A stretch of 62,978 nt of DNA, the filler included, from Streblomastix strix (Eukaryota): assembly GCA_008636045.1 (NCBI GenBank). It is 3 parts of 3 records of this genome, joined end to end, with 100 filler letters (N's around TTAATTAATTAA, not from the genome) between each part and the next. Parts side by side here need not be neighbours in the genome. Positions count along the whole stretch, not along the records: positions 42,060 to 62,978 come from SNRW01000408.1; 2 more parts are not named here. One strand, 5' to 3'. Under the pieces are notes generated by a model. The model was not told where the DNA came from. It searched no databases and saw only the letters and a program-made list of their open reading frames with translations. Positions 1 through 62,978 of the stretch are shown piece after piece (within the stretch, counting starts at the first letter, position 1; the number at the start of each line of letters is the position of its first letter). Both the position numbers and the translations under genes were made by a program.

Positions 1-581
1 GAAATTGTATAAGGAACCGCTGTTTGATTTCCTATTAGCTCTTCAATCTCTCGCATACTTATATATGTTTCACACGCTGATGTATCAAAATTATGAATAT
101 TCTCATATAAAGAATGTATATGTTTTCTATTATTTTTCTCACTTTTTGGCTTGATAGTGTTATAAATGAATGATTCAGATGTTGCGTCATTCTATAGGCT
201 TCCATCAATTTTTTTTCCTCTATGATGTATGGTATATTCTCTAATAAGATTCGAACCTGATTTGAGCCCTACGAATAGAACCAATCCGTCTTTATATGAT
301 TCGTCAATTTTATCAAATTTATCACCGAGTTAGATATTAGCCGTTAGCAATATCGACAAGAACGAATTTTATATCTATGTGATGTCGTGGTCTGTATCTG
401 ATAAACTAATTATTATCTCCTTATCAAATAACACTGGCATTTATGATTCTGGTTTGATTTCCTTAATTGAATAATGATGGTCTCCGTCATTAGTGAATGG
501 AACAACGGCTTTACCTAACAATGTTTCTTCAATGGTTCCTGCTTGTTGTAAATGTGTGGCTTTCATTAAGAATCTATTCAT
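1..581 (-). CDS. Candidate major capsid protein, 5' part (truncated by contig edge)
   Basis: With TAA/TAG=Gln reads open: MNRFLMKATHLQQAGTIEETLLG...LFVGLKSGSNLIREYTIHHRGKKIDGSLQNDATSESFIY; homolog of 54188-55901. Confidence 0.6.
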
Positions 582-703
582 CTTTTACATTCAATAAAAA
601 AATGAAATAGTTAAATAAATACTTAATGAAATATAAAAACGTTGAAAATTGGAAAAATCATTGATGAAAAAGCGATATTTTGACATGAGAAAACGACGCT
701 GAT

Positions 704-800
704 TATGAATGGCTTATGACTGGACCGAGTGTGGAACTGGACCGAGTCAAAAGCTACCACATAAAATGCCAGTCGATCCGCCAAATAGTCGAACCATGAA
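704..800 (+). repeat. Inter-module ~100-bp motif, copy 1a
   Basis: ACTGGACCGAGT twice (719-730, 736-747) followed by CAAAAGCTACCACATAAAATGCCAGTCGATCCGCCAAATAGTCGAA. Confidence 0.9.
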
Positions 801-850
801 AAAATAAATATTCCTAACCGTTAATGAATAGAACATAATTTTGTTATTTT

Positions 851-1165
851 TCATTAGTTCTATAATTGTATTCTTCGACTCTGTATATCAATTGGTAATT
901 TTTATTTTAAATATTCGTCATTTCTCAACGTTTCAAAATCTTATCTAAATTATCCATTTTTATCCGCTCCATAGCCATAATCAAGAAATGAGCTAGCAAC
1001 ATCTAAGACTTTGTCTATTGTTTAGCCGACAGGACTCAGTGCTCCAAGTATCGGTTTAGCAAATGGTTTTATGAACGGTTTATAAACGTTATCGTTAGCC
1101 CATTAAAGACCCTTCCCTACTTTTTAAACTAACTATTTGATTTTTGAAAACACTCCTACAGCCAT
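851..1165 (-). CDS. Small viral protein (104 aa) with N-terminal amphipathic helix
   Basis: MAVGVFSKIKQLVQKVGKGLQWANDNVYKPFIKPFAKPILGALSPVG...LQNQ-TGA; frameshifted homolog at 53597-53913. Confidence 0.75.
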
Positions 1166-1240
1166 GATTTACTTATAATAAAAATAAAATTTTATGTGTA
1201 TTATTTTGGATTTGAATAAATGATTTTTTTATTAATGTTT

Positions 1241-1335
1241 TCATGTTTCGACTATTTGGTGGCTCGACTGGCATTTTATGTGGTAGCTTTTGACTCGGTC
1301 CAGTCCCACACTCGGTCCAGACAAAAAGTCATCAA
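1241..1335 (-). repeat. Inter-module ~100-bp motif, copy 1b
   Basis: Reverse complement of the 704-800 motif (TTCGACTATTTGG...GCTTTTGACTCGGTCCAGTCCCACACTCGGTCCAG). Confidence 0.9.
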
Positions 1336-1385
1336 TTAACCGCTTCAAATATCCGTGCAAATTTCACAGATTTCATTAATGTTTT

Positions 1386-2972
1386 TCACAAGTAATACAT
1401 TCCACTAGCGTAATATTTATAAACATCATCGGAATCCATTGGTATTGACTCTTATGGTTCTGATAATTAAAAGTACAACATTTTAAATTAAGCATTTACA
1501 ATAAAATAATTCACTGAAAAATTATTCTATTTTCCGCCCTTTGTACTATATACAGCAGCAGGGAAGCCTAAACTTTTACCATCTGCAGATAGTATAGAAT
1601 CAGTAATACGACCAACTTCTTACGACCTGCCATTTAAACCTTTAGATTCGAAATATAAATTAAATACGCATACTCTGCAAGTGCCATCATCAACGATATA
1701 GAATGTATTATATGCTGATGAAGGGAAAAAATCATTTATCATAAACTGATTATAAACATTTGTTATCGTATATTGTGGTTGTGGTGATGAACTTATTTAT
1801 TTTTCATGTTTTATTATTACTTAGTCGATGAATGAATCAGATGCGGCTTCGTTTGATGCTGATTCGTTGGTGTTTGTGCTGTTCGTGTAGTTATCAAGTA
1901 TATATGTTCCTTGAAATTCACAATCCAGCGTATTTAGTTATCCGCTGACGGCCACCTATACAGCTGACGATTTATCATATATATCGTTGAACAAACGCAT
2001 AGCAGAAAATTCCTTTTGTTCGACAAGAATAGGCATATATTTCATATTTAGTGGTAGTAATTTTTTGCTGATTATCGAGAATAATTTATATACAGTATAT
2101 TATGCTTCATAATTGGCGCATAATTGTGCCAATTTTGCTCCAAAGCTATATACGATAAATGGACCATCTTTAATAAAATATGCTGCTCTATTTGCTTTAT
2201 ATATCGCTAATTCATCCATTAGTTTTATTTCACTGTTCAAATAATTAGTTCTATTTAACCCTTACATTCCCGCCTCGATTAAATTTGTTTAATTTTTCAC
2301 CGTTTCATAGACATACGATTAGGCTTCAAATTTACCATTTCCATTAACAGTCCATGTGTCCACAATTTCAATTTTTCCATCATTATTGGAATCATAATTT
2401 ATTTTTTTCGATGATTCATAATTTTTATAATATGTAATGTTAAGCACAAGAGCAGTATTTGACGGCAGCTACCGAGAGCATATAATAAATGGCCCTCCTT
2501 AATCGATATTACAAAATATGTTATATGTATTAGATGCGTCCGTTCCAACTAATGCAATCACTTAATCACCCTGATTTGGTCTCGCTTCTTGTGGATAACT
2601 TTTAAATAAATATCCATTCGGAAATACACCTGTTGTTGTATATGATGTAGTTAGTGTGATTCTATCGCCATAAACGATTAACTATGGATCTGAACCACTA
2701 GATGCTAAAAAACTTTATCGCTCTAATTATGAACTCAAATCCAATTTCGTTATTGCATTCGGCACTGGTGGCTCAAACTCTTCATTCGAATTATTGATTA
2801 TATCGTCGTTATTTTTCACCTACTACTGCAGAGTTTGGTCTCCAATAGGAACAGGTTGCGGTAGCTCACCAATAGGTTTGGGATAACGTTCTTTGATATA
2901 TGCGTATAATTCTGGGAAGTCAGATAAACCAGCAGCATCTAATAATCTTTAATCGATATAAACGTTCGACAT
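1386..2972 (-). CDS. Viral protein ~528 aa, beta-rich, possibly structural (fibre/decoration-like)
   Basis: MSNVYIDQRLLDAAGLSDFPELYAYIKERYPKPIG...SGMYYL-TGA; length divisible by 3; homolog at 51790-53383. Confidence 0.7.
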
Positions 2973-3048
2973 TTATATTCAATAAAAATAAATAATTAAT
3001 CCAAACAATTTCAAACAATTATAAGCAGAGGCAGCATTAGCACGAAGT

Positions 3049-5915
3049 TCAAAGCGTCCAACTAAATTATAAGCCAACATCATCATTAATACCCCATGCT
3101 TCTGTTGAGTCGGTAGTTATTCGGAATTCTCTATATGAATAAACACATGTTAATGTCTTTCGCGTCATTGCCAATTGTAGTTGATGTAGAAATATTGATT
3201 TAAGTTTTTGGTATAATTTCCATCATTAAAGTATAAAATGTGCCTATCCGTGTAAGTTTTAAATAATTGAATGAAATATTTGAATGTAAATTGACAACTA
3301 AATTTGTTATGTCCTCAACTTGCACTCCTCCAAATGACGATAATAATTGGTCGCCACCGTAAGCCAATAAAACCGATGTCTCATCTTTACCTGTTTTAGC
3401 AAATCCAGCAGAATTAACATTTGAATTGAATGTTTTTGTGCCATATATCGTTTAATTATCATAACGACTAACAAATGCATTATAAATTTCTCCTCTTGTC
3501 AAATAATCTTCATCATACTCCGTGAATTATTTAAAGTTCTTATCCCGTTTTTTTCACATAATTAGAATCATCAACGCTTCCACCTCCAAATTCAGAAATT
3601 GGTTTTGTTCCACCAGCTGCAAGTAAAACAACTGTATCATCAGCACCAGATTTAACAAATTATGAGCCTGTAATTGTTGCCATTCCATCTATTGAACTTA
3701 CGAATCTACAAGCATTATTGAATGTCTTGTTCGCTGTTATTGTCTATGAAGTGCGTAATGTCATATAACCACTTAAATCAACTTCACAAACTTCAATTTA
3801 TGATATCAAATAATCAGTTTCTGTTTTGGTACAAGATGCTGATTGATTTGCCTTTAACAGCAGCAACGCATCATCTTCTCCTTTAGTGTACGAAACTCCT
3901 GAATTGGCTTTATTACTGAGCAAATTATCGGCTTTTCCTTTTGTATATGAAACTCCTGAATAGGCTTTACTATTTAAAAGATTATCGGCTTCTCCTTTAG
4001 TGTATGAATCAATCAATTATGTTTTATCAGCCTTCAACAACAGCAAAGCATCATCTTCTCCTTTGGTGTATGAAACTCCAGAATCGGCTTTATTATTTAA
4101 AAGATTATTGGTTTCACCTTTAGTGTATGCATCAATCAGTTATGTTTTATCAGCCTTCAACAACAAAAGAGCATCATCTTATGTCTTAGTGTATGAATCG
4201 ATTTAATCGCTTACATTTAATTTTTCGTCGAGTAGTACATCGGTTTCAATCTTCGAATATGCATCAATTAATTATGTTTTGTCAGCCTTCAACAACTGCA
4301 ACGCATCATCTTATGTCTTAGTGTATGCATCAATTTAATCAGAAATATTTAATTTTAGATTTAATTTTTAATCTGTTTCAGTTTATGAATATGTTTATGA
4401 TTTATTATAATAATTTGAAAAATCAACGCTTGCATTTATATCCTGTATGGCCTTAACACCACCACCAGCACAAACAACAGAATTATTATCGTAATTTTAT
4501 ACAGATATTCCGACTGATTGGATAGTTGTATTAAATGTCTTTTAACCTGTAATAGTTTCATCATAGTTAGTCGTTATAAATGAACTATTTTTCGCAGGTA
4601 TTAGTGTATTTCCATCAAATGATAAATCTGTTATTGCATGGCCTCCACCTGTAGCAGCTCCAAGAATGGTCATGACGTTGCTCACATCTGGCAGTTCTGT
4701 TTCTAGTGCTCGAAGATTAGAGCCATCCAACCAATAATCCATGACTTATTTATCGACTATATGTAAATTATCACCAATCGCTAATTTTGCAACGTTTTCC
4801 TAATCTTCCATCCAAGTATTCATCTCATCCGTTGTTGCAAATACATATCCTTTTGATTTGCCTGAAGCGATATCTCGAACTTCTTATAGTTATGGCTATG
4901 ATACTAATGAACTTACTAGCATATCACCACAGCCAGCAAGAAGAAAAGAATCATCATTTTTATTTTATTTCGATATGCTTGAAACACTAATTATTCCGAA
5001 TTAGTTTTGGCCTGTTATCGTTTGAGTAGAAGCTAAATCAATATAATCCGCTAACTCCGATTTGTCAGCCTTCAACAACAACAACGCATCATCTTCTTAT
5101 TTACTATAAGCATCGATTCAGTCAGTAATATTTAATTTGTCGTCGAGTAGAGCATCGACTTCAGATTTACTATAAGCATCGATTTAGTCAGTAATATTTA
5201 ATTTGTCGTCGAGTAGAGCATCGACTTCAGATTTACTATAAGCATCGATTTAATCAGATATATTTAATTTTTCATCAAGTAAGGCATCGGCTTCAGACTT
5301 ATTATATGCATCAATTTAATCAGATATATTTAGTTTATCGTCTAGTAGGGCATCGGCTTCTGTTTTATTGTAAGCATCAATTTAATCAGATATATTTAAT
5401 TTGTTGTTGAGTAGAGCATCAGCTTTTTATTTGGTGTATGCATCAATTAGATCAGTTTTATCAGCCTTCAATAATAGCAGAGCATCATCTTCAGTTTTCG
5501 AATAAGCATCAATTTAATCAGATATATTTAATTTATTGTCGAGTAGGGCATCGGCTTCAGTTTTATTGTATGCATCAATTTAGTCAGAAATATTTAATTT
5601 TAATGCAAGCAATTCATCATATTCAATCTTCGAATATGCATCAATGAGCTCTGATTTATCAGCCTTCAACTACAATAAATTATCTTCTTCTTATTTGGTA
5701 TATGTATCAATTTAGTCGGAAATATTTAATTTTTTATCTAGCATTTCATCAGTTTCTTCACGATTACAAGGTTCAGGCGCTTCATTAACTATATTTATTA
5801 AATTTTCAATATTTTTTACTTCGTTAATTAAGCCAATGGTGTTATACTTACTTGAACCATAAAGCACTTAATCATGATTTAAAACAACATCATGCATATG
5901 CAAATCTCCGTCCAT
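3049..5915 (-). pseudogene. Repetitive fibre-like protein (frameshifted near 3' end)
   Basis: ATG 5915; many 20-aa repeats IDAYxKxExDALLDDKLNISDQ, QTITGxKTF spacers, GADDTVVLLAAGGTKPISEFGGG modules, C-terminal small beta domain ending ..FSWTL-TGA. Confidence 0.75.
5050..5760 (-). repeat. 60-bp coding tandem repeat array (second array ~3800-4420)
   Basis: GCATC(A/G)ATT(T/C)A(A/G)TCAG recurs with a 60-nt period (e.g. 5110, 5176, 5242 region). Confidence 0.8.
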
Positions 5916-5946
5916 TTTATAAAAATAAAAATAATTTATTATGATA

Positions 5947-6516
5947 TCATATTTTATTTAACACAGTCATTAATCCTTTAGATACTGTACTAATAATTTT
6001 ACTTGTTATTTCTCCTAAATCTAAAATACTTGTTATTTTTCTTATTTTTTATAAACATATTTTATAGCTATCCCTTAATAAATTTACTTTTTCGACGTAG
6101 AGCTTTAATAAATTTACGTTTCCAATCAATATATCATTTAATGTTTAAGTCGAATCGCTGCAAAACCTACCACAACATCCTTCATCCTCTACACTCAATT
6201 AAATTTAACTTTCTGGGACGTCGAATGTGTAGGCAACAACCCGAATCAATTAATTTTCAGGTAATATGAAATGCACTGATTCTTTAATCATATGCTCGTC
6301 TTCACTAATGATATCCAACAGCCAACTACACACTGAATGGTCTGGAGATAATGTTTCTTCAAATATTGAACTTCTGCGTCTAGCTGAAAACGTTGGCGTT
6401 TCACATCTGATAACCAACGCCTGAAATTGTTGCTGAAATGGTTGCTAAAATGGGTCAATTTCTTTATCAAATTATGGTTCCACTTCTGGAATAGTTGGAC
6501 TCTTCATTTTAGTCAT
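5947..6516 (-). CDS. Conserved viral hypothetical protein (~189 aa)
   Basis: MTKMKSPTIPEVEPQF...; 570 nt; homolog at 48279-48887. Confidence 0.7.
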
Positions 6517-6581
6517 GTTAAAAACATTTAATTATTCACGTAAAATAAAAACGAAAATTGAATTGATTGATGGCCAAATAT

Positions 6582-6680
6582 TAATGAATGACTTTTTGTC
6601 TGGACCGAGTGTGGGACTGGACCAAGTCAAAAGCTACCACATAAAATGCCAGTCGATCTGCCAAATAGTCGGAAGATAAA
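6582..6680 (+). repeat. Inter-module ~100-bp motif, copy 1c
   Basis: TAATGAATGACTTTTTGTCTGGACCGAGTGTGGGACTGGACCAAGTCAAAAGCTACCACATAAAATGCCAGTCGATCTGCCAAATAGTCG. Confidence 0.9.
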
Positions 6681-6765
6681 AAACTAAAAAAAATAAAAAA
6701 ATAATCTTATTTTAAAAATAAACGAGTTTGTTATATACAAATTTAACTTTTTAACAATAAATAAA

Positions 6766-9200
6766 ATGGCAGCTTCATAAGTAGAGTCAGTCAAAAATCA
6801 AACAAATGCAATAAACAACATATTATATCCAACTGAAATAACTGATGATATGACCGATGAACAAAAGAAAAAGAGATAAATTAACAAAATTTTATTAATT
6901 ATTCAATCAAATATATCAAATAATAATTCGAAATATAATAATGTAATTATTGGCGAACGTATCAAAGAAGCAATCACTCCATTATATAACTATAAGAAAC
7001 ATACGGATGGAAAAAAAGGAACAAAAACAGGTTAAACTGTTGATATAGGCAAATGTGATGAATAATTATGCGTAATGGATTTTGATATAAGGAAAGATTT
7101 AATGGATGAAAAAATATCAGAAATAAGAAATAAGATTATTGAAAATTTACCTTCTAATGTTGGACTCGTTAAGACTGTACATGGAGGCTTACATATATTT
7201 TTAGATAGACATAGATACACACTTAAAAATAATTCATAAATCAAAATCATTCATACTGAAAACTTTGATGTAGATATATTTGCTCATATCGATGAAAATT
7301 AAAGACTTGTAGTTCTTCCAAACTCAACAACCAGAGAGGAGAAAAATATGAAAAAAATAAATTTGAAATATTATGATTTAAATAATATGATGGAAAAAAA
7401 TAATATAGCAAAATTAGACGATATATTAGATATTTATGGTGATGATTTACGAGCCTAATTTGAAGAAGAGAAACCGATTATAAATAATGATGGTTCAATA
7501 AGAAAAATGAATTAAGAATTGGCTCATTTATTAGTTGATGGAATTTAACATTTATAGATACATAATGATGCTTAGAAAGTCGAACGAGAAATAACGTTAT
7601 TATGTTTAATTACATGATTAAATGGGCTTGCATTTGTGGATGGATTATCAGAAGATGAAATTAAATATTACGTTGATGATACTTATAACAAAGTTTAAGC
7701 AAAAAATAATTTAACTGATAATGCGATTCAAAATTGAGAGCTCAAATGGTCACGATTTTATTTGAAAGCTAATCCATGGGTTCTATAAAAGATTGTTAAA
7801 TATCATAATCCATAGTATAACATCGATATTATAAAGCCATATTTATAATCAAAGTTAAAAGAAAAAAAAAATAAATTAGTATATTTGGTATTGACTTAAG
7901 AGATGATTTTACACTCATAGATATATAAGAAAAAATATTTAATGGTGAATACAAAATGTAAAAATATAATTAAATTGCTTAAGATTTAACTCGAATTCTA
8001 AGACATTCACCTAGTCATGGCGGATTAGTATTTATCATCAAATAATACAATACAATAAATAAAAAAAATAAATTTGAATATATGACTAATACAGCTGCTT
8101 ATGATTAATTATAAATAGTAAAAATATGTGATGATGGATAGATGAAAATAACATTAAAATATATATTTGAACAATATAATTCTTTATTTGCTTTGAGAGG
8201 TATTAGATTTATAAGTGATGAACCGAAAATTTTCAGTATGTTTTAAGGCTATAAATATTAATAATTATCGTCGGTTAATGAAGACCTAATTAATGATTAT
8301 TTATTATTAATACATGAAACAATAGCAGCAGGTGATGATGATTTATATAATTATATTCTAAATTGGATTGCACTTATTATATAAAATGCAGGTGTAAAAT
8401 CAGAGGTGGCATTGATATTATAAGGTAGTTAAGGAATAGGCAAGAACAGATTTACAGATGTTTTATGTGAATTATTAGCTGGTTATTCAATTAAAAATAT
8501 TACAGATATTAGCAAATTTACAGGCCAATTTAATTCAGTCGTTGAAAATATAATTCTTGGAGTAGCTAATGAACTAAAAAATTTTGGAGAAGCGAGATAT
8601 TCAAACATGGATGCGTTGAAGTCAATAATAACAGATGATTCAATAAGAATAAATGAAAAAAATTAACCTCGCAGAACATCAGAAAATGTAATGAATTTGA
8701 TAATGGTAACAAATAACGATTTCTCCATCAAGATTGAAGCTAATGATAGACGTTATGTTGTATGCAGATGTAAGGCAGTCCATAGGGACGACGTTGAATA
8801 TTTTACATCTCTATCTAATAGCTTCACAACTGAATTTTACAATAATTTATTTACTTATTTTATGACCAGAAATATTGAAGGCTGGAATCAAAGAATCATT
8901 CCATTCACAGAAACGAAAAAGGACATAATTAGAGCTTCGCGTTCATAACTTGATGATGTAATCTTTTAAAATTATTAAGCGTTTAAAGAAGGTGTGCCTT
9001 GTAGTATTGCACTATAATTTAAACCATTCGATGTTAAAGAGAAATTATTCTAATTATAGCTCAAAAATAAATGTCAAAGAATTATAAAAACCATTAATGA
9101 AAAGCGAACATGGATTTATAAATTGAATGAAGATTTGATAAAATTATATGATAGATTAAGAGAAGAAGATCAAGATATCAATGAAGACGCTAACATTCGA
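6766..9200 (+). pseudogene. Primase-polymerase / SF3 (D5-like) helicase fusion
   Basis: N-terminal VMDFDI and KTVHGGLHIF prim-pol motifs; Walker A GSQGIGKN, Walker B region GVANEL, motif C IMVTNN, ANDRRY; in-frame TGA at 7615 and 7735, frameshift in poly-A ~7865. Confidence 0.85.
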
Positions 9201-9220
9201 ATAATTAGTTTATTTATTTT

Positions 9221-9315
9221 TTCATGTTTCGACTATTTAGCGGATCGACTGGCATTTTATGTGGTAGCTTTTGACTCGGTCCAGGCCCACACTCGGTCTA
9301 GTCAAGACATTCATA
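9221..9315 (-). repeat. Inter-module ~100-bp motif, copy 1d
   Basis: Reverse complement copy: TTCGACTATTTAGCGGATCGACTGGCATTTTATGTGGTAGCTTTTGACTCGGTCCAGG. Confidence 0.9.
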
Positions 9316-9555
9316 ATCCAACCCATTTCTACGTGCCAATTTCATAAAATTCATCAATGTTTTGTCTCAATCCAATCAATCCAATCCATTAATGATTATC
9401 AAACAAATATATTTTATGTTCAATTTTATAATGGTTTCACTAACGAAGTCATCAACGAATTCACTAATAATTTTAGGTTTCCAAATATAATAAAATTTCA
9501 TTTGTTCAAAAATCATCAAACAAATTAATCAACTAATTCCATCAATCTTCCTATG

Positions 9556-9807
9556 TGGTTATGAGAATATGGAGAGTGATATACGTTCAAAAATCATACA
9601 TCATTAATCGATTCATTAATCAACTTCATTAATTAATATCAATAATTATATTCAATATCATATAATCGTTAACTAAACACATATGAATATTCGGTACTAC
9701 ATTATTTATTTATTATTATTTATTATTATTATTTATTTTCATTATTTTATATTCATTATTTATTTTATTTTTCTATGTGGGGCACTCTCCATATTCTCAT
9801 AACTACT
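9556..9807 (-). repeat. Element terminus with subterminal inverted copy
   Basis: GTGGTTATGAGAATATGGAGAGTG (9556-9579) is the inverted copy of CACTCTCCATATTCTCATAACTAC (9783-9806); homologous to 44577-44845. Confidence 0.8.
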
Positions 9808-10875
9808 TGCGTTGCTAATATGTAAAGGAATAAACACGGATCTTATGCGAGCGTCTGCAAATATTTGCAAGATTTCCTCTTTTTTATGTATTTTAAGATT
9901 ATACTTTAACAAAATTGCTTCTTAATTTTCTCCCAGCATTGACGGCCGTAAGAAATCAACGTACGAAATTAGAACGACAATAATTCAAGCTCTGAAGATG
10001 GCAGAATTTACGTATCCCTTCGGCCTGTGTTCTATTATAACATCGACATTAAACTTGAGACCTGTAGCATGTACATCAGCATCAAGTATGACTCGTTTTG
10101 TAACAACAAGCGAAGGCATCGTATCGCCGTATGATGCTATAGCAGACATAACTGTGTGAAGATTACTATTTCTTTTGACCTTATAATGCAATTACTGGTT
10201 TGTTGTTCCTGCAGTTACCTGCATAAGCGATAGTTTTGCATCTGGCCAATCTTGTGATCCGGATTCATTAATTGCAAAAACTGCGCATGTTGGTTTACCA
10301 ATTACGTAATTGACGAGACCGGAATGATATCTATCGCAGTTCTATCGATTTACCTCCATCCTTCAACTTTCTCAATGGCTACATCACTATTTAATAACTT
10401 CTTCATAGTGACGGCTGAGAAAACTCTCATCGAATGCTCATCCAACTTACGCATGAAATTCTTCCATAATATATGTAATGAATGCGGAATATGTGTATGG
10501 TTTGTCAATTTTAAATTATTCTATTAGTTTCACAATCATTATAACTTCATCAGGATCGGTATTACGCCTTCGATTATGTATTTCTCGTTTGACTTTCCCT
10601 TTTAGACCATTAACTCACATAATCGAGATTTCATTAGTATAAAGAGCTCCACAAGTGTTCGATTCGAAAATATTATATCATGACAAGCCTTTATTTCATC
10701 GAATAAAGCTCATGCTTGTTCTTTGAAAGAGAACAGTGGTTATGCGCCAATACGCATTAAAATTCGAACTGCTACGTGCTCATTATATATCTTAGTCGGT
10801 TTTTATTTAATATGCTCAACTGTCAACATTTCACGCTCTGAACTTATGGAAATAAATTGAATTTATCAACCCATA
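9808..10875 (-). pseudogene. pogo/Tc5-like DDE transposase relic, cut by the viral insertion
   Basis: VFAINESG..., HTVMSAIASYGDTMPSLVV, KGYVNSAIF, AILLKYNLKIH, SVFIPLHISNA, then the virus terminus; internal stops and frameshifts. Confidence 0.7.
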
Positions 10876-11648
10876 GATTTTATGAATGGATTTAATTTAT
10901 TTAATATTAAAGTAATAAGTTAATAATTTTCAAAAAAAAATTATTTTTATTTAAAATTATGCAAACTGATCTGTCCTAAAATGAAGTCCGGGCTTAAAAT
11001 GAACATATTTAAAACATAATATTAATATTATATTATGGTAAAAACTATGATGAAACAATGTATTGTGGAAGAAAATGAAAATTAAAGAAAAAAATGAACA
11101 AAAAAATTTGAAAAATATAACTAATTAAAAATTTATTTTATAAATTGCATAATTAAATACATGACATAAAATTAATTTAAATTTAACTTAAAATAATAAA
11201 ATTTAAACAGTTTATATCATTGATTTTATAGATTTGAAACGCAAAAAAAGTATCCTAGTAGGTGCGTGTTTCTGTTGTATAATTATAGAAATATGGTATG
11301 AATACAAAAAAATAATATTTATATTATTATTAACTAATTTATAAAACATTAAAATATATATTGATGCAAGCAAAAATTTGAAAAATATTAGAAATAAGTT
11401 GGCAATATGATTATTATATTCAAATTTGTATAATAATAATATATAGCAATTTATTACGAAACATTAATAATATCAACCAGAATTGATAATACAGTTCAAG
11501 AAACAAAACAGTTTATTTAAATTGTAGATACTCACATATACATAATTATTATTTTATCCATAATGAATTAGTATTGCTTCATATATACTCATTCATAACT
11601 TTTGTAGGTGGTAATTGTGCAATGTAATTCCAAAGAAATTTTAATTCA

Positions 11649-11708
11649 GGGGATAGATCAGTCATAGTCATGGCTTAGCCAAAGCTAGACTATGACCGAT
11701 CTGACCCC
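11649..11708. repeat. 60-bp GC-rich imperfect palindrome
   Basis: GGGGATAGATCAGTCATAGTC ... GACTATGACCGATCTGACCCC arms. Confidence 0.7.
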
Positions 11709-11898
11709 ATAAGATAGTTTTCCCGAATAATTTTTTTTGAAATGAGCTTCTTAATGAACATTAATATATAATAAATATATTATATATAAACATAAACAAA
11801 TTATATAGATTCCTTAATAAATTGGTTTGTTATTTAGATTTTTTTTTATTTTTTTAATTTTTTTTATTAAGGACATTGAAAGAAAAATACTGAAAATC

Positions 11899-12739
11899 TA
11901 TATCTCCAGTTGATTAACATTCACATTGATCTGTTGGAATTCCTTTTAGTTTTGATGAATCAACTGGACATCGACAACCATTGGGGTAATCAGTATCTGT
12001 ACAGAAGCATGAATTAAGAATATCAAATGGTTCAGAATCAGTAGAGGTGCATAAAGGAGTGCATCCTTCTGGTATATCATTACTAGTACATGTTTTTGTC
12101 GCTCTGCACAAATTTATCATAAATGTGGCATCTTCGTGTTTATCGCATACACAGCTTTATTCATTATCTGGTTAATAGTTTTCAGTGCAGAAACATCCTC
12201 TCATTGATGGATCAAGTATTCCCTCTATGCAATCTTCAGTAACAGGACAAGTTGTTCCTGCTCTTATATCTCCAGTTGATTAACATTCACATTGATCTGT
12301 TGGAATTCCTTTTAGTTTTGATGAATCAACTGGACATCGACAACCATTGGGGTAATCAGTATCTGTACAGAAGCATGAATTAAGAATATCAAATGGTTCA
12401 GAATCAGTAGAGGTGCATAAAGGAGTGCATCTTTAAGGAGTATTTAATACTTAATAATACTTTTGATGAATAACATTCACGTAAAGGATTTCCAGATGGA
12501 TCTGGATTTGTATCGCAAATACATGTATCTGGCTCTCCAACAACTCCGGAGCATAGGCAATCTTCTTTATCTAGGCTTAAGTCCCCTGTACAAATTTCAA
12601 GATTATTATGAAATTTATTTCTTAAGGTTTTTGAAGAAAGTGAAGTGAAATCTGTAGAAGCTGTTTATCTGTTGTTATCACTCAAGACAATCGTCGCAAT
12701 ATTTAAAATTAATGTCAAAATTAGAATTTTTAGTAGCAT
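11899..12739 (-). CDS. Secreted/surface cysteine-rich repeat protein (3' end unresolved)
   Basis: Signal peptide MLLKILILTLILNIATIVLS; CxC-rich units (CFCTDTDYPNGCRCP...CEC); exact 167-bp duplication 11899-12065 / 12265-12431. Confidence 0.65.
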
Positions 12740-13522
12740 TATCTGAGAAAATACAAAAATAAACAATAAATAAACGAAAATAAAATAAAAAAAATATTGG
12801 ATGGTAAATTGAAAGTCGGTTTAAATTTTAAAATAATCAGAAAATTAATGCAATTAAGTAAATTAATACTGTAATTAAAGTAATACGAAGGTATAATGTT
12901 GGGAATTTATGGCTTTCTTCTTTGATAGTATATTCAACATTGATAGAAGTTTAAATATTAAAAGGAAGTAATAATTTGTAAAATATAAAAAGTATAGATT
13001 TTTCTACCTTGTATTGGCAAAGTTATAAACAAAATTCTTTTTTTATTCTTCTCCATGTTTTATTTACAAATTCATTACACATAACAGCAGAAGAATGAAG
13101 AAGCAAATCAGAAACGAGGAAAACTGTAACTTTATTATTATTAATTTTAGAAAAAATTAGTGTTTGTTTGAATAAATTTTTCTTAAAGTTTCAGAATATA
13201 GGACTGATCAAAAATAAAAAAAAAAAAACAGAGTATGAATAATAAACTATTGATAAGTATTGAAAATTAATATTTTACTGCTGTTGAATTTAAAATGTTA
13301 ATTAACATATTAGTTACAACTATTTATTCCTTTAAATTCAAAGTTTTCAAATCTCACCATCATGCATTTCAGAAATATCAATATTTTTTCTTTTATTCTT
13401 TTCTAAACAAAAAATTCTATCATTGAATAACACCAAATCAATATAACTGCCTATTTTAATAAAATTAAATTGAATTTTACTAATAAAAATAATTAATTTT
13501 TATATTATCTGTAGAATTCAAT

Positions 13523-13720
13523 TATGTGTGATCAAGCTATAGATGCATAGAAGTCTGCAGCTTCAGCTGTAAAAGGTGCCATGAAGGACGTATTTGGACC
13601 CGATTATTCTGGCTAAACAAACAGGGCGTTTGCTTTTTATTTATTTATTTCAATTTTTCCCCTCTTATCTTCTTGCAGGCTGATGCTCGGACTTGGGTTC
13701 CTGTTACTGATGTTCTTCTG
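13523..13720 (+). CDS. Small hypothetical protein, one probable intron
   Basis: GC-richer island MCDQAIDAQKSAASAVKGAMKDVFGPDYSGQTNR, pyrimidine-rich intron ending TTGCAG; second-exon frame uncertain. Confidence 0.35.
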
Positions 13721-14139
13721 AGCGTGCTTGGAAGAAATGGACATTTTATGAAGATGGCAATACGAAGTGAAAAGCTTTATTATACACCACACTTTAAAAC
13801 TGAACATAATTCTATTTATTCCCTATAATCCAATGATATAAAACTTAATTAATAAAATATTTGCTCGTTAATGCGTTAATATTTTCTATTATTTACCTTA
13901 ATAAAGTAAAGATGACCTGAATTTTAGACTTTTTTTGAATTTTTATTTTCTTTTCAAAAATTAAGTCTATTTAATATATACAAACTTTCAAATGCTGAGA
14001 ATGTGCATGCATTTATGATCAATTTTTATTCAAATCTAAAACTACAATAGATTAGAAACATAAATATTTTTGTATCTTGTTTTAAACAAGAAGTACCTAT
14101 TGCAATCTAATTTTATTTGTTTATTCAGAAATTTATATC

Positions 14140-15824
14140 ATGTCTGAAAACGAAAAGAGTGAAGACGTAGATAGCTTTACGTAGCAGACTCTCCCTGGTA
14201 TTCATCCTCGTTTGTAACCTCTACAGCTTGCATTATTGCTTGGAATTACTTGCATCTTGTTTATTTTATTGGGTATTCCTCTTCTTGTGGTGTCTGCAAA
14301 TGTATGACGATTAGTTAAATTTGCAGTTTCATTTTTATTTGATATTTTCAGCTTTTTGAAATTGTCCTACGCTACGACAATGCAGCTGAGGGAGATAAGA
14401 TAGAGCTTAATTTTTAGATTGATCATGATATCAGCGGGCCAGTTTATGTTTACTATTAGTTGGATGACTTCTACCAGAACCACAGACGCTTTGTAATTTC
14501 TCGTGACTACGGACAACTTCGTGGATCCAACATTACCTAAAGCTAAATTGAAAGTTCGTTTATCTCTAACTCATAAAAACATTCATTACTATTCCTTGCA
14601 TATATATATAATTATATATTTATTATTATTATACACTATACACCAGCCTGTGACCCTCGAATTAAAGAAGGCCACAAAGTAGATATTACAATCCCTTGTG
14701 GAATCGCTGCAAACACATTTTTCAACGATACATTTGAAGTATAAGTTGAAGATTAAGATGGGAAATTTTCAGCTGTTGTAATGAAGGAATCTGGATTTGT
14801 ATGGGGTTCAGACAAGGTTTGATTTTTAAATAATTGTTATAATTATTATTTTAATAATTATTAATTTAAAATTCAATAATTAATTAATATCATAATATTT
14901 AATTAATATCACTATATTATATAATACAACACAGAGCGGATACAAAGACCAACCAGGGTAGCAAATCAACGTAACAGACGATCGATTTATCGCCTGGATG
15001 AAACCGGCTGCTTTTTCTTCCTTCAGAAAACCGTATGGAATCTTAGTTGATGGATTGAAAGAAGGAAATCATAGAGTAGTGATTGGAAATAGTGTGTTAT
15101 TTAATTGATAGGACATTAATTTATGTAAGTGGAATAATTAATATAATTGATTAATATGATTTAATTTATATGACTTTGTAGAAATGAGTGATTAATATTT
15201 TTTTTATTTATAATTTTATAATTATAATAATTTTTTTTTCTTTGATATTTACTATTTCATTAGATGATAAATATACTCTTGGACCACGAAGCTTTGTATT
15301 GGCCAAGAATGCCTTCTTTGGAGGAAAGAACAATGGAATTGGTATTGAAATATTTCATATATTTTGCATGAATTTATTATTCTTCTTTATTTATGTATTT
15401 ATAATTATGTATTTATATTTATACATTATTATATTAATATTTTAAATAATAATTTATATATCTCAGGTATTTCATACATTGTAGTTGGAGCCGTTGCTGG
15501 AATTTGCGCTTTGTTTATAATTGGGCAACAGATGCTCTGCCCAAGGACATATTCAGATGCAGAGATCGCTGAAATTAAGGTGATTGATATTTATATAAAT
15601 GTATAAATACTATTGATACATGTTTAATTATATTAATAAATACTTTACATTTAATATTTATTTTTGTATGAAATCATCTATTAATTATTACTATGAAATG
15701 TTAATTGTTTATTTTTATAATATTAATATAGAAAGGGATTGTTTTTGCGAAAGATGAAGATGATGATGAAGAAGATGATGTTGAACCAACAGATGGAGAT
15801 AATAAGTCTAAAGCCTAAGTTTGA
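14140..15824 (+). CDS. CDC50: CDC50/LEM3 family flippase beta subunit (multi-exon)
   Basis: FTQQTLP, VYVYYQLDDFYQNHRRFVISRD, IPCGIAANTFFNDTF, FIAWMKPAAFSSFRKPYG, FFGGKN motifs; two TM helices; GT-AG introns. Confidence 0.92.
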
Positions 15825-16307
15825 ATACTCTTCCAATATGAATGAATAAAAACCTTTATTTATATAAAAACTGGATATTTTTTAACTTTTTCGTGATAAT
15901 CTTCTCATTCTAAATTATTTCATTTCATGTTTAAATTTAATATTTTCTTTTGTTTATTTTTTTTACTCATTTTTTGAGATTATCTTCAATTTTAATCAGT
16001 TCTTTCTTAATCTTGATATTTTTTGTGTTAAATATTTAATTATTGTTCTTTATTTAACGAGTGAGAATAAAATACTCATCCAAACAACAACAAATTTAAT
16101 AATTAATTACTTTTTCTGATAATTTTATTGTATTTCAACTATTTTTGTTCAATTAAAATAGAAGTGTGAGTGATTAAAGGTGAATTGAAAGTATAAAGAC
16201 TGAAGTATAACACTCCGAACAGTTGAATAAACATATGAATTAATAAAATGAATGAAAATATGCCTATTTTTTCAAATTAAAGCGAAATGAGCATTTTTTT
16301 TCATAAT

Positions 16308-19300
16308 TCATTTCCTCCATGTGTCCCATCGTGTATGAAGTTCTGTATCACTTCCAGATGTGCTATTATATTTACTACTACTGTTATTATTATTACTATC
16401 TTTCTCTTTATATTTATACTTATCTTTATACTCATATTTATCTTATTCAGTTTTTTTACTGCTTTTTTAACTTTAATTCTTTCCTTTATTCTTTTATTAT
16501 TATTTTTATTCTTATTCATATTCTTTTTCATAACTACTACTATTATTATTATTACTATTAGTATAACTATCTCTCTTCTTCATTGGAAGATACTCACTAC
16601 TCATATCTACATCCTATTCTTATTCTTATTCTTAATCTTAATCATATTATTCTTATTTCTCTTATTTCTATTATTTCTATCCATTTTCTATCATTTCTTT
16701 TTCTTTTTCCTATTAAACACTTTTTCTCACCCATTCTTTTCTTTAAATATTGCTCAGACCAGTTGAATTCATGTTTCCAACCGAACTTCCTTTCAAATTT
16801 CTATTCAAAGAACTTCTTCCAAGACTTGATTCCCCAACTGAAACACCAGCTGCAGTCGTTATTTCAGTCAGATTATCCATATTTTGCTGTTCATTATTAT
16901 TTTCACCATCCTCATCATTATAATTATAATTAGGATTCTCACTCTAAGCTTATTAATCAAGCTTATCAAGTACAGCTTTTATAATAGCAAGACCTTCTTT
17001 AGTATGTTTATTGGGTCTCGCAATTGCTTCATTCAGAGCTATATACTAAGGTGAAAACTCCAACTGATCTATGGGTATTTTTAATCCATCAATTCCACGT
17101 GTAATCTCTCTAGCAATAGCTTTTGATCCAAAAGCTACAATAACTTTTTCAGCAGCCTAACGAACTTATTCATCACGATCACCTAAAGCTAATAAAACTG
17201 TTCTAATTGAATCAGTCCCAGCGAAGAATAAACCAATGGCACATGCTGATCGTATAGCTGATGAAGTGTCCCTTAACAAGCCTTCTTTCAGTAGTAGAAT
17301 ACCTTCAGGACCTGATTTAGCCAAAGTTGCTGATGCAGCTTCACGAACACCTCTGTCTTTATCCCTTAGGAATGGGTATATTAATGGGAGGAAAGATTTT
17401 GGCCTTAGATATACTATAGCTCCTTATGATTGAGTATTGAGTAGAGAACTCTATATTCCATTACCTGCTGTGCTGTTATTAGTTCCAGATGCACCACCGA
17501 ACCTTCTAAATAGTGAACCCATAGCTCGAATACCAGCTCTACGAACTATTGGTATCGGATCTCTACAAGCAAGATGAAGTGTTTCAACGACTGCATCAGA
17601 TGCAGCTGCAACTGTCGCTCCAAGATCAACGCATCTAAGTCCAAAAACTATAGCAGCTCTTACTTGAGTTGGAAGTATAGCGAAAGCTGCAGTAGCTTAT
17701 AATAATGCATCCAGTCCTTGCGGTGACATACAAGCCATAGTTGCTGCTACATGTTTTCTGTTAACCGTTCCATCTCTTAGACATTAAGCTAGAGGATAGA
17801 TAGCTGATTTAAGAGGAGCAGCAACAACAGCTACTGTTGATATATATGCAGGCGATGTAGTGAAGAAGGATGCTGTTTTAAGATTAGCTGATCTTGGTGG
17901 TAATAGTGGTCTTGGGAATTACGGTGAATATATTGAAAGCGGAGTTTCTATTACTCCGCTTTATGAAGTTGGACCTTGCTGGTTCTGAGAATATACATAG
18001 CTGTTGTCTTTTATGAACAAACCGAACCTGGGAAATGCAGCTGGGTCATAATCGCAAGTTTTAGCCAACCTCCCAAGAGATTCAACAACACAATACCTCA
18101 CTTTCCAGAAAGGATCCCTAAGAGATTTAATCAGAGAATTAACTATCAGCTATAAAGGTGGTAATTACCCTTTAGCAGCTGCATTAGTCAAAGCTAAAAT
18201 AGTCTATATCTAATGTGGTGAAGGTGCATATGATCCGATAACATTACCTACAGCTGATGTAGAACCAGATATTAGACCACCTGATCTATTACGTGATAGT
18301 GATCTTGTTGGTGTCATAGAACCATACCCTTCAAATCTTGGGACGCTTGACAGGAAACCGGTTGGTTTGTGCGGAAGCCGGTTGACTTGTTTCTTGCCTG
18401 GAGTGAGTGAAAAGCCGATATTTGATGTATTACCACCTGATAATTATTGTTATTATTGTTATGATTATTATTATTAGTTATTTATTGGTTAATTCGTAGT
18501 ATCAATCCCTTCCATCATAGCCACTACAGATCTCATCATAGCCACCGTCTTATTTCTCTCCTCATGATCCAAAGTATCCAGAACATAATCAATGCTCCCA
18601 AATGATCCCAGAGCTCTCGCTGATATCTCACGAACTTTGGGTTCTGAATCCTCAAGAGATTCCAGAAGTGGAGCAACAGCTACTGATGCTGATCTACATC
18701 CTAGATCACATATCGCTGATCCTGCTGCTACACGTACGTTTAATGGCGCAGTGAGGAAAGCACGGATTAGTGAGCTTACTACTCTGGTTGTAGCAGGTGG
18801 CGGTATTTCGTTGATCACATCCTCGATTTTCATCTCCTGTTTGTATGCTTCGTTTCTATCTAATGTATTACTGTTATATCCATGAAGGAAAGGTCCCATC
18901 CTTCTTTTATTAGGGGTGAATTCTTCATTGGTTTCATTGTATTCATTATTAAGATCAAAATCATTGTCTAAATCATTATTATTGTCGTTTTCATCCATAT
19001 TTCCCATTACACCACCATATATCATATTATCCTCTTCCTGTTCTTCATTCTCAGCTACTGTATCCATTATATGTTATTTTTATTATTGTTCTTTATCTTT
19101 GAACTGTGATGATGAATATTATGATTGTTGGTATGTACTTATAGATGCTGAACCCTATAGATACAGTTACTATTAATTAGACAATATATCATCAGATCCA
19201 ATTTGAGGTGAATTTGATCTTCTAACTTTAGAGAAAGTGGAATCCTGGCTCTCTCTCTTCCTAAATTGCCTCTCCTATGGTGTCTAAGACCTTAAATCAG

Positions 19301-20931
19301 ATATCTTTGAATCAGTTTCACTATTTCCATCATTTTTCAACTTCCAACTTCTGGGACCACGATCTTAATCTTCCCTATTAATTAGTCTGTTAATCTCTCT
19401 ATCAAATAAAAACCTCTCTTTCTATTCAATTTCAAGAAGTTCTCCAGCTTCAGCACCAACTGTGGCTTGTGGATCGTCTAAATCTTCGTCCCAATCTTCT
19501 GGCTATGGGTGTGGATCAAACAGATTCTCTGAAAGTGCTTATCGAAGTAATGCGATGAATTCCCTTGGATCGATTAGCACGGATTCTTCATTACGGATTT
19601 CGTTGTTTGTTTTATCTAGGATTGTATAGAGACTTTGTGGTTCAGTTGTGTTATATTAGGTTCTGACCTACCTATGCAATATCTACATACGTGGCGGCTC
19701 ATTATACTGCTGTACTTCGGTTACATTCACATAGAAACGAGTTCGAATTCCATTTTTTCTTTCTTTTTCATATTCAATTTCTCTTTTTCTCTGCATTTAC
19801 CATTCTTTATCTTTCTCTTTTTCTTTTTATTCGTCAAAATCATTAAAATTACTAATTGATTCATTTTTGTACTTCTTTTTGAATCCTTCTTCATCCTTAT
19901 CATCATCAATATCACTATCATTATTTCCTTCTTAATTATTCAATTTATCTTTCTTCTTTAAATCTTTACTCTTCTAACTACTATTTTCTATTTATTTATT
20001 TTTCACTTTCCTTTTCTCTTATATTAAATCCCTCTCCTTCTACAATTCATTGATCCTTCTTTACATTGGAGTTAGTGGAGGTACCCATCCTAAAGCTCTG
20101 GCAGCAGCTGATCTGACTTTAATTGACTCTTTTGAGTTCAAGATTTCTAATAGAACTTCTTCTCCAAGTCCTCCAGGACCGCCGATACGTCTTATTAGAA
20201 GAGCGATTGTCATTCTATCTGCTGCACCTAGGATGAAACACACTCTTAGATCTTCCAGCATAGCTAAGTATGCTCTTTCATCATTTAGACCTTAAATCAC
20301 TTATAGCAACTCGGATTTTCTGGAGAAAGTACCATCACGCAGTTCTCTAATTAACAATGGATATACCACGCACCTCTATATAACAGGTATATTAGCCAAT
20401 CTAGTCAGTATAAAGCTCTCCAAATCTGAGTCCCTCCCTTCAGAAGCAGAAGCTACAATAGTCTCTATTCCATAAGATCCCATTGATACCATAGTATCGC
20501 ATATAAGACCACGAAGTTTGTATGCTCTTTCAGATTGTGAATGGATCATTCTTACTAATAGTGGGAGTGTGGAGATTGAATGCCCTTTTAGAAGAGTTAG
20601 GAGATGTAGTGCCATCGCACAGTTACGAAGTGATTCGGCACCGCTTACTTGGATTTAGCTCTGTTATAATTACTATTATTATTATTAACCATTTCTCACT
20701 ATAAAACTATTACTCTAGTTATTATTATTACTATTAGTATTACTATTATAACTCTATGTAATAGTCGTAGTTGTAATCCTTCTCGTCTCTCTTTCCCAAA
20801 TTCTTTCCCCAGAACTTCCAATTTTACTCGTTTCAAATGAATATTCCTAATTATTCACTTATTTATCATCTTCTTCATCAAAACTCTCTAGAAGTGTATG
20901 AACAGCTCCAAGAACTGCACCACCAGCTTTT
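16308..20931 (-). CDS. Large HEAT-repeat protein (>1500 aa, 5' truncated)
   Basis: Long frame with Gln code; repeats such as LLESLEDSEPKVREISARALG, LRDPFWKVRYCVVESLG, LRDKDRGVREAA; low-complexity N/Q tracts; TGA at 16308-16310. Confidence 0.8.
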
Positions 20932-21031
20932 NNNNNNNNNNNNNNNNNNNNNNNNNNNNNNNNNNNNNNNNNNNNTTAATTAATTAANNNNNNNNNNNNN
21001 NNNNNNNNNNNNNNNNNNNNNNNNNNNNNNN
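20932..21031. other. Artificial contig linker
   Basis: 44 N + TTAATTAATTAA + 44 N. Confidence 0.97.
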
Positions 21032-21080
21032 ACTTTTATTTTAATAAATTAATTAATTCAATTATCAATTCATTTTAAAG

Positions 21081-21466
21081 GCTACTCTCTTCTGTGAGCT
21101 CCTCAACCAATATCTCTTTTTTAGTAGTCATGGAGTTGAGGTTATTATTATTATTGTTAAAGTAGTATAATACATAACATCATTTCTTCTTATTATTTGT
21201 TTATTTACAGGCATAAAAATAGATAGAATTATGCGTTTCTCTCATAAAGCCATAGGTTGAAAAAGTTGAAGTATGATTTTTTTATTGAAGTTGATAACAT
21301 CATTTATTAATATTTAAATAAGGACACAATGGGTGCTGCAATAGCTGCATACTTTGCAAACACACTATAACACATCGATGCTGAGAAGTTGAAGGGAGTC
21401 CGGACTACCACAAAGGAAGGAGAGGACGAGGGCGATGAAGAGGAGGAGGAGGGCGAAGGAAACTGA
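21081..21466 (+). CDS. VPS35: 3' exons of a VPS35-like retromer subunit
   Basis: LFCELLNQYLFF and AYFANTLQHI resemble the Vps35 C-terminus; acidic tail; TGA 21464. Confidence 0.55.
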
Positions 21467-22160
21467 AGTAGTATGAGTTTAATAAACAAATCTTGCTCAA
21501 ACAAACCGCACATGGAGTTCAAAAATGTATAAAATGGTGCTATTTCGAACTTTAATTTAGAAAAACATATTAATATATCTACTTTGTATCAAAATCGAAG
21601 GTTTTTATTTTCTACTGGCTTTCCACTTTTCTGTACTGAGATTAAAATTACGATATTTTGATTTATTTATATTAAATACTTAATTTATATCAAATTATAT
21701 AAATATATTACTAATTTTATCTTAATTTTTCACATTTTATGTGAAAAATTTTCTAATCATTATTTCTTCATATCAGAAATTAAATATTGCACTTATATTG
21801 ATATTCATGTATTTATCATAATATTTAAATGCAATTTTTATATTCAAAAATAAAAATTATTTTATAAACTAATGCAAATATTTGAGTTAAGTTTTCTTTT
21901 TCAAAATTGCACAATTCAAAGCTATGTCAATTTTTATTCCAATTATTTCCTTATTTTACCGTTTAATTAAAACATTAAAACTTATATTTACTAATTACAC
22001 TATTCTAACCTAGTTTATATTTAATTTTCAACAAAATTGAAATTATTTTCTAAATAATGATTTTATAACACTCTTACCTTTTTTATTCATTCATTTATTT
22101 AATTTAATTACAATTTGCCAATTATGTTTACATATCTTAATATGATAATAAAGAATTCAA

Positions 22161-22626
22161 ATGGCAACAGAAGATTTAGAATAAGAAAAGAAAAATTCAA
22201 CTGTAGACGATTTAGAAAGACTGGAACATCCCTCAAATAAGTTCAAAATGAATTATGATGGTTTATATCAACCCTTTGCAGGGGCTTCATCATCTTCTTC
22301 TATGAATGCTGCTTAACGAATCTTTTATGAGCCAGCTCGTATGCCTGGGTTTATGAGAGAAAACTAACGATATTGGCCAATAGTGCTTTCAATCACGATT
22401 ATAATTTTAGCTTTTATTTGCGTGATTGTTGGGTATTTAAATAATAATAACTATATTATATTTTATAACTATTTCTTTTCGTAGGATTGCTTTAGTATCT
22501 TCGACTGGTGATCTTCCATGGCTTATTCTTGTTGCTTTTGGCGTTGTTCTCTTTATCCCAGGTGTATCAAGACTATATGTAGAATACAAAGCAAGGACAA
22601 GGACCAGTTCAACAAATAAAGTCTGA
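22161..22626 (+). CDS. Small two-TM protein, TMEM230/TMEM134-like
   Basis: WPIVLSITIIILAFICVIVG / LILVAFGVVLFIPG; one GT-AG intron. Confidence 0.6.
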
Positions 22627-23055
22627 AACATGTTAATATACGCAAATAAATACTCTATCATCTTATTTCTTTTTCATCCCATTCATTAAAATCATATTTT
22701 TCAAGAACTAAAAAGATGAAATTCATTAAGTGAATAATTTAGATCAAAAACAGTCTGTTTGAGACACAATTACTATTTTTCTAACTTAATTAAGTAATGA
22801 TTAATATACTATATATATTTAATAAATCATTATATTTAATAAATTATTTTTCTACGTGCGGATTTGTGATTTAATAAAAATCTGTTTTATGCTCCAATAA
22901 ACCTGCTAAACTACATATAAAATGTAAAATTTCAAATTATTATATCATATATAAATGATTTTACACTAATCAAAGACTTTTTATTAATGAAAAACTCACA
23001 AACAATTTTTCTAAAAAAATGTAATTTTCTTTGTAATTTACAGCTTTCTATTGTG

Positions 23056-24705
23056 ATGACACACACTGGAAATGTAAAAATAGCTCCAAATGTTGGAAAA
23101 GAATCACTGGATAAAAGATGTCTTTATATTAAGAATGTGAGTCCAACTATAACACAAGAAGATTTATCAGCCATTTTTACTCCATTTGGAGCTATTAATG
23201 TTGATTTAAAGCGAAGAGAGGAAGGCGGATTGGGAGTGGCTTTTGTTAATTTTGATGATGAAATTAAAGCCGATGTTGCATAAAGGTCAACAAATAAAAG
23301 AATTTTAAAAGGCTATGAGATACAGGTAGTTTTTAAAATTATGCATGTTAATAGCAGATCTCCCTCTCCATCTCCTGCACCAATATATTTCCATTCAACA
23401 ATTACTCCTCCAGCACATCAATCATTCAGAATAATTATACATGGGTTGGATAGAGATATAAAATAGAATGACATTTTGAAAGAATTATCAATTTATGCTC
23501 CAGAAAACATAAAAATATTTTAGGATAATGATGCACCTGGAAAGAATTATGCTGTAGTTAAATTTAAAACAAGAGAAAATGCTGTAAATGCAATGCTTAA
23601 TAAAGATGGCGTTAAAATTCATAATAGTCAAATGAATATTATAATGAGTGATTAAGATATTACTTATTCTATTTAAAATGATTCATAACCTGCACATCCA
23701 TTATAATAATTTCCTAATTAGCCACGAATATAAAGAAGAGTGAATAATGAATTAATGAGAATATTACCATAGTTTTGTTTTAATGGAACAATTCATCTTA
23801 TTGATAATGTTAATTTAGCAGTAAAATCTGTTGATTTACTTTTGAAAGAAGATTATTTAGGATTTGATACCGAATCTGAAATTATTTACCGTAAAGATGC
23901 ATTAGGAATAGTTAGTTTGATTTAATTGGCCAATAAATCAGAAGTTTGGCTCTTCTTTATTAGATAGATTGGAGGAATTTCACCTTTATTACCTTTATTT
24001 ACTTCTGATAAACCTCTTAAGGTCTGTATTTTACTCATATTTTTGAATTGATGAGAAATTATTCAATTTATTAAATGTTCATTAATATAGGTTTGTGTTG
24101 GAGTTCAAGGAGATATTGATCAATTACTTAATGTTTAGTATTTTAATCCTCGAGGCTTCTATGAATTATGCGACTTAACTAAACAACTTGGTATTGATGA
24201 TAAAGGCCTTTAAAGAATCTGTGCTAATCTTCTTGGTATTTATATATCAAAGAAAGAACAGTGCTCTAATTGGGGATAATACCCTCTAACTGAAAGCTAA
24301 ATTAGATATGCTGCAAATGACGCTTGGGTGAGCAGGTGGGCTTTTGAACAAGGAAATGAATATAAAGTTCGATTAATAACTGCACCTCCTCTTCTTCAGA
24401 CAGAATTGGATGAGAGGTAACCATTATACGAACTATTTGTGGGGAATCTTAGTCTATAAACAACAATCAGTGATTTATATGGAGCATTTGAAGAGAAAGG
24501 GTTTAGGATCTAAAAGATTGATATCCCTTTGCCAATAGAAGGTTAATATCCTGATGGTTAATAGACTGAAGATGCTAAAAATAGAGGATTTGGATTCGTA
24601 AAGATGTTTTCTATGGAAGATGCAAATAAAGCTGTAAAAGATATGAAGGGAGTTGTTGTATGTGGTAAATAAATTAAAGTGCGACATGCAGGTGAAAGAA
24701 GATGA
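23056..24705 (+). CDS. RRM-RRM-3'-5' exonuclease (DEDDy)-RRM protein
   Basis: RNP motifs LYIKNV/GVAFVNF, YAVVKF, LFVGNL/RGFGFVKM; exonuclease LGFDTES, GVQGD, SNWG..L...QIRYAANDA; one intron ~24022-24090; start may lie in an upstream exon. Confidence 0.85.
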
Positions 24706-24935
24706 ATGCACTATAAGGATTGATAATGAATAATCATTGTCCTTGTTTAATTATATATCTCAATAATTATTATTGTGTACAGAACTCTTTCATATTCTAT
24801 ATTTTAATTACTTAAACAATGAATACACAATAAATTTATCAAGCAGAACAATTGATCTATTTTATTATCAATTAATTTTTATTATTTTCCTTATTGAATG
24901 ATTTAACCATAAAAAGTAATATAATAATATAATAA

Positions 24936-26105
24936 TCAATATTTAGATGTCCTCCCTCTTATCTCGTCAGAACTGTTACCGAACTCACCTGTAACAGTTG
25001 AGTAGGCTAATGGTCGTTTAGATAGAGGTGTTGGTCTTATTCAGAGTATATGAATAGTAAGTCAATATAAATGTATCATTAATTAATATAATTATATATT
25101 AATTATTCAAATACTTCTTTTTCCCAGTAATTGGATCAGGCATGTTTTCTGTTGGATCATAATCTGGTCCCCCATAAAAAGATGTATTTGGATTAACCTA
25201 ATAATGAAATAAAATAGGAAATAAAATAAAAAATAATTTGTAAGGAAATAAAAGATAATTTGTAAGTAAAAAATTATATAAAAAAATGAATATAATTTTA
25301 ATAACCTTCGGACATTCAATTCTTAGAACTAATTTTCATTAATCAAATTGGATAAAGAAATGATAATAATAAATATTATTAATAATTCAATATTCAATTA
25401 TTAATAATTAACCTCCTGTTGCTTCGCTTCTTGTTGCATTTGCTCTATCTGAATAAACTTCTGAAGGTAATTTTAATTAGAGAACTTTTCCTTTAATTGT
25501 CAACTTCAACAAACAGAGAAAAATAGAAAGAAAAATGAAAAGAATTTATTAATGAGTTAAAAGTAATAAAAACATAATGAAATAAATTATATTCAAACAG
25601 TTACATGAAAAGGATTAACTTCTGATTGAATTAATGTCGTATCTAAGAATTTACTTAATTTTACTTCTAGAGTAATTGTTCCAGGTGGGTGATCTTCATA
25701 GAAACGAAAAGGCTTATTAAAATATTAAATGCATTGAATAGGAAAGACAGAAAGTTAATAAGAAATAAAATAAAGACAATGTATTATAAAGATGTAATAA
25801 TACCCATTATCCTTCATTCTTTTATATTATTGTACCATCTTCTTTTACAAGTCTCTACAATTAATTATATATATTCATAATTAATGATTAATTATATATA
25901 TTCATAGTTAATGATTAATTATATATATAGATAGTTAATAATTATATATATTAATATTCATAGTTAATGATTAATTATATATATTCATAGTTAATGATTA
26001 ATTATATATATTCATAATTAATGATTAATTATATATATTCATAATTAATGATTAATTATATATATTCATAGTTAATGATTAATTATATATATTCATAGTT
26101 AATAA

Positions 26106-26160
<55 letters not shown>

Positions 26161-27720
26161 TTCATACTCTTCTCTTTTCTTCTTTTTCTTTCTCTTCTCT
26201 TATTTATTTCTCCTTCTTTGCTTTAATTTGAACATCTTCTTCATTTTTCTTTCTTTCTAATTCTCTATGGGTCTCTAATCTAACTTCTGGTGTGTATGCA
26301 AATCTAAATAATATATTATATTATATTATATATAAGGATATATAAATAAATATATTATATTATATATAAGGATATATAAATAAATATATTATATTATATA
26401 TAAGGATATATAAATAAATTATATTATATTATATTATATATAAGGATATATAAATAAATTATATTATATTATATTATATATAAGGATATATAAATAAATA
26501 TATTATATTATATTATATATAAGGATATATAAATAAAGGAATAGAATATACATGTCAGTCTTCTCAAGTTCAGGCATATCATCTTCTTCATCTCCATCTT
26601 TAATCTGTTCATTTAATTTCTATTCATTATTGTCTTATTTATCTTATTTATTATCTTCTTTAATTTAATCTAATTCTTCATTTGGATTTGTAGACCAAAT
26701 TGATTTTGCTTTATTTTGTTATTATTTATCTTCTTCTTCTTTTTCAACACTAATTATATCATTTCCATTTAATATTTCCTTCTCCTTCAATTAATCTTTA
26801 TCTTTATCTTTATCTTTCTCTATATTTTAATTATTATCCTCTACATTCATGAATTAGTTTCCCTTCTTCCTTTCTTATTCATACTATTAAAGTAAAATCT
26901 TTTCTTCTATATCCAATTATTCCAATTATTTGTCTAATTCCTATTTGTCTTTCTTTTCTTATTCGATTCTCTTCATTTCATTTTCTCTTCTTTATTTCTC
27001 CCTATGAATATTAAACTTCTCCATTCCTGCTTTCTATTAAGCTTCTATTCTCTCTCTTAATCCATTTCTCATTTCTTATTCAGCTCTCAATCTTTCTGTT
27101 TATGTAATTGTGTCTCCATCAAGTTACTATAATTAGGGAAGAGATGCAACTACATATAATCGAAATCCTTCATAATCGCAACATGGATTACCAGTGAAAT
27201 AGCTGAACAGTAAATATATCATTAGAAGTAACTTATATAGAATAAGAATATACATAACACGTAAATGTTCATTTCTTCTTAAATTTTCTACACTCAAAAT
27301 ATCCACAACAAAGTTGGCAGTCAAATCCAACTTATCTAAAAATTCACATTCTTCAAGTCCTTCAATCCTGGTTATGAGGTTCAATGCTAGATTGAGATAT
27401 CGCAGTTCTTTCAGTTAACGAATATTTTCTTAATAGTAAAATAAATAAAAATTGTAAAGTTTAAAAAAAAGTTTGTAAAACCTATTTTGGGTATTAAGTT
27501 ATTCTGTAGCAAGAGAATTTTAAGTTTTGGACAGTTTTGCCCGATGATCTCGAGCTTTTCAATATCAAGTTGGTGTAAAGCAATTTCTTCCTGATGAAAA
27601 ATTAGATAAGGAAAAATGAATTTTACAATTTCTCGAATAAAAAATTCATACAAGCGTTGATAAAACCGATTCGTTATGTTCACTCTTTTTTCGTATCAGA
27701 TCAAGCGTTATTCTGACCAT
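24936..27720 (-). CDS. DNAAF11: Dynein axonemal assembly factor (LRRC6/tilB homolog), multi-exon
   Basis: MVRITLDLIRKKSEHNESVLSTL-EEIALHQLDIEKLE...LLQNNLIPKI...LDLTANF...GNPCCDYEGFRLYVVASLPQL. Confidence 0.92.
25860..26540. repeat. Intronic AT-rich minisatellites and (TA)n
   Basis: ~27-nt unit TTAATGATTAATTATATATATTCATA, TA run ~26110-26155, ~35-40-nt unit ATATAAGGATATATAAATAAAT...; mirrored at ~36450-37130. Confidence 0.85.
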
Positions 27721-28224
27721 TTATTCCTATTAAAAAAATTAATAATAAAATTATTATTGTTAAATGTAGAAAAATGGCTTTTTATCTTTTGGAGTTTTGA
27801 TTAGGCTTTTTCAAAGTCATGCGCGATTTATTAAGAATCCATATTATAATCTGTGATAAATAATGAATTTAGTTAATTAATATCAAAATAAAATATTTAA
27901 ATTATAACTGTTTGCTGGCATAGAAAACAGCAAAGTAGTTGATTTAAATCGTTTTTATTCCATAACCAATTATGCAAGTGTTTTTAAAGACAGAATATAT
28001 TAGAGAAGGAATTTTCTCCTATTTTAAAATCAAAATTTATATACGTTTCAAAGCTAATAGGCCGAGAAATAAGTCGCATTATCATTTTAAAGTAATTCAA
28101 TAAATGACTATAAATATAATAATTTGTTTTTATTTTATGGAAAAATAAAATAATATAAAGCGAAATAAAATATTCAATGAATTTCATAGAACTAAAATAA
28201 AATTGCTCCGTTCAACTTTAGACC

Positions 28225-29657
28225 TCAAAAGAGAATTTTATACTCAATATCATCATTCCCAAACGATAGTTTATCTCCAGAATGCAATTCTACACACATC
28301 TTCGGTGGCAAGGTCTACGTGTTTAGAATGGTTCCATTTGTACTACCATTGTCAAAGATCACTGGCACAATTCTATTCTTAATTTTAATATCAGTTTAAT
28401 TTGTACTTTTATCTGAATTTAGAATATTAAGCTCATTATCAATATCTTCTTTTTTCACTGAAAAATCTTCATCTTCTACTTTTGGTCGAAACATAAGTAT
28501 TGCATGTGCTCGTGAGCAAGATGTGTTATCTGTATGTATATCACAAGCTTCAGAAACACGTCCAAAAATAATCAGAAAACTTTCATCGATATCTTTCGAT
28601 CGTTTATTAGTATCTTATTTAATGTTCTACACGTATTATTCTTATGTTATAACTAAACATCTTTTAATATGAAGTCCCTTTTTAATAGAATGAATTTCAA
28701 AACTTTAATTCTTTTGTGATTAATGTTATTTCTCATTTTATTAATTTGATTTCTAATTTTCTTCTTTTTCTTTTTCTTTTTCTTTTTCTGTTATTATAAG
28801 ACCAACAGCCTCAGGTGGAGAGATGACATCTGAAGGAATTACAAATCCTGTTTGATTCTGGAAAAGAAAAAGCGAGAATATTTATTAATCAATTGTAATG
28901 TTGATGAAAATGTAAAATATATACGAGCATATCCATCCGAATTTCTGCTCTTGATGCATTTTGGGCAGTAATACCTCGATCTCTTTCTCGTTCTCTTCTT
29001 TATTATTCATTTTTAATTAGTTCTTCTGCAAGCTTATTAAAATAAAGTATAATAATATAATAAATATTTAATTGTGAAAAAGTTAGAGCATCAATATAAT
29101 ACTTTTCTTCGATCTTCATCAGTAATCTTATTTTCTACTTATTCTCTTTTCTAAACATTGATTTTCTTAATAATATCCTGTTTTTCTTTATCAATAAAGG
29201 TTTATTTAACAATTTCTTTATATGTTCTGCTTTCATTAATTTGATTCTTAGCAAATGGATCAGCTCTTGGAGGACTTAATTTACGTTCACGCCACTTCTA
29301 CCTATATCCATCTTCTTAACCAGCCACTGTTTTTGCTCGTGTATTCTTGAATACATCTTCACTGCGATCTTATAATGCGAGCTCTTCTTTAAAGCGATTG
29401 CCTGATTCAAGACGTTTTATTCGATCAGAAAAATCAGAAGCTTCGAAATCTTGTGCATCTTCATCACCAGAGTTTTCATCATCAGGCACAACATATTTTA
29501 CGTAGTTAGTATCATCATTTCCATCTCCATAAATATCAGTATCCATTCTTGCTCGCTTTGCTGATAATGCTACTTTCCCTGTTTCTGGAACCTTTCTTCC
29601 TTGTTGCAAAAGTTTAATTTATTCATCAATATCATCCTGTTTCTTATCTCTAGACAT
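28225..29657 (-). CDS. SF3B1 N-terminus-like region fused to SNIP1/Pml1-like FHA domain
   Basis: Mirror of 33334-34766. Confidence 0.75.
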
Positions 29658-30173
29658 TCACTTAGTTAACTACATTAATAACATATGTAAATATATTGAG
29701 TGAAAAATATAATAGATAATAAAACTGAAAGTGCCCACGAGCTGTTGTTTTTAGATTTTATTATCGATTTATTAATTTGCCATTATTTATGTGAGAAACT
29801 ATTCATTAATTATACGCATTATATATTTGTTATATAATATAATACTTCTATATGTTCAAACAAGCAATTGTATATTTCTCTTTATTAATTTTTGTTCAAT
29901 TACAATTAGATAATTTGTTGTATTTTGAATATAATAAATTAAACAGAAAATGGGTAACACTACATTTAACATGATTCTAAATTTTAAAAAAGAAAAAAAT
30001 GATGATAAAATATATAAAAATGCATTAACTATAACTATAGTGAGAGTTGTCACAATAAGGAAAAAAAATGTTGCTTAATATAACAATAATTATAAAATAC
30101 AAGAAATCAAAGAAAAAAATACATAAAACTTTAAGATTAATAAAAAAAGAATATATATTATTATATTATGTCT

Positions 30174-31635
30174 TCAAACAATCTATTTATTCAGATATAA
30201 ATCTATTTATTCATAATAACTTCTTTTATCTGAATCAATATAATCTTCTTCTTTATCATTTTTTTAATTTTCACTAATATGAATTTAATCAGCTAATTTA
30301 AGTTACATTATTAACCATTATGAATTCCATTATCTTTCTCTCAGATAAAGATATCTCTTTCTTCTTCTCATTATATAGTACACACTTCTCAAGATCCAAT
30401 ACAAGGTCCAAATTGCACATGGAATTAGTGATGGAAGTAAAAGAAGATAATATATCTAAGGACTATCAATATATCCATATTAATTTGGTAAGTCTTCTAT
30501 ATTAATCATTGAAATAGAAACTACTGATATCTAAATAGCTGCCCATATTAATAAGATTACAACTGCTGATTGGAAAAAGATTACTATAAAAATAATCTTC
30601 TTTTTGCTAGTCCAATTCTTTTATACTAATATTTATGCAAGGATTAAATCTGATGAAAACAAGTGAATAACCATATCAAACACTAAGATAATAAAGATAG
30701 GTACAGTAAATAAATCAGGTATGGGATTTCTAACTGATTATAGAAAGAAAATAAATTATGAATAAATAATTATGAATAAAAACAATCATAAATAAATAAT
30801 ATTTAATTATATCAAAGAATTATATATGTGAATACCAACTTATGTTCCACTTCCCATCACTTAGCAAAATACTCCTCCACATAATACAAGTCTATATCCA
30901 AACCAAATATCACGAATGAAATGTGGACTATCCCACATAAAGAAATATTTCTTAATATGATCAGCATTTAAATTATTATTATTGTTGTTGTTATTAACAT
31001 GTGGAGTTTCATTTTAGTCAATATTATCAAAATTAATATTCAAGAATAATATCTCGATTAAACGACTGATTACAAATTTGAATTTTTCCACAGATTGAAC
31101 TATATTCAATGACAATGAAAGAAGCATTACTTAAATTAAGTGCATGATAACTCCAACAAACATAATATCTTCAATAATTAATGGGAAGTCCATAAGCACT
31201 GCTAGAAATATCTATATAATAATATTAATTATTGTAATTCCAATTTCTCTCTTAAATAAATGAGTATCTGCAATAAATTTCTCTTTCTCTTCTTCTTCTT
31301 ATATTCCAAATGTTAATTATATGTATTGTTCATCAGTATGAGTAAATCCTGTTGTGCAATATCTAATCATTATTACATGTAAAATAACTGCTCCAATAAA
31401 TAGGATAGAACTAACTGTGAAGCCACATGTAAAGAATGCAAAAGTATTCGCTCCATTAGTTGTATCATGGACTGCAAGAGGAATTAAACCAATTGATAAG
31501 ATATATAGACACATAATGACAATCCAAGAAATTATCTTAATTAGTCAAATAAATTTGGTTTTAAAGATTTTTCTTCTTTAAAATTTCCGAAGTATATTAC
31601 AACCTTAGTTTGAAGATGATATTGACCTGTATAAT
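30174..31635 (-). CDS. Multi-pass membrane protein (5' end lost at fold-back junction)
   Basis: Several hydrophobic helices in one Gln-code frame with introns; runs from the palindrome spacer into the left arm. Confidence 0.6.
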
Positions 31636-31692
31636 CTGAGTAAAGTAAAAAGTTGATTAATATATAAAAGATAATTAATATGATTAATATAT

Positions 31693-32817
31693 GAAGAAGA
31701 AGAGAAAGAGAAATTTATTGCAGATACTCATTTATTTAAGAGAGAAATTGGAATTACAATAATTAATATTATTATATAGATATTTCTAGCAGTGCTTATG
31801 GACTTCCCATTAATTATTGAAGATATTATGTTTGTTGGAGTTATCATGCACTTAATTTAAGTAATGCTTCTTTCATTGTCATTGAATATAGTTCAATCTG
31901 TGGAAAAATTCAAATTTGTAATCAGTCGTTTAATCGAGATATTATTCTTGAATATTAATTTTGATAATATTGACTAAAATGAAACTCCACATGTTAATAA
32001 CAACAACAATAATAATAATTTAAATGCTGATCATATTAAGAAATATTTCTTTATGTGGGATAGTCCACATTTCATTCGTGATATTTGGTTTGGATATAGA
32101 CTTGTATTATGTGGAGGAGTATTTTGCTAAGTGATGGGAAGTGGAACATAAGTTGGTATTCACATATATAATTCTTTGATATAATTAAATATTATTTATT
32201 TATGATTGTTTTTATTCATAATTATTTATTCATAATTTATTTTCTTTCTATAATCAGTTAGAAATCCCATACCTGATTTATTTACTGTACCTATCTTTAT
32301 TATCTTAGTGTTTGATATGGTTATTCACTTGTTTTCATCAGATTTAATCCTTGCATAAATATTAGTATAAAAGAATTGGACTAGCAAAAAGAAGATTATT
32401 TTTATAGTAATCTTTTTCCAATCAGCAGTTGTAATCTTATTAATATGGGCAGCTATTTAGATATCAGTAGTTTCTATTTCAATGATTAATATAGAAGACT
32501 TACCAAATTAATATGGATATATTGATAGTCCTTAGATATATTATCTTCTTTTACTTCCATCACTAATTCCATGTGCAATTTGGACCTTGTATTGGATCTT
32601 GAGAAGTGTGTACTATATAATGAGAAGAAGAAAGAGATATCTTTATCTGAGAGAAAGATAATGGAATTCATAATGGTTAATAATGTAACTTAAATTAGCT
32701 GATTAAATTCATATTAGTGAAAATTAAAAAAATGATAAAGAAGAAGATTATATTGATTCAGATAAAAGAAGTTATTATGAATAAATAGATTTATATCTGA
32801 ATAAATAGATTGTTTGA
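31693..32817 (+). pseudogene. Truncated mirror copy of the membrane protein gene
   Basis: Begins abruptly mid-exon at the arm boundary. Confidence 0.55.
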
Positions 32818-33333
32818 AGACATAATATAATAATATATATTCTTTTTTTATTAATCTTAAAGTTTTATGTATTTTTTTCTTTGATTTCTTGTATTTTATA
32901 ATTATTGTTATATTAAGCAACATTTTTTTTCCTTATTGTGACAACTCTCACTATAGTTATAGTTAATGCATTTTTATATATTTTATCATCATTTTTTTCT
33001 TTTTTAAAATTTAGAATCATGTTAAATGTAGTGTTACCCATTTTCTGTTTAATTTATTATATTCAAAATACAACAAATTATCTAATTGTAATTGAACAAA
33101 AATTAATAAAGAGAAATATACAATTGCTTGTTTGAACATATAGAAGTATTATATTATATAACAAATATATAATGCGTATAATTAATGAATAGTTTCTCAC
33201 ATAAATAATGGCAAATTAATAAATCGATAATAAAATCTAAAAACAACAGCTCGTGGGCACTTTCAGTTTTATTATCTATTATATTTTTCACTCAATATAT
33301 TTACATATGTTATTAATGTAGTTAACTAAGTGA

Positions 33334-34766
33334 ATGTCTAGAGATAAGAAACAGGATGATATTGATGAATAAATTAAACTTTTGCAACAAGGAAGAAAGG
33401 TTCCAGAAACAGGGAAAGTAGCATTATCAGCAAAGCGAGCAAGAATGGATACTGATATTTATGGAGATGGAAATGATGATACTAACTACGTAAAATATGT
33501 TGTGCCTGATGATGAAAACTCTGGTGATGAAGATGCACAAGATTTCGAAGCTTCTGATTTTTCTGATCGAATAAAACGTCTTGAATCAGGCAATCGCTTT
33601 AAAGAAGAGCTCGCATTATAAGATCGCAGTGAAGATGTATTCAAGAATACACGAGCAAAAACAGTGGCTGGTTAAGAAGATGGATATAGGTAGAAGTGGC
33701 GTGAACGTAAATTAAGTCCTCCAAGAGCTGATCCATTTGCTAAGAATCAAATTAATGAAAGCAGAACATATAAAGAAATTGTTAAATAAACCTTTATTGA
33801 TAAAGAAAAACAGGATATTATTAAGAAAATCAATGTTTAGAAAAGAGAATAAGTAGAAAATAAGATTACTGATGAAGATCGAAGAAAAGTATTATATTGA
33901 TGCTCTAACTTTTTCACAATTAAATATTTATTATATTATTATACTTTATTTTAATAAGCTTGCAGAAGAACTAATTAAAAATGAATAATAAAGAAGAGAA
34001 CGAGAAAGAGATCGAGGTATTACTGCCCAAAATGCATCAAGAGCAGAAATTCGGATGGATATGCTCGTATATATTTTACATTTTCATCAACATTACAATT
34101 GATTAATAAATATTCTCGCTTTTTCTTTTCCAGAATCAAACAGGATTTGTAATTCCTTCAGATGTCATCTCTCCACCTGAGGCTGTTGGTCTTATAATAA
34201 CAGAAAAAGAAAAAGAAAAAGAAAAAGAAGAAAATTAGAAATCAAATTAATAAAATGAGAAATAACATTAATCACAAAAGAATTAAAGTTTTGAAATTCA
34301 TTCTATTAAAAAGGGACTTCATATTAAAAGATGTTTAGTTATAACATAAGAATAATACGTGTAGAACATTAAATAAGATACTAATAAACGATCGAAAGAT
34401 ATCGATGAAAGTTTTCTGATTATTTTTGGACGTGTTTCTGAAGCTTGTGATATACATACAGATAACACATCTTGCTCACGAGCACATGCAATACTTATGT
34501 TTCGACCAAAAGTAGAAGATGAAGATTTTTCAGTGAAAAAAGAAGATATTGATAATGAGCTTAATATTCTAAATTCAGATAAAAGTACAAATTAAACTGA
34601 TATTAAAATTAAGAATAGAATTGTGCCAGTGATCTTTGACAATGGTAGTACAAATGGAACCATTCTAAACACGTAGACCTTGCCACCGAAGATGTGTGTA
34701 GAATTGCATTCTGGAGATAAACTATCGTTTGGGAATGATGATATTGAGTATAAAATTCTCTTTTGA
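33334..34766 (+). CDS. SF3B1 N-terminus-like region fused to SNIP1/Pml1-like FHA domain
   Basis: Exon 1: MDTDIYG, DVFKNTRAKTVAGQEDGYRQKWRERKLSPPRADPF, RTYKEIV; two phase-0 GT-AG introns; exon 3: SPPEA, IFGRVSEACDIHTDNTSCSRAHAILMFR, DNGSTNGTILN, ELHSGDKLSFG. Confidence 0.75.
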
Positions 34767-35270
34767 GGTCTAAAGTTGAACGGAGCAATTTTATTTTAGT
34801 TCTATGAAATTCATTGAATATTTTATTTCGCTTTATATTATTTTATTTTTCCATAAAATAAAAACAAATTATTATATTTATAGTCATTTATTGAATTACT
34901 TTAAAATGATAATGCGACTTATTTCTCGGCCTATTAGCTTTGAAACGTATATAAATTTTGATTTTAAAATAGGAGAAAATTCCTTCTCTAATATATTCTG
35001 TCTTTAAAAACACTTGCATAATTGGTTATGGAATAAAAACGATTTAAATCAACTACTTTGCTGTTTTCTATGCCAGCAAACAGTTATAATTTAAATATTT
35101 TATTTTGATATTAATTAACTAAATTCATTATTTATCACAGATTATAATATGGATTCTTAATAAATCGCGCATGACTTTGAAAAAGCCTAATCAAAACTCC
35201 AAAAGATAAAAAGCCATTTTTCTACATTTAACAATAATAATTTTATTATTAATTTTTTTAATAGGAATAA

Positions 35271-36830
35271 ATGGTCAGAATAACGCTTGATCTGATACGA
35301 AAAAAGAGTGAACATAACGAATCGGTTTTATCAACGCTTGTATGAATTTTTTATTCGAGAAATTGTAAAATTCATTTTTCCTTATCTAATTTTTCATCAG
35401 GAAGAAATTGCTTTACACCAACTTGATATTGAAAAGCTCGAGATCATCGGGCAAAACTGTCCAAAACTTAAAATTCTCTTGCTACAGAATAACTTAATAC
35501 CCAAAATAGGTTTTACAAACTTTTTTTTAAACTTTACAATTTTTATTTATTTTACTATTAAGAAAATATTCGTTAACTGAAAGAACTGCGATATCTCAAT
35601 CTAGCATTGAACCTCATAACCAGGATTGAAGGACTTGAAGAATGTGAATTTTTAGATAAGTTGGATTTGACTGCCAACTTTGTTGTGGATATTTTGAGTG
35701 TAGAAAATTTAAGAAGAAATGAACATTTACGTGTTATGTATATTCTTATTCTATATAAGTTACTTCTAATGATATATTTACTGTTCAGCTATTTCACTGG
35801 TAATCCATGTTGCGATTATGAAGGATTTCGATTATATGTAGTTGCATCTCTTCCCTAATTATAGTAACTTGATGGAGACACAATTACATAAACAGAAAGA
35901 TTGAGAGCTGAATAAGAAATGAGAAATGGATTAAGAGAGAGAATAGAAGCTTAATAGAAAGCAGGAATGGAGAAGTTTAATATTCATAGGGAGAAATAAA
36001 GAAGAGAAAATGAAATGAAGAGAATCGAATAAGAAAAGAAAGACAAATAGGAATTAGACAAATAATTGGAATAATTGGATATAGAAGAAAAGATTTTACT
36101 TTAATAGTATGAATAAGAAAGGAAGAAGGGAAACTAATTCATGAATGTAGAGGATAATAATTAAAATATAGAGAAAGATAAAGATAAAGATAAAGATTAA
36201 TTGAAGGAGAAGGAAATATTAAATGGAAATGATATAATTAGTGTTGAAAAAGAAGAAGAAGATAAATAATAACAAAATAAAGCAAAATCAATTTGGTCTA
36301 CAAATCCAAATGAAGAATTAGATTAAATTAAAGAAGATAATAAATAAGATAAATAAGACAATAATGAATAGAAATTAAATGAACAGATTAAAGATGGAGA
36401 TGAAGAAGATGATATGCCTGAACTTGAGAAGACTGACATGTATATTCTATTCCTTTATTTATATATCCTTATATATAATATAATATAATATATTTATTTA
36501 TATATCCTTATATATAATATAATATAATATAATTTATTTATATATCCTTATATATAATATAATATAATATAATTTATTTATATATCCTTATATATAATAT
36601 AATATATTTATTTATATATCCTTATATATAATATAATATATTTATTTATATATCCTTATATATAATATAATATAATATATTATTTAGATTTGCATACACA
36701 CCAGAAGTTAGATTAGAGACCCATAGAGAATTAGAAAGAAAGAAAAATGAAGAAGATGTTCAAATTAAAGCAAAGAAGGAGAAATAAATAAGAGAAGAGA
36801 AAGAAAAAGAAGAAAAGAGAAGAGTATGAA

Positions 36831-36885
<55 letters not shown>

Positions 36886-38055
36886 TTATTAACTATGAAT
36901 ATATATAATTAATCATTAACTATGAATATATATAATTAATCATTAATTATGAATATATATAATTAATCATTAATTATGAATATATATAATTAATCATTAA
37001 CTATGAATATATATAATTAATCATTAACTATGAATATTAATATATATAATTATTAACTATCTATATATATAATTAATCATTAACTATGAATATATATAAT
37101 TAATCATTAATTATGAATATATATAATTAATTGTAGAGACTTGTAAAAGAAGATGGTACAATAATATAAAAGAATGAAGGATAATGGGTATTATTACATC
37201 TTTATAATACATTGTCTTTATTTTATTTCTTATTAACTTTCTGTCTTTCCTATTCAATGCATTTAATATTTTAATAAGCCTTTTCGTTTCTATGAAGATC
37301 ACCCACCTGGAACAATTACTCTAGAAGTAAAATTAAGTAAATTCTTAGATACGACATTAATTCAATCAGAAGTTAATCCTTTTCATGTAACTGTTTGAAT
37401 ATAATTTATTTCATTATGTTTTTATTACTTTTAACTCATTAATAAATTCTTTTCATTTTTCTTTCTATTTTTCTCTGTTTGTTGAAGTTGACAATTAAAG
37501 GAAAAGTTCTCTAATTAAAATTACCTTCAGAAGTTTATTCAGATAGAGCAAATGCAACAAGAAGCGAAGCAACAGGAGGTTAATTATTAATAATTGAATA
37601 TTGAATTATTAATAATATTTATTATTATCATTTCTTTATCCAATTTGATTAATGAAAATTAGTTCTAAGAATTGAATGTCCGAAGGTTATTAAAATTATA
37701 TTCATTTTTTTATATAATTTTTTACTTACAAATTATCTTTTATTTCCTTACAAATTATTTTTTATTTTATTTCCTATTTTATTTCATTATTAGGTTAATC
37801 CAAATACATCTTTTTATGGGGGACCAGATTATGATCCAACAGAAAACATGCCTGATCCAATTACTGGGAAAAAGAAGTATTTGAATAATTAATATATAAT
37901 TATATTAATTAATGATACATTTATATTGACTTACTATTCATATACTCTGAATAAGACCAACACCTCTATCTAAACGACCATTAGCCTACTCAACTGTTAC
38001 AGGTGAGTTCGGTAACAGTTCTGACGAGATAAGAGGGAGGACATCTAAATATTGA
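35271..38055 (+). CDS. DNAAF11: DNAAF11/LRRC6 homolog, mirror copy
   Basis: Reverse complement of 24936-27720. Confidence 0.9.
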
Positions 38056-38285
38056 TTATTATATTATTATATTACTTTTTATGGTTAAATCATTCAATAA
38101 GGAAAATAATAAAAATTAATTGATAATAAAATAGATCAATTGTTCTGCTTGATAAATTTATTGTGTATTCATTGTTTAAGTAATTAAAATATAGAATATG
38201 AAAGAGTTCTGTACACAATAATAATTATTGAGATATATAATTAAACAAGGACAATGATTATTCATTATCAATCCTTATAGTGCAT

Positions 38286-39935
38286 TCATCTTCTTTCACC
38301 TGCATGTCGCACTTTAATTTATTTACCACATACAACAACTCCCTTCATATCTTTTACAGCTTTATTTGCATCTTCCATAGAAAACATCTTTACGAATCCA
38401 AATCCTCTATTTTTAGCATCTTCAGTCTATTAACCATCAGGATATTAACCTTCTATTGGCAAAGGGATATCAATCTTTTAGATCCTAAACCCTTTCTCTT
38501 CAAATGCTCCATATAAATCACTGATTGTTGTTTATAGACTAAGATTCCCCACAAATAGTTCGTATAATGGTTACCTCTCATCCAATTCTGTCTGAAGAAG
38601 AGGAGGTGCAGTTATTAATCGAACTTTATATTCATTTCCTTGTTCAAAAGCCCACCTGCTCACCCAAGCGTCATTTGCAGCATATCTAATTTAGCTTTCA
38701 GTTAGAGGGTATTATCCCCAATTAGAGCACTGTTCTTTCTTTGATATATAAATACCAAGAAGATTAGCACAGATTCTTTAAAGGCCTTTATCATCAATAC
38801 CAAGTTGTTTAGTTAAGTCGCATAATTCATAGAAGCCTCGAGGATTAAAATACTAAACATTAAGTAATTGATCAATATCTCCTTGAACTCCAACACAAAC
38901 CTATATTAATGAACATTTAATAAATTGAATAATTTCTCATCAATTCAAAAATATGAGTAAAATACAGACCTTAAGAGGTTTATCAGAAGTAAATAAAGGT
39001 AATAAAGGTGAAATTCCTCCAATCTATCTAATAAAGAAGAGCCAAACTTCTGATTTATTGGCCAATTAAATCAAACTAACTATTCCTAATGCATCTTTAC
39101 GGTAAATAATTTCAGATTCGGTATCAAATCCTAAATAATCTTCTTTCAAAAGTAAATCAACAGATTTTACTGCTAAATTAACATTATCAATAAGATGAAT
39201 TGTTCCATTAAAACAAAACTATGGTAATATTCTCATTAATTCATTATTCACTCTTCTTTATATTCGTGGCTAATTAGGAAATTATTATAATGGATGTGCA
39301 GGTTATGAATCATTTTAAATAGAATAAGTAATATCTTAATCACTCATTATAATATTCATTTGACTATTATGAATTTTAACGCCATCTTTATTAAGCATTG
39401 CATTTACAGCATTTTCTCTTGTTTTAAATTTAACTACAGCATAATTCTTTCCAGGTGCATCATTATCCTAAAATATTTTTATGTTTTCTGGAGCATAAAT
39501 TGATAATTCTTTCAAAATGTCATTCTATTTTATATCTCTATCCAACCCATGTATAATTATTCTGAATGATTGATGTGCTGGAGGAGTAATTGTTGAATGG
39601 AAATATATTGGTGCAGGAGATGGAGAGGGAGATCTGCTATTAACATGCATAATTTTAAAAACTACCTGTATCTCATAGCCTTTTAAAATTCTTTTATTTG
39701 TTGACCTTTATGCAACATCGGCTTTAATTTCATCATCAAAATTAACAAAAGCCACTCCCAATCCGCCTTCCTCTCTTCGCTTTAAATCAACATTAATAGC
39801 TCCAAATGGAGTAAAAATGGCTGATAAATCTTCTTGTGTTATAGTTGGACTCACATTCTTAATATAAAGACATCTTTTATCCAGTGATTCTTTTCCAACA
39901 TTTGGAGCTATTTTTACATTTCCAGTGTGTGTCAT
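38286..39935 (-). CDS. RRM-RRM-exonuclease-RRM protein, mirror copy
   Basis: Reverse complement of 23056-24705. Confidence 0.83.
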
Positions 39936-40364
39936 CACAATAGAAAGCTGTAAATTACAAAGAAAATTACATTTTTTTAGAAAAATTGTTTGTGAGTTTT
40001 TCATTAATAAAAAGTCTTTGATTAGTGTAAAATCATTTATATATGATATAATAATTTGAAATTTTACATTTTATATGTAGTTTAGCAGGTTTATTGGAGC
40101 ATAAAACAGATTTTTATTAAATCACAAATCCGCACGTAGAAAAATAATTTATTAAATATAATGATTTATTAAATATATATAGTATATTAATCATTACTTA
40201 ATTAAGTTAGAAAAATAGTAATTGTGTCTCAAACAGACTGTTTTTGATCTAAATTATTCACTTAATGAATTTCATCTTTTTAGTTCTTGAAAAATATGAT
40301 TTTAATGAATGGGATGAAAAAGAAATAAGATGATAGAGTATTTATTTGCGTATATTAACATGTT

Positions 40365-40830
40365 TCAGACTTTATTTGTTGAACTGGTCCTTGTCCTTGC
40401 TTTGTATTCTACATATAGTCTTGATACACCTGGGATAAAGAGAACAACGCCAAAAGCAACAAGAATAAGCCATGGAAGATCACCAGTCGAAGATACTAAA
40501 GCAATCCTACGAAAAGAAATAGTTATAAAATATAATATAGTTATTATTATTTAAATACCCAACAATCACGCAAATAAAAGCTAAAATTATAATCGTGATT
40601 GAAAGCACTATTGGCCAATATCGTTAGTTTTCTCTCATAAACCCAGGCATACGAGCTGGCTCATAAAAGATTCGTTAAGCAGCATTCATAGAAGAAGATG
40701 ATGAAGCCCCTGCAAAGGGTTGATATAAACCATCATAATTCATTTTGAACTTATTTGAGGGATGTTCCAGTCTTTCTAAATCGTCTACAGTTGAATTTTT
40801 CTTTTCTTATTCTAAATCTTCTGTTGCCAT
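40365..40830 (-). CDS. TMEM230/134-like protein, mirror copy
   Basis: Reverse complement of 22161-22626. Confidence 0.58.
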
Positions 40831-41524
40831 TTGAATTCTTTATTATCATATTAAGATATGTAAACATAATTGGCAAATTGTAATTAAATTAAATAAATGA
40901 ATGAATAAAAAAGGTAAGAGTGTTATAAAATCATTATTTAGAAAATAATTTCAATTTTGTTGAAAATTAAATATAAACTAGGTTAGAATAGTGTAATTAG
41001 TAAATATAAGTTTTAATGTTTTAATTAAACGGTAAAATAAGGAAATAATTGGAATAAAAATTGACATAGCTTTGAATTGTGCAATTTTGAAAAAGAAAAC
41101 TTAACTCAAATATTTGCATTAGTTTATAAAATAATTTTTATTTTTGAATATAAAAATTGCATTTAAATATTATGATAAATACATGAATATCAATATAAGT
41201 GCAATATTTAATTTCTGATATGAAGAAATAATGATTAGAAAATTTTTCACATAAAATGTGAAAAATTAAGATAAAATTAGTAATATATTTATATAATTTG
41301 ATATAAATTAAGTATTTAATATAAATAAATCAAAATATCGTAATTTTAATCTCAGTACAGAAAAGTGGAAAGCCAGTAGAAAATAAAAACCTTCGATTTT
41401 GATACAAAGTAGATATATTAATATGTTTTTCTAAATTAAAGTTCGAAATAGCACCATTTTATACATTTTTGAACTCCATGTGCGGTTTGTTTGAGCAAGA
41501 TTTGTTTATTAAACTCATACTACT

Positions 41525-41910
41525 TCAGTTTCCTTCGCCCTCCTCCTCCTCTTCATCGCCCTCGTCCTCTCCTTCCTTTGTGGTAGTCCGGACTCCCTTC
41601 AACTTCTCAGCATCGATGTGTTATAGTGTGTTTGCAAAGTATGCAGCTATTGCAGCACCCATTGTGTCCTTATTTAAATATTAATAAATGATGTTATCAA
41701 CTTCAATAAAAAAATCATACTTCAACTTTTTCAACCTATGGCTTTATGAGAGAAACGCATAATTCTATCTATTTTTATGCCTGTAAATAAACAAATAATA
41801 AGAAGAAATGATGTTATGTATTATACTACTTTAACAATAATAATAATAACCTCAACTCCATGACTACTAAAAAAGAGATATTGGTTGAGGAGCTCACAGA
41901 AGAGAGTAGC
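41525..41910 (-). CDS. VPS35: VPS35-like 3' exons, mirror copy
   Basis: Reverse complement of 21081-21466. Confidence 0.53.
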
Positions 41911-41959
41911 CTTTAAAATGAATTGATAATTGAATTAATTAATTTATTAAAATAAAAGT

Positions 41960-42059
41960 NNNNNNNNNNNNNNNNNNNNNNNNNNNNNNNNNNNNNNNNN
42001 NNNTTAATTAATTAANNNNNNNNNNNNNNNNNNNNNNNNNNNNNNNNNNNNNNNNNNNN
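41960..42059. other. Artificial contig linker
   Basis: 44 N + TTAATTAATTAA + 44 N. Confidence 0.97.
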
Positions 42060-42060
42060 T

Positions 42061-43280
42061 CCTGGGCACATATCTATAGTTATAACAATTATGGCTGATG
42101 ATCCTTCTCCACCTCCATTTTTCATACTTGGTGGTATTCTAAATGTGCCTAAATATCTCCAGGTGTTGATAGAATAAACAGGAGTTGGAATTGTAGCAAA
42201 CGGATCGGGATTGATGACAAAGGACGTTATGAGAATTTTTGCACGATTTTTAAGAGATTGAGTTAGAAAAATGAGAAAATTGGGACATTTTAAGAAAAAT
42301 GAATAAATTCTCTTTTTTATGGACGCACATACTTCAAGAGATGATTTAGAAGCAGTGACTACTCTTGCAGAAGAACGAATTACATTATTAACTTTCCCTT
42401 CAGCAATTACTCACATTATTCAGCTTGTTGATAGAGTTATAGCTCGTGAATTCAGAAGATGTTTCAGAAAGTTACTTCTCAGGTTGGCTTAACGTGCACG
42501 CAATGAAATATTTAATGGCAAACTTTCAACAGCTACTATGAGGGAATTGATTGTTTAAGCAGCATATGACACTTGTTAACAATCGTGTGTTGCAACAAAT
42601 CGATGGATAGCGTTTTTCTCAACAGGCTTATGGCCTAGATCGTCTCAAAAAGCTTGCTAATCGAGATATGTAATCGATGATTCTGCGGCATCATGTCATT
42701 CAGAAGGTAGAAAAACTTCAAGAAAAACTGCTAGTGCAAGAAATTTGACTAAAGAACTATGCCCAGACAAAATCAGAAGAAAACGAAGTCCTTAAGAAGT
42801 TCAAAATGGAAATAAGATTAGAAGACTTAATTCAGCAGAATCACGTTGCTAAGAACGTGCTTGAAAATAATTACAAGAAGGAAAAAATAATGACGTTGAT
42901 TCAGCTGAATGGGAAGATCTTGGCAATGAAAGCAGCGAGGAATACGTTGAAACAAAATTAGGCAAATCTGCAAAGAATAGGCGCGATTACACATATTTTC
43001 CAATTTAAGAAAAAAAAATATCTCGCTCCGGAGGCGAGCAAAGAAAATGTAACTATTTTGTTGAAGAAAATTTTATTCTGAAACAAATATCTGCTCAAAA
43101 ATTGATAAAATCCAAGAAAACTGCAAAGCTAAGAGGAACAACAATAATTGAATCTACAAAATCAGAAAAAGATGCCGTTCCAGAACGAAGCACGATTTTT
43201 AAGGACAATAACTAAAAAAAGAAAAATCAGGCAAGTTTGAATCTTTCAAACAAAAAATCGCAACAACATTAACTCTAGAA
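42061..43280 (+). pseudogene. pogo/Tc5-like DDE transposase relic (5' truncated)
   Basis: HISIVITIMAD, NGSGLMT, ILFFMDAHTSR, LTFPSAITHIIQLVDRVI, AFFSTGLWP; in-frame TGAs. Confidence 0.8.
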
Positions 43281-43289
43281 GTGATGAAA

Positions 43290-43673
43290 TTGGAGCTTTC
43301 TGGATTAGAAAGATCTATAATTAAAAATAGAGGGAATGGGAATTGTTATTTCATGGCTGTGAGTCACTAACTGTATGGAACAAATATGCTGCATCGATAA
43401 ATAAGAGTTATTGCTGTAAAGGAGCTAATTGAAAATAAATAGAAGTATCAATAAGAATTTGATGATAGCAAATCATTGAAAGAATATGCTGATAAAATAA
43501 TCTGTGATGGTAAATTTGCTGACGCCAGAATTAACCTACCAATGTATCAATCACAAAAAGTGAATCTAAGAATCTATTTTGGTGAAAATCACTTTGAAAC
43601 TATCAACAAAAATGCTCAGAAATGGGTCGAAATAGCTTATGTGGACAGAATCCACTATGTAAGCGTTGTCTGA
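43290..43673 (+). pseudogene. OTU-family cysteine protease domain
   Basis: IEGMGNCYFMAVSHQLYGTNMLHRQIR ... IAYVDRIHYVSV (Cys and His boxes). Confidence 0.75.
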
Positions 43674-44576
43674 ATTCCTGCTCACACTATTGTTCATACA
43701 CCTCATTATCATGTTAACTTTAGATTGTATCAATTGATATATCATTTTTTCACATATTTATCATTATTGAACTAGTTGCACTCGATAATTAATTATTTTC
43801 AATAATTTTAATAAAAAGCTAAAAAGCTACCCGAATCAATTGCCAATTTGTTTATTAATTTTCAAAACGTATATATATTCATATAATTATTTATTTAGAA
43901 TTTTTTTATTACATAAATAAATAGAGTTATGGATAAAAGTTGCTACGATAATAATAAAATTGAATTTTTAATTAATTTAGATGCAATATAAATTAATTTA
44001 AATTTCAATAAGATTTTCTTATATTATTATAATTAATATGTTTTAATTAATTAATAATTTAACAGTTGAATTTATAAAAGAAATAATAAAAAATATTTAG
44101 ATATTATAGGAACAATTCTTCTCAATTGTCCTCGCCAAATAACTACAAGCTTCAACGCTTATTATTATTTTTAATAACAAATTGATTTGAAAAATGTGCG
44201 AACAATAACGATCTGGCGGATAAACGATATTTTTTGATTTAATAGTCCGAGTTTTATCATTAAATTTTCATCACCTTTCATTTAAAATGTTTTTATAAAA
44301 TAAATATAGAAATTTGTGAAATAAATTTTTTTGTTTAAATCTAATCTTCTTTTTTCATTCTATGAATTTAATGCCAAAAGTGACACTGGAAACTTACCAA
44401 CAAATGCAGCAGCTACTTCCGGAGAGAGTGATTTTGTTTATTTGTAGACTTCTGAGTGCTCTCAATTCCGCCGGATAACTTATTAACATTAGTTAGTTCT
44501 CTTTCTCCTCCATCTTTAACTTAGCACTTCTTATTACCTCAATTCAATTGATGTGTACTTGTCATCGGCTATGGAT

Positions 44577-44845
44577 AGTAGTTATATGAAAAATGAGAGT
44601 TTCCCACATTGAAAAATAAAAATAAATAATGTAAAATAAATAATTATAAAAAATAAGGAAAATAATTATTGTAAAACAAAATAACATTTATAAATATTGT
44701 AAAAGAAAATAAACACTTGAAAAAAATTATTGAAAGAACATTAATGATAGTGATGTACGAATGTGGATATTGAAGTATGTTAGTGATGTACGTTTTTGTG
44801 TGCTATTAATGAATGTATGGCACTCTTCTTTTTCACATAACTACA
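44577..44845 (+). repeat. Element terminus with subterminal inverted copy
   Basis: GTAGTTATATGAAAAATGAGAGT pairs imperfectly with ACTCTTCTTTTTCACATAACTAC (~44822-44844). Confidence 0.75.
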
Positions 44846-45073
44846 TAGGGCAAATAATAGCTTAGTTGATGAATGATCATTAATGGAAACCTAAAATTTG
44901 TTGAAGTTTCTTCGCTGAAATCAACCACAGCGGAGGTCTTACCAACCTTTTGAAATCTTTGTATATTTGAATATAAAATATGAATAGATATGTTTAAACT
45001 GCGTTAGATTGAGTAGATAGAATCATAAAACATCAAAGAAATCTATGCAATTGCCACGCAAAAATGTGATGAG

Positions 45074-45175
45074 TAATGCATGACTTTTGACCGGATCGAA
45101 AGAGATGAGATGACCGAGTCAAAAACTTCTATAGAAAATAGCTGCCCGACTGCCATTCTGCAAGAAGTGAGAAAT
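45074..45175 (+). repeat. Inter-module motif, copy 3a
   Basis: TAATGCATGACTTTTGACCGGATCG...GACCGAGTCAAAAACTT...GCTGCCCGACTGCCATTCTGCAAGAAGTGAG. Confidence 0.8.
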
Positions 45176-45196
45176 ATTAATAAAAATAAGTTTAAT

Positions 45197-47658
45197 TCAA
45201 ACGTTAATTGAACCATTAAGATCTTCATTAACGACTTAGTCTTCATCTCTTAATCTATCGTAAAATTGTACTTAATCTTCATTCAATTTATAAATACATA
45301 TTCGTTTTAATTGATCTATTTTCAAATTCATTGACATTTATTTTTTAATTATGACTAGAATGATTTCTCTTTAACATCGAATGATTTGAATTATAATGCA
45401 AGAGTACAAGGCACACATTCCTTAAACTATTGATATATTTATAAAATTTCATTATCAAGCTATGAACGTGATACTCTAATTATATCTTTTTTCGCATCTA
45501 TAAATGAAATAATTCTTTACTTCCAATTATTTATATATCTTGTCATGAAATAAATAAATGAATTATTGTAGAATTCGGTAATGAAACCATTTGATAGTGA
45601 TGCGAAGTATTCAACATCATCCCTATGAACTGTCTTTCATCTACATACAACATAACGCCTATCAGTAGCTTCAATTATAACTGGAAAAACGTTGTTGGTT
45701 ATCATTATCAACTTCATTACATTCTCCGATTTTCAACGCAGATAATTTTTTTCATTTATTCTTATTTGATTATCTGTTATTACTGACTTCATCGCATCCA
45801 TGTTCGAATATCTTGCTTTTCCAAAATTGTTAAGTTCATTGGCTATTCCAAGGATTATATTTTCAATGACAGAATTAAACTTACCCGTAAATTCATCAAT
45901 ATCTGTAATATTTTTAATTGAATAACCAGCCTATAATTCACATAAAACATCTGTGAATCTATTTTTGCCTATACCTTGACTGTCTTACAATATCAATGTC
46001 ACCTCTGATTTAACACCAACATTTTATATAACAAATGCAATCCAATTGAGGATATAATTATATAAATTTCCATCACCTGCTGCTATCGTATCATATTTTA
46101 AATTTAAATAATCATTAATTATGTCCTCATTAACAGAGGGTAATTATTAATATAAATGGCCTTAAAATATACTGAATATTTCAGGGTCTTGACAAATAAA
46201 TCTAATATCTTTCATCATAAATAATGAATTAATTTATTCGCAAACTTATTTCAATGATTTAATTTTTTAATTTTCTTTTCATAGAAGAGTCATCTATAAT
46301 TGTTCATATATTGCTGTATTATTCATGTATTAAATGTTATATTTTTATTTAATTGCATCATTTTATTTCACTATAAATGCTAAGCCACCATCGCATGGTG
46401 CACAATGTAATATTCCAGTTAAATTTTAAGCTACTTATTCAATCTTTTAATATACTTTATTTATTATATTTTTCTATATATTTAATAATGAAAAATTATC
46501 TTTTAAATCAATTGATTACTAATTTTTTTTTCTTCTTTTAACTTTGATTTTAAATAAAGCTTTATAGTATCGGTGTAGTACTTCGAATTAAGATATTTAA
46601 TAATCTTTTATAGAACCCATGGATTAACTTTCGAATAAAATCTTGACCTTTTGAGCTCCAGATTTTAAATTGCATTTTCGGTTAAATTATTTTATACCTA
46701 AATTTTGTCGTAAGCATCATAAAAGTATTATTTAATTTCTTCTTCAAGTAATCCATTCACAAATGCAAGTCCGTTAAGTCCTATATATAAGTATAATAAT
46801 GTTATCTCTTGTTCGATTTTCTGAGAATCGTTATGTATCTATAAATGTTTGATTCCATCAATTAATAAATCAACTAATTCTTTATTCGTTTTTCTTAATT
46901 TTCCATCATTCATTATAATCGACTTTACTTCTTCAAATTATGCTCTTAAATATATACTATAAATATCTAGGACATCATTTAATGTCGTAAAGTTCTTCTT
47001 TTTTTTAATATATTATTTAAATTTTCATATTTTAATGTTTTTCTTTGATTATTTTTTTAAGGCTTATATGTTGATTTCGGAAGTACTACAAGTATTTAAT
47101 TTTCAACGATATGAGCAAATATATCGACATCAAAGTTTTCAGTTTTAATGATTTTGATTTATGAATAATTTTTTAATGCGCATCCATCTCTATCTAAATA
47201 AGCATATAATCCTCCGTATGCTGTCTTAGCAAGTCCAACGTTTGAAGGAAAATTTTCAATAATTTTAATTCCTATTTCTTTTATTTTTTCATTCGATAAA
47301 TCTTTTTTGATATCAAAATCCATTACGTATAATTAATCATCACATTTGCCTAGATCAACTGCTGAACATGTCTTAGAACCTTTTTTCCATCGGTATGTTT
47401 CTAAAAATTATATAATGGAGTGAATTCATCTTAGATATGTTTGTCAATAGTTAAATTATTAAATTTCATGTTATTTTATGACATATATGTTTAAATAGCT
47501 AATAAAAATTTGTTAATTTATCTCTTTTTCTTTTGTTCATCGATCATTTCATCGGTTATTTCAGTTGGATATAACGTATTGATTATTTGACCAGTTCGGA
47601 TGGCTGATGGACTTTAATTGACGACACATCCGACAGATTCAAATTCTTTTGTTGCCAT
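45197..47658 (-). pseudogene. Primase-polymerase / SF3 helicase fusion
   Basis: Homolog of 6766-9200 (VMDFDI, KTAYGGL, QGIGKNRF, IANELNNF, TDRRY); frameshifted. Confidence 0.85.
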
Positions 47659-47777
47659 TTTATATGCTGTTAAAAAGTTGAAAAATATAAAAAAAATTTT
47701 TGAGTTTATTTTTAAATAAATTTAAATATTTATTATTTATATTTTTTATTTGACACAAGTTTATTTTTATTTATTTT

Positions 47778-47876
47778 TTTCACATCTTACAGAATAATAG
47801 TCTAGCAGCAGTTTTTGATGAAAATCTATGACTCGATCCACCCAATCCGCTCGGTCCAGTTAAAAGAAATTCATTA
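47778..47876 (-). repeat. Inter-module motif, copy 3b
   Basis: Minus strand TAATGAATTTCTTTTAACTGGACCGAGCGGATTGGGTGGATCGAGTCATAG...AAAAACTGCTGCTAG. Confidence 0.8.
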
Positions 47877-48278
47877 TCCTACCCAATTATGCGTTTTAAA
47901 ATCATGTACTTTTTTTATTGCAAAATTCGTGTTCATCAATAGTTCAAGATTTCGATTTAAACATCATTTTTGAATTCTACGCATTAACATTGAGTATAAG
48001 TAATATTCTTTAAGTTAAATTCAAATATTAATTTTTTAACTTATTTTTTAGCTTATTTTTTGGTTTTAATTAAGGACCCTATATAGAAATTAAAAAATAT
48101 TTAAAAATAAAAAAAAAATTACCTTTATTTCCATGAAATTTTAAAATCACCTGATAATCAAAAATACACACAATTCATATACGCTGATTCCGAATATGAC
48201 CTTTTTAGCTCAATCTGAAACGATTGATTAGGCTCAATTATCGATTTTATTTTAAATAAATAATTAATTATTTTTATT

Positions 48279-48887
48279 ATGATTAAAATGAAAAGTCCAA
48301 TCATTCCAGATGTAGAACCATAATTCGAAAAGGAAATTGAAGTGAATGCGATTATGATTGCAGTTGCATCTTAAATTGGTCCATTTCAGCAACCATTCCA
48401 GCAACCATTTCAGCAACAGGTCATTAGATATCAAACGCCATCTTTGTCAGCTAAGCGCAGAAGTTCAATATTTAAAGAAACATTAACTCTAGACCCATCA
48501 GTGTGTTGTTGGCTGTTGGATACCATTAGTGAAGATGAACATATGGTTAAAGAATCAGCACATTTCGTATTATCTGAAAATTAATTGGTTCTGGTTGTTG
48601 CTTACACTTTTGACGTCCAGTAAAGTTAAGTTCAATTAATTATAGAGTATGGAAGATGTTGTGGTAGGTTTTACAGCGATTCAATTTAAACATTAAATGA
48701 AATATTAATTGGGAACGTTAATGATCTGAAACTAGACGTCGAAAAAGTAAATTTATTAAGGGATAGCTATAAAATTTGTTTATAAAAAATAAAATAAATA
48801 ACAAGTATTTTAGATTTAGGAGAAATAAAAAGTAAAATTTTCAGTGCAGTATCTAAAGGATTAATGACAGTGATAAATAAATTTTGA
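48279..48887 (+). CDS. Conserved viral hypothetical protein (202 aa)
   Basis: MIKMKSPIIPDVEPQFEKE...QQPFQQPFQQ...GRCCGRFYSD...; open with Gln code; homolog of 5947-6516. Confidence 0.7.
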
Positions 48888-48919
48888 TATCATTAAATAA
48901 TTATTTTTATGTTTATAAA

Positions 48920-51723
48920 ATGGATTGAGATTTACATATGTTTGATGTAGTTTTAATTTATGATTATTTACTTTTTTGTTCAACTAGATATAACACTATT
49001 TGCTTAGTACAATAAGTCAAAGACATTGAAAATTAAATAAATAAAATTAATGATGCCCCATATCTTTATAATCGTGGAGAAATTGATGAAATGTAAGATA
49101 AAAAATTAAAAATTTTCGATTAAATTGATGCTTACACTAAATAAGAAGATGATACTCTGTTGCTGTTGAAAGTTAATAAAACTGAGCTCATTAATGCATA
49201 TTTGATAACAGAAGATGATGAGTTGTTAGCATTAAAATTAAATATTTCTGACTAAATTGATGCGTACAATAAAACTGAAGTCGATGCCCTACTCGACAAC
49301 AAATTAAATATAACAGATTAAATTGGTGCATATTCAAAAGCAGAAGATGATGTCTCTTATTGTTGAAGGTTGATAAAACAGATATTATCGATGCATATAC
49401 CAAGATAGAAACTGATGAAAAATTTGATTTTAAAGCTAAAATCGCAGATATTGTTGATAGTTATTCAAAGACTGAAGATAATGAATTAATATTATAGAAA
49501 ACAAATAAATCCGAATTGATAGATTTATATTCCAAGACAGAAACTGATACTAAATTGGATGAAAAAGTCGATAAAACTGAACTAGATGATTATGTTGCTT
49601 TGACGTCTGCTTAAACAATCAATGGTACGAAATAATTCAATTCAAATGTTAGTGCAGCAGCATTTGGGAAAACGGGTAAAATGATGCTTCTATTCTTCTT
49701 GCTGGTAATGGAAATATGTTAGTGAGTTCATTAGTAACGCAATCATAATTATAAGAAATTAAAGACATAGCGACTGGAAAATCAAAAGCGTATGTATATG
49801 ACACATAAAATGATTTGAATACATGGATGGATGATTAAGAAAATGTTGCAAAATTAGCCATGGTTCAGAATTTGTACATTATTGATAATGAAATTGTGGA
49901 TTTTTGGTGGTATAGAACTAATCTTCGAGCATTAGAAACAGAACTGCCAGATATGAGCAACGTCATGACCATTCTTGGAGCTGCTACAGGGGGAGGCAAT
50001 GCAATAACAGCTATATCAATTGATGGAAACACAATAATACCTACAATAAGTACCACATTTGTTACCACTGGAAAGGACCAATCTATTACTTGGATGAAAA
50101 CATTTACAAATATTATTATTACATATGGTATTCAATATTCAGGATACGATAATAACTCTGTTTTTCTTGCTGGTGATAGAGTTTGATCAATATCTGATAT
50201 AGCTTCAAAGGTTGATTTGTCTAATTATTTTGATAAAACTGAAACAGAATCTTTGCTCGAAGACAAAGCAGCTAAACAGCATTAAATGATTATATAACTT
50301 TAGGTACTTCGTAGAAAATAACAGCAAAAAAGATATTTAATAATAGTTGCTGATTTGTAAGTTCAATTGATGGAATGTCATCAATAACTGGTTCATCATT
50401 TATTAAATCAGGAACTGACAATACTGTTGTATTATTCGGAGCTAGAGGTACAAAACCAATAGCGGAGTTTGGTAGAGGAAGCATTAATGATTCGAATTAA
50501 GTGAAGAAAACTGGCTAAAATCAGTAAGTTATTAAAGGATTTACATGAAAGGATTATGAAGATAATGAAGAACCATCAGAAGTAGAAGATGATTGTATAA
50601 CTTGAGAATATGCGCAAAATATATTTATTGGTATATTGGGTAAATAATAAACTATCCATGGTTTAAAATATTTATTGAAAACATTAGAGTTGACCGATTC
50701 ATTAAATAAAATGGAACAAATTAATAAGTATTATTTGCGAATTGAGATTTTAAACTACTAGCTGAGTTCGGTAGTGAAAGTATTGATGATACAAATTATG
50801 TGAAGAAAACAGGATAAGCAACATAATCAATCGAAGGAAAATTAATTTGAAGTGGAATTATCGAAACATTTAGTGAAGCCAATATTTCAAAATAAATGTC
50901 TAAAGATTAAATTGCTGGAGGATGCGCACCTACAAATGGAGGAGGAGATGTTAATGGAAATATTACAATAGGAGCATATATAGCAACATCTGGGAATATA
51001 ATTTCTACATCTTTTATTAAAACTATTGGAACGAATCAACAGGTACTACTGGTGAATGGAACAACTAAACAACTCTCTGAATTCGGTAGTGGTGGAGGTG
51101 ATATTAGTAATTATGTTTAAAAAATAAGAGCAGATGTTTAAATTATTAATGGAAAACTAAGAAAAGGTGAAGATGATGATGAAGAATCTGATGCAGATGA
51201 TTATTTAACGAGAGGTAAATATAGTTTTAATACGAATAAAATTATAAATAAGTTTTATGTTTGAAAAATAAGGTAAAATTCATAAAACGTTAGAGGAACA
51301 CTATTATACGTTAATCCATTCGGTATCGAAAAATGATGATTCTCAAGAACTGACAGATCCCACTTATCCTACATCGCATGAAATAAATAATGTTATTACG
51401 TCAAAATTCTATAATTTCTATCAAATATTAACTTCACCAGTAATATTATCAGGATTTACAGCATCATAATCTAATTTCATAAAAATAGATGGAGTAATGT
51501 ATTTCTTTTATTTTGTTATCAAGCTAAATGATAGAATATAATCGTCACAAGGTCATGATATTGTACTTTTAATCCTCCACCATTATATTCACTATTTTGT
51601 CCAATGAACAATGATTACATGGCCATACTTATGACTGACGGATACGAACATTTTATTACATAATCAACAGTATGGACATAGAACGAAAATATTGTTATCA
51701 ATACATTTTGGTTTAGACTATGA
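48920..51723 (+). pseudogene. Repetitive fibre-like protein
   Basis: Homolog of 3049-5915 with a different module count; several TGA and frameshift lesions. Confidence 0.75.
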
Positions 51724-51789
51724 ATCTATGCTTCTGCATATAGTTGCTTGAAATTGTTTAGAATAATTATTTAATTTTGTTGAATATAA

Positions 51790-53383
51790 ATGTCGAACGT
51801 TTATATCGATGAAAGATTGTTAGATGCAGTTGGTTCATCTGAATTCCCAGAATTATACGCATATATCAAAGAACGTTATCCTAAACCTATTGGTGAATTA
51901 GCGCAACCTGTTCCAATTGGGGACCAAACTCTGCAATAGCAAGTGAAAAATATTGATGATATTATCTATGGTCAAGCGATAGCTCCAATGAAGTATTTGA
52001 ACCACTAGTGCGGAATATTATTATGAAACTTGATTTAAATTCGTAGCGGGAATGAAAAAGTTTCTTAGCATTTAGTGTTTGAGACCCATAATTAATCGTT
52101 TATGGCAATAGAATTACGCTAACGGCTTCATATGCAACAACAGATCTATTTCCGTACAGTTATTTATTCAAAACTTATCCCCTAGAAGCCAGACCTAAAT
52201 CAGGTGATTAAGTGATTGCATTAGTTGGAACCGAATCTCCTAAAACATATGTTATATTTTGTTATATCGACTAAAACGGACCTTATATTGTCAGTTCCCG
52301 ATAATTACCTTCAAATTCTGCACATGTATTTAATATTATTTATTATTAATAGTATGAATCATCAAAGAAAATAAATTATGAAGTGAATAGAAACGGAAAA
52401 ATAGACTTTATGGATACTTGCAATGTTAATGGAAAAGGAACATTTGAAGCATAATCATATGTCTATGAAACAGTAAAAAAATAGTCTGATTCAATCGAGG
52501 CAGGAGTGTAAAGATTAAATAGAACCAATTATTTGAAAAGTGAAATTAAATTAAGAGATGAATTAGCGATATATAAAGCAAATAGAGCAGCATATTTCAT
52601 TAAAGACGGTCCATTTATCGTATATAGCTTTGGAACTAAATTTGTATGTTAATTCTTACTAATTCTGAAGCACAATAAACTGTGTATAAAATATTCTCGA
52701 CAATCAGCAAAAAAGTACTACGACTAAATACGAAATATACGCCAATTCATGTAGAATAACAAAATTTTTCTGCTATGTGTTTGTTCAAGGATATGTATGA
52801 TAAAACATAAGCTGTATAGTTGGCCGTCAGTGGATAATTAAATACGTTGGATTGTGAATTTTAAGGAACTTATATACTTGATAATTACATGAACAGCACA
52901 AACACCAACGAGTCAGTATCTGAAGAACCCGAATCTCACATCGACGAAGTAATTATAAAACATGAAAAAATTTTAGGTTCATCACCACAACCACAATATA
53001 CGATAACTAATGTTTATAATCAGTTTATGATAAATGATTTTTTCCCCTCATCAGCATATAATACGTTTTATATCGTTGATGATTGCACTTGTAGAGTATG
53101 CGTATTCAATCTATATTTCGAATCAAAAGGTTTAGATGGGAGAACGTAAGAGGTTGGTCGTATTTCTGAATCTATATTACCATCTGATGGTAAAAGTTTA
53201 GGCTTCCCTGCGGCTGTATATAGAACAAAGGGCGGAAGATAGAATAATTTTTCAGTGAATTATTTTATTATAAATTCATAATTTAAAATGTTATACTTTT
53301 AATTATCAGAACCATAAGAGTCAATATCAACGGATTCAGCTGATGTTTATAAATAGTGTGCTAGTGGAATGTATTACTTGTGA
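51790..53383 (+). pseudogene. Viral ~530-aa protein
   Basis: MSNVYIDERLLDAVG...SGMYYL-TGA; homolog of 1386-2972, frameshifted. Confidence 0.7.
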
Positions 53384-53430
53384 AAAGCATTAATAAAAAG
53401 CATTGAATAGGAGCGATAATTTGGTTTGGT

Positions 53431-53530
53431 TAATGAATGATTTTTGACTGGACCGTGTGGATTGGGTGGATTGAGTAAAATGGGTTCTATGAAAAATACC
53501 AGTCGATCTGCCAAATAGTCGAAACATTAA
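53431..53530 (+). repeat. Inter-module motif, copy 3c
   Basis: TAATGAATGATTTTTGACTGGACCGTGTGGATTGGGTGGATTGAGT...CCAGTCGATCTGCCAAATAGTCGAAAC. Confidence 0.85.
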
Positions 53531-53596
53531 TAAAAAAATCATTTATTCAAATCTAAAAAAAAGCACATAAAATTTTATTTTTATTATAAATAAACG

Positions 53597-53913
53597 ATGG
53601 TGATTGACATATTCCATAAAATTTAGCAATTTGATTAAAAAATAGGGAAGTGTCTTTAACGGGCGAATGACAACGTTTATGAACTGTTGATAAAACCATT
53701 TGCTAAAAAAACTTCTAAGAGCTTTCGGTGCTTTCGGTTAAACAGCAGGTAAAAGATTTAGAGGATGCTTGTTCATTTCTTGATTATGGTTATGGTGCAG
53801 ATAAAAATGGCTAATTTAGATAAGATTTTGATATTTTCAGAAATGATGAATATTTAATATAAAAATTACTCATTGAAATACAAAGTCGAAGAATATAATT
53901 ATAGAACCAATGA
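53597..53913 (+). pseudogene. Small amphipathic-helix protein
   Basis: Homolog of 851-1165; frameshift ~53705. Confidence 0.7.
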
Positions 53914-53960
53914 AAAATAAAACAATTTATAAAAAAAAATAGCTAATTTATTTTTTATAT

Positions 53961-53995
53961 TTCATTAACTATTTGGCACGTTGGCATATTGTGAG
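53961..53995 (-). repeat. Inter-module motif remnant, copy 3d
   Basis: ACTATTTGGCACGTTGGCAT = minus-strand ATGCCA..GCCAAATAGT, at the position equivalent to copy 1a. Confidence 0.5.
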
Positions 53996-54187
53996 CAATT
54001 TTTAAGAATAATTGAAAATGTCCTCAGGATATGGGCACTCTGATCACTTTAAAGTCATTCACTATCTGCATTAATTCTTCGTACCAAAATCATGAACTTT
54101 TATGTTTCATTATCGAAGTTTCAATAACAGATTTTTATTTCATTAAGTATTTATTTAACTATTTCATTTTTTTATTGAATGTAAAAG

Positions 54188-55901
54188 ATGAATTGATTTC
54201 TAATAAAAACCACACATTTGCAACAAGAAGGAACCATTGAAGAAACATTATTAGGTAATCCGGTTGTTTTATTTATTAATGATGGCGAACATCATTATTC
54301 TATCATAGAAATTAAACTAGAATCGTAAAAACTAGCGTTGCTTGAAAAAGAAATAATCATTAGTTTATCAGATATAGGCCACGACTTAACATAGATTTAA
54401 AATTCATTCTTGTCAGTAGTGCTAACTGCTAATATTTAACTTGATGAAAAATTTGATAAAATTGACGAATCATATAAAGACGGATTGGATCTATTTGTAA
54501 GACCCAAATCAGGTTCAAATTTTGTTAGAAAATACACCATCTATCATAGTTGTAAAACCATTGATGGAAGTCTATAGAATGGTACAACAACCGAATTAAT
54601 TATTTATAACACAATCAAGCCAAAAAGTGAGAAAAATGGTAGAAAACATATATATTCCTTTTATGAGAATATTCATAAATTTGAAACATCAAAGTATGAA
54701 ACATATATAAATAAGCTAGAAATTGAAGCGCTAATAGGAAATTATGCATCTGTTCTATGTACAATTTTAATACTATTCAGAGTTAGCGTTCCAGTTGATG
54801 ACCTCTTGATATTCTCTGCCTTCACTGATTATCCTAATGGTCTATTTGATGATTTAAAAATAAAATTCGAAGTAAATCCTCATGCATTCGTTTTCTATTA
54901 AGTGAATCCTATTATTTCAATGGCTAAATATTAAACAATGAATAAAGATGAATTATTGGGTAGTAGTCAGTAGAAGCAAATGGATATTGATTTGATGTTA
55001 AGAAAATGGAGTCTGTCATTCAAATATATTAAATAATTTACACAGCTTGGATGCATCGTTGACTTGATAACAGGACTACGTACGGAACCATTAACTGAAT
55101 CAGGACTGAAGAACTTAGTTTGCGACATCAAACCAGTTACAATGAGCATAAAAAATTATGTCATTACCGAGGTAACAGCTAACATGACAGGTAATAATGC
55201 TACTGATATTTGTCTTAATCGTGTCCGATAATTCTACAGCTAACGTCCATTTGTTATCCCTGCCTAACTAGTAGAAATATGGCCATTTCCAACGTCTGCT
55301 ACATTAATTGGAATATGAATATCTTAAATTATTCATCTGTATCACGTAACCAACTTCTGTCTTCTATTTCCGAAAGATGCTAGAGCAACAACTTGCTTTG
55401 AAAATCCTTGCAATCAAAACATGTAAATAACCACCTGTGGTCGAAACTTTCCAAATATGCCTCTGAATAAGCTTGACCAATAATTCTTCCAATTATAACT
55501 CAATGCGTCAAATCTGGACCTGTTATTAGATACTACTGATGAATTTGAAAATGCTTTGACAACGCCTATTAAATACAGTTATTCGATGACTTAATCCTCG
55601 CACTGATTTAACATGCTTTTTGATAACACTTTAATGTGAAAAGAACAGCAATGGAGCATTAACTTTCGATGGATTAAACACTCAGAATCAGAACACTTCT
55701 ATCGAACTCAAATGAGAACCAATATATAAAGGAGCAACAGATTCATGCTATAATGTAAATACCAATGGAAAGAGACCACCACCACCGATTTTACATACGG
55801 TTCATGATACATTTTGGTTATACTCACCAGCAGCAGGTGGAAGCTGCATATATGAGACTAACCACTCGCTTGATAAAGTTATTGGATCACTTAGTTTTTG
55901 A
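54188..55901 (+). pseudogene. Candidate double-jelly-roll major capsid protein (~570 codons)
   Basis: Beta-strand-rich; KSGSNFVRKYTIYH, VSVPVDDLLIFSAFTDYPNGLFDDLKIKF pattern; size and context with ATPase and pPolB; internal TGAs. Confidence 0.6.
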
Positions 55902-56017
55902 GAACATTTTTGTTTTTTTATCTATGTATATAGCTAACATTTAAACATTAATAATAACTTTAACAAAATTGGTTAATTAGTTATATAGGTATTTTTTTTT
56001 ATTTTATTTCATAACAA

Positions 56018-56372
56018 ATGGCGTCGAATATGACTTCTGCACAAAACTTAATATGTTACACATTGACATAAGATAACGGAGTAATTATAGCTTAGAATGT
56101 TTAAAACGCTCAAATAAGTGGAGTAGGTTTTGCATTACTATACGTCTTTGAAAATTTTGATAATTAAAAAAAAATAATATTCTACTAATGCCACTACAAT
56201 AATGTAGGCTCTGATGCAAACATTTCTGTTCATAGTTCAATGGTTTAAGAAGAATAATATTTCGATTAATTTGTAGGTTATTGTAATGAATAACGTGTTT
56301 ATTAGCCTTTCATCCATCACAACCTCTACAGATATTTATACACATGGTTCCGTTAGAACTAAGAGTTATTGA
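56018..56372 (+). pseudogene. Small viral hypothetical ORF remnant
   Basis: MASNMTSAQNLICYTLTQDNGVIIAQN..., frameshifted. Confidence 0.35.
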
Positions 56373-56595
56373 ACATAAATTAATAGCTAAAATTTGTTCT
56401 TGAATTAATACTGAAATATTGATTTAAATTATTTATTTTTTAGGGACTTAATTTAATTCCTTGATTGACGTAGATATTTTTATTCAAATCATCAGTCCGC
56501 GCTATTGCCCAAATTTTGGCACTAAATTGACGTCGATATTTTTGTTTAATTAATTTTTAGAAATTGAATTTAATATTTTTTATTCGAACCTTTTA

Positions 56596-57475
56596 TCTCA
56601 TAAAAAATAGAATCAACTTCAACAACACAACAAATTACATTTAACAATGAAACTTTCACTCTTGCCTCTTATATCGGTTTTGAGATAGTGACTAAAGATA
56701 ATGATGGATATATCAATGGTTCAAAACTTGTTTCTTCAATAATTGAAAAAGAAAAAACAAAGCAAATAATTAAAGAAAATAGTTTAATCTCCGATGTTTA
56801 GAGAATACAAAGAACATATCTAAAATATTTGTTGAGCTTAATGAGCCTAACAATAATATGACTATTAATTTGGAAATTAATTTAATATTGAAACCGGAGG
56901 GACATATATTCATAAAGAATTAGTTAATGTGATATGTAAGAAAACATCAATAAAATATATCGAATATGTCCATTAATTCATGGATTAAATCAACAAAAGA
57001 ATACATTTAGAATATCAATTAGATGATTCAACCAGTATGGCCGAAAAAGCTTCTATAACATTTGATAGAGATATGGAAGAACGATAAGCATAAATAAATT
57101 AATTAAAAGAATAAATAATATAGAAAGAAAATGAAACTAAATAATTAGATACTAGTGCTGTTCCTGAAGGTTATTAATCAGATTATATATTCGCTGTTTA
57201 GGTAGAAGATGATGACAAAATCGACAACGCTGTCCTTTATACCAGAAGGAGAAACAAATATTGTACGAGTAAAAAATTAATGAAAGAGTTATAAGAATGG
57301 TTATTATTCTATGAAAAAATACTTCTAAATATATCAAAAGAATTATGAAATTATAGATAAATCAAAAAATTATTTTGGAGATTAAATATAATTTCATAAG
57401 TGCAGAAACATCTTTAAACCTGAATTGTCGAATGATTTCATTAATTTTATAAGACATATGATGGAAGACAAATGA
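56596..57475 (+). pseudogene. KilA-N domain protein
   Basis: FNNETFTLASYIGFEIVTKDNDGYINGSKLV and GTYIHKELV motifs, then coiled coil. Confidence 0.75.
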
Positions 57476-57871
57476 ATGACATAATTTTATTTAATTTTGA
57501 AGAAAATAAATGACAAGAATTTTGTTCGACAATAGAAAAAACAATTAATTCTCAAATTAATTCTCATCGAAATTGTAATTAGAATAAGATGAATATGAAA
57601 ATGTACCTCTCGAGGAGGGGGTCGAAGGAATCAAACAATTCATGCCATTTGAGAGCATAAATGATTTCAAATAATTTATTTCCTAAAATCAATAATAATT
57701 ATTTAAATTAACATCGTAAAAATTATATAAATTATTTAAATTGGAAAGCTATTAATTATCAAAAATAGAAGGTCAAGTATGCATAAGAACACGTGCTAAA
57801 GAATAATTAAACAGGATTGAAAATAAATTAGACAAGTTCTTGGATGTTTTGAACCATTTGGTTGAAGCATT

Positions 57872-57970
57872 TAATGAATGACTTTTGACTGCACCGAGTG
57901 CATCGAATGCATCGAGTCAAAAACTTTCAACAAAAACTGCTGCCAGCCTGCCATTCTGCCAGATTGTTAG
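57872..57970 (+). repeat. Inter-module motif, copy 3e
   Basis: TAATGAATGACTTTTGACTGCACCGAGTGCATCGAATGCATCGAGTCAAAAACTTTCAACAAAAACTGCTGCCAGCCTGCCA. Confidence 0.85.
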
Positions 57971-58009
57971 GTCGGTCTTCCGACCTCCGTCTGTGGCTCG
58001 TTTCAGATA

Positions 58010-58808
58010 ATTTTTACAACTGTTCCATTCATTTCGTATTATACTACTAATGCTTACTATTTGGTTAGTCATACTTATTCATACTAAATTGTTTCTTTAT
58101 CCGATGGAATCGAAGATTACTAAAAAATTTATTTAAATTTAATCTGTAAAATGAACATAAGAACCATAATGAATCAAGATTTAATTTAATTGCAGCGTCT
58201 AAACTAATGATGTCTTGCAAACAAAGGAAATAAGTTATTCTAGGCTATTAATTCTTAAATAACTTTTAAACGGAGTATTATTTTTATTTTTTAAATATAC
58301 TCATTGCATCGTCATATAAAACAATTGTATGAGGAAAATTAATGTTAAATTTACCGTATCCACTAACTCTAAACGCATTGGTTAATATATCTTCCTTTGA
58401 TTGTTCTGATAGTTCATTTTATTAGTATTTTTCTTAAATTTCATCATAAGCATATTTTCATTCTATCAAATCATTCAATACTTAATCTGCATCAGCATAT
58501 GGAATAATTTTTGTAAGAATTTTAATTAAATCGTTCAATTTTTTATAAGTGATGTCATTATTTGAGTCGCTGACGTAAATGAACAGTGTATAACATTGTT
58601 TTTTTTATTAGGTCAATTTTATTAACTCTTTGAAGACATTTTATGTCTTACCACTACCACACTAATCTATCAGTTAATTTATAGACTTATATGTAAAATT
58701 TAATTCCTTATGAAAAATTGTTTAAACTTCGTGCTTATTCACTTTTATTTCTTTTAACATATTATCTATTTTTTATTTTAAACACGCAATTTTTATATAA
58801 TGATTCAT
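58010..58808 (-). pseudogene. A32/FtsK-like genome packaging ATPase
   Basis: Degenerate Walker A INQLIDQCGSGKT (~58645-58685), Walker B HTIVLYDDA, PRITYFLCLQD; frameshifts. Confidence 0.75.
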
Positions 58809-58929
58809 ATTTTTTAACGATAAAAAATAAAATTGCGGAAGAAAAAATTTAATAAATTGAAAGAGAAGTAAAGATAGAATTTGAAATAGAAAGAAATAAA
58901 GGTTCAGGTAGATAACAAGGTGCAAGTTT

Positions 58930-59911
58930 GATGGAAGTTGATGGAATGGAGGATGATTACGATTATTATGAATTGCAAGCAGCAAGATAAGACAGAATGA
59001 AATCACGAGCAAAACCGTTTGGTAGGCTGCCGTTCCATCCATCAATGATTCAAAGAACAAGAAATAATGGAGGCACATAATTTAGAGAGGAGACAGGGAA
59101 TGTCCTTGCTATATCCAATGGTTATTTAAAGAGAGATTTTAAGAAAATTTATAGGTTACCGTCTGCCGTTAGTGCTCAAAAATATATAAATGATAAACAT
59201 TTAGGCAAATGATTTAGTGTTTATGACTATAGTTTTGATGATAATGAAGCTATATCAGACAATATGGTTGTTTATTATAAGAAAAGGAATGCAATTTATT
59301 CAGTCGATAGTTATACAACAGCTGTAGGATTTAGTGATCCAGATCATTAACTTGAAAGAAATTGGAAGAAATAATATTATACAGATGTTAATGATTTTGA
59401 ACAAGCATTATTGGCAGCCAAATTAAAACAATAAGGAACAAAAGGTGGACCTCACATGAAATGACTATCAATAACTAAGCCACATAAAGTAAAAGAAATA
59501 AAACTACATAGTCTCAGAGCATTCGCCGTCGATGCAAAAAAAATCATAGATCAAAATGGAAGTGCATAATTGCCAATGGCTACCAAATAACAAATAAAAG
59601 CATATATTTGGAATTCTGTATTTATTACTCCTGCTGTTGAAATACTAGAAAGATAAGACGGAAAAATTGACTTTTATAACAGATATAATAAAACAGATGT
59701 AAAATTAGGTGATTATAAATATTTGCCAATTGCTAAAAGAGTATGTAAGAAAGAAATTCCTACCGTTATTGCTTAATTATGTACTTATTAGCAGATTTGT
59801 AATAAAATTGCATAAGCTAACGCTCAAGAAATGTAGCATTAGGATAATAGTATAGTTTAGAGATTACAATAGATTTGTTGTTATGAGATAGTTAAATATA
59901 AGTTCGTTTGA
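58930..59911 (+). pseudogene. Viral hypothetical protein (~325 aa)
   Basis: MEVDGMEDDYDYYELQAARQDRMKSRAKPFGRLPF... one frame to TGA 59909 with two internal TGAs. Confidence 0.55.
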
Positions 59912-59929
59912 AACAATTAATTATTTTTA

Positions 59930-60033
59930 TTGATGTTTCTCATTGTTGGCAAATTGGCAGGCTGGCAGCAGTTTTTGATGAAAGTTTTTGACTCGATCCA
60001 CTCAATCTACTCGATTCAATCAAAATTCATTCA
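59930..60033 (-). repeat. Inter-module motif, copy 3f
   Basis: TGGCAAATTGGCAGGCTGGCAGCAGTTTTTGATGAAAGTTTTTGACTCGATCC...ATCAAAATTCATTCA. Confidence 0.85.
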
Positions 60034-60589
60034 CTATTCATACCATTTCATCGTCCAATTTTCGAATATTTCGTTGATGTTTTCTGACTCGAAATATTCG
60101 GAACAACCAATGTTCAAACTGATAGAACAGTCTATTAACATAATTATTTTATATTTTTATTTAAATAAATGATAGATAAATGTGGTTATAACTCGTAAAG
60201 AAGACGCATGCCTCCGATTGTACCTCCGATTACGCCACTTAATTAATCACTTAATTAATCACCTTACGAATTGCCTAGATAAACACAGTCATAATTGATA
60301 CAAATGTAGGACTACATTATATATAAATGCAAAATCGCAACTACCAGCCATCACCAGAATTATATATGGAACATCAACAATATTAACTGTCTTAAATGCA
60401 CGATTATATCGCGCAAATGCAAGCTCGTAATTACCAGTTATCACCTGAACTGCTACCAGAACAATACGAAACTAACGAAGTGCGAGTGGATCATCAACAG
60501 AATTTAAAATACTAAAACTAAAATCAAAAATAATAAGAGAATTAATGATTCTATATGACCCCAAAATTTAATAAAAAATAAATATTAAT

Positions 60590-62978
60590 GAATTGAGGTC
60601 ATAATTTTCATTAATTTTAGATAAAATTGATTTTAATAATGGTAGAAACAATAGGGATATTATTAGAAATGTAATATTTTAATTTAGACTATTTGCATAA
60701 AGAATCAAATATGATACTTAATTAGGCCTTCAAAATGAAGAAATAATAGGAAAAATTTAAGTTTAAAAATTTGTGCAAAGATAAAATAATCTTTAGAATA
60801 TGAGGATTTCGGACGAATAAAACATATAGCACAATTAATTCATTGATAAAATTAAGGAAGAATAGCGAGAAAAACATGCAATTTTATAAAGGAAATTTAA
60901 AAATAAAAAATAAATCATAAATTAAAAGAAAGTGCTGATGTGTTCAAGAGCGTTTAAGAAGAAATAGAAGAAGTTAATGAAGAGTATAGTGATAAGAATT
61001 ATAAACTATTTAACGTCCAATAAAATAAGATTATGTTATGCATACCACAATTGGAAGAAGAATATGAAAAAAATGAATTAGTTTCGAACGAAAATATATA
61101 TAAAATTTACATGTATAATATAACCCATTTTATGCTTAGACAATTAGTTCAACAAAAGAGTATTACAAAAACGATTTAAAAAACAATAGAAGATGTTGAT
61201 ACTTATTTAGATGAAATATATTAGCGTGAATATAAATTTGCGTTCAAAATTGAATTTGATTTTGGAGTTATCATTGAACAAGTCGATGGTTAAGAAAATG
61301 AATAATAAATAACGTATAAATTAATTCATCCCCTTGAAGTTAGAACAGAAATGAAAGCACCTACAACCATACGTACACATTTAGATTTAGCGGATTATAA
61401 ATGATTCATTAGAAACAACATCATCTTAATGCAAAAGCTAACTATTATGGGTACTAAAGAGAAAATAATAAGTATATTTTCAATAATGATTCAGATGTTT
61501 CGTCTTCTACACGCAGGAGCAGGTAGTCCAATAATACTTTTATTAAAGAAGCATATTATGATGCTTGAGATTCGATATATTGACCCTGAAAAATAATTAA
61601 AATTTTTGTTTCTTTCTAGCATATTCATTTATTACAATGCCAGACATCAAGGTGTATGTTGCTGCTGAAGGTTCCGCTATTGCTGCAAGGCGTTATAAGG
61701 AACATTCACGAATTGCAGAAGCTAAACGAATAATTTAAAGATTTTATGACAAAAAAATTGATGACAGTTTTCAAGGGTTTAGTTGTGCAGCAGAAATAGA
61801 TTAGTTTGTTTAGAATGAAAATTTAAATATAAATGTGTTAATTAACGAAGCATCATTAGAAAAATCAAATGATTTATCTGCAAATTCAAGAGCCAATTGA
61901 ACAGCAGAAATCGGTAGTTATTATTTATGGAAGCAGTACGGAAGAAGTGAATTGAACGAATAAACTAAAGAATTTAATATTCTTTTAATTATTAACACAA
62001 TCAACGAACTACAAATAGCTCATGATTTTATATAAATGAAGTTGAGGCACTGACTGGTTAAAAATATTGCCCTATCTGCGGAATGTAGGCTTATAAGATC
62101 AGATATTCAAATTTATAATTAAAGCTAAAAAGACACTTGTAAAAAATGTTAAAAAAATGTTGAAAAGATAGTAAAAAAAATATTTATAAAAAAATTTCCA
62201 AGACTTTATGTTCCTCATATATTGAATAATGTTAGCTACAAGTATCTTCTGGCCCATTGTCGAGAAGATGAATTCAAACCTACAAAATATTATATAACAT
62301 ATGATACTGAAACCGCTGAAAGAATCGTTAATGAATAATTCGGTGATAATTCAAAACATATTTCAAAACTAAAACAATTATCAATAGCGAGTACAATAAA
62401 AATAAAAAATAAAAAAATCGACTAAATTTATTCTATTTATTTTGACATACGAACCCCTAACTTTATTAATGTGTGGATTAAATAATTGTTTAATGAAGCC
62501 GGAAAAGTTATTGATTCAAACAAATATGAAGACGAGTCGATACAATATCATTATAAGTTACCAATTATTAGCTTTAATTCTTCAAAGATTGATGTTGCAT
62601 TAATTCTTAAAAATTTTTAAAGCGATGAGGGGCAAATAATTAAATATCTTGGTAGGGGTTCAAACGTTAAATAACTAGTTGTTAAACAAAACATATTTGA
62701 AATCAAATTGCAGTTCATTGATGCTATGATTTATTGTACAAAAATTAAATTAAAATAATTCAAAAAAGGTTTCACTTCTAAAACAACGTAAAGCATTCCA
62801 GAGAAGTTAAAGCTTCCATGAGAATTCATCAATTACAACAATTATAATGAGATAATGAATAATTCTTAGCTATTTCTGATAGAAACATTAAATAATGAAA
62901 TTAAAAATAAAAATATATGTCAAGTGAAATATTAAAATTATTAATCAATTGCTTAGCTACACACAAAATGTAGGGATT
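60590..62978 (+). pseudogene. Protein-primed family B DNA polymerase, N-terminal and exonuclease part (3' truncated; 5' boundary approximate)
   Basis: FAFKIEFDFGVII, KYCPICG, Exo I YYITYDTET (~62290), Exo II IISFNSSKIDVALI (~62570), LQFIDA; multiple frameshifts. Confidence 0.8.

Follow-up and report, generated by a model that had tools for sequence, protein, structure and literature searches.

We found that a motif of ~110 bases lies at six positions (M1–M6) between the gene blocks of a virus-like element that has integrated into the genome of the termite-gut protist Streblomastix strix, and comparison of its sequences indicates that the motifs evolve in concert, being rewritten together within a virus lineage, which is a new result. 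They are likely to be protein-bound control sites rather than genome-shuffling switches. The explanation we favour, with a probability of about 0.5 in our judgement, is that the ~110-bp motif may be a protein-bound internal replication origin or enhancer cassette, similar to the hrs of baculoviruses and homogenised by gene conversion.

The window (the whole stretch of DNA analysed, 62,978 nucleotides, filler included) holds two homologous, collinear copies of the element, copy 1 at 1–9807 and copy 2 at 44577–62978, which are inverted relative to each other and have one end each inside the window. The homology stops at the 5′-AGTAGT terminus of copy 1 (9802–9807, minus strand), where the contig depth dropped from 94,510 to 123 over 9.5–10.5 kb (run X1); the terminus of copy 2 lies at 44577–44582 (plus strand). 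This 5′-(AGT)2 end motif, present at 9807 and 44577, is described in PMC8097293. The AGTAGT end, the double-jelly-roll capsid and the relatives annotated in Streblomastix strix show that the element is a Polinton-like virus.

The major capsid protein gene is represented by its 5′ part in copy 1 (1–581, minus strand, cut by the window edge) and by a broken gene in copy 2 (54186–55900, plus strand). The double-jelly-roll fold was obtained in a model of P0008, a relative of the copy-2 capsid frame (pLDDT 90.5), which Foldseek matched to the PBCV-1 and Sputnik capsids (E 1e-13) and also to iridovirus capsids; a sequence search of the PDB gave no match. The primase-helicase gene (6766–9209, plus strand, in pieces), the sole gene of the module M1–M2, encodes a D5/NrS-1-like helicase (DUF5906, E 7.8e-19) with primase-like N-terminal motifs seen by eye, and a relative matched the PHROG ‘DNA primase’ families. 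The sole gene of the module M3–M4 is a small 104-aa gene (851–1165, minus strand) that has no Pfam match and is kept in 50 gene models of relatives. The minus strand of copy 1 also bears the 528-aa gene (P528, 1386–2972, no Pfam or PHROG match), repeat-rich putative fibre-like ORFs with 66-bp tandem units (2973–5915, the fibre label being that of an earlier note on this DNA) and a 186-aa ORF (5947–6507). In copy 2 we found a broken KilA-N-like gene (56646–57348, plus strand; a weak match, E 0.009, with E 5e-9 in the relative P0600), an ATPase-like ORF (58032–58700, minus strand; Walker-like motifs by eye, no profile match of note) and an ORF divergent from it (58643–59911, plus strand; no profile matches). 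The long broken ORF at 60545–62978 (plus strand, cut by the window edge) is probably the 5′ part of a DNA polymerase B gene, as suggested by exonuclease-like motifs seen by eye, with no Pfam match and no convincing PHROG match.

In copy 1, M4 (700–810, plus strand, type A) lies between the start of the capsid gene and the end of the small gene, M3 (1230–1340, minus) between the end of P528 and the start of the small gene, M2 (6580–6690, plus) between the divergent 186-aa ORF and the primase-helicase gene, and M1 (9211–9320, minus) past the helicase end, ~490 bp inside the terminus. In copy 2, leave-one-out profiles located M1 (45072–45180, plus, type B), M2 (47771–47880, minus, type B), M5 (57870–57980, plus) and M6 (59931–60041, minus), and alignments revealed M3 (53429–53540, plus) as a mosaic with a type-B left half and a type-A right half. 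The places and strands given in the earlier note were thus confirmed for all four motifs of copy 1 and for five of copy 2, and the repeat family it described is real, nine of its ten members being recovered by leave-one-out nhmmer profiles (E ≤ 2.7e-14). The tenth, the M4 remnant that the note had put at ~53961 (53960–54070, minus), stands by its orthologous position only, i.e., by synteny but not by profile (leave-one-out E = 3.2). The motifs are indeed GC-richer (0.36–0.49 vs. 0.28–0.30 for the element). That they occur only between genes holds loosely, as the motif at 57870 and the stop of the ORF upstream of it overlap; the helicase frame of copy 1 continues through the motif at 9211. The window has no motif within the fibre block or the capsid block, nor at the divergent junction of the ATPase-like gene and its neighbour, and the host DNA between the two elements contained no copy (best profile match, E 1.9). 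Orientation alternates strictly in both copies, just as had been claimed, and every module in them is bounded by an inverted pair of motifs. Since the two copies are homologous, this alternation is one observation on six positions, not ten, with a probability by chance of 2/64 = 0.03.

The motif is built of three tandem 9-mers (nnnnCGAGT) enclosed by TTTTGACT…AGTCAAAA arms, with shorter repeats after them and an A-rich tail. The arms pair in the motif consensus, without covariation support, and each motif has one imperfect palindrome of ~40 bp around the tandem 9-mers. The left half of type-B motifs shows a period of 9/18 (autocorrelation 0.54–0.67 in three copies), and type-A motifs a period of 17 (0.52–0.64). 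AGTAGT is absent from all motifs in the window. A structured RNA or ribozyme was considered and rejected: the sole Rfam match at the motifs had E = 7, single folds were inconsistent, and the covariation term was +0.67 with 1 of 13 pairs compensated.

The four motifs of copy 1 are 90–94% identical to one another. Same-position pairs of copy 1 and copy 2 are 62, 74, 79 and 60% identical (shuffle mean 57, maximum 72), and the long flanking alignments of the two copies 75–81%. The AU test rejected position-wise descent of the motifs (p = 8e-5). The motifs of copy 2 are only 60–81% alike, which suggests that homogenisation there is old or partial. Taken together with the mosaic copy at 53429, this concerted evolution supports exchange between motifs. 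Indirect evidence from other element copies, drawn from predicted proteins and locus tags rather than DNA, points the same way. Near-identical motif translations occur after a helicase (P0524) and between the small gene and the capsid gene (P0527), indicating that variants move between positions, and an M5-like variant was found at M3 in P0381. In a distant relative, P0685 (helicase ~51% identical), runs of the tripeptides ECP and TQD represent the two strands of one new 9-mer, GTCCTGAGT; such a relation would fit 28 of the 2,680 classes of tripeptide.

How could such cassettes work and persist? The 9-mers would be bound by a virus-encoded protein, either the primase-helicase or the KilA-N protein. 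In the course of strand-displacement replication, inverted copies would pair with each other on the displaced strand, like terminal repeats, and undergo mutual conversion. The alternation would be maintained because neighbours in direct repeat delete an essential block; the worst that inverted neighbours can do is to flip the block, which would leave the alternating pattern intact. The stable gene order, the element-encoded primase-helicase, the concerted motifs and the 9-mer anatomy are in line with hr-like cassettes, and hrs themselves, which occur in collinear genomes, are presented in PMC4758234 as origins and enhancers. Against them stand the gene model P0296 (EZS28_026386), which fits a motif-bounded inversion, and the AGTAGT end, which according to PMC8097293 implies protein-primed initiation at the termini and would make internal origins unnecessary.

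Among the functions offered in the earlier note (sites for module inversion, swapping or excision, segment ends, or hr-like origins), the hr-like option fits best, and frequent shuffling is not supported. If the motifs were recombination sites that flip or swap modules, in the manner of shufflons or of herpesvirus-like isomerisation by homologous recombination, their homogenisation would be a by-product of crossover. This is unlikely, although it has some evidence on its side: the inverted pair around every module and the mosaic at 53429; P0296, in which the small gene lies antisense after P528 (an inversion or a chimera); P0524, with the order helicase, motif, antisense capsid; P0685, with a sense and then an antisense motif following the helicase; and nine models, potentially concealing inversions, in which P528 or fibre is joined to capsid and the small gene is missing. 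A protein-led locus search found no relatives in viral contigs or prokaryote genomes and one metagenome locus, L001; its similarity to the element ends within a 25-nt motif remnant, a further point in favour of recombination sites. Exact motif patterns had no match in metagenome or viral contigs; the sole match of a looser pattern in prokaryote genomes, on a bacterial contig (L002), was discarded as chance, having no motif profile support and no tblastn match to the proteins of the family. The gene order argues against recombination sites. The window copies are collinear, the neighbour order is kept on all 13 contigs of at least 10 kb, a length at which an inversion would be visible, and the nearest capsid tag lies 1–3 tags from P528 on 24/24 same-length contigs, including those 13; helicase–P528 gaps are 3, 5 and 5 locus tags. 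The small gene has its canonical sense in 48 of the 50 gene models containing it, and the fibre module is canonical on 13/13 long contigs; for the helicase and ATPase modules, the comparison covered the window's own copies. Four antisense joins and two order reversals in other gene models break inside genes, away from motifs, so the single motif-compatible case is not above background, and amplification chimeras are, according to PMC1855051, mostly inversions primed at short complementary sites. No rve integrase, tyrosine recombinase or resolvase was recognised among the window ORFs scanned, the far end of the element lying outside the window. When contigs of four runs were aligned to 1–10500, no strand-changing joint occurred among the 15 listed of 232; the contigs being short, this is no evidence against inversion.

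A transcription boundary, i.e., a bidirectional terminator, insulator or promoter cassette separating transcription units, comparable to the phage PeSL cassettes, appears rather improbable. It would agree with the A-rich tail and with the siting of all six motifs at block boundaries, where a start or a stop lies within ~0–130 bp to one side or both. Seen in the direction of copy 2, all minus motifs have the beginning of a co-oriented gene run on their 5′ side, and M3 and M5 have the end of such a run there. But on the 3′ side there are four stops and two starts, the motif is missing at within-block junctions and at the divergent ATPase-like/ORF junction, and neither covariation nor Rfam speaks for an RNA structure. 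It is improbable, too, that the integrated element represents the joined proviral form of a capsid-encoding Polinton-like virus that is segmented or isomerising. Processing or crossing-over inside the alternating cassettes would then give every module its own inverted ends, and modules could serve as units of replication, inversion or exchange. The narrower version, in which the motifs are processing sites where cuts release modules as linear segments, is quite improbable. Strict alternation does provide each module with inverted ends; in the metagenome, helicase and capsid relatives of full length lie mostly on 2–4 kb contigs, about one module long; and Vesanto virus (PMC8363768) is a polymerase-B virus whose separate segments have similar terminal repeats. 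However, the ordinary AGTAGT end lies outside M1 and occurs in no motif, the copies agree in their module order, the window yielded no resolvase, and repeats, low cover and the selection of full-length proteins also yield short contigs. Scarcely credible, and largely refuted, is the origin of the motifs as MITEs or as terminal repeats of small transposons through which the virus acquired its helicase, small-gene and ATPase modules. Inward-facing copies do bound the inner modules, but the host scattering expected in the earlier note of an independent MITE was not seen in the window's host DNA, the motif has no terminal repeats of its own, flank alignment showed no shared flank or target duplication, and the genes they enclose belong to the viral core and keep fixed positions.

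Polinton replication is generally assumed to start only at the terminal repeats. The alternating, concertedly evolving internal cassette points to a possible second level at which replication or transcription is controlled in an unplaced group of gut-protist viruses, with the 9-mer as a concrete candidate binding site for the primase-helicase or the KilA-N protein. The hundreds of endogenous copies with differing 9-mer variants would form a natural archive of joint changes in the repeat and its binding protein, and the cassette may explain the module-sized assembly pieces of these elements.

In shufflons and in herpesvirus segment inversion, segments are flanked by inverted repeats. The segments described here are also bounded by inverted sites, but no recombinase was recognised and no orientation polymorphism rises above background. 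The PeSL cassettes of T4-type phages are likewise repeated intergenic regulatory cassettes that recombine with one another, yet, as described in PMC2839356, they bring about gains, losses and mini-circles in the non-essential gene set, whereas here the cassettes bound core genes, the order of which is kept. Drosophila Vesanto virus, a polymerase-B virus, has related inverted repeats around gene units, but in the account of PMC8363768 each of these is a segment of its own; the units described here follow one another in fixed order in a single element with its own terminus. The element shares with the Metamonada-group Maverick-Polintons/Polinton-like viruses of Streblomastix strix (Bellas et al. 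2023, PMC10120064) the TAA/TAG = Gln code, a divergent double-jelly-roll capsid, high copy number and a primase-helicase. The available text of that paper describes terminal inverted repeats alone, in contrast to the internal alternating, concertedly evolving cassettes reported here, an architecture for which our literature search found no precedent; the available text of a preprint of 2026 (10.64898/2026.06.19.733378) leaves the Metamonada group unplaced. Baculovirus hrs are, similarly to the cassettes, dispersed, intergenic, lineage-specific repeats, alike within a genome, in genomes that are otherwise collinear, as far as PMC4758234 describes them. The hrs are variable arrays of 28–30-bp imperfect palindromes in circular genomes of ~130 kb, whereas the Streblomastix strix element, which is linear and roughly 20 kb or more, carries one fixed cassette per site, with tandem 9-mers and strict alternation.

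The reading frames of the window fit the table 6 code (TAA/TAG = Gln), and two decayed, mutually inverted copies of one element were found, copy 1 at 1-9807 and copy 2 at 44577-62978, with long alignments 75-81% identical. Both end in 5′-AGTAGT, the end motif most frequent among Mavericks (PMC8097293); at the copy-1 end, the summed contig depth in one sequencing run (X1), which is not copy number, drops from 94,510 to 123 across the terminus. A search with the capsid frame gave 234 relatives at E ≤ 0.001, Streblomastix strix being the name on all 120 listed of the 234, and the capsid family counts 546 representatives at E ≤ 0.001, many from metagenome records. Helicase relatives are present in Monocercomonoides exilis and Histomonas meleagridis. 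The structural model of one capsid relative is a double jelly roll (pLDDT 90.5) that scores a Foldseek E of 1e-13 against the PBCV-1, Sputnik and iridovirus capsids. This capsid, together with the S. strix elements bearing a Metamonada-group capsid and using the host code that are reported in Bellas et al. 2023 (PMC10120064), allows us to conclude that the element is of this known kind. Motifs judged by eye gave the labels of a probable polymerase and a putative ATPase-like ORF; no integrase or recombinase was recognised among the window ORFs scanned, the far end of the element lying beyond the window.

In copy 1, the terminal sequence has a short inverted duplicate ~230 bp inside the end (9556-9578 vs. 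9785-9803); such a duplicate was looked for in copy 2 and not found. The host DNA outside the copy-2 end holds a DDE_1 transposase (E 2e-7) and an OTU-like ORF (42271-42864, 43284-43673). Outside the copy-1 end (9900-10800) lies a broken frame, transposase-like by eye and in the same relative direction, with no Pfam match in the one frame scanned. A cysteine-rich host-like frame contains a 179-bp direct repeat, 97% identical (11899-12077 vs. 12265-12443).

Leave-one-out profiles recovered nine of the ten ~110-bp motifs at E ≤ 2.7e-14, thus confirming their places as noted earlier: in copy 1, M1 (9211-9320, −), M2 (6580-6690, +), M3 (1230-1340, −) and M4 (700-810, +); in copy 2, M1 (45072, +), M2 (47771-47880, −), M3 (53429, +), M5 (57870, +) and M6 (59931-60041, −). 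The remnant M4 of copy 2 (~53,961, −) was not recovered (E 3.2) and is assigned by synteny. Counted from the terminus, M1 (+) is followed by the helicase, M2 (−) by the fibre block and the 528-aa gene (P528), M3 (+) by the small gene, M4 (−) by the capsid block, M5 (+) by the ATPase-like ORF and an ORF without assigned function, and M6 (−) by the probable polymerase. The strict alternation claimed in the earlier note holds along M1-M6; its ten sites are not independent, because the two window copies are homologous, and it amounts to a single observation over six sites, with a chance probability of 2/64. The product of the small gene (104 aa, 851-1165) starts with an amphipathic-looking N-terminal helix, which may resemble the membrane-active proteins of adenoviruses.

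The motif opens with TGAATGA, and the arms TTTTGACT and AGTCAAAA then enclose tandem units ending in CGAGT, with periods of 9 and 18 in three copy-2 motifs (0.54-0.67) and 17 in the copy-1 motifs (0.52-0.64). Two copies of type B, the copy-2 type, carry TGCCA three times at 8-bp spacing downstream of the units, followed by an A-rich tail. The consensus fold pairs the arms, but covariation does not support the pairing (covariation term +0.67; compensated pairs 1/13), and an Rfam search at the motifs gave no match of note. Judged from its sequence, the motif looks more like a protein-binding array in DNA than an RNA. No description of internal alternating cassettes in Polintons was met in the literature compared (PMC10120064, 10.64898/2026.06.19.733378, PMC8097293, PMC4758234, PMC4506587, PMC8363768, PMC2839356, PMC1855051); the repeats may nonetheless figure on supplementary genome maps, those of Bellas et al. 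in particular. We regard the motifs as a genuine cis-architecture that seems not to have been described before, within a known class of element.

The four copy-1 motifs are 90-94% identical to each other, with flanks unrelated beyond ~110 bp, and same-position pairs between the copies are 62, 74, 79 and 60% identical (shuffle mean 57, maximum 72). A tree of eight motifs forced into position-wise pairs was rejected by the AU test (p = 8e-5), M5 and M6 being excluded for want of a counterpart in copy 1. At 53429 the motif is a mosaic, of type B on its left half and of the copy-1 type A on its right. Homogenisation is not always recent, since the copy-2 motifs are mutually only 60-81% alike. An extra 40-60 bp is common to the outer sides of copy-1 M3 and M1 and copy-2 M1 and M6 (1340-1385, 9320-9363, 60041-60090), so that some exchange tracts ran past the motif core. 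Motifs of other element copies were inferred from predicted proteins reading through them: near-identical motif peptides occur at two positions, after the helicase (P0524) and before the capsid (P0527), and an M5-like variant sits at the M3 position in P0381. The 707 proteins yielded six period-3 runs, four admitting a GAGT unit and two excluding it; two of these four, both in the distant helicase model P0685, are the two strands of one 9-mer, GTCCTGAGT (such a match would hold for 28 of 2,680 tripeptide classes). As read from this model, the unit appears to change in both members of a motif pair while the architecture persists.

Routine module shuffling, as the earlier note had envisaged, is unsupported where testable. 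The window copies are collinear across M1-M4. Locus tags, which are strandless, were compared for 186 capsid, 149 P528 and 80 helicase named records, with most short-contig cluster members omitted. The nearest capsid tag lies 1-3 from P528 on 24 same-length contigs big enough for both genes (three rows with shorter contigs were dropped), equal length leaving a shared contig unproven for the four shorter than 6 kb. The helicase lies 3, 5 and 5 tags from P528 and 5 and 5 from the capsid; on a 56,927-bp contig, a second capsid is 3 tags away from it. An inverted fibre module is detectable only on contigs of at least 10 kb, and all 13 of these are canonical, which is still compatible with an inversion rate up to about 20%. 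Strand was taken from fused gene models (94 of the 707 proteins cover two regions or carry an antisense piece), where the small gene is canonical in 48 of 50, order-reversed in one (P0359) and antisense in one (P0296). Inversions are under-counted here, because fusion of gene models is biased towards sense pieces and the small gene is skipped in nine further models. The antisense case is not above background, given the breaks remote from motifs in fused models (four antisense joins, two order reversals), amplification chimeras (inverted in over 85% of cases, with priming at short stretches of complementarity; PMC1855051), the single-cell origin of the assembly (cited by reference title as single-cell metagenomics in PMC10120064) and the window palindrome, a 10,389-bp inverted repeat of host-like genes (20932-42059; 6 mismatches, 350-bp spacer, N gaps at the outer ends) that is likely an amplification or assembly fold-back. 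Fibre-like ORFs (3500-5760 vs. 49080-51260) are not alike in the two copies: their repeats vary in number and layout, and the breaks bear no relation to the motif. Copy 2 has ~330 bp more between M2 and the 186-aa ORF (47881-48270).

This evidence bears on the fibre and small-gene modules and barely covers the helicase and ATPase modules. Three cases hint at motif-linked rearrangement, which predicted proteins cannot settle: P0524 runs from helicase through motif into antisense capsid, P0685 has a sense and then an antisense motif downstream of the helicase, and in the metagenome locus L001 similarity to the element stops within a 25-nt motif remnant. In L001 (1686-1848), this remnant lies upstream of the capsid gene, followed by TGCCGCAT repeats in both directions and a spliced host-like gene resembling, by eye, a glycoside hydrolase. 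That the motifs are low-level flipping sites, as in shufflons or herpesvirus inversion, is conceivable though unlikely.

A transcription boundary is distinctly unlikely. Divergent, convergent and tandem gene junctions all host the motif, as first noted. Segment ends would predict the alternation most directly, and relatives in metagenome records are often on 2-4-kb contigs; however, the element retains an ordinary terminus, which the motif lacks, and we consider segmentation improbable. MITE relics are very hard to credit, the best motif-profile match in the host DNA between the two elements having only E 1.9.

The best-supported reading, to which we give about even odds (0.5), is a protein-bound cassette, hr-like, acting as origin and/or enhancer; it rests on the anatomy, placement, concerted change and stable gene order. 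The primase-helicase or the KilA-N protein would bind the cassette, and inverted copies on displaced single strands would convert one another, much as terminal repeats do. The alternation would be under selection, adjacent direct repeats being expected to delete a core block. The action thus ascribed to the cassette, as an origin, an enhancer or both, is that described for the baculovirus hr (PMC4758234).

Follow-up and report, generated by a model that had tools for sequence, protein, structure and literature searches.

What kind of element lies at positions 44577-62978 of a Streblomastix strix sequence, and whether it truly combines two replication systems, is the question raised by this locus; the window is the whole stretch of DNA analysed, 62,978 nucleotides long. 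An earlier note had read the block as an endogenous Polinton-like virus with both a protein-primed DNA polymerase (pPolB) and a prim-pol/SF3 helicase. With a probability of roughly 85%, we read it as an integrated DNA virus of the Maverick/Polinton type, of which the left arm is present; the copy is a decaying pseudo-element, and its host, a termite-gut protist, translates TAA and TAG as glutamine (Gln). The parts of this reading that stand firm are an (AGT)2 end, a double-jelly-roll (DJR) capsid, an SF3 helicase with a Prim-Pol-like domain, a B2-family polymerase, translation table 6, a large number of diverged copies and the neutral decay of this one. That S. strix carries a family of endogenous DJR viruses in the host's TAA/TAG=Gln code is already known, since Bellas et al. 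2023 (PMC10120064) reported a Metamonada-group EVE family from this organism together with its use of the host code.

The block represents the left 18.4 kb of the element, and the contig ends inside the polymerase gene. Its left boundary is exact: similarity to a second copy of the element begins at AGTAGTTAT, position 44577, and the DNA flanking the two copies is unrelated. The motif AGTAGT, or (AGT)2 (44577-44582, plus strand), is present here and at the corresponding end of the second copy, giving one element end only, and is the commonest end motif of vertebrate Mavericks. A ~480-bp non-coding end starts at 44577 and is probably a terminal inverted repeat (TIR) whose partner lies outside the contig. 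The right end (beyond the contigs of both copies), the TIR partner and the target-site duplication all lie beyond the contig, so it is only the end motif that points to integration by an rve-type integrase. Like the earlier note, which saw neither enzyme in the 18 kb present, we found no rve-type integrase among the 143 frames scanned and no match to an adenain-type maturation protease within the 18.4 kb of this truncated element; because the contig end truncates the block in mid-polymerase, these absences say nothing about the element itself. A DDE_1/OTU region was considered as the source of both activities and rejected, since it lies beyond the terminus (the OTU-like ORF is at 43284-43673) and the flank of the second copy is unrelated. 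The latter flank has no Pfam match, although its motifs look transposase-like.

These junctions also bear on whether the sequence could be a free virus or another gut organism's element, co-assembled with the host and with no insertion at all. The sequencing run containing the element is a termite gut metagenome, and the CpG observed/expected ratio is ~1.0 in the elements compared with 0.55-0.63 in host DNA, as might suit a foreign origin. However, AGTAGT marks the end of both copies, and the flank beyond it differs: it is the DDE_1/OTU region in one and, in the other, DNA running into host genes with HEAT and CDC50 domains; the element genes share their rare code with those same host genes, and the window copy is decayed. 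An uninserted origin is therefore barely credible.

The second copy, on another contig (1-9807, minus strand), is less decayed, shares 70-81% DNA identity with the first and contains the terminus, the AEP-SF3 gene, an ORF, the fibre-like gene, the ~530-aa gene, the small ORF and the 5' part of the capsid gene, together with four copies of an intergenic repeat. The earlier note had recognised these two diverged copies and had supposed a very high copy number, which is borne out by 215 clusters of capsid homologues, by 820 hits in Table S1 of Bellas et al. and by 3,574 contigs of one sequencing run that align to 4 kb of the block. All 120 of the 120 capsid homologues among the matches listed are S. 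strix proteins, at up to 78% identity, and in a tree of 89 rows the 20 S. strix capsids sampled fall into a single clade with SH-like support of 100. A locus search for a full-length copy returned at least one locus, the 3-kb L001, which covers the 5' part of the capsid gene, and no full-length copy was found in the viral contig or genome contig collections.

The capsid gene (54179-55895, plus strand) carries four in-frame TGA stops and one frameshift, and its fold was assessed on an intact relative, P0011, which is 67-71% identical to the window capsid. The model of P0011 from a 96-sequence alignment (pLDDT 92.1, pTM 0.91) is a predicted double jelly roll, whose top Foldseek matches in the PDB are the iridovirus, Sputnik, PBCV-1 and mavirus capsids (E 1e-13 to 8e-11) and whose matches in BFVD include adintovirus and virophage capsids. 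An earlier fold from 51 close sequences had reached a pLDDT of 40 with no Foldseek match, and the capsid profile found no real match in a sequence search of the PDB. The earlier note had made a double jelly roll the test of its capsid candidate, and the predicted fold of this relative supports that assignment.

The genes that precede the capsid gene, all on the plus strand, may belong in part to the virion. A conserved ORF with no known family (48279-48887) is 66% identical in the second copy, and is followed by a repeat-rich, frameshifted, fibre-like gene (48899-51600) whose counterpart in the second copy matches phrog_5004, of unknown function (E 9e-12), and for which we infer a structural role. 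The ~530-aa gene upstream of the capsid gene (51790-53383) is intact in the second copy, being 68-90% identical to 1389-2978 on the minus strand; it has no Pfam or PHROG match and, from its sequence, encodes a candidate minor capsid or vertex protein. The small ORF at 53597-53910 has an amphipathic N-terminal helix and is homologous to the version in the second copy, where the hydrophobic moment is 0.5-0.6 across the first 30 residues; by analogy, it may have an adenovirus-pVI-like role.

The family B2 (protein-primed) DNA polymerase gene (60169-62978, plus strand) is broken and cut by the contig end, and its start is uncertain. Its N-terminal region is presumed to be the terminal protein, the exonuclease region that the earlier note had picked out is present at ~61690-62978, and the polymerase-domain motifs lie beyond the contig end; the last frame contains three TGA codons. 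The window piece is 35-66% identical to P0267, P0268 and P0271, and P0271 groups with DNA_pol_B_2 clusters by features (0.98, the family being found on 26% of members) and by structure (TM 0.57-0.83). These clusters come from Preaxostyla, oomycetes, arthropods and parabasalids and are not cellular PolB, an outcome in favour of the earlier note's reading. P0271 also matches the DNA polymerase family phrog_1907 (E 4e-5); there was no direct match of Pfam DNA_pol_B_2 to P0267-P0271 or P0298, and no real match of P0271 to the PDB by sequence search.

The second replicase, the primase-helicase of the earlier note, is an AEP (Prim-Pol)-SF3 helicase fusion gene, which runs on the minus strand from 47658 to ~45206 and is interrupted by stops and frameshifts, with six TGA codons in the helicase frame. 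The helicase matches DUF5906 (E 2e-14), and its relative P0297 matches the NrS-1 helicase 6K9C (E 3e-14). Residues 60-370 of P0297 resemble Prim-Pol clusters by features (0.94, on a count below the usual bar) and by structure (TM 0.40-0.56), and the domain has no Pfam match. Its nearest structural look-alike is a 729-aa, mostly Parabasalia cluster that carries DUF5906 in the same two-domain layout (TM 0.56). A DxD and a GGLH motif are taken to mark the domain; at the GGLH-type motif the His is replaced in the window copy. Only a single gene model, P0297, shows the fusion whole, and compared with the two window copies this model lacks ~130 aa. The gene occupies the same place in both element copies, while polymerase and primase-helicase occur together on one contig only, that of the window. 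Such a pairing of pPolB and primase-helicase in one element is uncommon and has already been described for some Polintons (PMC4405056; PMC3671162; 10.64898/2026.10.13.758929).

Between the capsid and polymerase genes, the assignments are less firm. The candidate for an A32-like packaging ATPase (58030-58760, minus strand) contains Walker A (..CGSGKT) and Walker B (IVLYDD) motifs, read by eye, which suggest its identity, as well as one TGA and a frameshift whose base is missing from 24 contigs of other copies. This broken copy has no ATPase-family match in Pfam, PHROGs or the PDB, and the earlier note's A32-like ATPase is still a candidate. The note's KilA-N gene (56600-57348, plus strand), here called KilA-N-like, is frameshifted. 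It matches two complementary halves of PF04383, covering profile positions 7-55 (E 5e-4) and 67-106 (E 0.02), and both matches are weak and under the curated cut-off. The remaining plus-strand ORFs have no known family and lie at 56018-56422, 57510-57881, 58934-59461 (with one TGA, and covered by contigs of other copies) and 59576-59911. A single contig from a diverged copy connects the ORF next to the ATPase with the polymerase N-terminus (59283-59428 to 60585-60742).

The element genes read TAA and TAG as Gln (translation table 6). At the 16 TAA/TAG codons of the capsid gene, Gln has a frequency of 0.33 in 29 relatives outside the S. strix clade, compared with 0.31 at CAA/CAG columns and 0.034 elsewhere in the same relatives, and the share of TAA/TAG among Gln codons is 0.66-0.82 for six genes of the element, with 0.68-0.75 for two host ORFs. 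The earlier note was right about these codons, but code 6 alone is insufficient to make the block readable, given the TGA stops and frameshifts in the capsid, helicase, polymerase and ATPase genes. A reading of TGA as a sense codon was rejected because neither of the two capsid TGA columns examined settles on one residue.

The window copy is a decaying pseudo-element under neutral decay. Over 196 capsid codons its private changes comprise 39 non-synonymous and 17 synonymous, against 8:9 in the second copy and 2:10 in L001, and they are mostly C>T/G>A (30 of 65). A CpG-methylation signature in these changes is unsupported, with C>T at 6 of 25 CpG, 13 of 53 CpT and 11 of 68 CpA sites. Stops and frameshifts could also arise as assembly artefacts from collapsed similar copies, in which case the locus would be an intact provirus; artefacts of this kind are described for other protists in Bellas 2023 (PMC10120064), and this assembly holds at least one artefact-like contig, a near-perfect palindrome of 10.3 kb. 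A blend of intact copies would not, however, yield the observed ratio and mutational bias, at many positions this copy stands apart from almost every contig of the other copies, and a 396-base contig is identical to the window at 60062-60457, which together make an intact provirus very unlikely.

The decaying virus further contains a ~130-bp intergenic repeat at six junctions, in alternating orientation, which brackets gene cassettes. A profile derived solely from the second copy recovers R1 (45063-45200, plus; E 3e-6), R2 (47750-47888, minus; E 2e-4), R3 (53419-53550, plus; E 2e-15), R5 (57862-57967, plus, whose head contains the stop of the ORF at 57510-57881; E 6e-8) and R6 (59908-60048, minus; E 6e-6). 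R4 (53951-54069, minus) is degenerate and weak (E 0.12) and is missed by that profile; the repeat at the corresponding position of the second copy, 693-825, is a strong one. The repeats appear homogenised within each element copy. They are most likely putative cis-regulatory units, either bidirectional promoters or replication starts, whose similarity would be maintained by gene conversion between copies in inverted orientation; the promoter reading fits four of the six positions, R1 and R5 being at gene 3' ends only. A conserved RNA or DNA fold was rejected because no more than 2-3 of the 10 copies had z below -2, whichever strand or parameter set was used, and Rfam gave no match, and a MITE is not favoured since conservation extends past the 8-bp inverted core. 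The repeat pattern had no matches in the viral contig collection.

R1 and R2 form an inward-pointing inverted pair that brackets exactly the primase-helicase in both copies, which could mean that AEP-SF3 moves as a cassette of its own and was picked up by a pPolB Maverick, or that the polymerase derives from a neighbouring transpoviron-like module, as in multi-replicase polisuviruses, for which internal repeats bracketing a second replicase have been reported (10.64898/2026.10.13.758929, section 13). Yet the same repeat family also brackets the small ORF, and R5 and R6 bracket the ATPase and two ORFs; the position and orientation of AEP-SF3 are the same in two copies that differ by 20-25%; the parabasalid cluster shares its two-domain layout; and the ATPase side is linked to the polymerase in the diverged copy. 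Either scenario is unlikely. Contig joints between 57000 and 61000 showed a strand change in 0 of the 15 shown out of 78, and as these contigs are short and the primase cassette is not covered, this is no evidence either way on inversion.

In intact members of this Maverick-type family, pPolB would copy the linear genome from terminal protein at the ends, with the AEP-SF3 enzyme likely acting as an accessory that unwinds and primes internally. The ATPase candidate would package DNA into a capsid of major capsid, vertex and fibre proteins, and insertion of the element would fall to an rve-type integrase encoded in the missing right arm. The element probably multiplied within the host lineage long enough to adopt the host code. 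The pairing of replicases seems to go back to inheritance among metamonads and not to a gain by the window copy.

Among known systems, the element shares its capsid family, its TAA/TAG=Gln code and its hundreds of copies with the Metamonada-group S. strix EVEs of Bellas 2023 (PMC10120064), whose Table S3 example KAA6394011.1 is visibly homologous to the window capsid by eye. That work also offers Dataset S1 maps of five S. strix loci; its passages on capsid genes and code describe neither a gene map nor a terminus for these elements, and neither a second replicase nor internal repeats. Our literature search found no paper describing an S. strix gene map or the ~130-bp repeats. Trichomonad Mavericks/Polintons of the P1_TV type fall in the same Metamonada capsid group according to the same study (PMC10120064). 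At the level of clusters, the closest look-alikes of the window primase-helicase and polymerase include ones from Parabasalia. Trichomonad Mavericks differ in host order and genetic code, Trichomonas using the standard code, and Metamonada elements, trichomonad ones included, are still unplaced among PLV groups. Animal Mavericks/Polintons (Polintoviricetes) share the DJR capsid, pPolB and the (AGT)2 end motif, and the candidate A32-like ATPase may be a further parallel; unlike them, the part of the element present here has no adenain-type protease or rve integrase, its capsid is highly divergent and it carries the extra AEP-SF3 gene.

Multi-replicase polisuviruses and Polintons with D5-like primase-helicases share pPolB with AEP-SF3 and replicase-bracketing internal repeats (PMC4405056; PMC3671162; 10.64898/2026.10.13.758929). 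The present element differs in that a single repeat family lies at six junctions in alternating orientation, flanks cassettes of structural genes as well and seems to be homogenised within each copy, and in that its helicase is of the NrS-1/DUF5906 type. Baculovirus hrs are interspersed intergenic repeats with an inverted-repeat core that are more alike within than between genomes. The window repeats may be compared with them in layout, the virus and the sequence being unrelated.

A bolder proposal, to which we attach little weight, is that oxymonad Mavericks form a stable two-replicase lineage in which the alternating repeats, evolving in concert, would be internal hr-like origins for AEP-SF3 beside terminal protein priming, as well as recombination points that invert or swap cassettes, and which could represent a living intermediate in the proposed passage from Polintons to large DNA viruses. 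For Metamonada elements, the window copy contributes one terminus, the order of the genes, a pair of replicases and a system of internal repeats. Should these repeats turn out to be origins or boundaries of cassettes, the gain and exchange of replication modules by Polintons could be tested concretely.

The element at 44577–62978 is a genuine, though decayed, copy belonging to an endogenous virus family that is already published, and it works like a Maverick. Of the features that define Mavericks, it has the capsid, the polymerase and the end motif, together with a candidate ATPase; no integrase or adenain-type protease matched in the truncated 18.4 kb. In reverse orientation it matches a second copy on another contig (44577–54767 against 2–9807, 70–81% identity), and in both copies similarity begins precisely at AGTAGTTAT, with unrelated DNA on the flanks. 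Since, in addition, (AGT)2 is given as the commonest vertebrate Maverick end motif (PMC8097293), 44577 is the true terminus, as the earlier note had placed it. The other end of this copy is interrupted within the polymerase by the contig end at 62978.

Outside the viral terminus, at 42060–43673, lie what remains of a pogo/Tc5-like DDE_1 transposase (E 8.5e-11) and, after it, an ORF for an OTU-like protease (E 1.6e-4, under the cut-off). The terminus of the second copy interrupts a decayed coding sequence (9808–10700) that matched nothing in Pfam and that looks DDE-transposase-like by its motifs. The three contigs (1–20931, 21032–41959 and 42060–62978) are joined by N spacers; the middle one is entirely palindromic, with 10.3-kb arms of 99.94% identity and its genes present twice, most likely through amplification or assembly fold-back.

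The capsid frame (54197–55315) matched 215 protein clusters, and all 120 matches listed from these were Streblomastix strix hypothetical proteins, aligned over the whole query at no more than 78% identity. A profile search returned 534 representatives, the best 150 of which were listed; 20 capsid-relative clusters that were checked hold ENA, JGI, Logan and NCBI records with no protein name or labelled ‘hypothetical’. For P0011, an intact relative, an alignment of 51 close sequences gave no usable model (pLDDT 39.9), and 96 sequences, distant ones included, gave a fold with pLDDT 92.1 and pTM 0.91. Foldseek matched this model to the major capsid proteins of iridovirus, Sputnik, PBCV-1, mavirus and faustovirus (E 1e-13 to 8e-11) and, in BFVD, to adintovirus, virophage and NCLDV capsids, which bears out the capsid fold anticipated earlier. 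In a FastTree phylogeny of 89 rows, comprising 20 of the 120 listed S. strix proteins and 69 near-full-length others of the 150, with fragments excluded, the S. strix rows group as a single clade (support 100). S. strix capsid genes have been placed in a Metamonada group, and an example in Table S3 of the same study, compared by eye, is homologous to the capsid of this copy (Bellas et al. 2023, PMC10120064); Metamonada elements remain ungrouped in a later preprint (10.64898/2026.06.19.733378).

Bellas et al. 2023 also describe these S. strix capsid genes as using the host table with TAA/TAG as Gln, and list 820 hits. In the window, ORFs of at least 200 aa number 0 under table 1 and 73 under table 6, and host-type ORFs (HEAT, RRM + exonuclease, CDC50, FHA) are readable under the latter. 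In 29 relatives that fall outside the clade of S. strix, assuming that these are translated by the standard code, Gln accounts for 0.33 of 432 residues at 16 capsid TAA/TAG codons, for 0.31 of 208 at CAA/CAG columns and for 0.034 of 12,015 elsewhere, upholding the proposed reassignment. Among Gln codons, the TAA/TAG share is 0.66–0.82 across six element genes and 0.68–0.75 across two host ORFs. The host gene at 22987–24702 carries a DNA_pol_A_exo1 3'-5' exonuclease flanked on both sides by RRM domains, and the Cys-rich host ORF at 11671–12681 contains a near-identical internal 170-bp duplication. CpG observed/expected is ~1.0 in the element copies (1–9806 and 44578–62978) vs 0.55–0.63 in host stretches.

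Both replicases predicted by the earlier note were recovered. The minus-strand gene from 47658 to ~45206 aligns piecewise to one S. strix gene model, P0297, which omits ~130 aa that both window copies have. An SF3 helicase forms its C-terminal part (DUF5906, E 2e-14; NrS-1 helicase, E 3e-14), which also matches phage primase PHROGs down to E 1e-20; its N-terminal part, which matched nothing in Pfam, is similar to Prim-Pol clusters both in features (0.94) and in structure, the nearest structural row being a mostly parabasalid 729-aa DUF5906 cluster (TM 0.56). The polymerase piece led to five longer relatives with no direct Pfam match; one of them, P0271, resembles a Preaxostyla cluster (0.98) in which 26% of the members carry DNA_pol_B_2, matches named DNA_pol_B_2 rows by structure and contains an endonuclease-VII-like insert. 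One contig of a diverged copy connects the ATPase-side ORF to the polymerase N-terminus, so this linkage is not peculiar to the window contig; both replicases were seen together on one contig only, that of this copy. Some polintoviruses are described as encoding D5-like primase-helicases (Koonin et al. 2015, PMC4405056), and the combination of pPolB with a primase-helicase as not common (Yutin et al. 2013, PMC3671162). A preprint (10.64898/2026.10.13.758929) reports multi-replicase genomes in which internal repeats surround a replicase, and Streblomastix prim-pol homologs are mentioned in the Yaravirus preprint.

An intergenic repeat of ~130 bp, absent from the earlier note, has four copies in the second element (9.8 kb) and, in this one, five copies and a weak sixth (R1, 45063–45200; R2, 47750–47888; R3, 53419–53550; the weak R4, 53951–54069; R5, 57862–57967; R6, 59908–60048). 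When the profile is made solely from the four repeats of the second copy, it recovers 5/5 in this copy (E 2e-15 to 2e-4), and the other ~35 kb of the window yield nothing under E 1. Orientation alternates along the element (+ − + − + −, weak copy counted), so that inward-facing pairs enclose the primase-helicase, then the small ORF, then the ATPase together with two ORFs. The second copy's repeats are mutually 86–92% alike, and same-position repeats across elements (59–74%, mean 64%, three pairs) are no more alike than non-matching cross pairs (mean 62%, 17 pairs); with a repeat tree that clusters by element, except for R3, which joins the second copy's type, this is in keeping with repeats being homogenised within an element lineage. 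The repeat showed no consistent fold and no Rfam match. R1 (45020–45203) and R6 (59905–60090) agree at 73% across 187 columns, with ~40 extra bases in common past the core of the repeat, and no terminus motif follows R6.

A putative promoter role explains most repeat positions, four of six adjoining a gene start, but not all, because R1 and R5 meet 3' ends only; a putative origin or recombination role would explain every position. Over 57000–61000 in X1, a termite gut metagenome run, none of 15 joints listed out of 78 changes strand at R5/R6, a result that speaks neither for nor against inversion at the repeats.

Other genes are assigned more tentatively. The proposed KilA-N gene is a weak candidate, matched by two complementary profile halves, both sub-threshold. 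The ATPase candidate, a broken copy, matched no family in Pfam, PHROGs or PDB and is called from its Walker motifs. The 530-aa gene is a candidate vertex protein and another gene is putatively fibre-like. A small gene immediately upstream of the capsid, between a repeat pair (53597–53910 and, in the second copy, 854–1165), has a strongly amphipathic basic N-terminal helix and is reminiscent of adenovirus protein VI. These three assignments are made on position, composition and analogy.

In-frame damage in this copy comprises four TGA and a frameshift in the capsid, six TGA in the helicase frame, three in the last polymerase frame, and one TGA and a frameshift in the ATPase. Over 196 capsid codons common to this copy, the second copy and L001, a 3-kb locus, private non-synonymous and synonymous changes number 39 and 17 here vs 8:9 and 2:10 in the second copy and L001, a pattern that points to neutral decay and not to blending in the assembly; the decay changes of this copy show no preference for CpG. 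L001 (1–3083) bears an open-frame capsid 5' part and, ~300 bases away on the opposite strand, a non-viral gene that looks spliced; it has just a trace of the repeat and is possibly a solo capsid fragment. The high copy number suggested earlier holds insofar as X1 shows many diverged copies, with 3,574 contigs over 57000–61000 at ≥80% identity (336 at ≥99%, 1,226 below 90%), although this contig count gives no copy number.

No description of such a gene map or of the repeats was found in the literature searched, which mostly excluded subscription papers; figures or preprint supplements may show S. strix maps. The value of this copy lies mostly in its two-replicase map and repeat system.

What the first reader, a model, noticed from the sequence alone, without database searches (positions are those of the whole stretch)
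45074..60033. Motif halves co-vary with the module they touch (chimeric motifs suggest crossover at the centre)
Seen: the left halves facing the fibre cluster match each other (GGATTGGGTGGAT in 3b and 3c; TTTTTGTCTGG in 1b and 1c). The right halves match across the module they face: 3a/3b share TTCTG(C/T)AAGA(A/T)GTGA around the helicase; 3e/3f share ACTGCTGCCAGCCTGCCA around the ATPase. Copy 3c joins a 3b-like left half to a copy-1-type right half (CCAGTCGATCTGCCAAATAGTCG). The orthologous helicase is flanked by one right-half type in contig 1 and another in contig 3. Inference: each module keeps its own homogenised ends and modules reassort.
Basis: partly seen in the sequence, partly recalled or inferred. 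Interest (0 to 1): 0.82.

Follow-up and report, generated by a model that had tools for sequence, protein, structure and literature searches.

The report
Patchwork repeats bordering viral gene blocks
In a Polinton-like virus present in many copies in the genome of a termite-gut protist, a roughly 100-base repeat sits in alternating orientation between gene blocks and differs more between virus copies than the DNA beside it, likely because repeat copies overwrite each other by recombination, which would only now and then flip or swap a whole block.

Summary
The window is three joined contigs of Streblomastix strix (code 6). Contigs 1 and 3 hold collinear copies of an endogenous Polinton-like virus. 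All five quoted strings are there, in ten copies of a ~100-bp repeat that strictly alternate in orientation between gene blocks. The repeat is mosaic, but its halves do not reliably track modules. 3b and 3c share the centre, not the left part. 3c/3d and 3d/3e do not match, and one right-half type serves four sites. 3c's right half is the orthologue of 1b's, and public contigs show it is a common form. Contig 1 is the odd one: its four copies are homogenised (87-100%), while orthologous copies are 57-65% alike between flanks 76-91% alike. Neighbouring genes mostly descend together: 16 of 16 capsid/ORF530 pairs share a subfamily, and 2 of 42 fused gene models look swapped. Three contig joints and one gene model show the small block inverted at the repeats, but amplification chimeras could mimic this. 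Best reading: a dispersed repeat, like baculovirus homologous regions, rewritten by ectopic conversion, with rare inversion or exchange. No recombinase was found.

The parts
45072..45170 (+). Repeat 3a (left arm, 3 x 9-mer centre, spacer, right type 3); a weaker left extension runs about 40 bp further
45230..47660 (-). Primase-helicase gene, broken (D5/NrS-1-like; PF19263, PF05272); ends approximate
47780..47878 (-). Repeat 3b (centre of the GGATTGGG type, right type 3)
48270..51780 (+). About 200-aa ORF and fibre-like repeat genes (22-aa repeats), broken; 'fibre' is inferred from the repeats only; ends approximate
51790..53383 (+). ORF530, unknown function, broken here; 146 homologues, best 120 listed all S. 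strix
53429..53527 (+). Repeat 3c: 3b-like centre, family-common spacer, right type 1; orthologue of 1b
53597..53915 (+). Small ORF (104 aa in contig 1, amphipathic-looking N-terminus), frameshifted here; the block seen inverted in some contigs
53967..54066 (-). Repeat 3d, the most diverged copy; orthologue of 1a
54188..55910 (+). Major capsid protein gene, broken; 215 homologues, best 120 listed all S. strix; Atlas neighbours are Preplasmiviricota and capsid clusters
56018..57881 (+). Three further ORFs of the capsid block, one with a weak KilA-N hit (E 0.00085, below the curated cut-off)
57870..57968 (+). Repeat 3e (right type 3)
58030..58790 (-). Putative packaging ATPase, broken; Walker A/B-like words recognised from recall, no library hit
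58870..59911 (+). ORF of about 350 aa with two in-frame TGA breaks, divergent from the ATPase; 42 homologues, the 20 looked up all S. strix; no family hit
59940..60038 (-). Repeat 3f (right type 3)
60450..62978 (+). Putative protein-primed DNA polymerase, broken and cut by the contig end; exonuclease-like words recognised from recall, no library hit
701..798 (+). Repeat 1a (contig-1 centre and spacer, right type 1)
850..1164 (-). Small ORF, intact, 104 aa
1242..1339 (-). Repeat 1b
1386..2972 (-). ORF530, intact, 528 aa
6581..6678 (+). Repeat 1c
6766..9200 (+). Primase-helicase gene of contig 1, frameshifted
9223..9320 (-). Repeat 1d

Best explanation
The motif is a ~100-bp repeat placed in alternating orientation between gene blocks of an endogenous Polinton-like virus of Streblomastix strix, and its copies are likely rewritten piecemeal by ectopic gene conversion, which would homogenise copies within an element and mix centre and right-hand types while usually leaving the flanking genes in place. 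Shown: the anatomy (imperfect palindromic arms around three 9-mers, a spacer, then about three TGCCA-type 8-mers), the alternation, within-element homogenisation, low identity at orthologous copies, mixed part combinations, and mostly congruent neighbours. Inferred: that the repeated 9-mers and 8-mers are protein-binding sites of an origin or enhancer like baculovirus homologous regions; that inverted neighbours pair on the displaced single strand during strand-displacement replication, which would favour conversion between them; that adjacent direct copies are purged because they would delete a block, giving the alternation; and that an occasional crossover inverts a block or swaps it between elements.
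For: (1) Contig-1 copies are 92% (centre), 100% (spacer) and 87% (right) alike; orthologous contig-1/contig-3 copies are 65, 60 and 57%. Flanks on both sides stay orthologous: non-coding 89% and 89%, genes 76-91%, against 47-65% in the centre plus spacer. So the repeat was replaced and the blocks were not. (2) Of 3019, 53 and 159 contigs of one sample laid on 480-1700, almost none cover contig 1's left arm, centre and spacer: summed depth is 186-2158 in four bins against 14,000-433,000 in the other 26 (run X1). 43 contigs join right type 1 to the 3c-type spacer and a 3e-type 9-mer; one carries a whole 3c-type repeat at the 1a position; four (one in X2, three in X3) carry right type 3 at the 1b position. 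(3) Capsid and ORF530 fall in the same subfamily in 16 of 16 contig pairs. Small ORF and neighbour agree in 39 of 42 classifiable fused gene models. (4) Control: ORF530 correlates better with the small ORF across a repeat (r 0.76, 261 pairs) than with the fibre part inside its own block (r 0.32, 343 pairs). (5) Rare crossovers: P0184 and P0197 pair a distinct ORF530 with an A- or C-type small ORF; 3 of 5 opposite-strand joints lie at both block edges; P0125 reads from ORF530 into the antisense small ORF.
Against: No function was tested; the origin or enhancer role rests on analogy. The palindrome is weak: 3 of 7 copies fold at z of -2 or lower. Inverted pairs are only slightly more alike than direct pairs (74% against 70%; 13 and 8 pairs), so the strand-pairing step has little support. 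Among contigs that bridge a repeat unambiguously, 3 are inverted and 4 standard, which is more inversion than 'occasional' implies if they are real. Contig 1's spacer has no cover at 756-762 in run X1, so the homogenised state rests on the window's assembly. Within subfamily A one contig (c7482) changes place between the two trees with 97% support. The within-block control uses noisy spliced gene models.
Confidence: 0.55

Rival explanations
1. Cassette or shufflon system: the repeat is a dedicated recombination site, crossed near the end of the 9-mer array by a site-specific recombinase, so that blocks invert and are exchanged routinely.
For: Strict alternation in 10 of 10 copies. Inverted arms around an asymmetric centre. 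Three joints and one gene model with the small block inverted at the repeats. Two swapped pairs. Subfamily C has a B-like capsid (62-78% identical) but a distant ORF530 (45-56% to A and B). L001 leaves the element at the end of the third 9-mer.
Against: No recombinase or integrase in the window's ORFs, though the element is cut by contig ends. The centre, where a site should be constant, is among the most variable parts. Contigs 1 and 3 keep the same order and orientation over five blocks. 34 of 36 gene models that include the small ORF and a neighbour show the window's order and strand (biased, since antisense exons are rarely called). Ends are not block-specific.
Confidence: 0.2
2. The repeats are ends or remnants of small mobile insertions (MITE-like, or terminal repeats of pack-type elements that carried helicase, small ORF and ATPase into the virus backbone).
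For: Right parts face inward in pairs around three blocks. A 12-16-bp AT-rich word before the left part matches the word after the same copy's right part better than other copies' (permutation p 0.0007-0.02), as a target duplication would. Loose ends show right type 1 followed by other sequence, or by a new left part.
Against: The windows for that test were chosen after seeing the match; only 4 of 10 copies (3 independent sites) show it, in AT-rich DNA. Inward pairs are not more alike in their left parts (68% against 76%), and 3c/3d do not match. The enclosed genes mostly descend with their neighbours. No empty site was seen.
Confidence: 0.13
3. An ordinary regulatory motif that drifts; the inversions, and perhaps the homogenisation, are artefacts of whole-genome amplification and assembly.
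For: Contig 2 is a 10.3-kb near-perfect fold-back (6 mismatches in 10,289 bases, all next to the loop), and P0217 is a fold-back gene model, so the data hold inverted chimeras. Inverted repeats are sites of template switching, and inverted chimeras are common in multiple displacement amplification (PMC9484634, passages). All laid contigs come from one sample; 2 of 5 opposite-strand joints are not at repeats; no record spans both ends of an inverted block.
Against: Drift does not explain why orthologous copies are less alike than the non-coding DNA beside them while paralogous copies are 85-92% alike. The contig-1 copies differ by substitutions, unlike a collapsed repeat. Orientation is unrelated to transcription (copies lie between divergent, convergent and tandem genes), which a simple promoter or terminator would not give. 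This rival may well explain the inversions alone (about even odds).
Confidence: 0.12

Closest known systems
Endogenous Polinton-like viruses / Maverick-Polintons of the Metamonada group (PMC10120064, passages and section 6)
   Same: Host S. strix, genetic code 6, capsid gene with a primase-helicase and a likely polymerase and ATPase, many integrated copies; helicase relatives in Trichomonas vaginalis, Monocercomonoides and Histomonas.
   Different: The passages read describe terminal inverted repeats only, not internal repeats between gene blocks. No integrase or tyrosine recombinase was found in the part held.
Baculovirus homologous regions (hrs) (PMC4758234, passages)
   Same: Dispersed intergenic repeats with an imperfect palindrome of about 30 bp, some as singletons, highly variable between genomes, tied to recombination of the regions they flank.
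   Different: A different virus group; strict alternation of orientation; a second array of 8-mers; origin and enhancer roles untested here.
Shufflons and site-specific DNA inversion systems (recalled, e.g. the plasmid R64 shufflon and phage tail-fibre invertases)
   Same: Segments bounded by inverted sites; both orientations of one block seen in contigs.
   Different: No recombinase found; the site is long and variable, with no constant core; crossovers would fall between genes and not swap protein ends.
Endogenous mavirus-like elements (EMALEs) of Cafeteria burkhardae (PMC8547959, passages)
   Same: Endogenous Preplasmiviricota with type-specific intergenic motifs and a documented exchange of the morphogenesis module.
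   Different: Their motifs are short promoter words upstream of genes; here a 100-bp repeat lies at either end of genes regardless of transcription direction.

Membership tests
Polinton-like virus / Maverick-Polinton EVE | Major capsid protein of Preplasmiviricota type | tested here: met
   Atlas feature hits at 0.96-0.98 to Preaxostyla, Parabasalia, Preplasmiviricota and capsid clusters. The fold model was unusable (pLDDT 34).
Polinton-like virus / Maverick-Polinton EVE | Replication gene (primase-helicase and/or protein-primed polymerase) | tested here: met
   Helicase: PF19263 E 1e-18 and PHROG primase families. The polymerase rests on recalled motifs only (no hit).
Polinton-like virus / Maverick-Polinton EVE | Packaging ATPase | tested here: inconclusive
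   Walker-like words in a broken ORF; no library hit.
Polinton-like virus / Maverick-Polinton EVE | Integrase (rve) or tyrosine recombinase | tested here: inconclusive
   None among the ORFs scanned; both elements are cut by contig ends and are degraded.
Polinton-like virus / Maverick-Polinton EVE | Terminal inverted repeats and target duplication | not testable with these tools
   Only one end of each element lies in the window; no genome was held.
Baculovirus-type homologous region | Dispersed intergenic repeat with an imperfect palindrome | tested here: met
   Ten intergenic copies with TTTTGAC/GTCAAAA-type arms; 3 of 7 folded copies reach z of -2 or lower.
Baculovirus-type homologous region | Acts as replication origin and transcriptional enhancer | not testable with these tools
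   Needs a bench assay.
Baculovirus-type homologous region | Lies in a baculovirus genome | tested here: not met
   The element is Polinton-like. It is an analogue, not a member.
Shufflon / site-specific inversion system | Segments bounded by inverted sites | tested here: met
   10 of 10 copies alternate.
Shufflon / site-specific inversion system | Cognate recombinase | tested here: inconclusive
   None found in the incomplete elements.
Shufflon / site-specific inversion system | Constant short crossover core | tested here: not met
   The centre is 46-89% alike within contig 3 and 65% between orthologues.
Shufflon / site-specific inversion system | Both orientations of a segment in the population | tested here: inconclusive
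   Three joints and one gene model, one junction each; amplification chimeras not excluded.
TIR transposon / MITE | The two ends of a unit are each other's closest copies | tested here: not met
   3c/3d are 56% alike over the core; 3a is closer to 3e and 3f (73%) than to 3b (67%).
TIR transposon / MITE | Target-site duplication | tested here: inconclusive
   Weak own-copy match of AT-rich flanking words, post hoc.

The most novel reading that the evidence does not exclude
A eukaryotic DNA virus built as a cassette array: every functional block (replication, fibre, small virion protein, capsid, packaging) is bounded by inverted recombination sites, so blocks flip and are exchanged among the many endogenous copies, a viral shufflon that would let a degraded provirus population reassemble working genomes.
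Probability: 0.2. Interest if true: 0.85.

Novelty: new variant of a known kind. Interest (0 to 1): 0.55.

Why it matters
Module exchange in Polinton-like viruses and virophages is documented (PMC8547959, passages), but the passages read name no cis-acting site for it. Here an internal repeat marks block borders, evolves in concert, and coincides with the junctions of candidate inversions. That gives defined sites at which to test how such modules are swapped, and whether a small DNA virus uses hr-like origins. The virus family itself is already reported from S. strix, and the strong form of the claim (module-specific ends, routine reassortment) is not borne out, which limits the score.

Tried and rejected
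NO FURTHER DNA COPIES. No whole genome is held. Pattern scans found 0 matches in viral contigs, metagenome contigs and prokaryote genomes. The capsid alignment found 0 of 187 candidates in viral contigs and 1 of 439 in metagenome contigs (L001), whose record could not be searched further.

COVERAGE OF THE PROTEIN TESTS. Only the best 120 of 215 capsid, 146 ORF530 and 165 helicase hits were listed. One ambiguous set (contigs of length 1774) was left out. Only one further contig linked the helicase to capsid and ORF530 (tags 49, 51, 54), and one linked the 350-aa ORF to ORF530 (tags 12, 16); both fit the window's order. Contigs were laid on the 1a-1b stretch only, so 3a-3f have no such check.

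OTHER BLANKS. No RNA holder was listed. Capsid structure prediction failed and was not searched. Rfam gave 0 matches on 45000-60200. The 350-aa ORF has no Pfam, PHROG or Atlas hit, so it could not be shown to be a recombinase. Three look-ups of earlier findings were empty.

REJECTED READINGS. Simple promoter or terminator: orientation does not follow transcription. Polydnavirus-type segment junctions (recalled as direct repeats): neighbours here are inverted. P0107 as a swap: its small ORF is a further type, and its divergence fits the faster rate of that gene. Fused gene models as proof of fixed orientation: they are biased to same-strand neighbours.

LITERATURE. Ten searches listed no description of these repeats. 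Most subscription papers are not in the library, and the supplements of PMC10120064 were not read and may bear on the element's gene content.
Full report
WHAT THE WINDOW IS. Three contigs are joined by N spacers: 1-20931, 21032-41959 and 42060-62978. Genes read under table 6. The best 120 of 215 capsid homologues and of 146 ORF530 homologues are all Streblomastix strix proteins. Contig 1 (2-9807) and contig 3 (from about 44.6 kb to 54767) are collinear, inverted copies of one element at 70-80% identity. The element has a capsid protein whose Atlas neighbours are Preplasmiviricota and capsid clusters, a D5/NrS-1-like primase-helicase, fibre-like repeat genes, and broken ORFs that look like a packaging ATPase and a protein-primed polymerase by recalled motifs only (no hits). 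Endogenous viruses of this group in S. strix, using the host's code, are reported in PMC10120064 (passages and section 6).

THE REPEAT. There are ten copies, four in contig 1 and six in contig 3. One pattern finds 7 of them, with none in contig 2 or in 20 simulations. Each copy has a left arm ending in a TTTTGAC-like word, three direct 9-mers of the TGGAYCGAG kind, a 22-bp spacer starting with a TCAAAA-like word, and a right part with about three TGCCA-type 8-mers. The arms form an imperfect palindrome; 3 of 7 folded copies reach z of -2 or lower. Orientation alternates in all ten (chance 1/256). It does not follow transcription: copies sit between divergent, convergent and tandem genes, and the 3e-3f block holds two divergent genes whose 3' ends both face a right part.

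CHECK OF THE OBSERVATION. All five strings are present, and 3c is a mosaic: centre 89% to 3b, right part 87-90% to contig-1 copies. But the 3b/3c match is in the centre; their left parts are 75% alike, and the left-facing pairs rank 27 of 45. 3c/3d (57%) and 3d/3e (57-70%) bound blocks and do not match. 3a is as close to 3e (80%) as to 3b (77%). All four contig-1 right parts are alike whatever they face.

ORTHOLOGY CHANGES THE READING. 1a/3d, 1b/3c, 1c/3b and 1d/3a are orthologous sites. At 1a/3d and 1b/3c both flanks stay aligned: non-coding DNA is 89% alike and genes 79-91%, while centre plus spacer is 47% and 65%. Within contig 1 the copies are 92, 100 and 87% alike in centre, spacer and right part, against 65, 60 and 57% between orthologues. 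The repeat was overwritten while the blocks stayed. 3c's right part is simply shared with 1b.

PUBLIC CONTIGS (three runs of one sample, library not on record; 3019, 53 and 159 contigs laid on 480-1700 at 80% likeness). In run X1, summed depth is 186-2158 in four bins over the left arm, centre and spacer, against 14,000-433,000 in the other 26; depth is not a copy number. 43 contigs run from right type 1 into the 3c-type spacer and a 3e-type 9-mer, so 3c's spacer and right part are a common form and contig 1's spacer is the rare one. One X2 contig carries the 3c pattern at the 1a position. One X2 and three X3 loose ends show right type 3 at the 1b position. Other loose ends show right type 1 followed by other sequence or by a new left part. 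L001 has the 3b/3c centre upstream of a capsid gene and leaves the element at the end of the third 9-mer, into what looks like a host glycoside hydrolase gene (label recalled). Parts are therefore mixed, with a recurring break at the centre/spacer border, and types are not tied to blocks.

DO BLOCKS REASSORT? Capsid and ORF530, separated by two repeats, fall in the same subfamily (A, B or C, support 99-100) in 16 of 16. One A member moves within A with 97% support, and C has a B-like capsid but a distant ORF530, which may be an old swap or a rate difference. In spliced gene models that fuse the small ORF to a neighbour, 39 of 42 classifiable agree. Of the three others, P0184 and P0197 look like real swaps and P0107 does not. 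As a control, ORF530 correlates better with the small ORF across a repeat (r 0.76) than with the fibre part in its own block (r 0.32), though that control is noisy. Order and strand match the window in 34 of 36 models that include the small ORF and a neighbour, a count biased to same-strand cases. Exchange across the repeat occurs but is rare, and is not shown to be concentrated there.

INVERSION. Of 15 listed joints (one more not shown), 5 change strand. Three (645/1240, 602/1206, 836/1371) sit at both edges of the small block, as an inversion predicts; chance is about 4e-5 to 7e-5 with windows set after the fact. Four other contigs bridge a repeat in the standard orientation and four are ambiguous. 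Independently of the laying, model P0125 reads from ORF530 into the antisense strand of the small ORF from its 3' side. Each record shows one junction only. Template switching at inverted repeats makes the same junction (PMC9484634, passages), and this data set holds fold-backs: contig 2 is a 10.3-kb inverted duplicate with 6 mismatches. I put real inversion at about even odds.

MECHANISM. Most likely (0.55) the repeat is a cis-acting array, by analogy an origin or enhancer like baculovirus hrs (PMC4758234, passages), whose copies are patched by ectopic conversion, with occasional crossovers that invert or swap blocks. Homogenisation, mosaic parts and mostly congruent neighbours are shown. The function, the single-strand pairing route (inverted pairs 74% against direct 70%) and selection against adjacent direct copies are inferred. 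Rivals: a dedicated cassette system (0.2; no recombinase found, and no constant core); mobile-element ends (0.13; weak post hoc flanking duplication); drift plus artefact (0.12).

NOVELTY. The virus group is known. Ten literature searches listed no account of internal alternating repeats in it. I read passages of PMC10120064, PMC8547959, PMC12721341, PMC4758234 and PMC9484634, and saw the others only as listings. Interest 0.55.

Noticed in passing
window 21032-41959: Contig 2 is a 10,289-bp inverted duplicate around a 350-bp loop, with 6 mismatches all next to the loop; it holds host genes (RRM, LRR, FHA). Probably an amplification fold-back.
   Followed up: partly
window 850-1164 (-) and 53597-53915 (+): The 104-aa ORF has an amphipathic-looking N-terminus, reminiscent (from recall) of adenovirus protein VI; conserved in at least four subfamily types.
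   Followed up: partly
window 9555-9594 and 9767-9806: A 40-bp inverted repeat (80%) at the point where homology between the two elements ends; could be part of the element's terminus.
   Followed up: no
L001 1767-1830: Right after the 9-mer centre comes a different short repeat array (two 22-bp units), possibly a further right-part type or another element's end.
   Followed up: partly
window 7719-9188: Only 1 of the best 120 helicase hits is over 62% identical, whereas many capsid and ORF530 hits exceed 70%; the helicase block of this type may be missing from many copies.
   Followed up: no
laid stretch, joint 1385/1371 in run X2: The letters between the two sides read as a repeat copy with only two 9-mers, so unit number may vary; the geometry of the joint is not given.
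   Followed up: no
P0188; joints 956/1442 and 978/1444: A gene model with the small ORF upstream of ORF530, and two opposite-strand joints away from the repeats; unexplained rearrangements or chimeras.
   Followed up: no
window 42262-42864 and 43152-43673: A DDE_1 transposase fragment and an OTU-like protease fragment lie just outside the element in contig 3.
   Followed up: no
window 47876-48234: About 350 bp between 3b and the first fibre-block ORF have no counterpart in contig 1.
   Followed up: no
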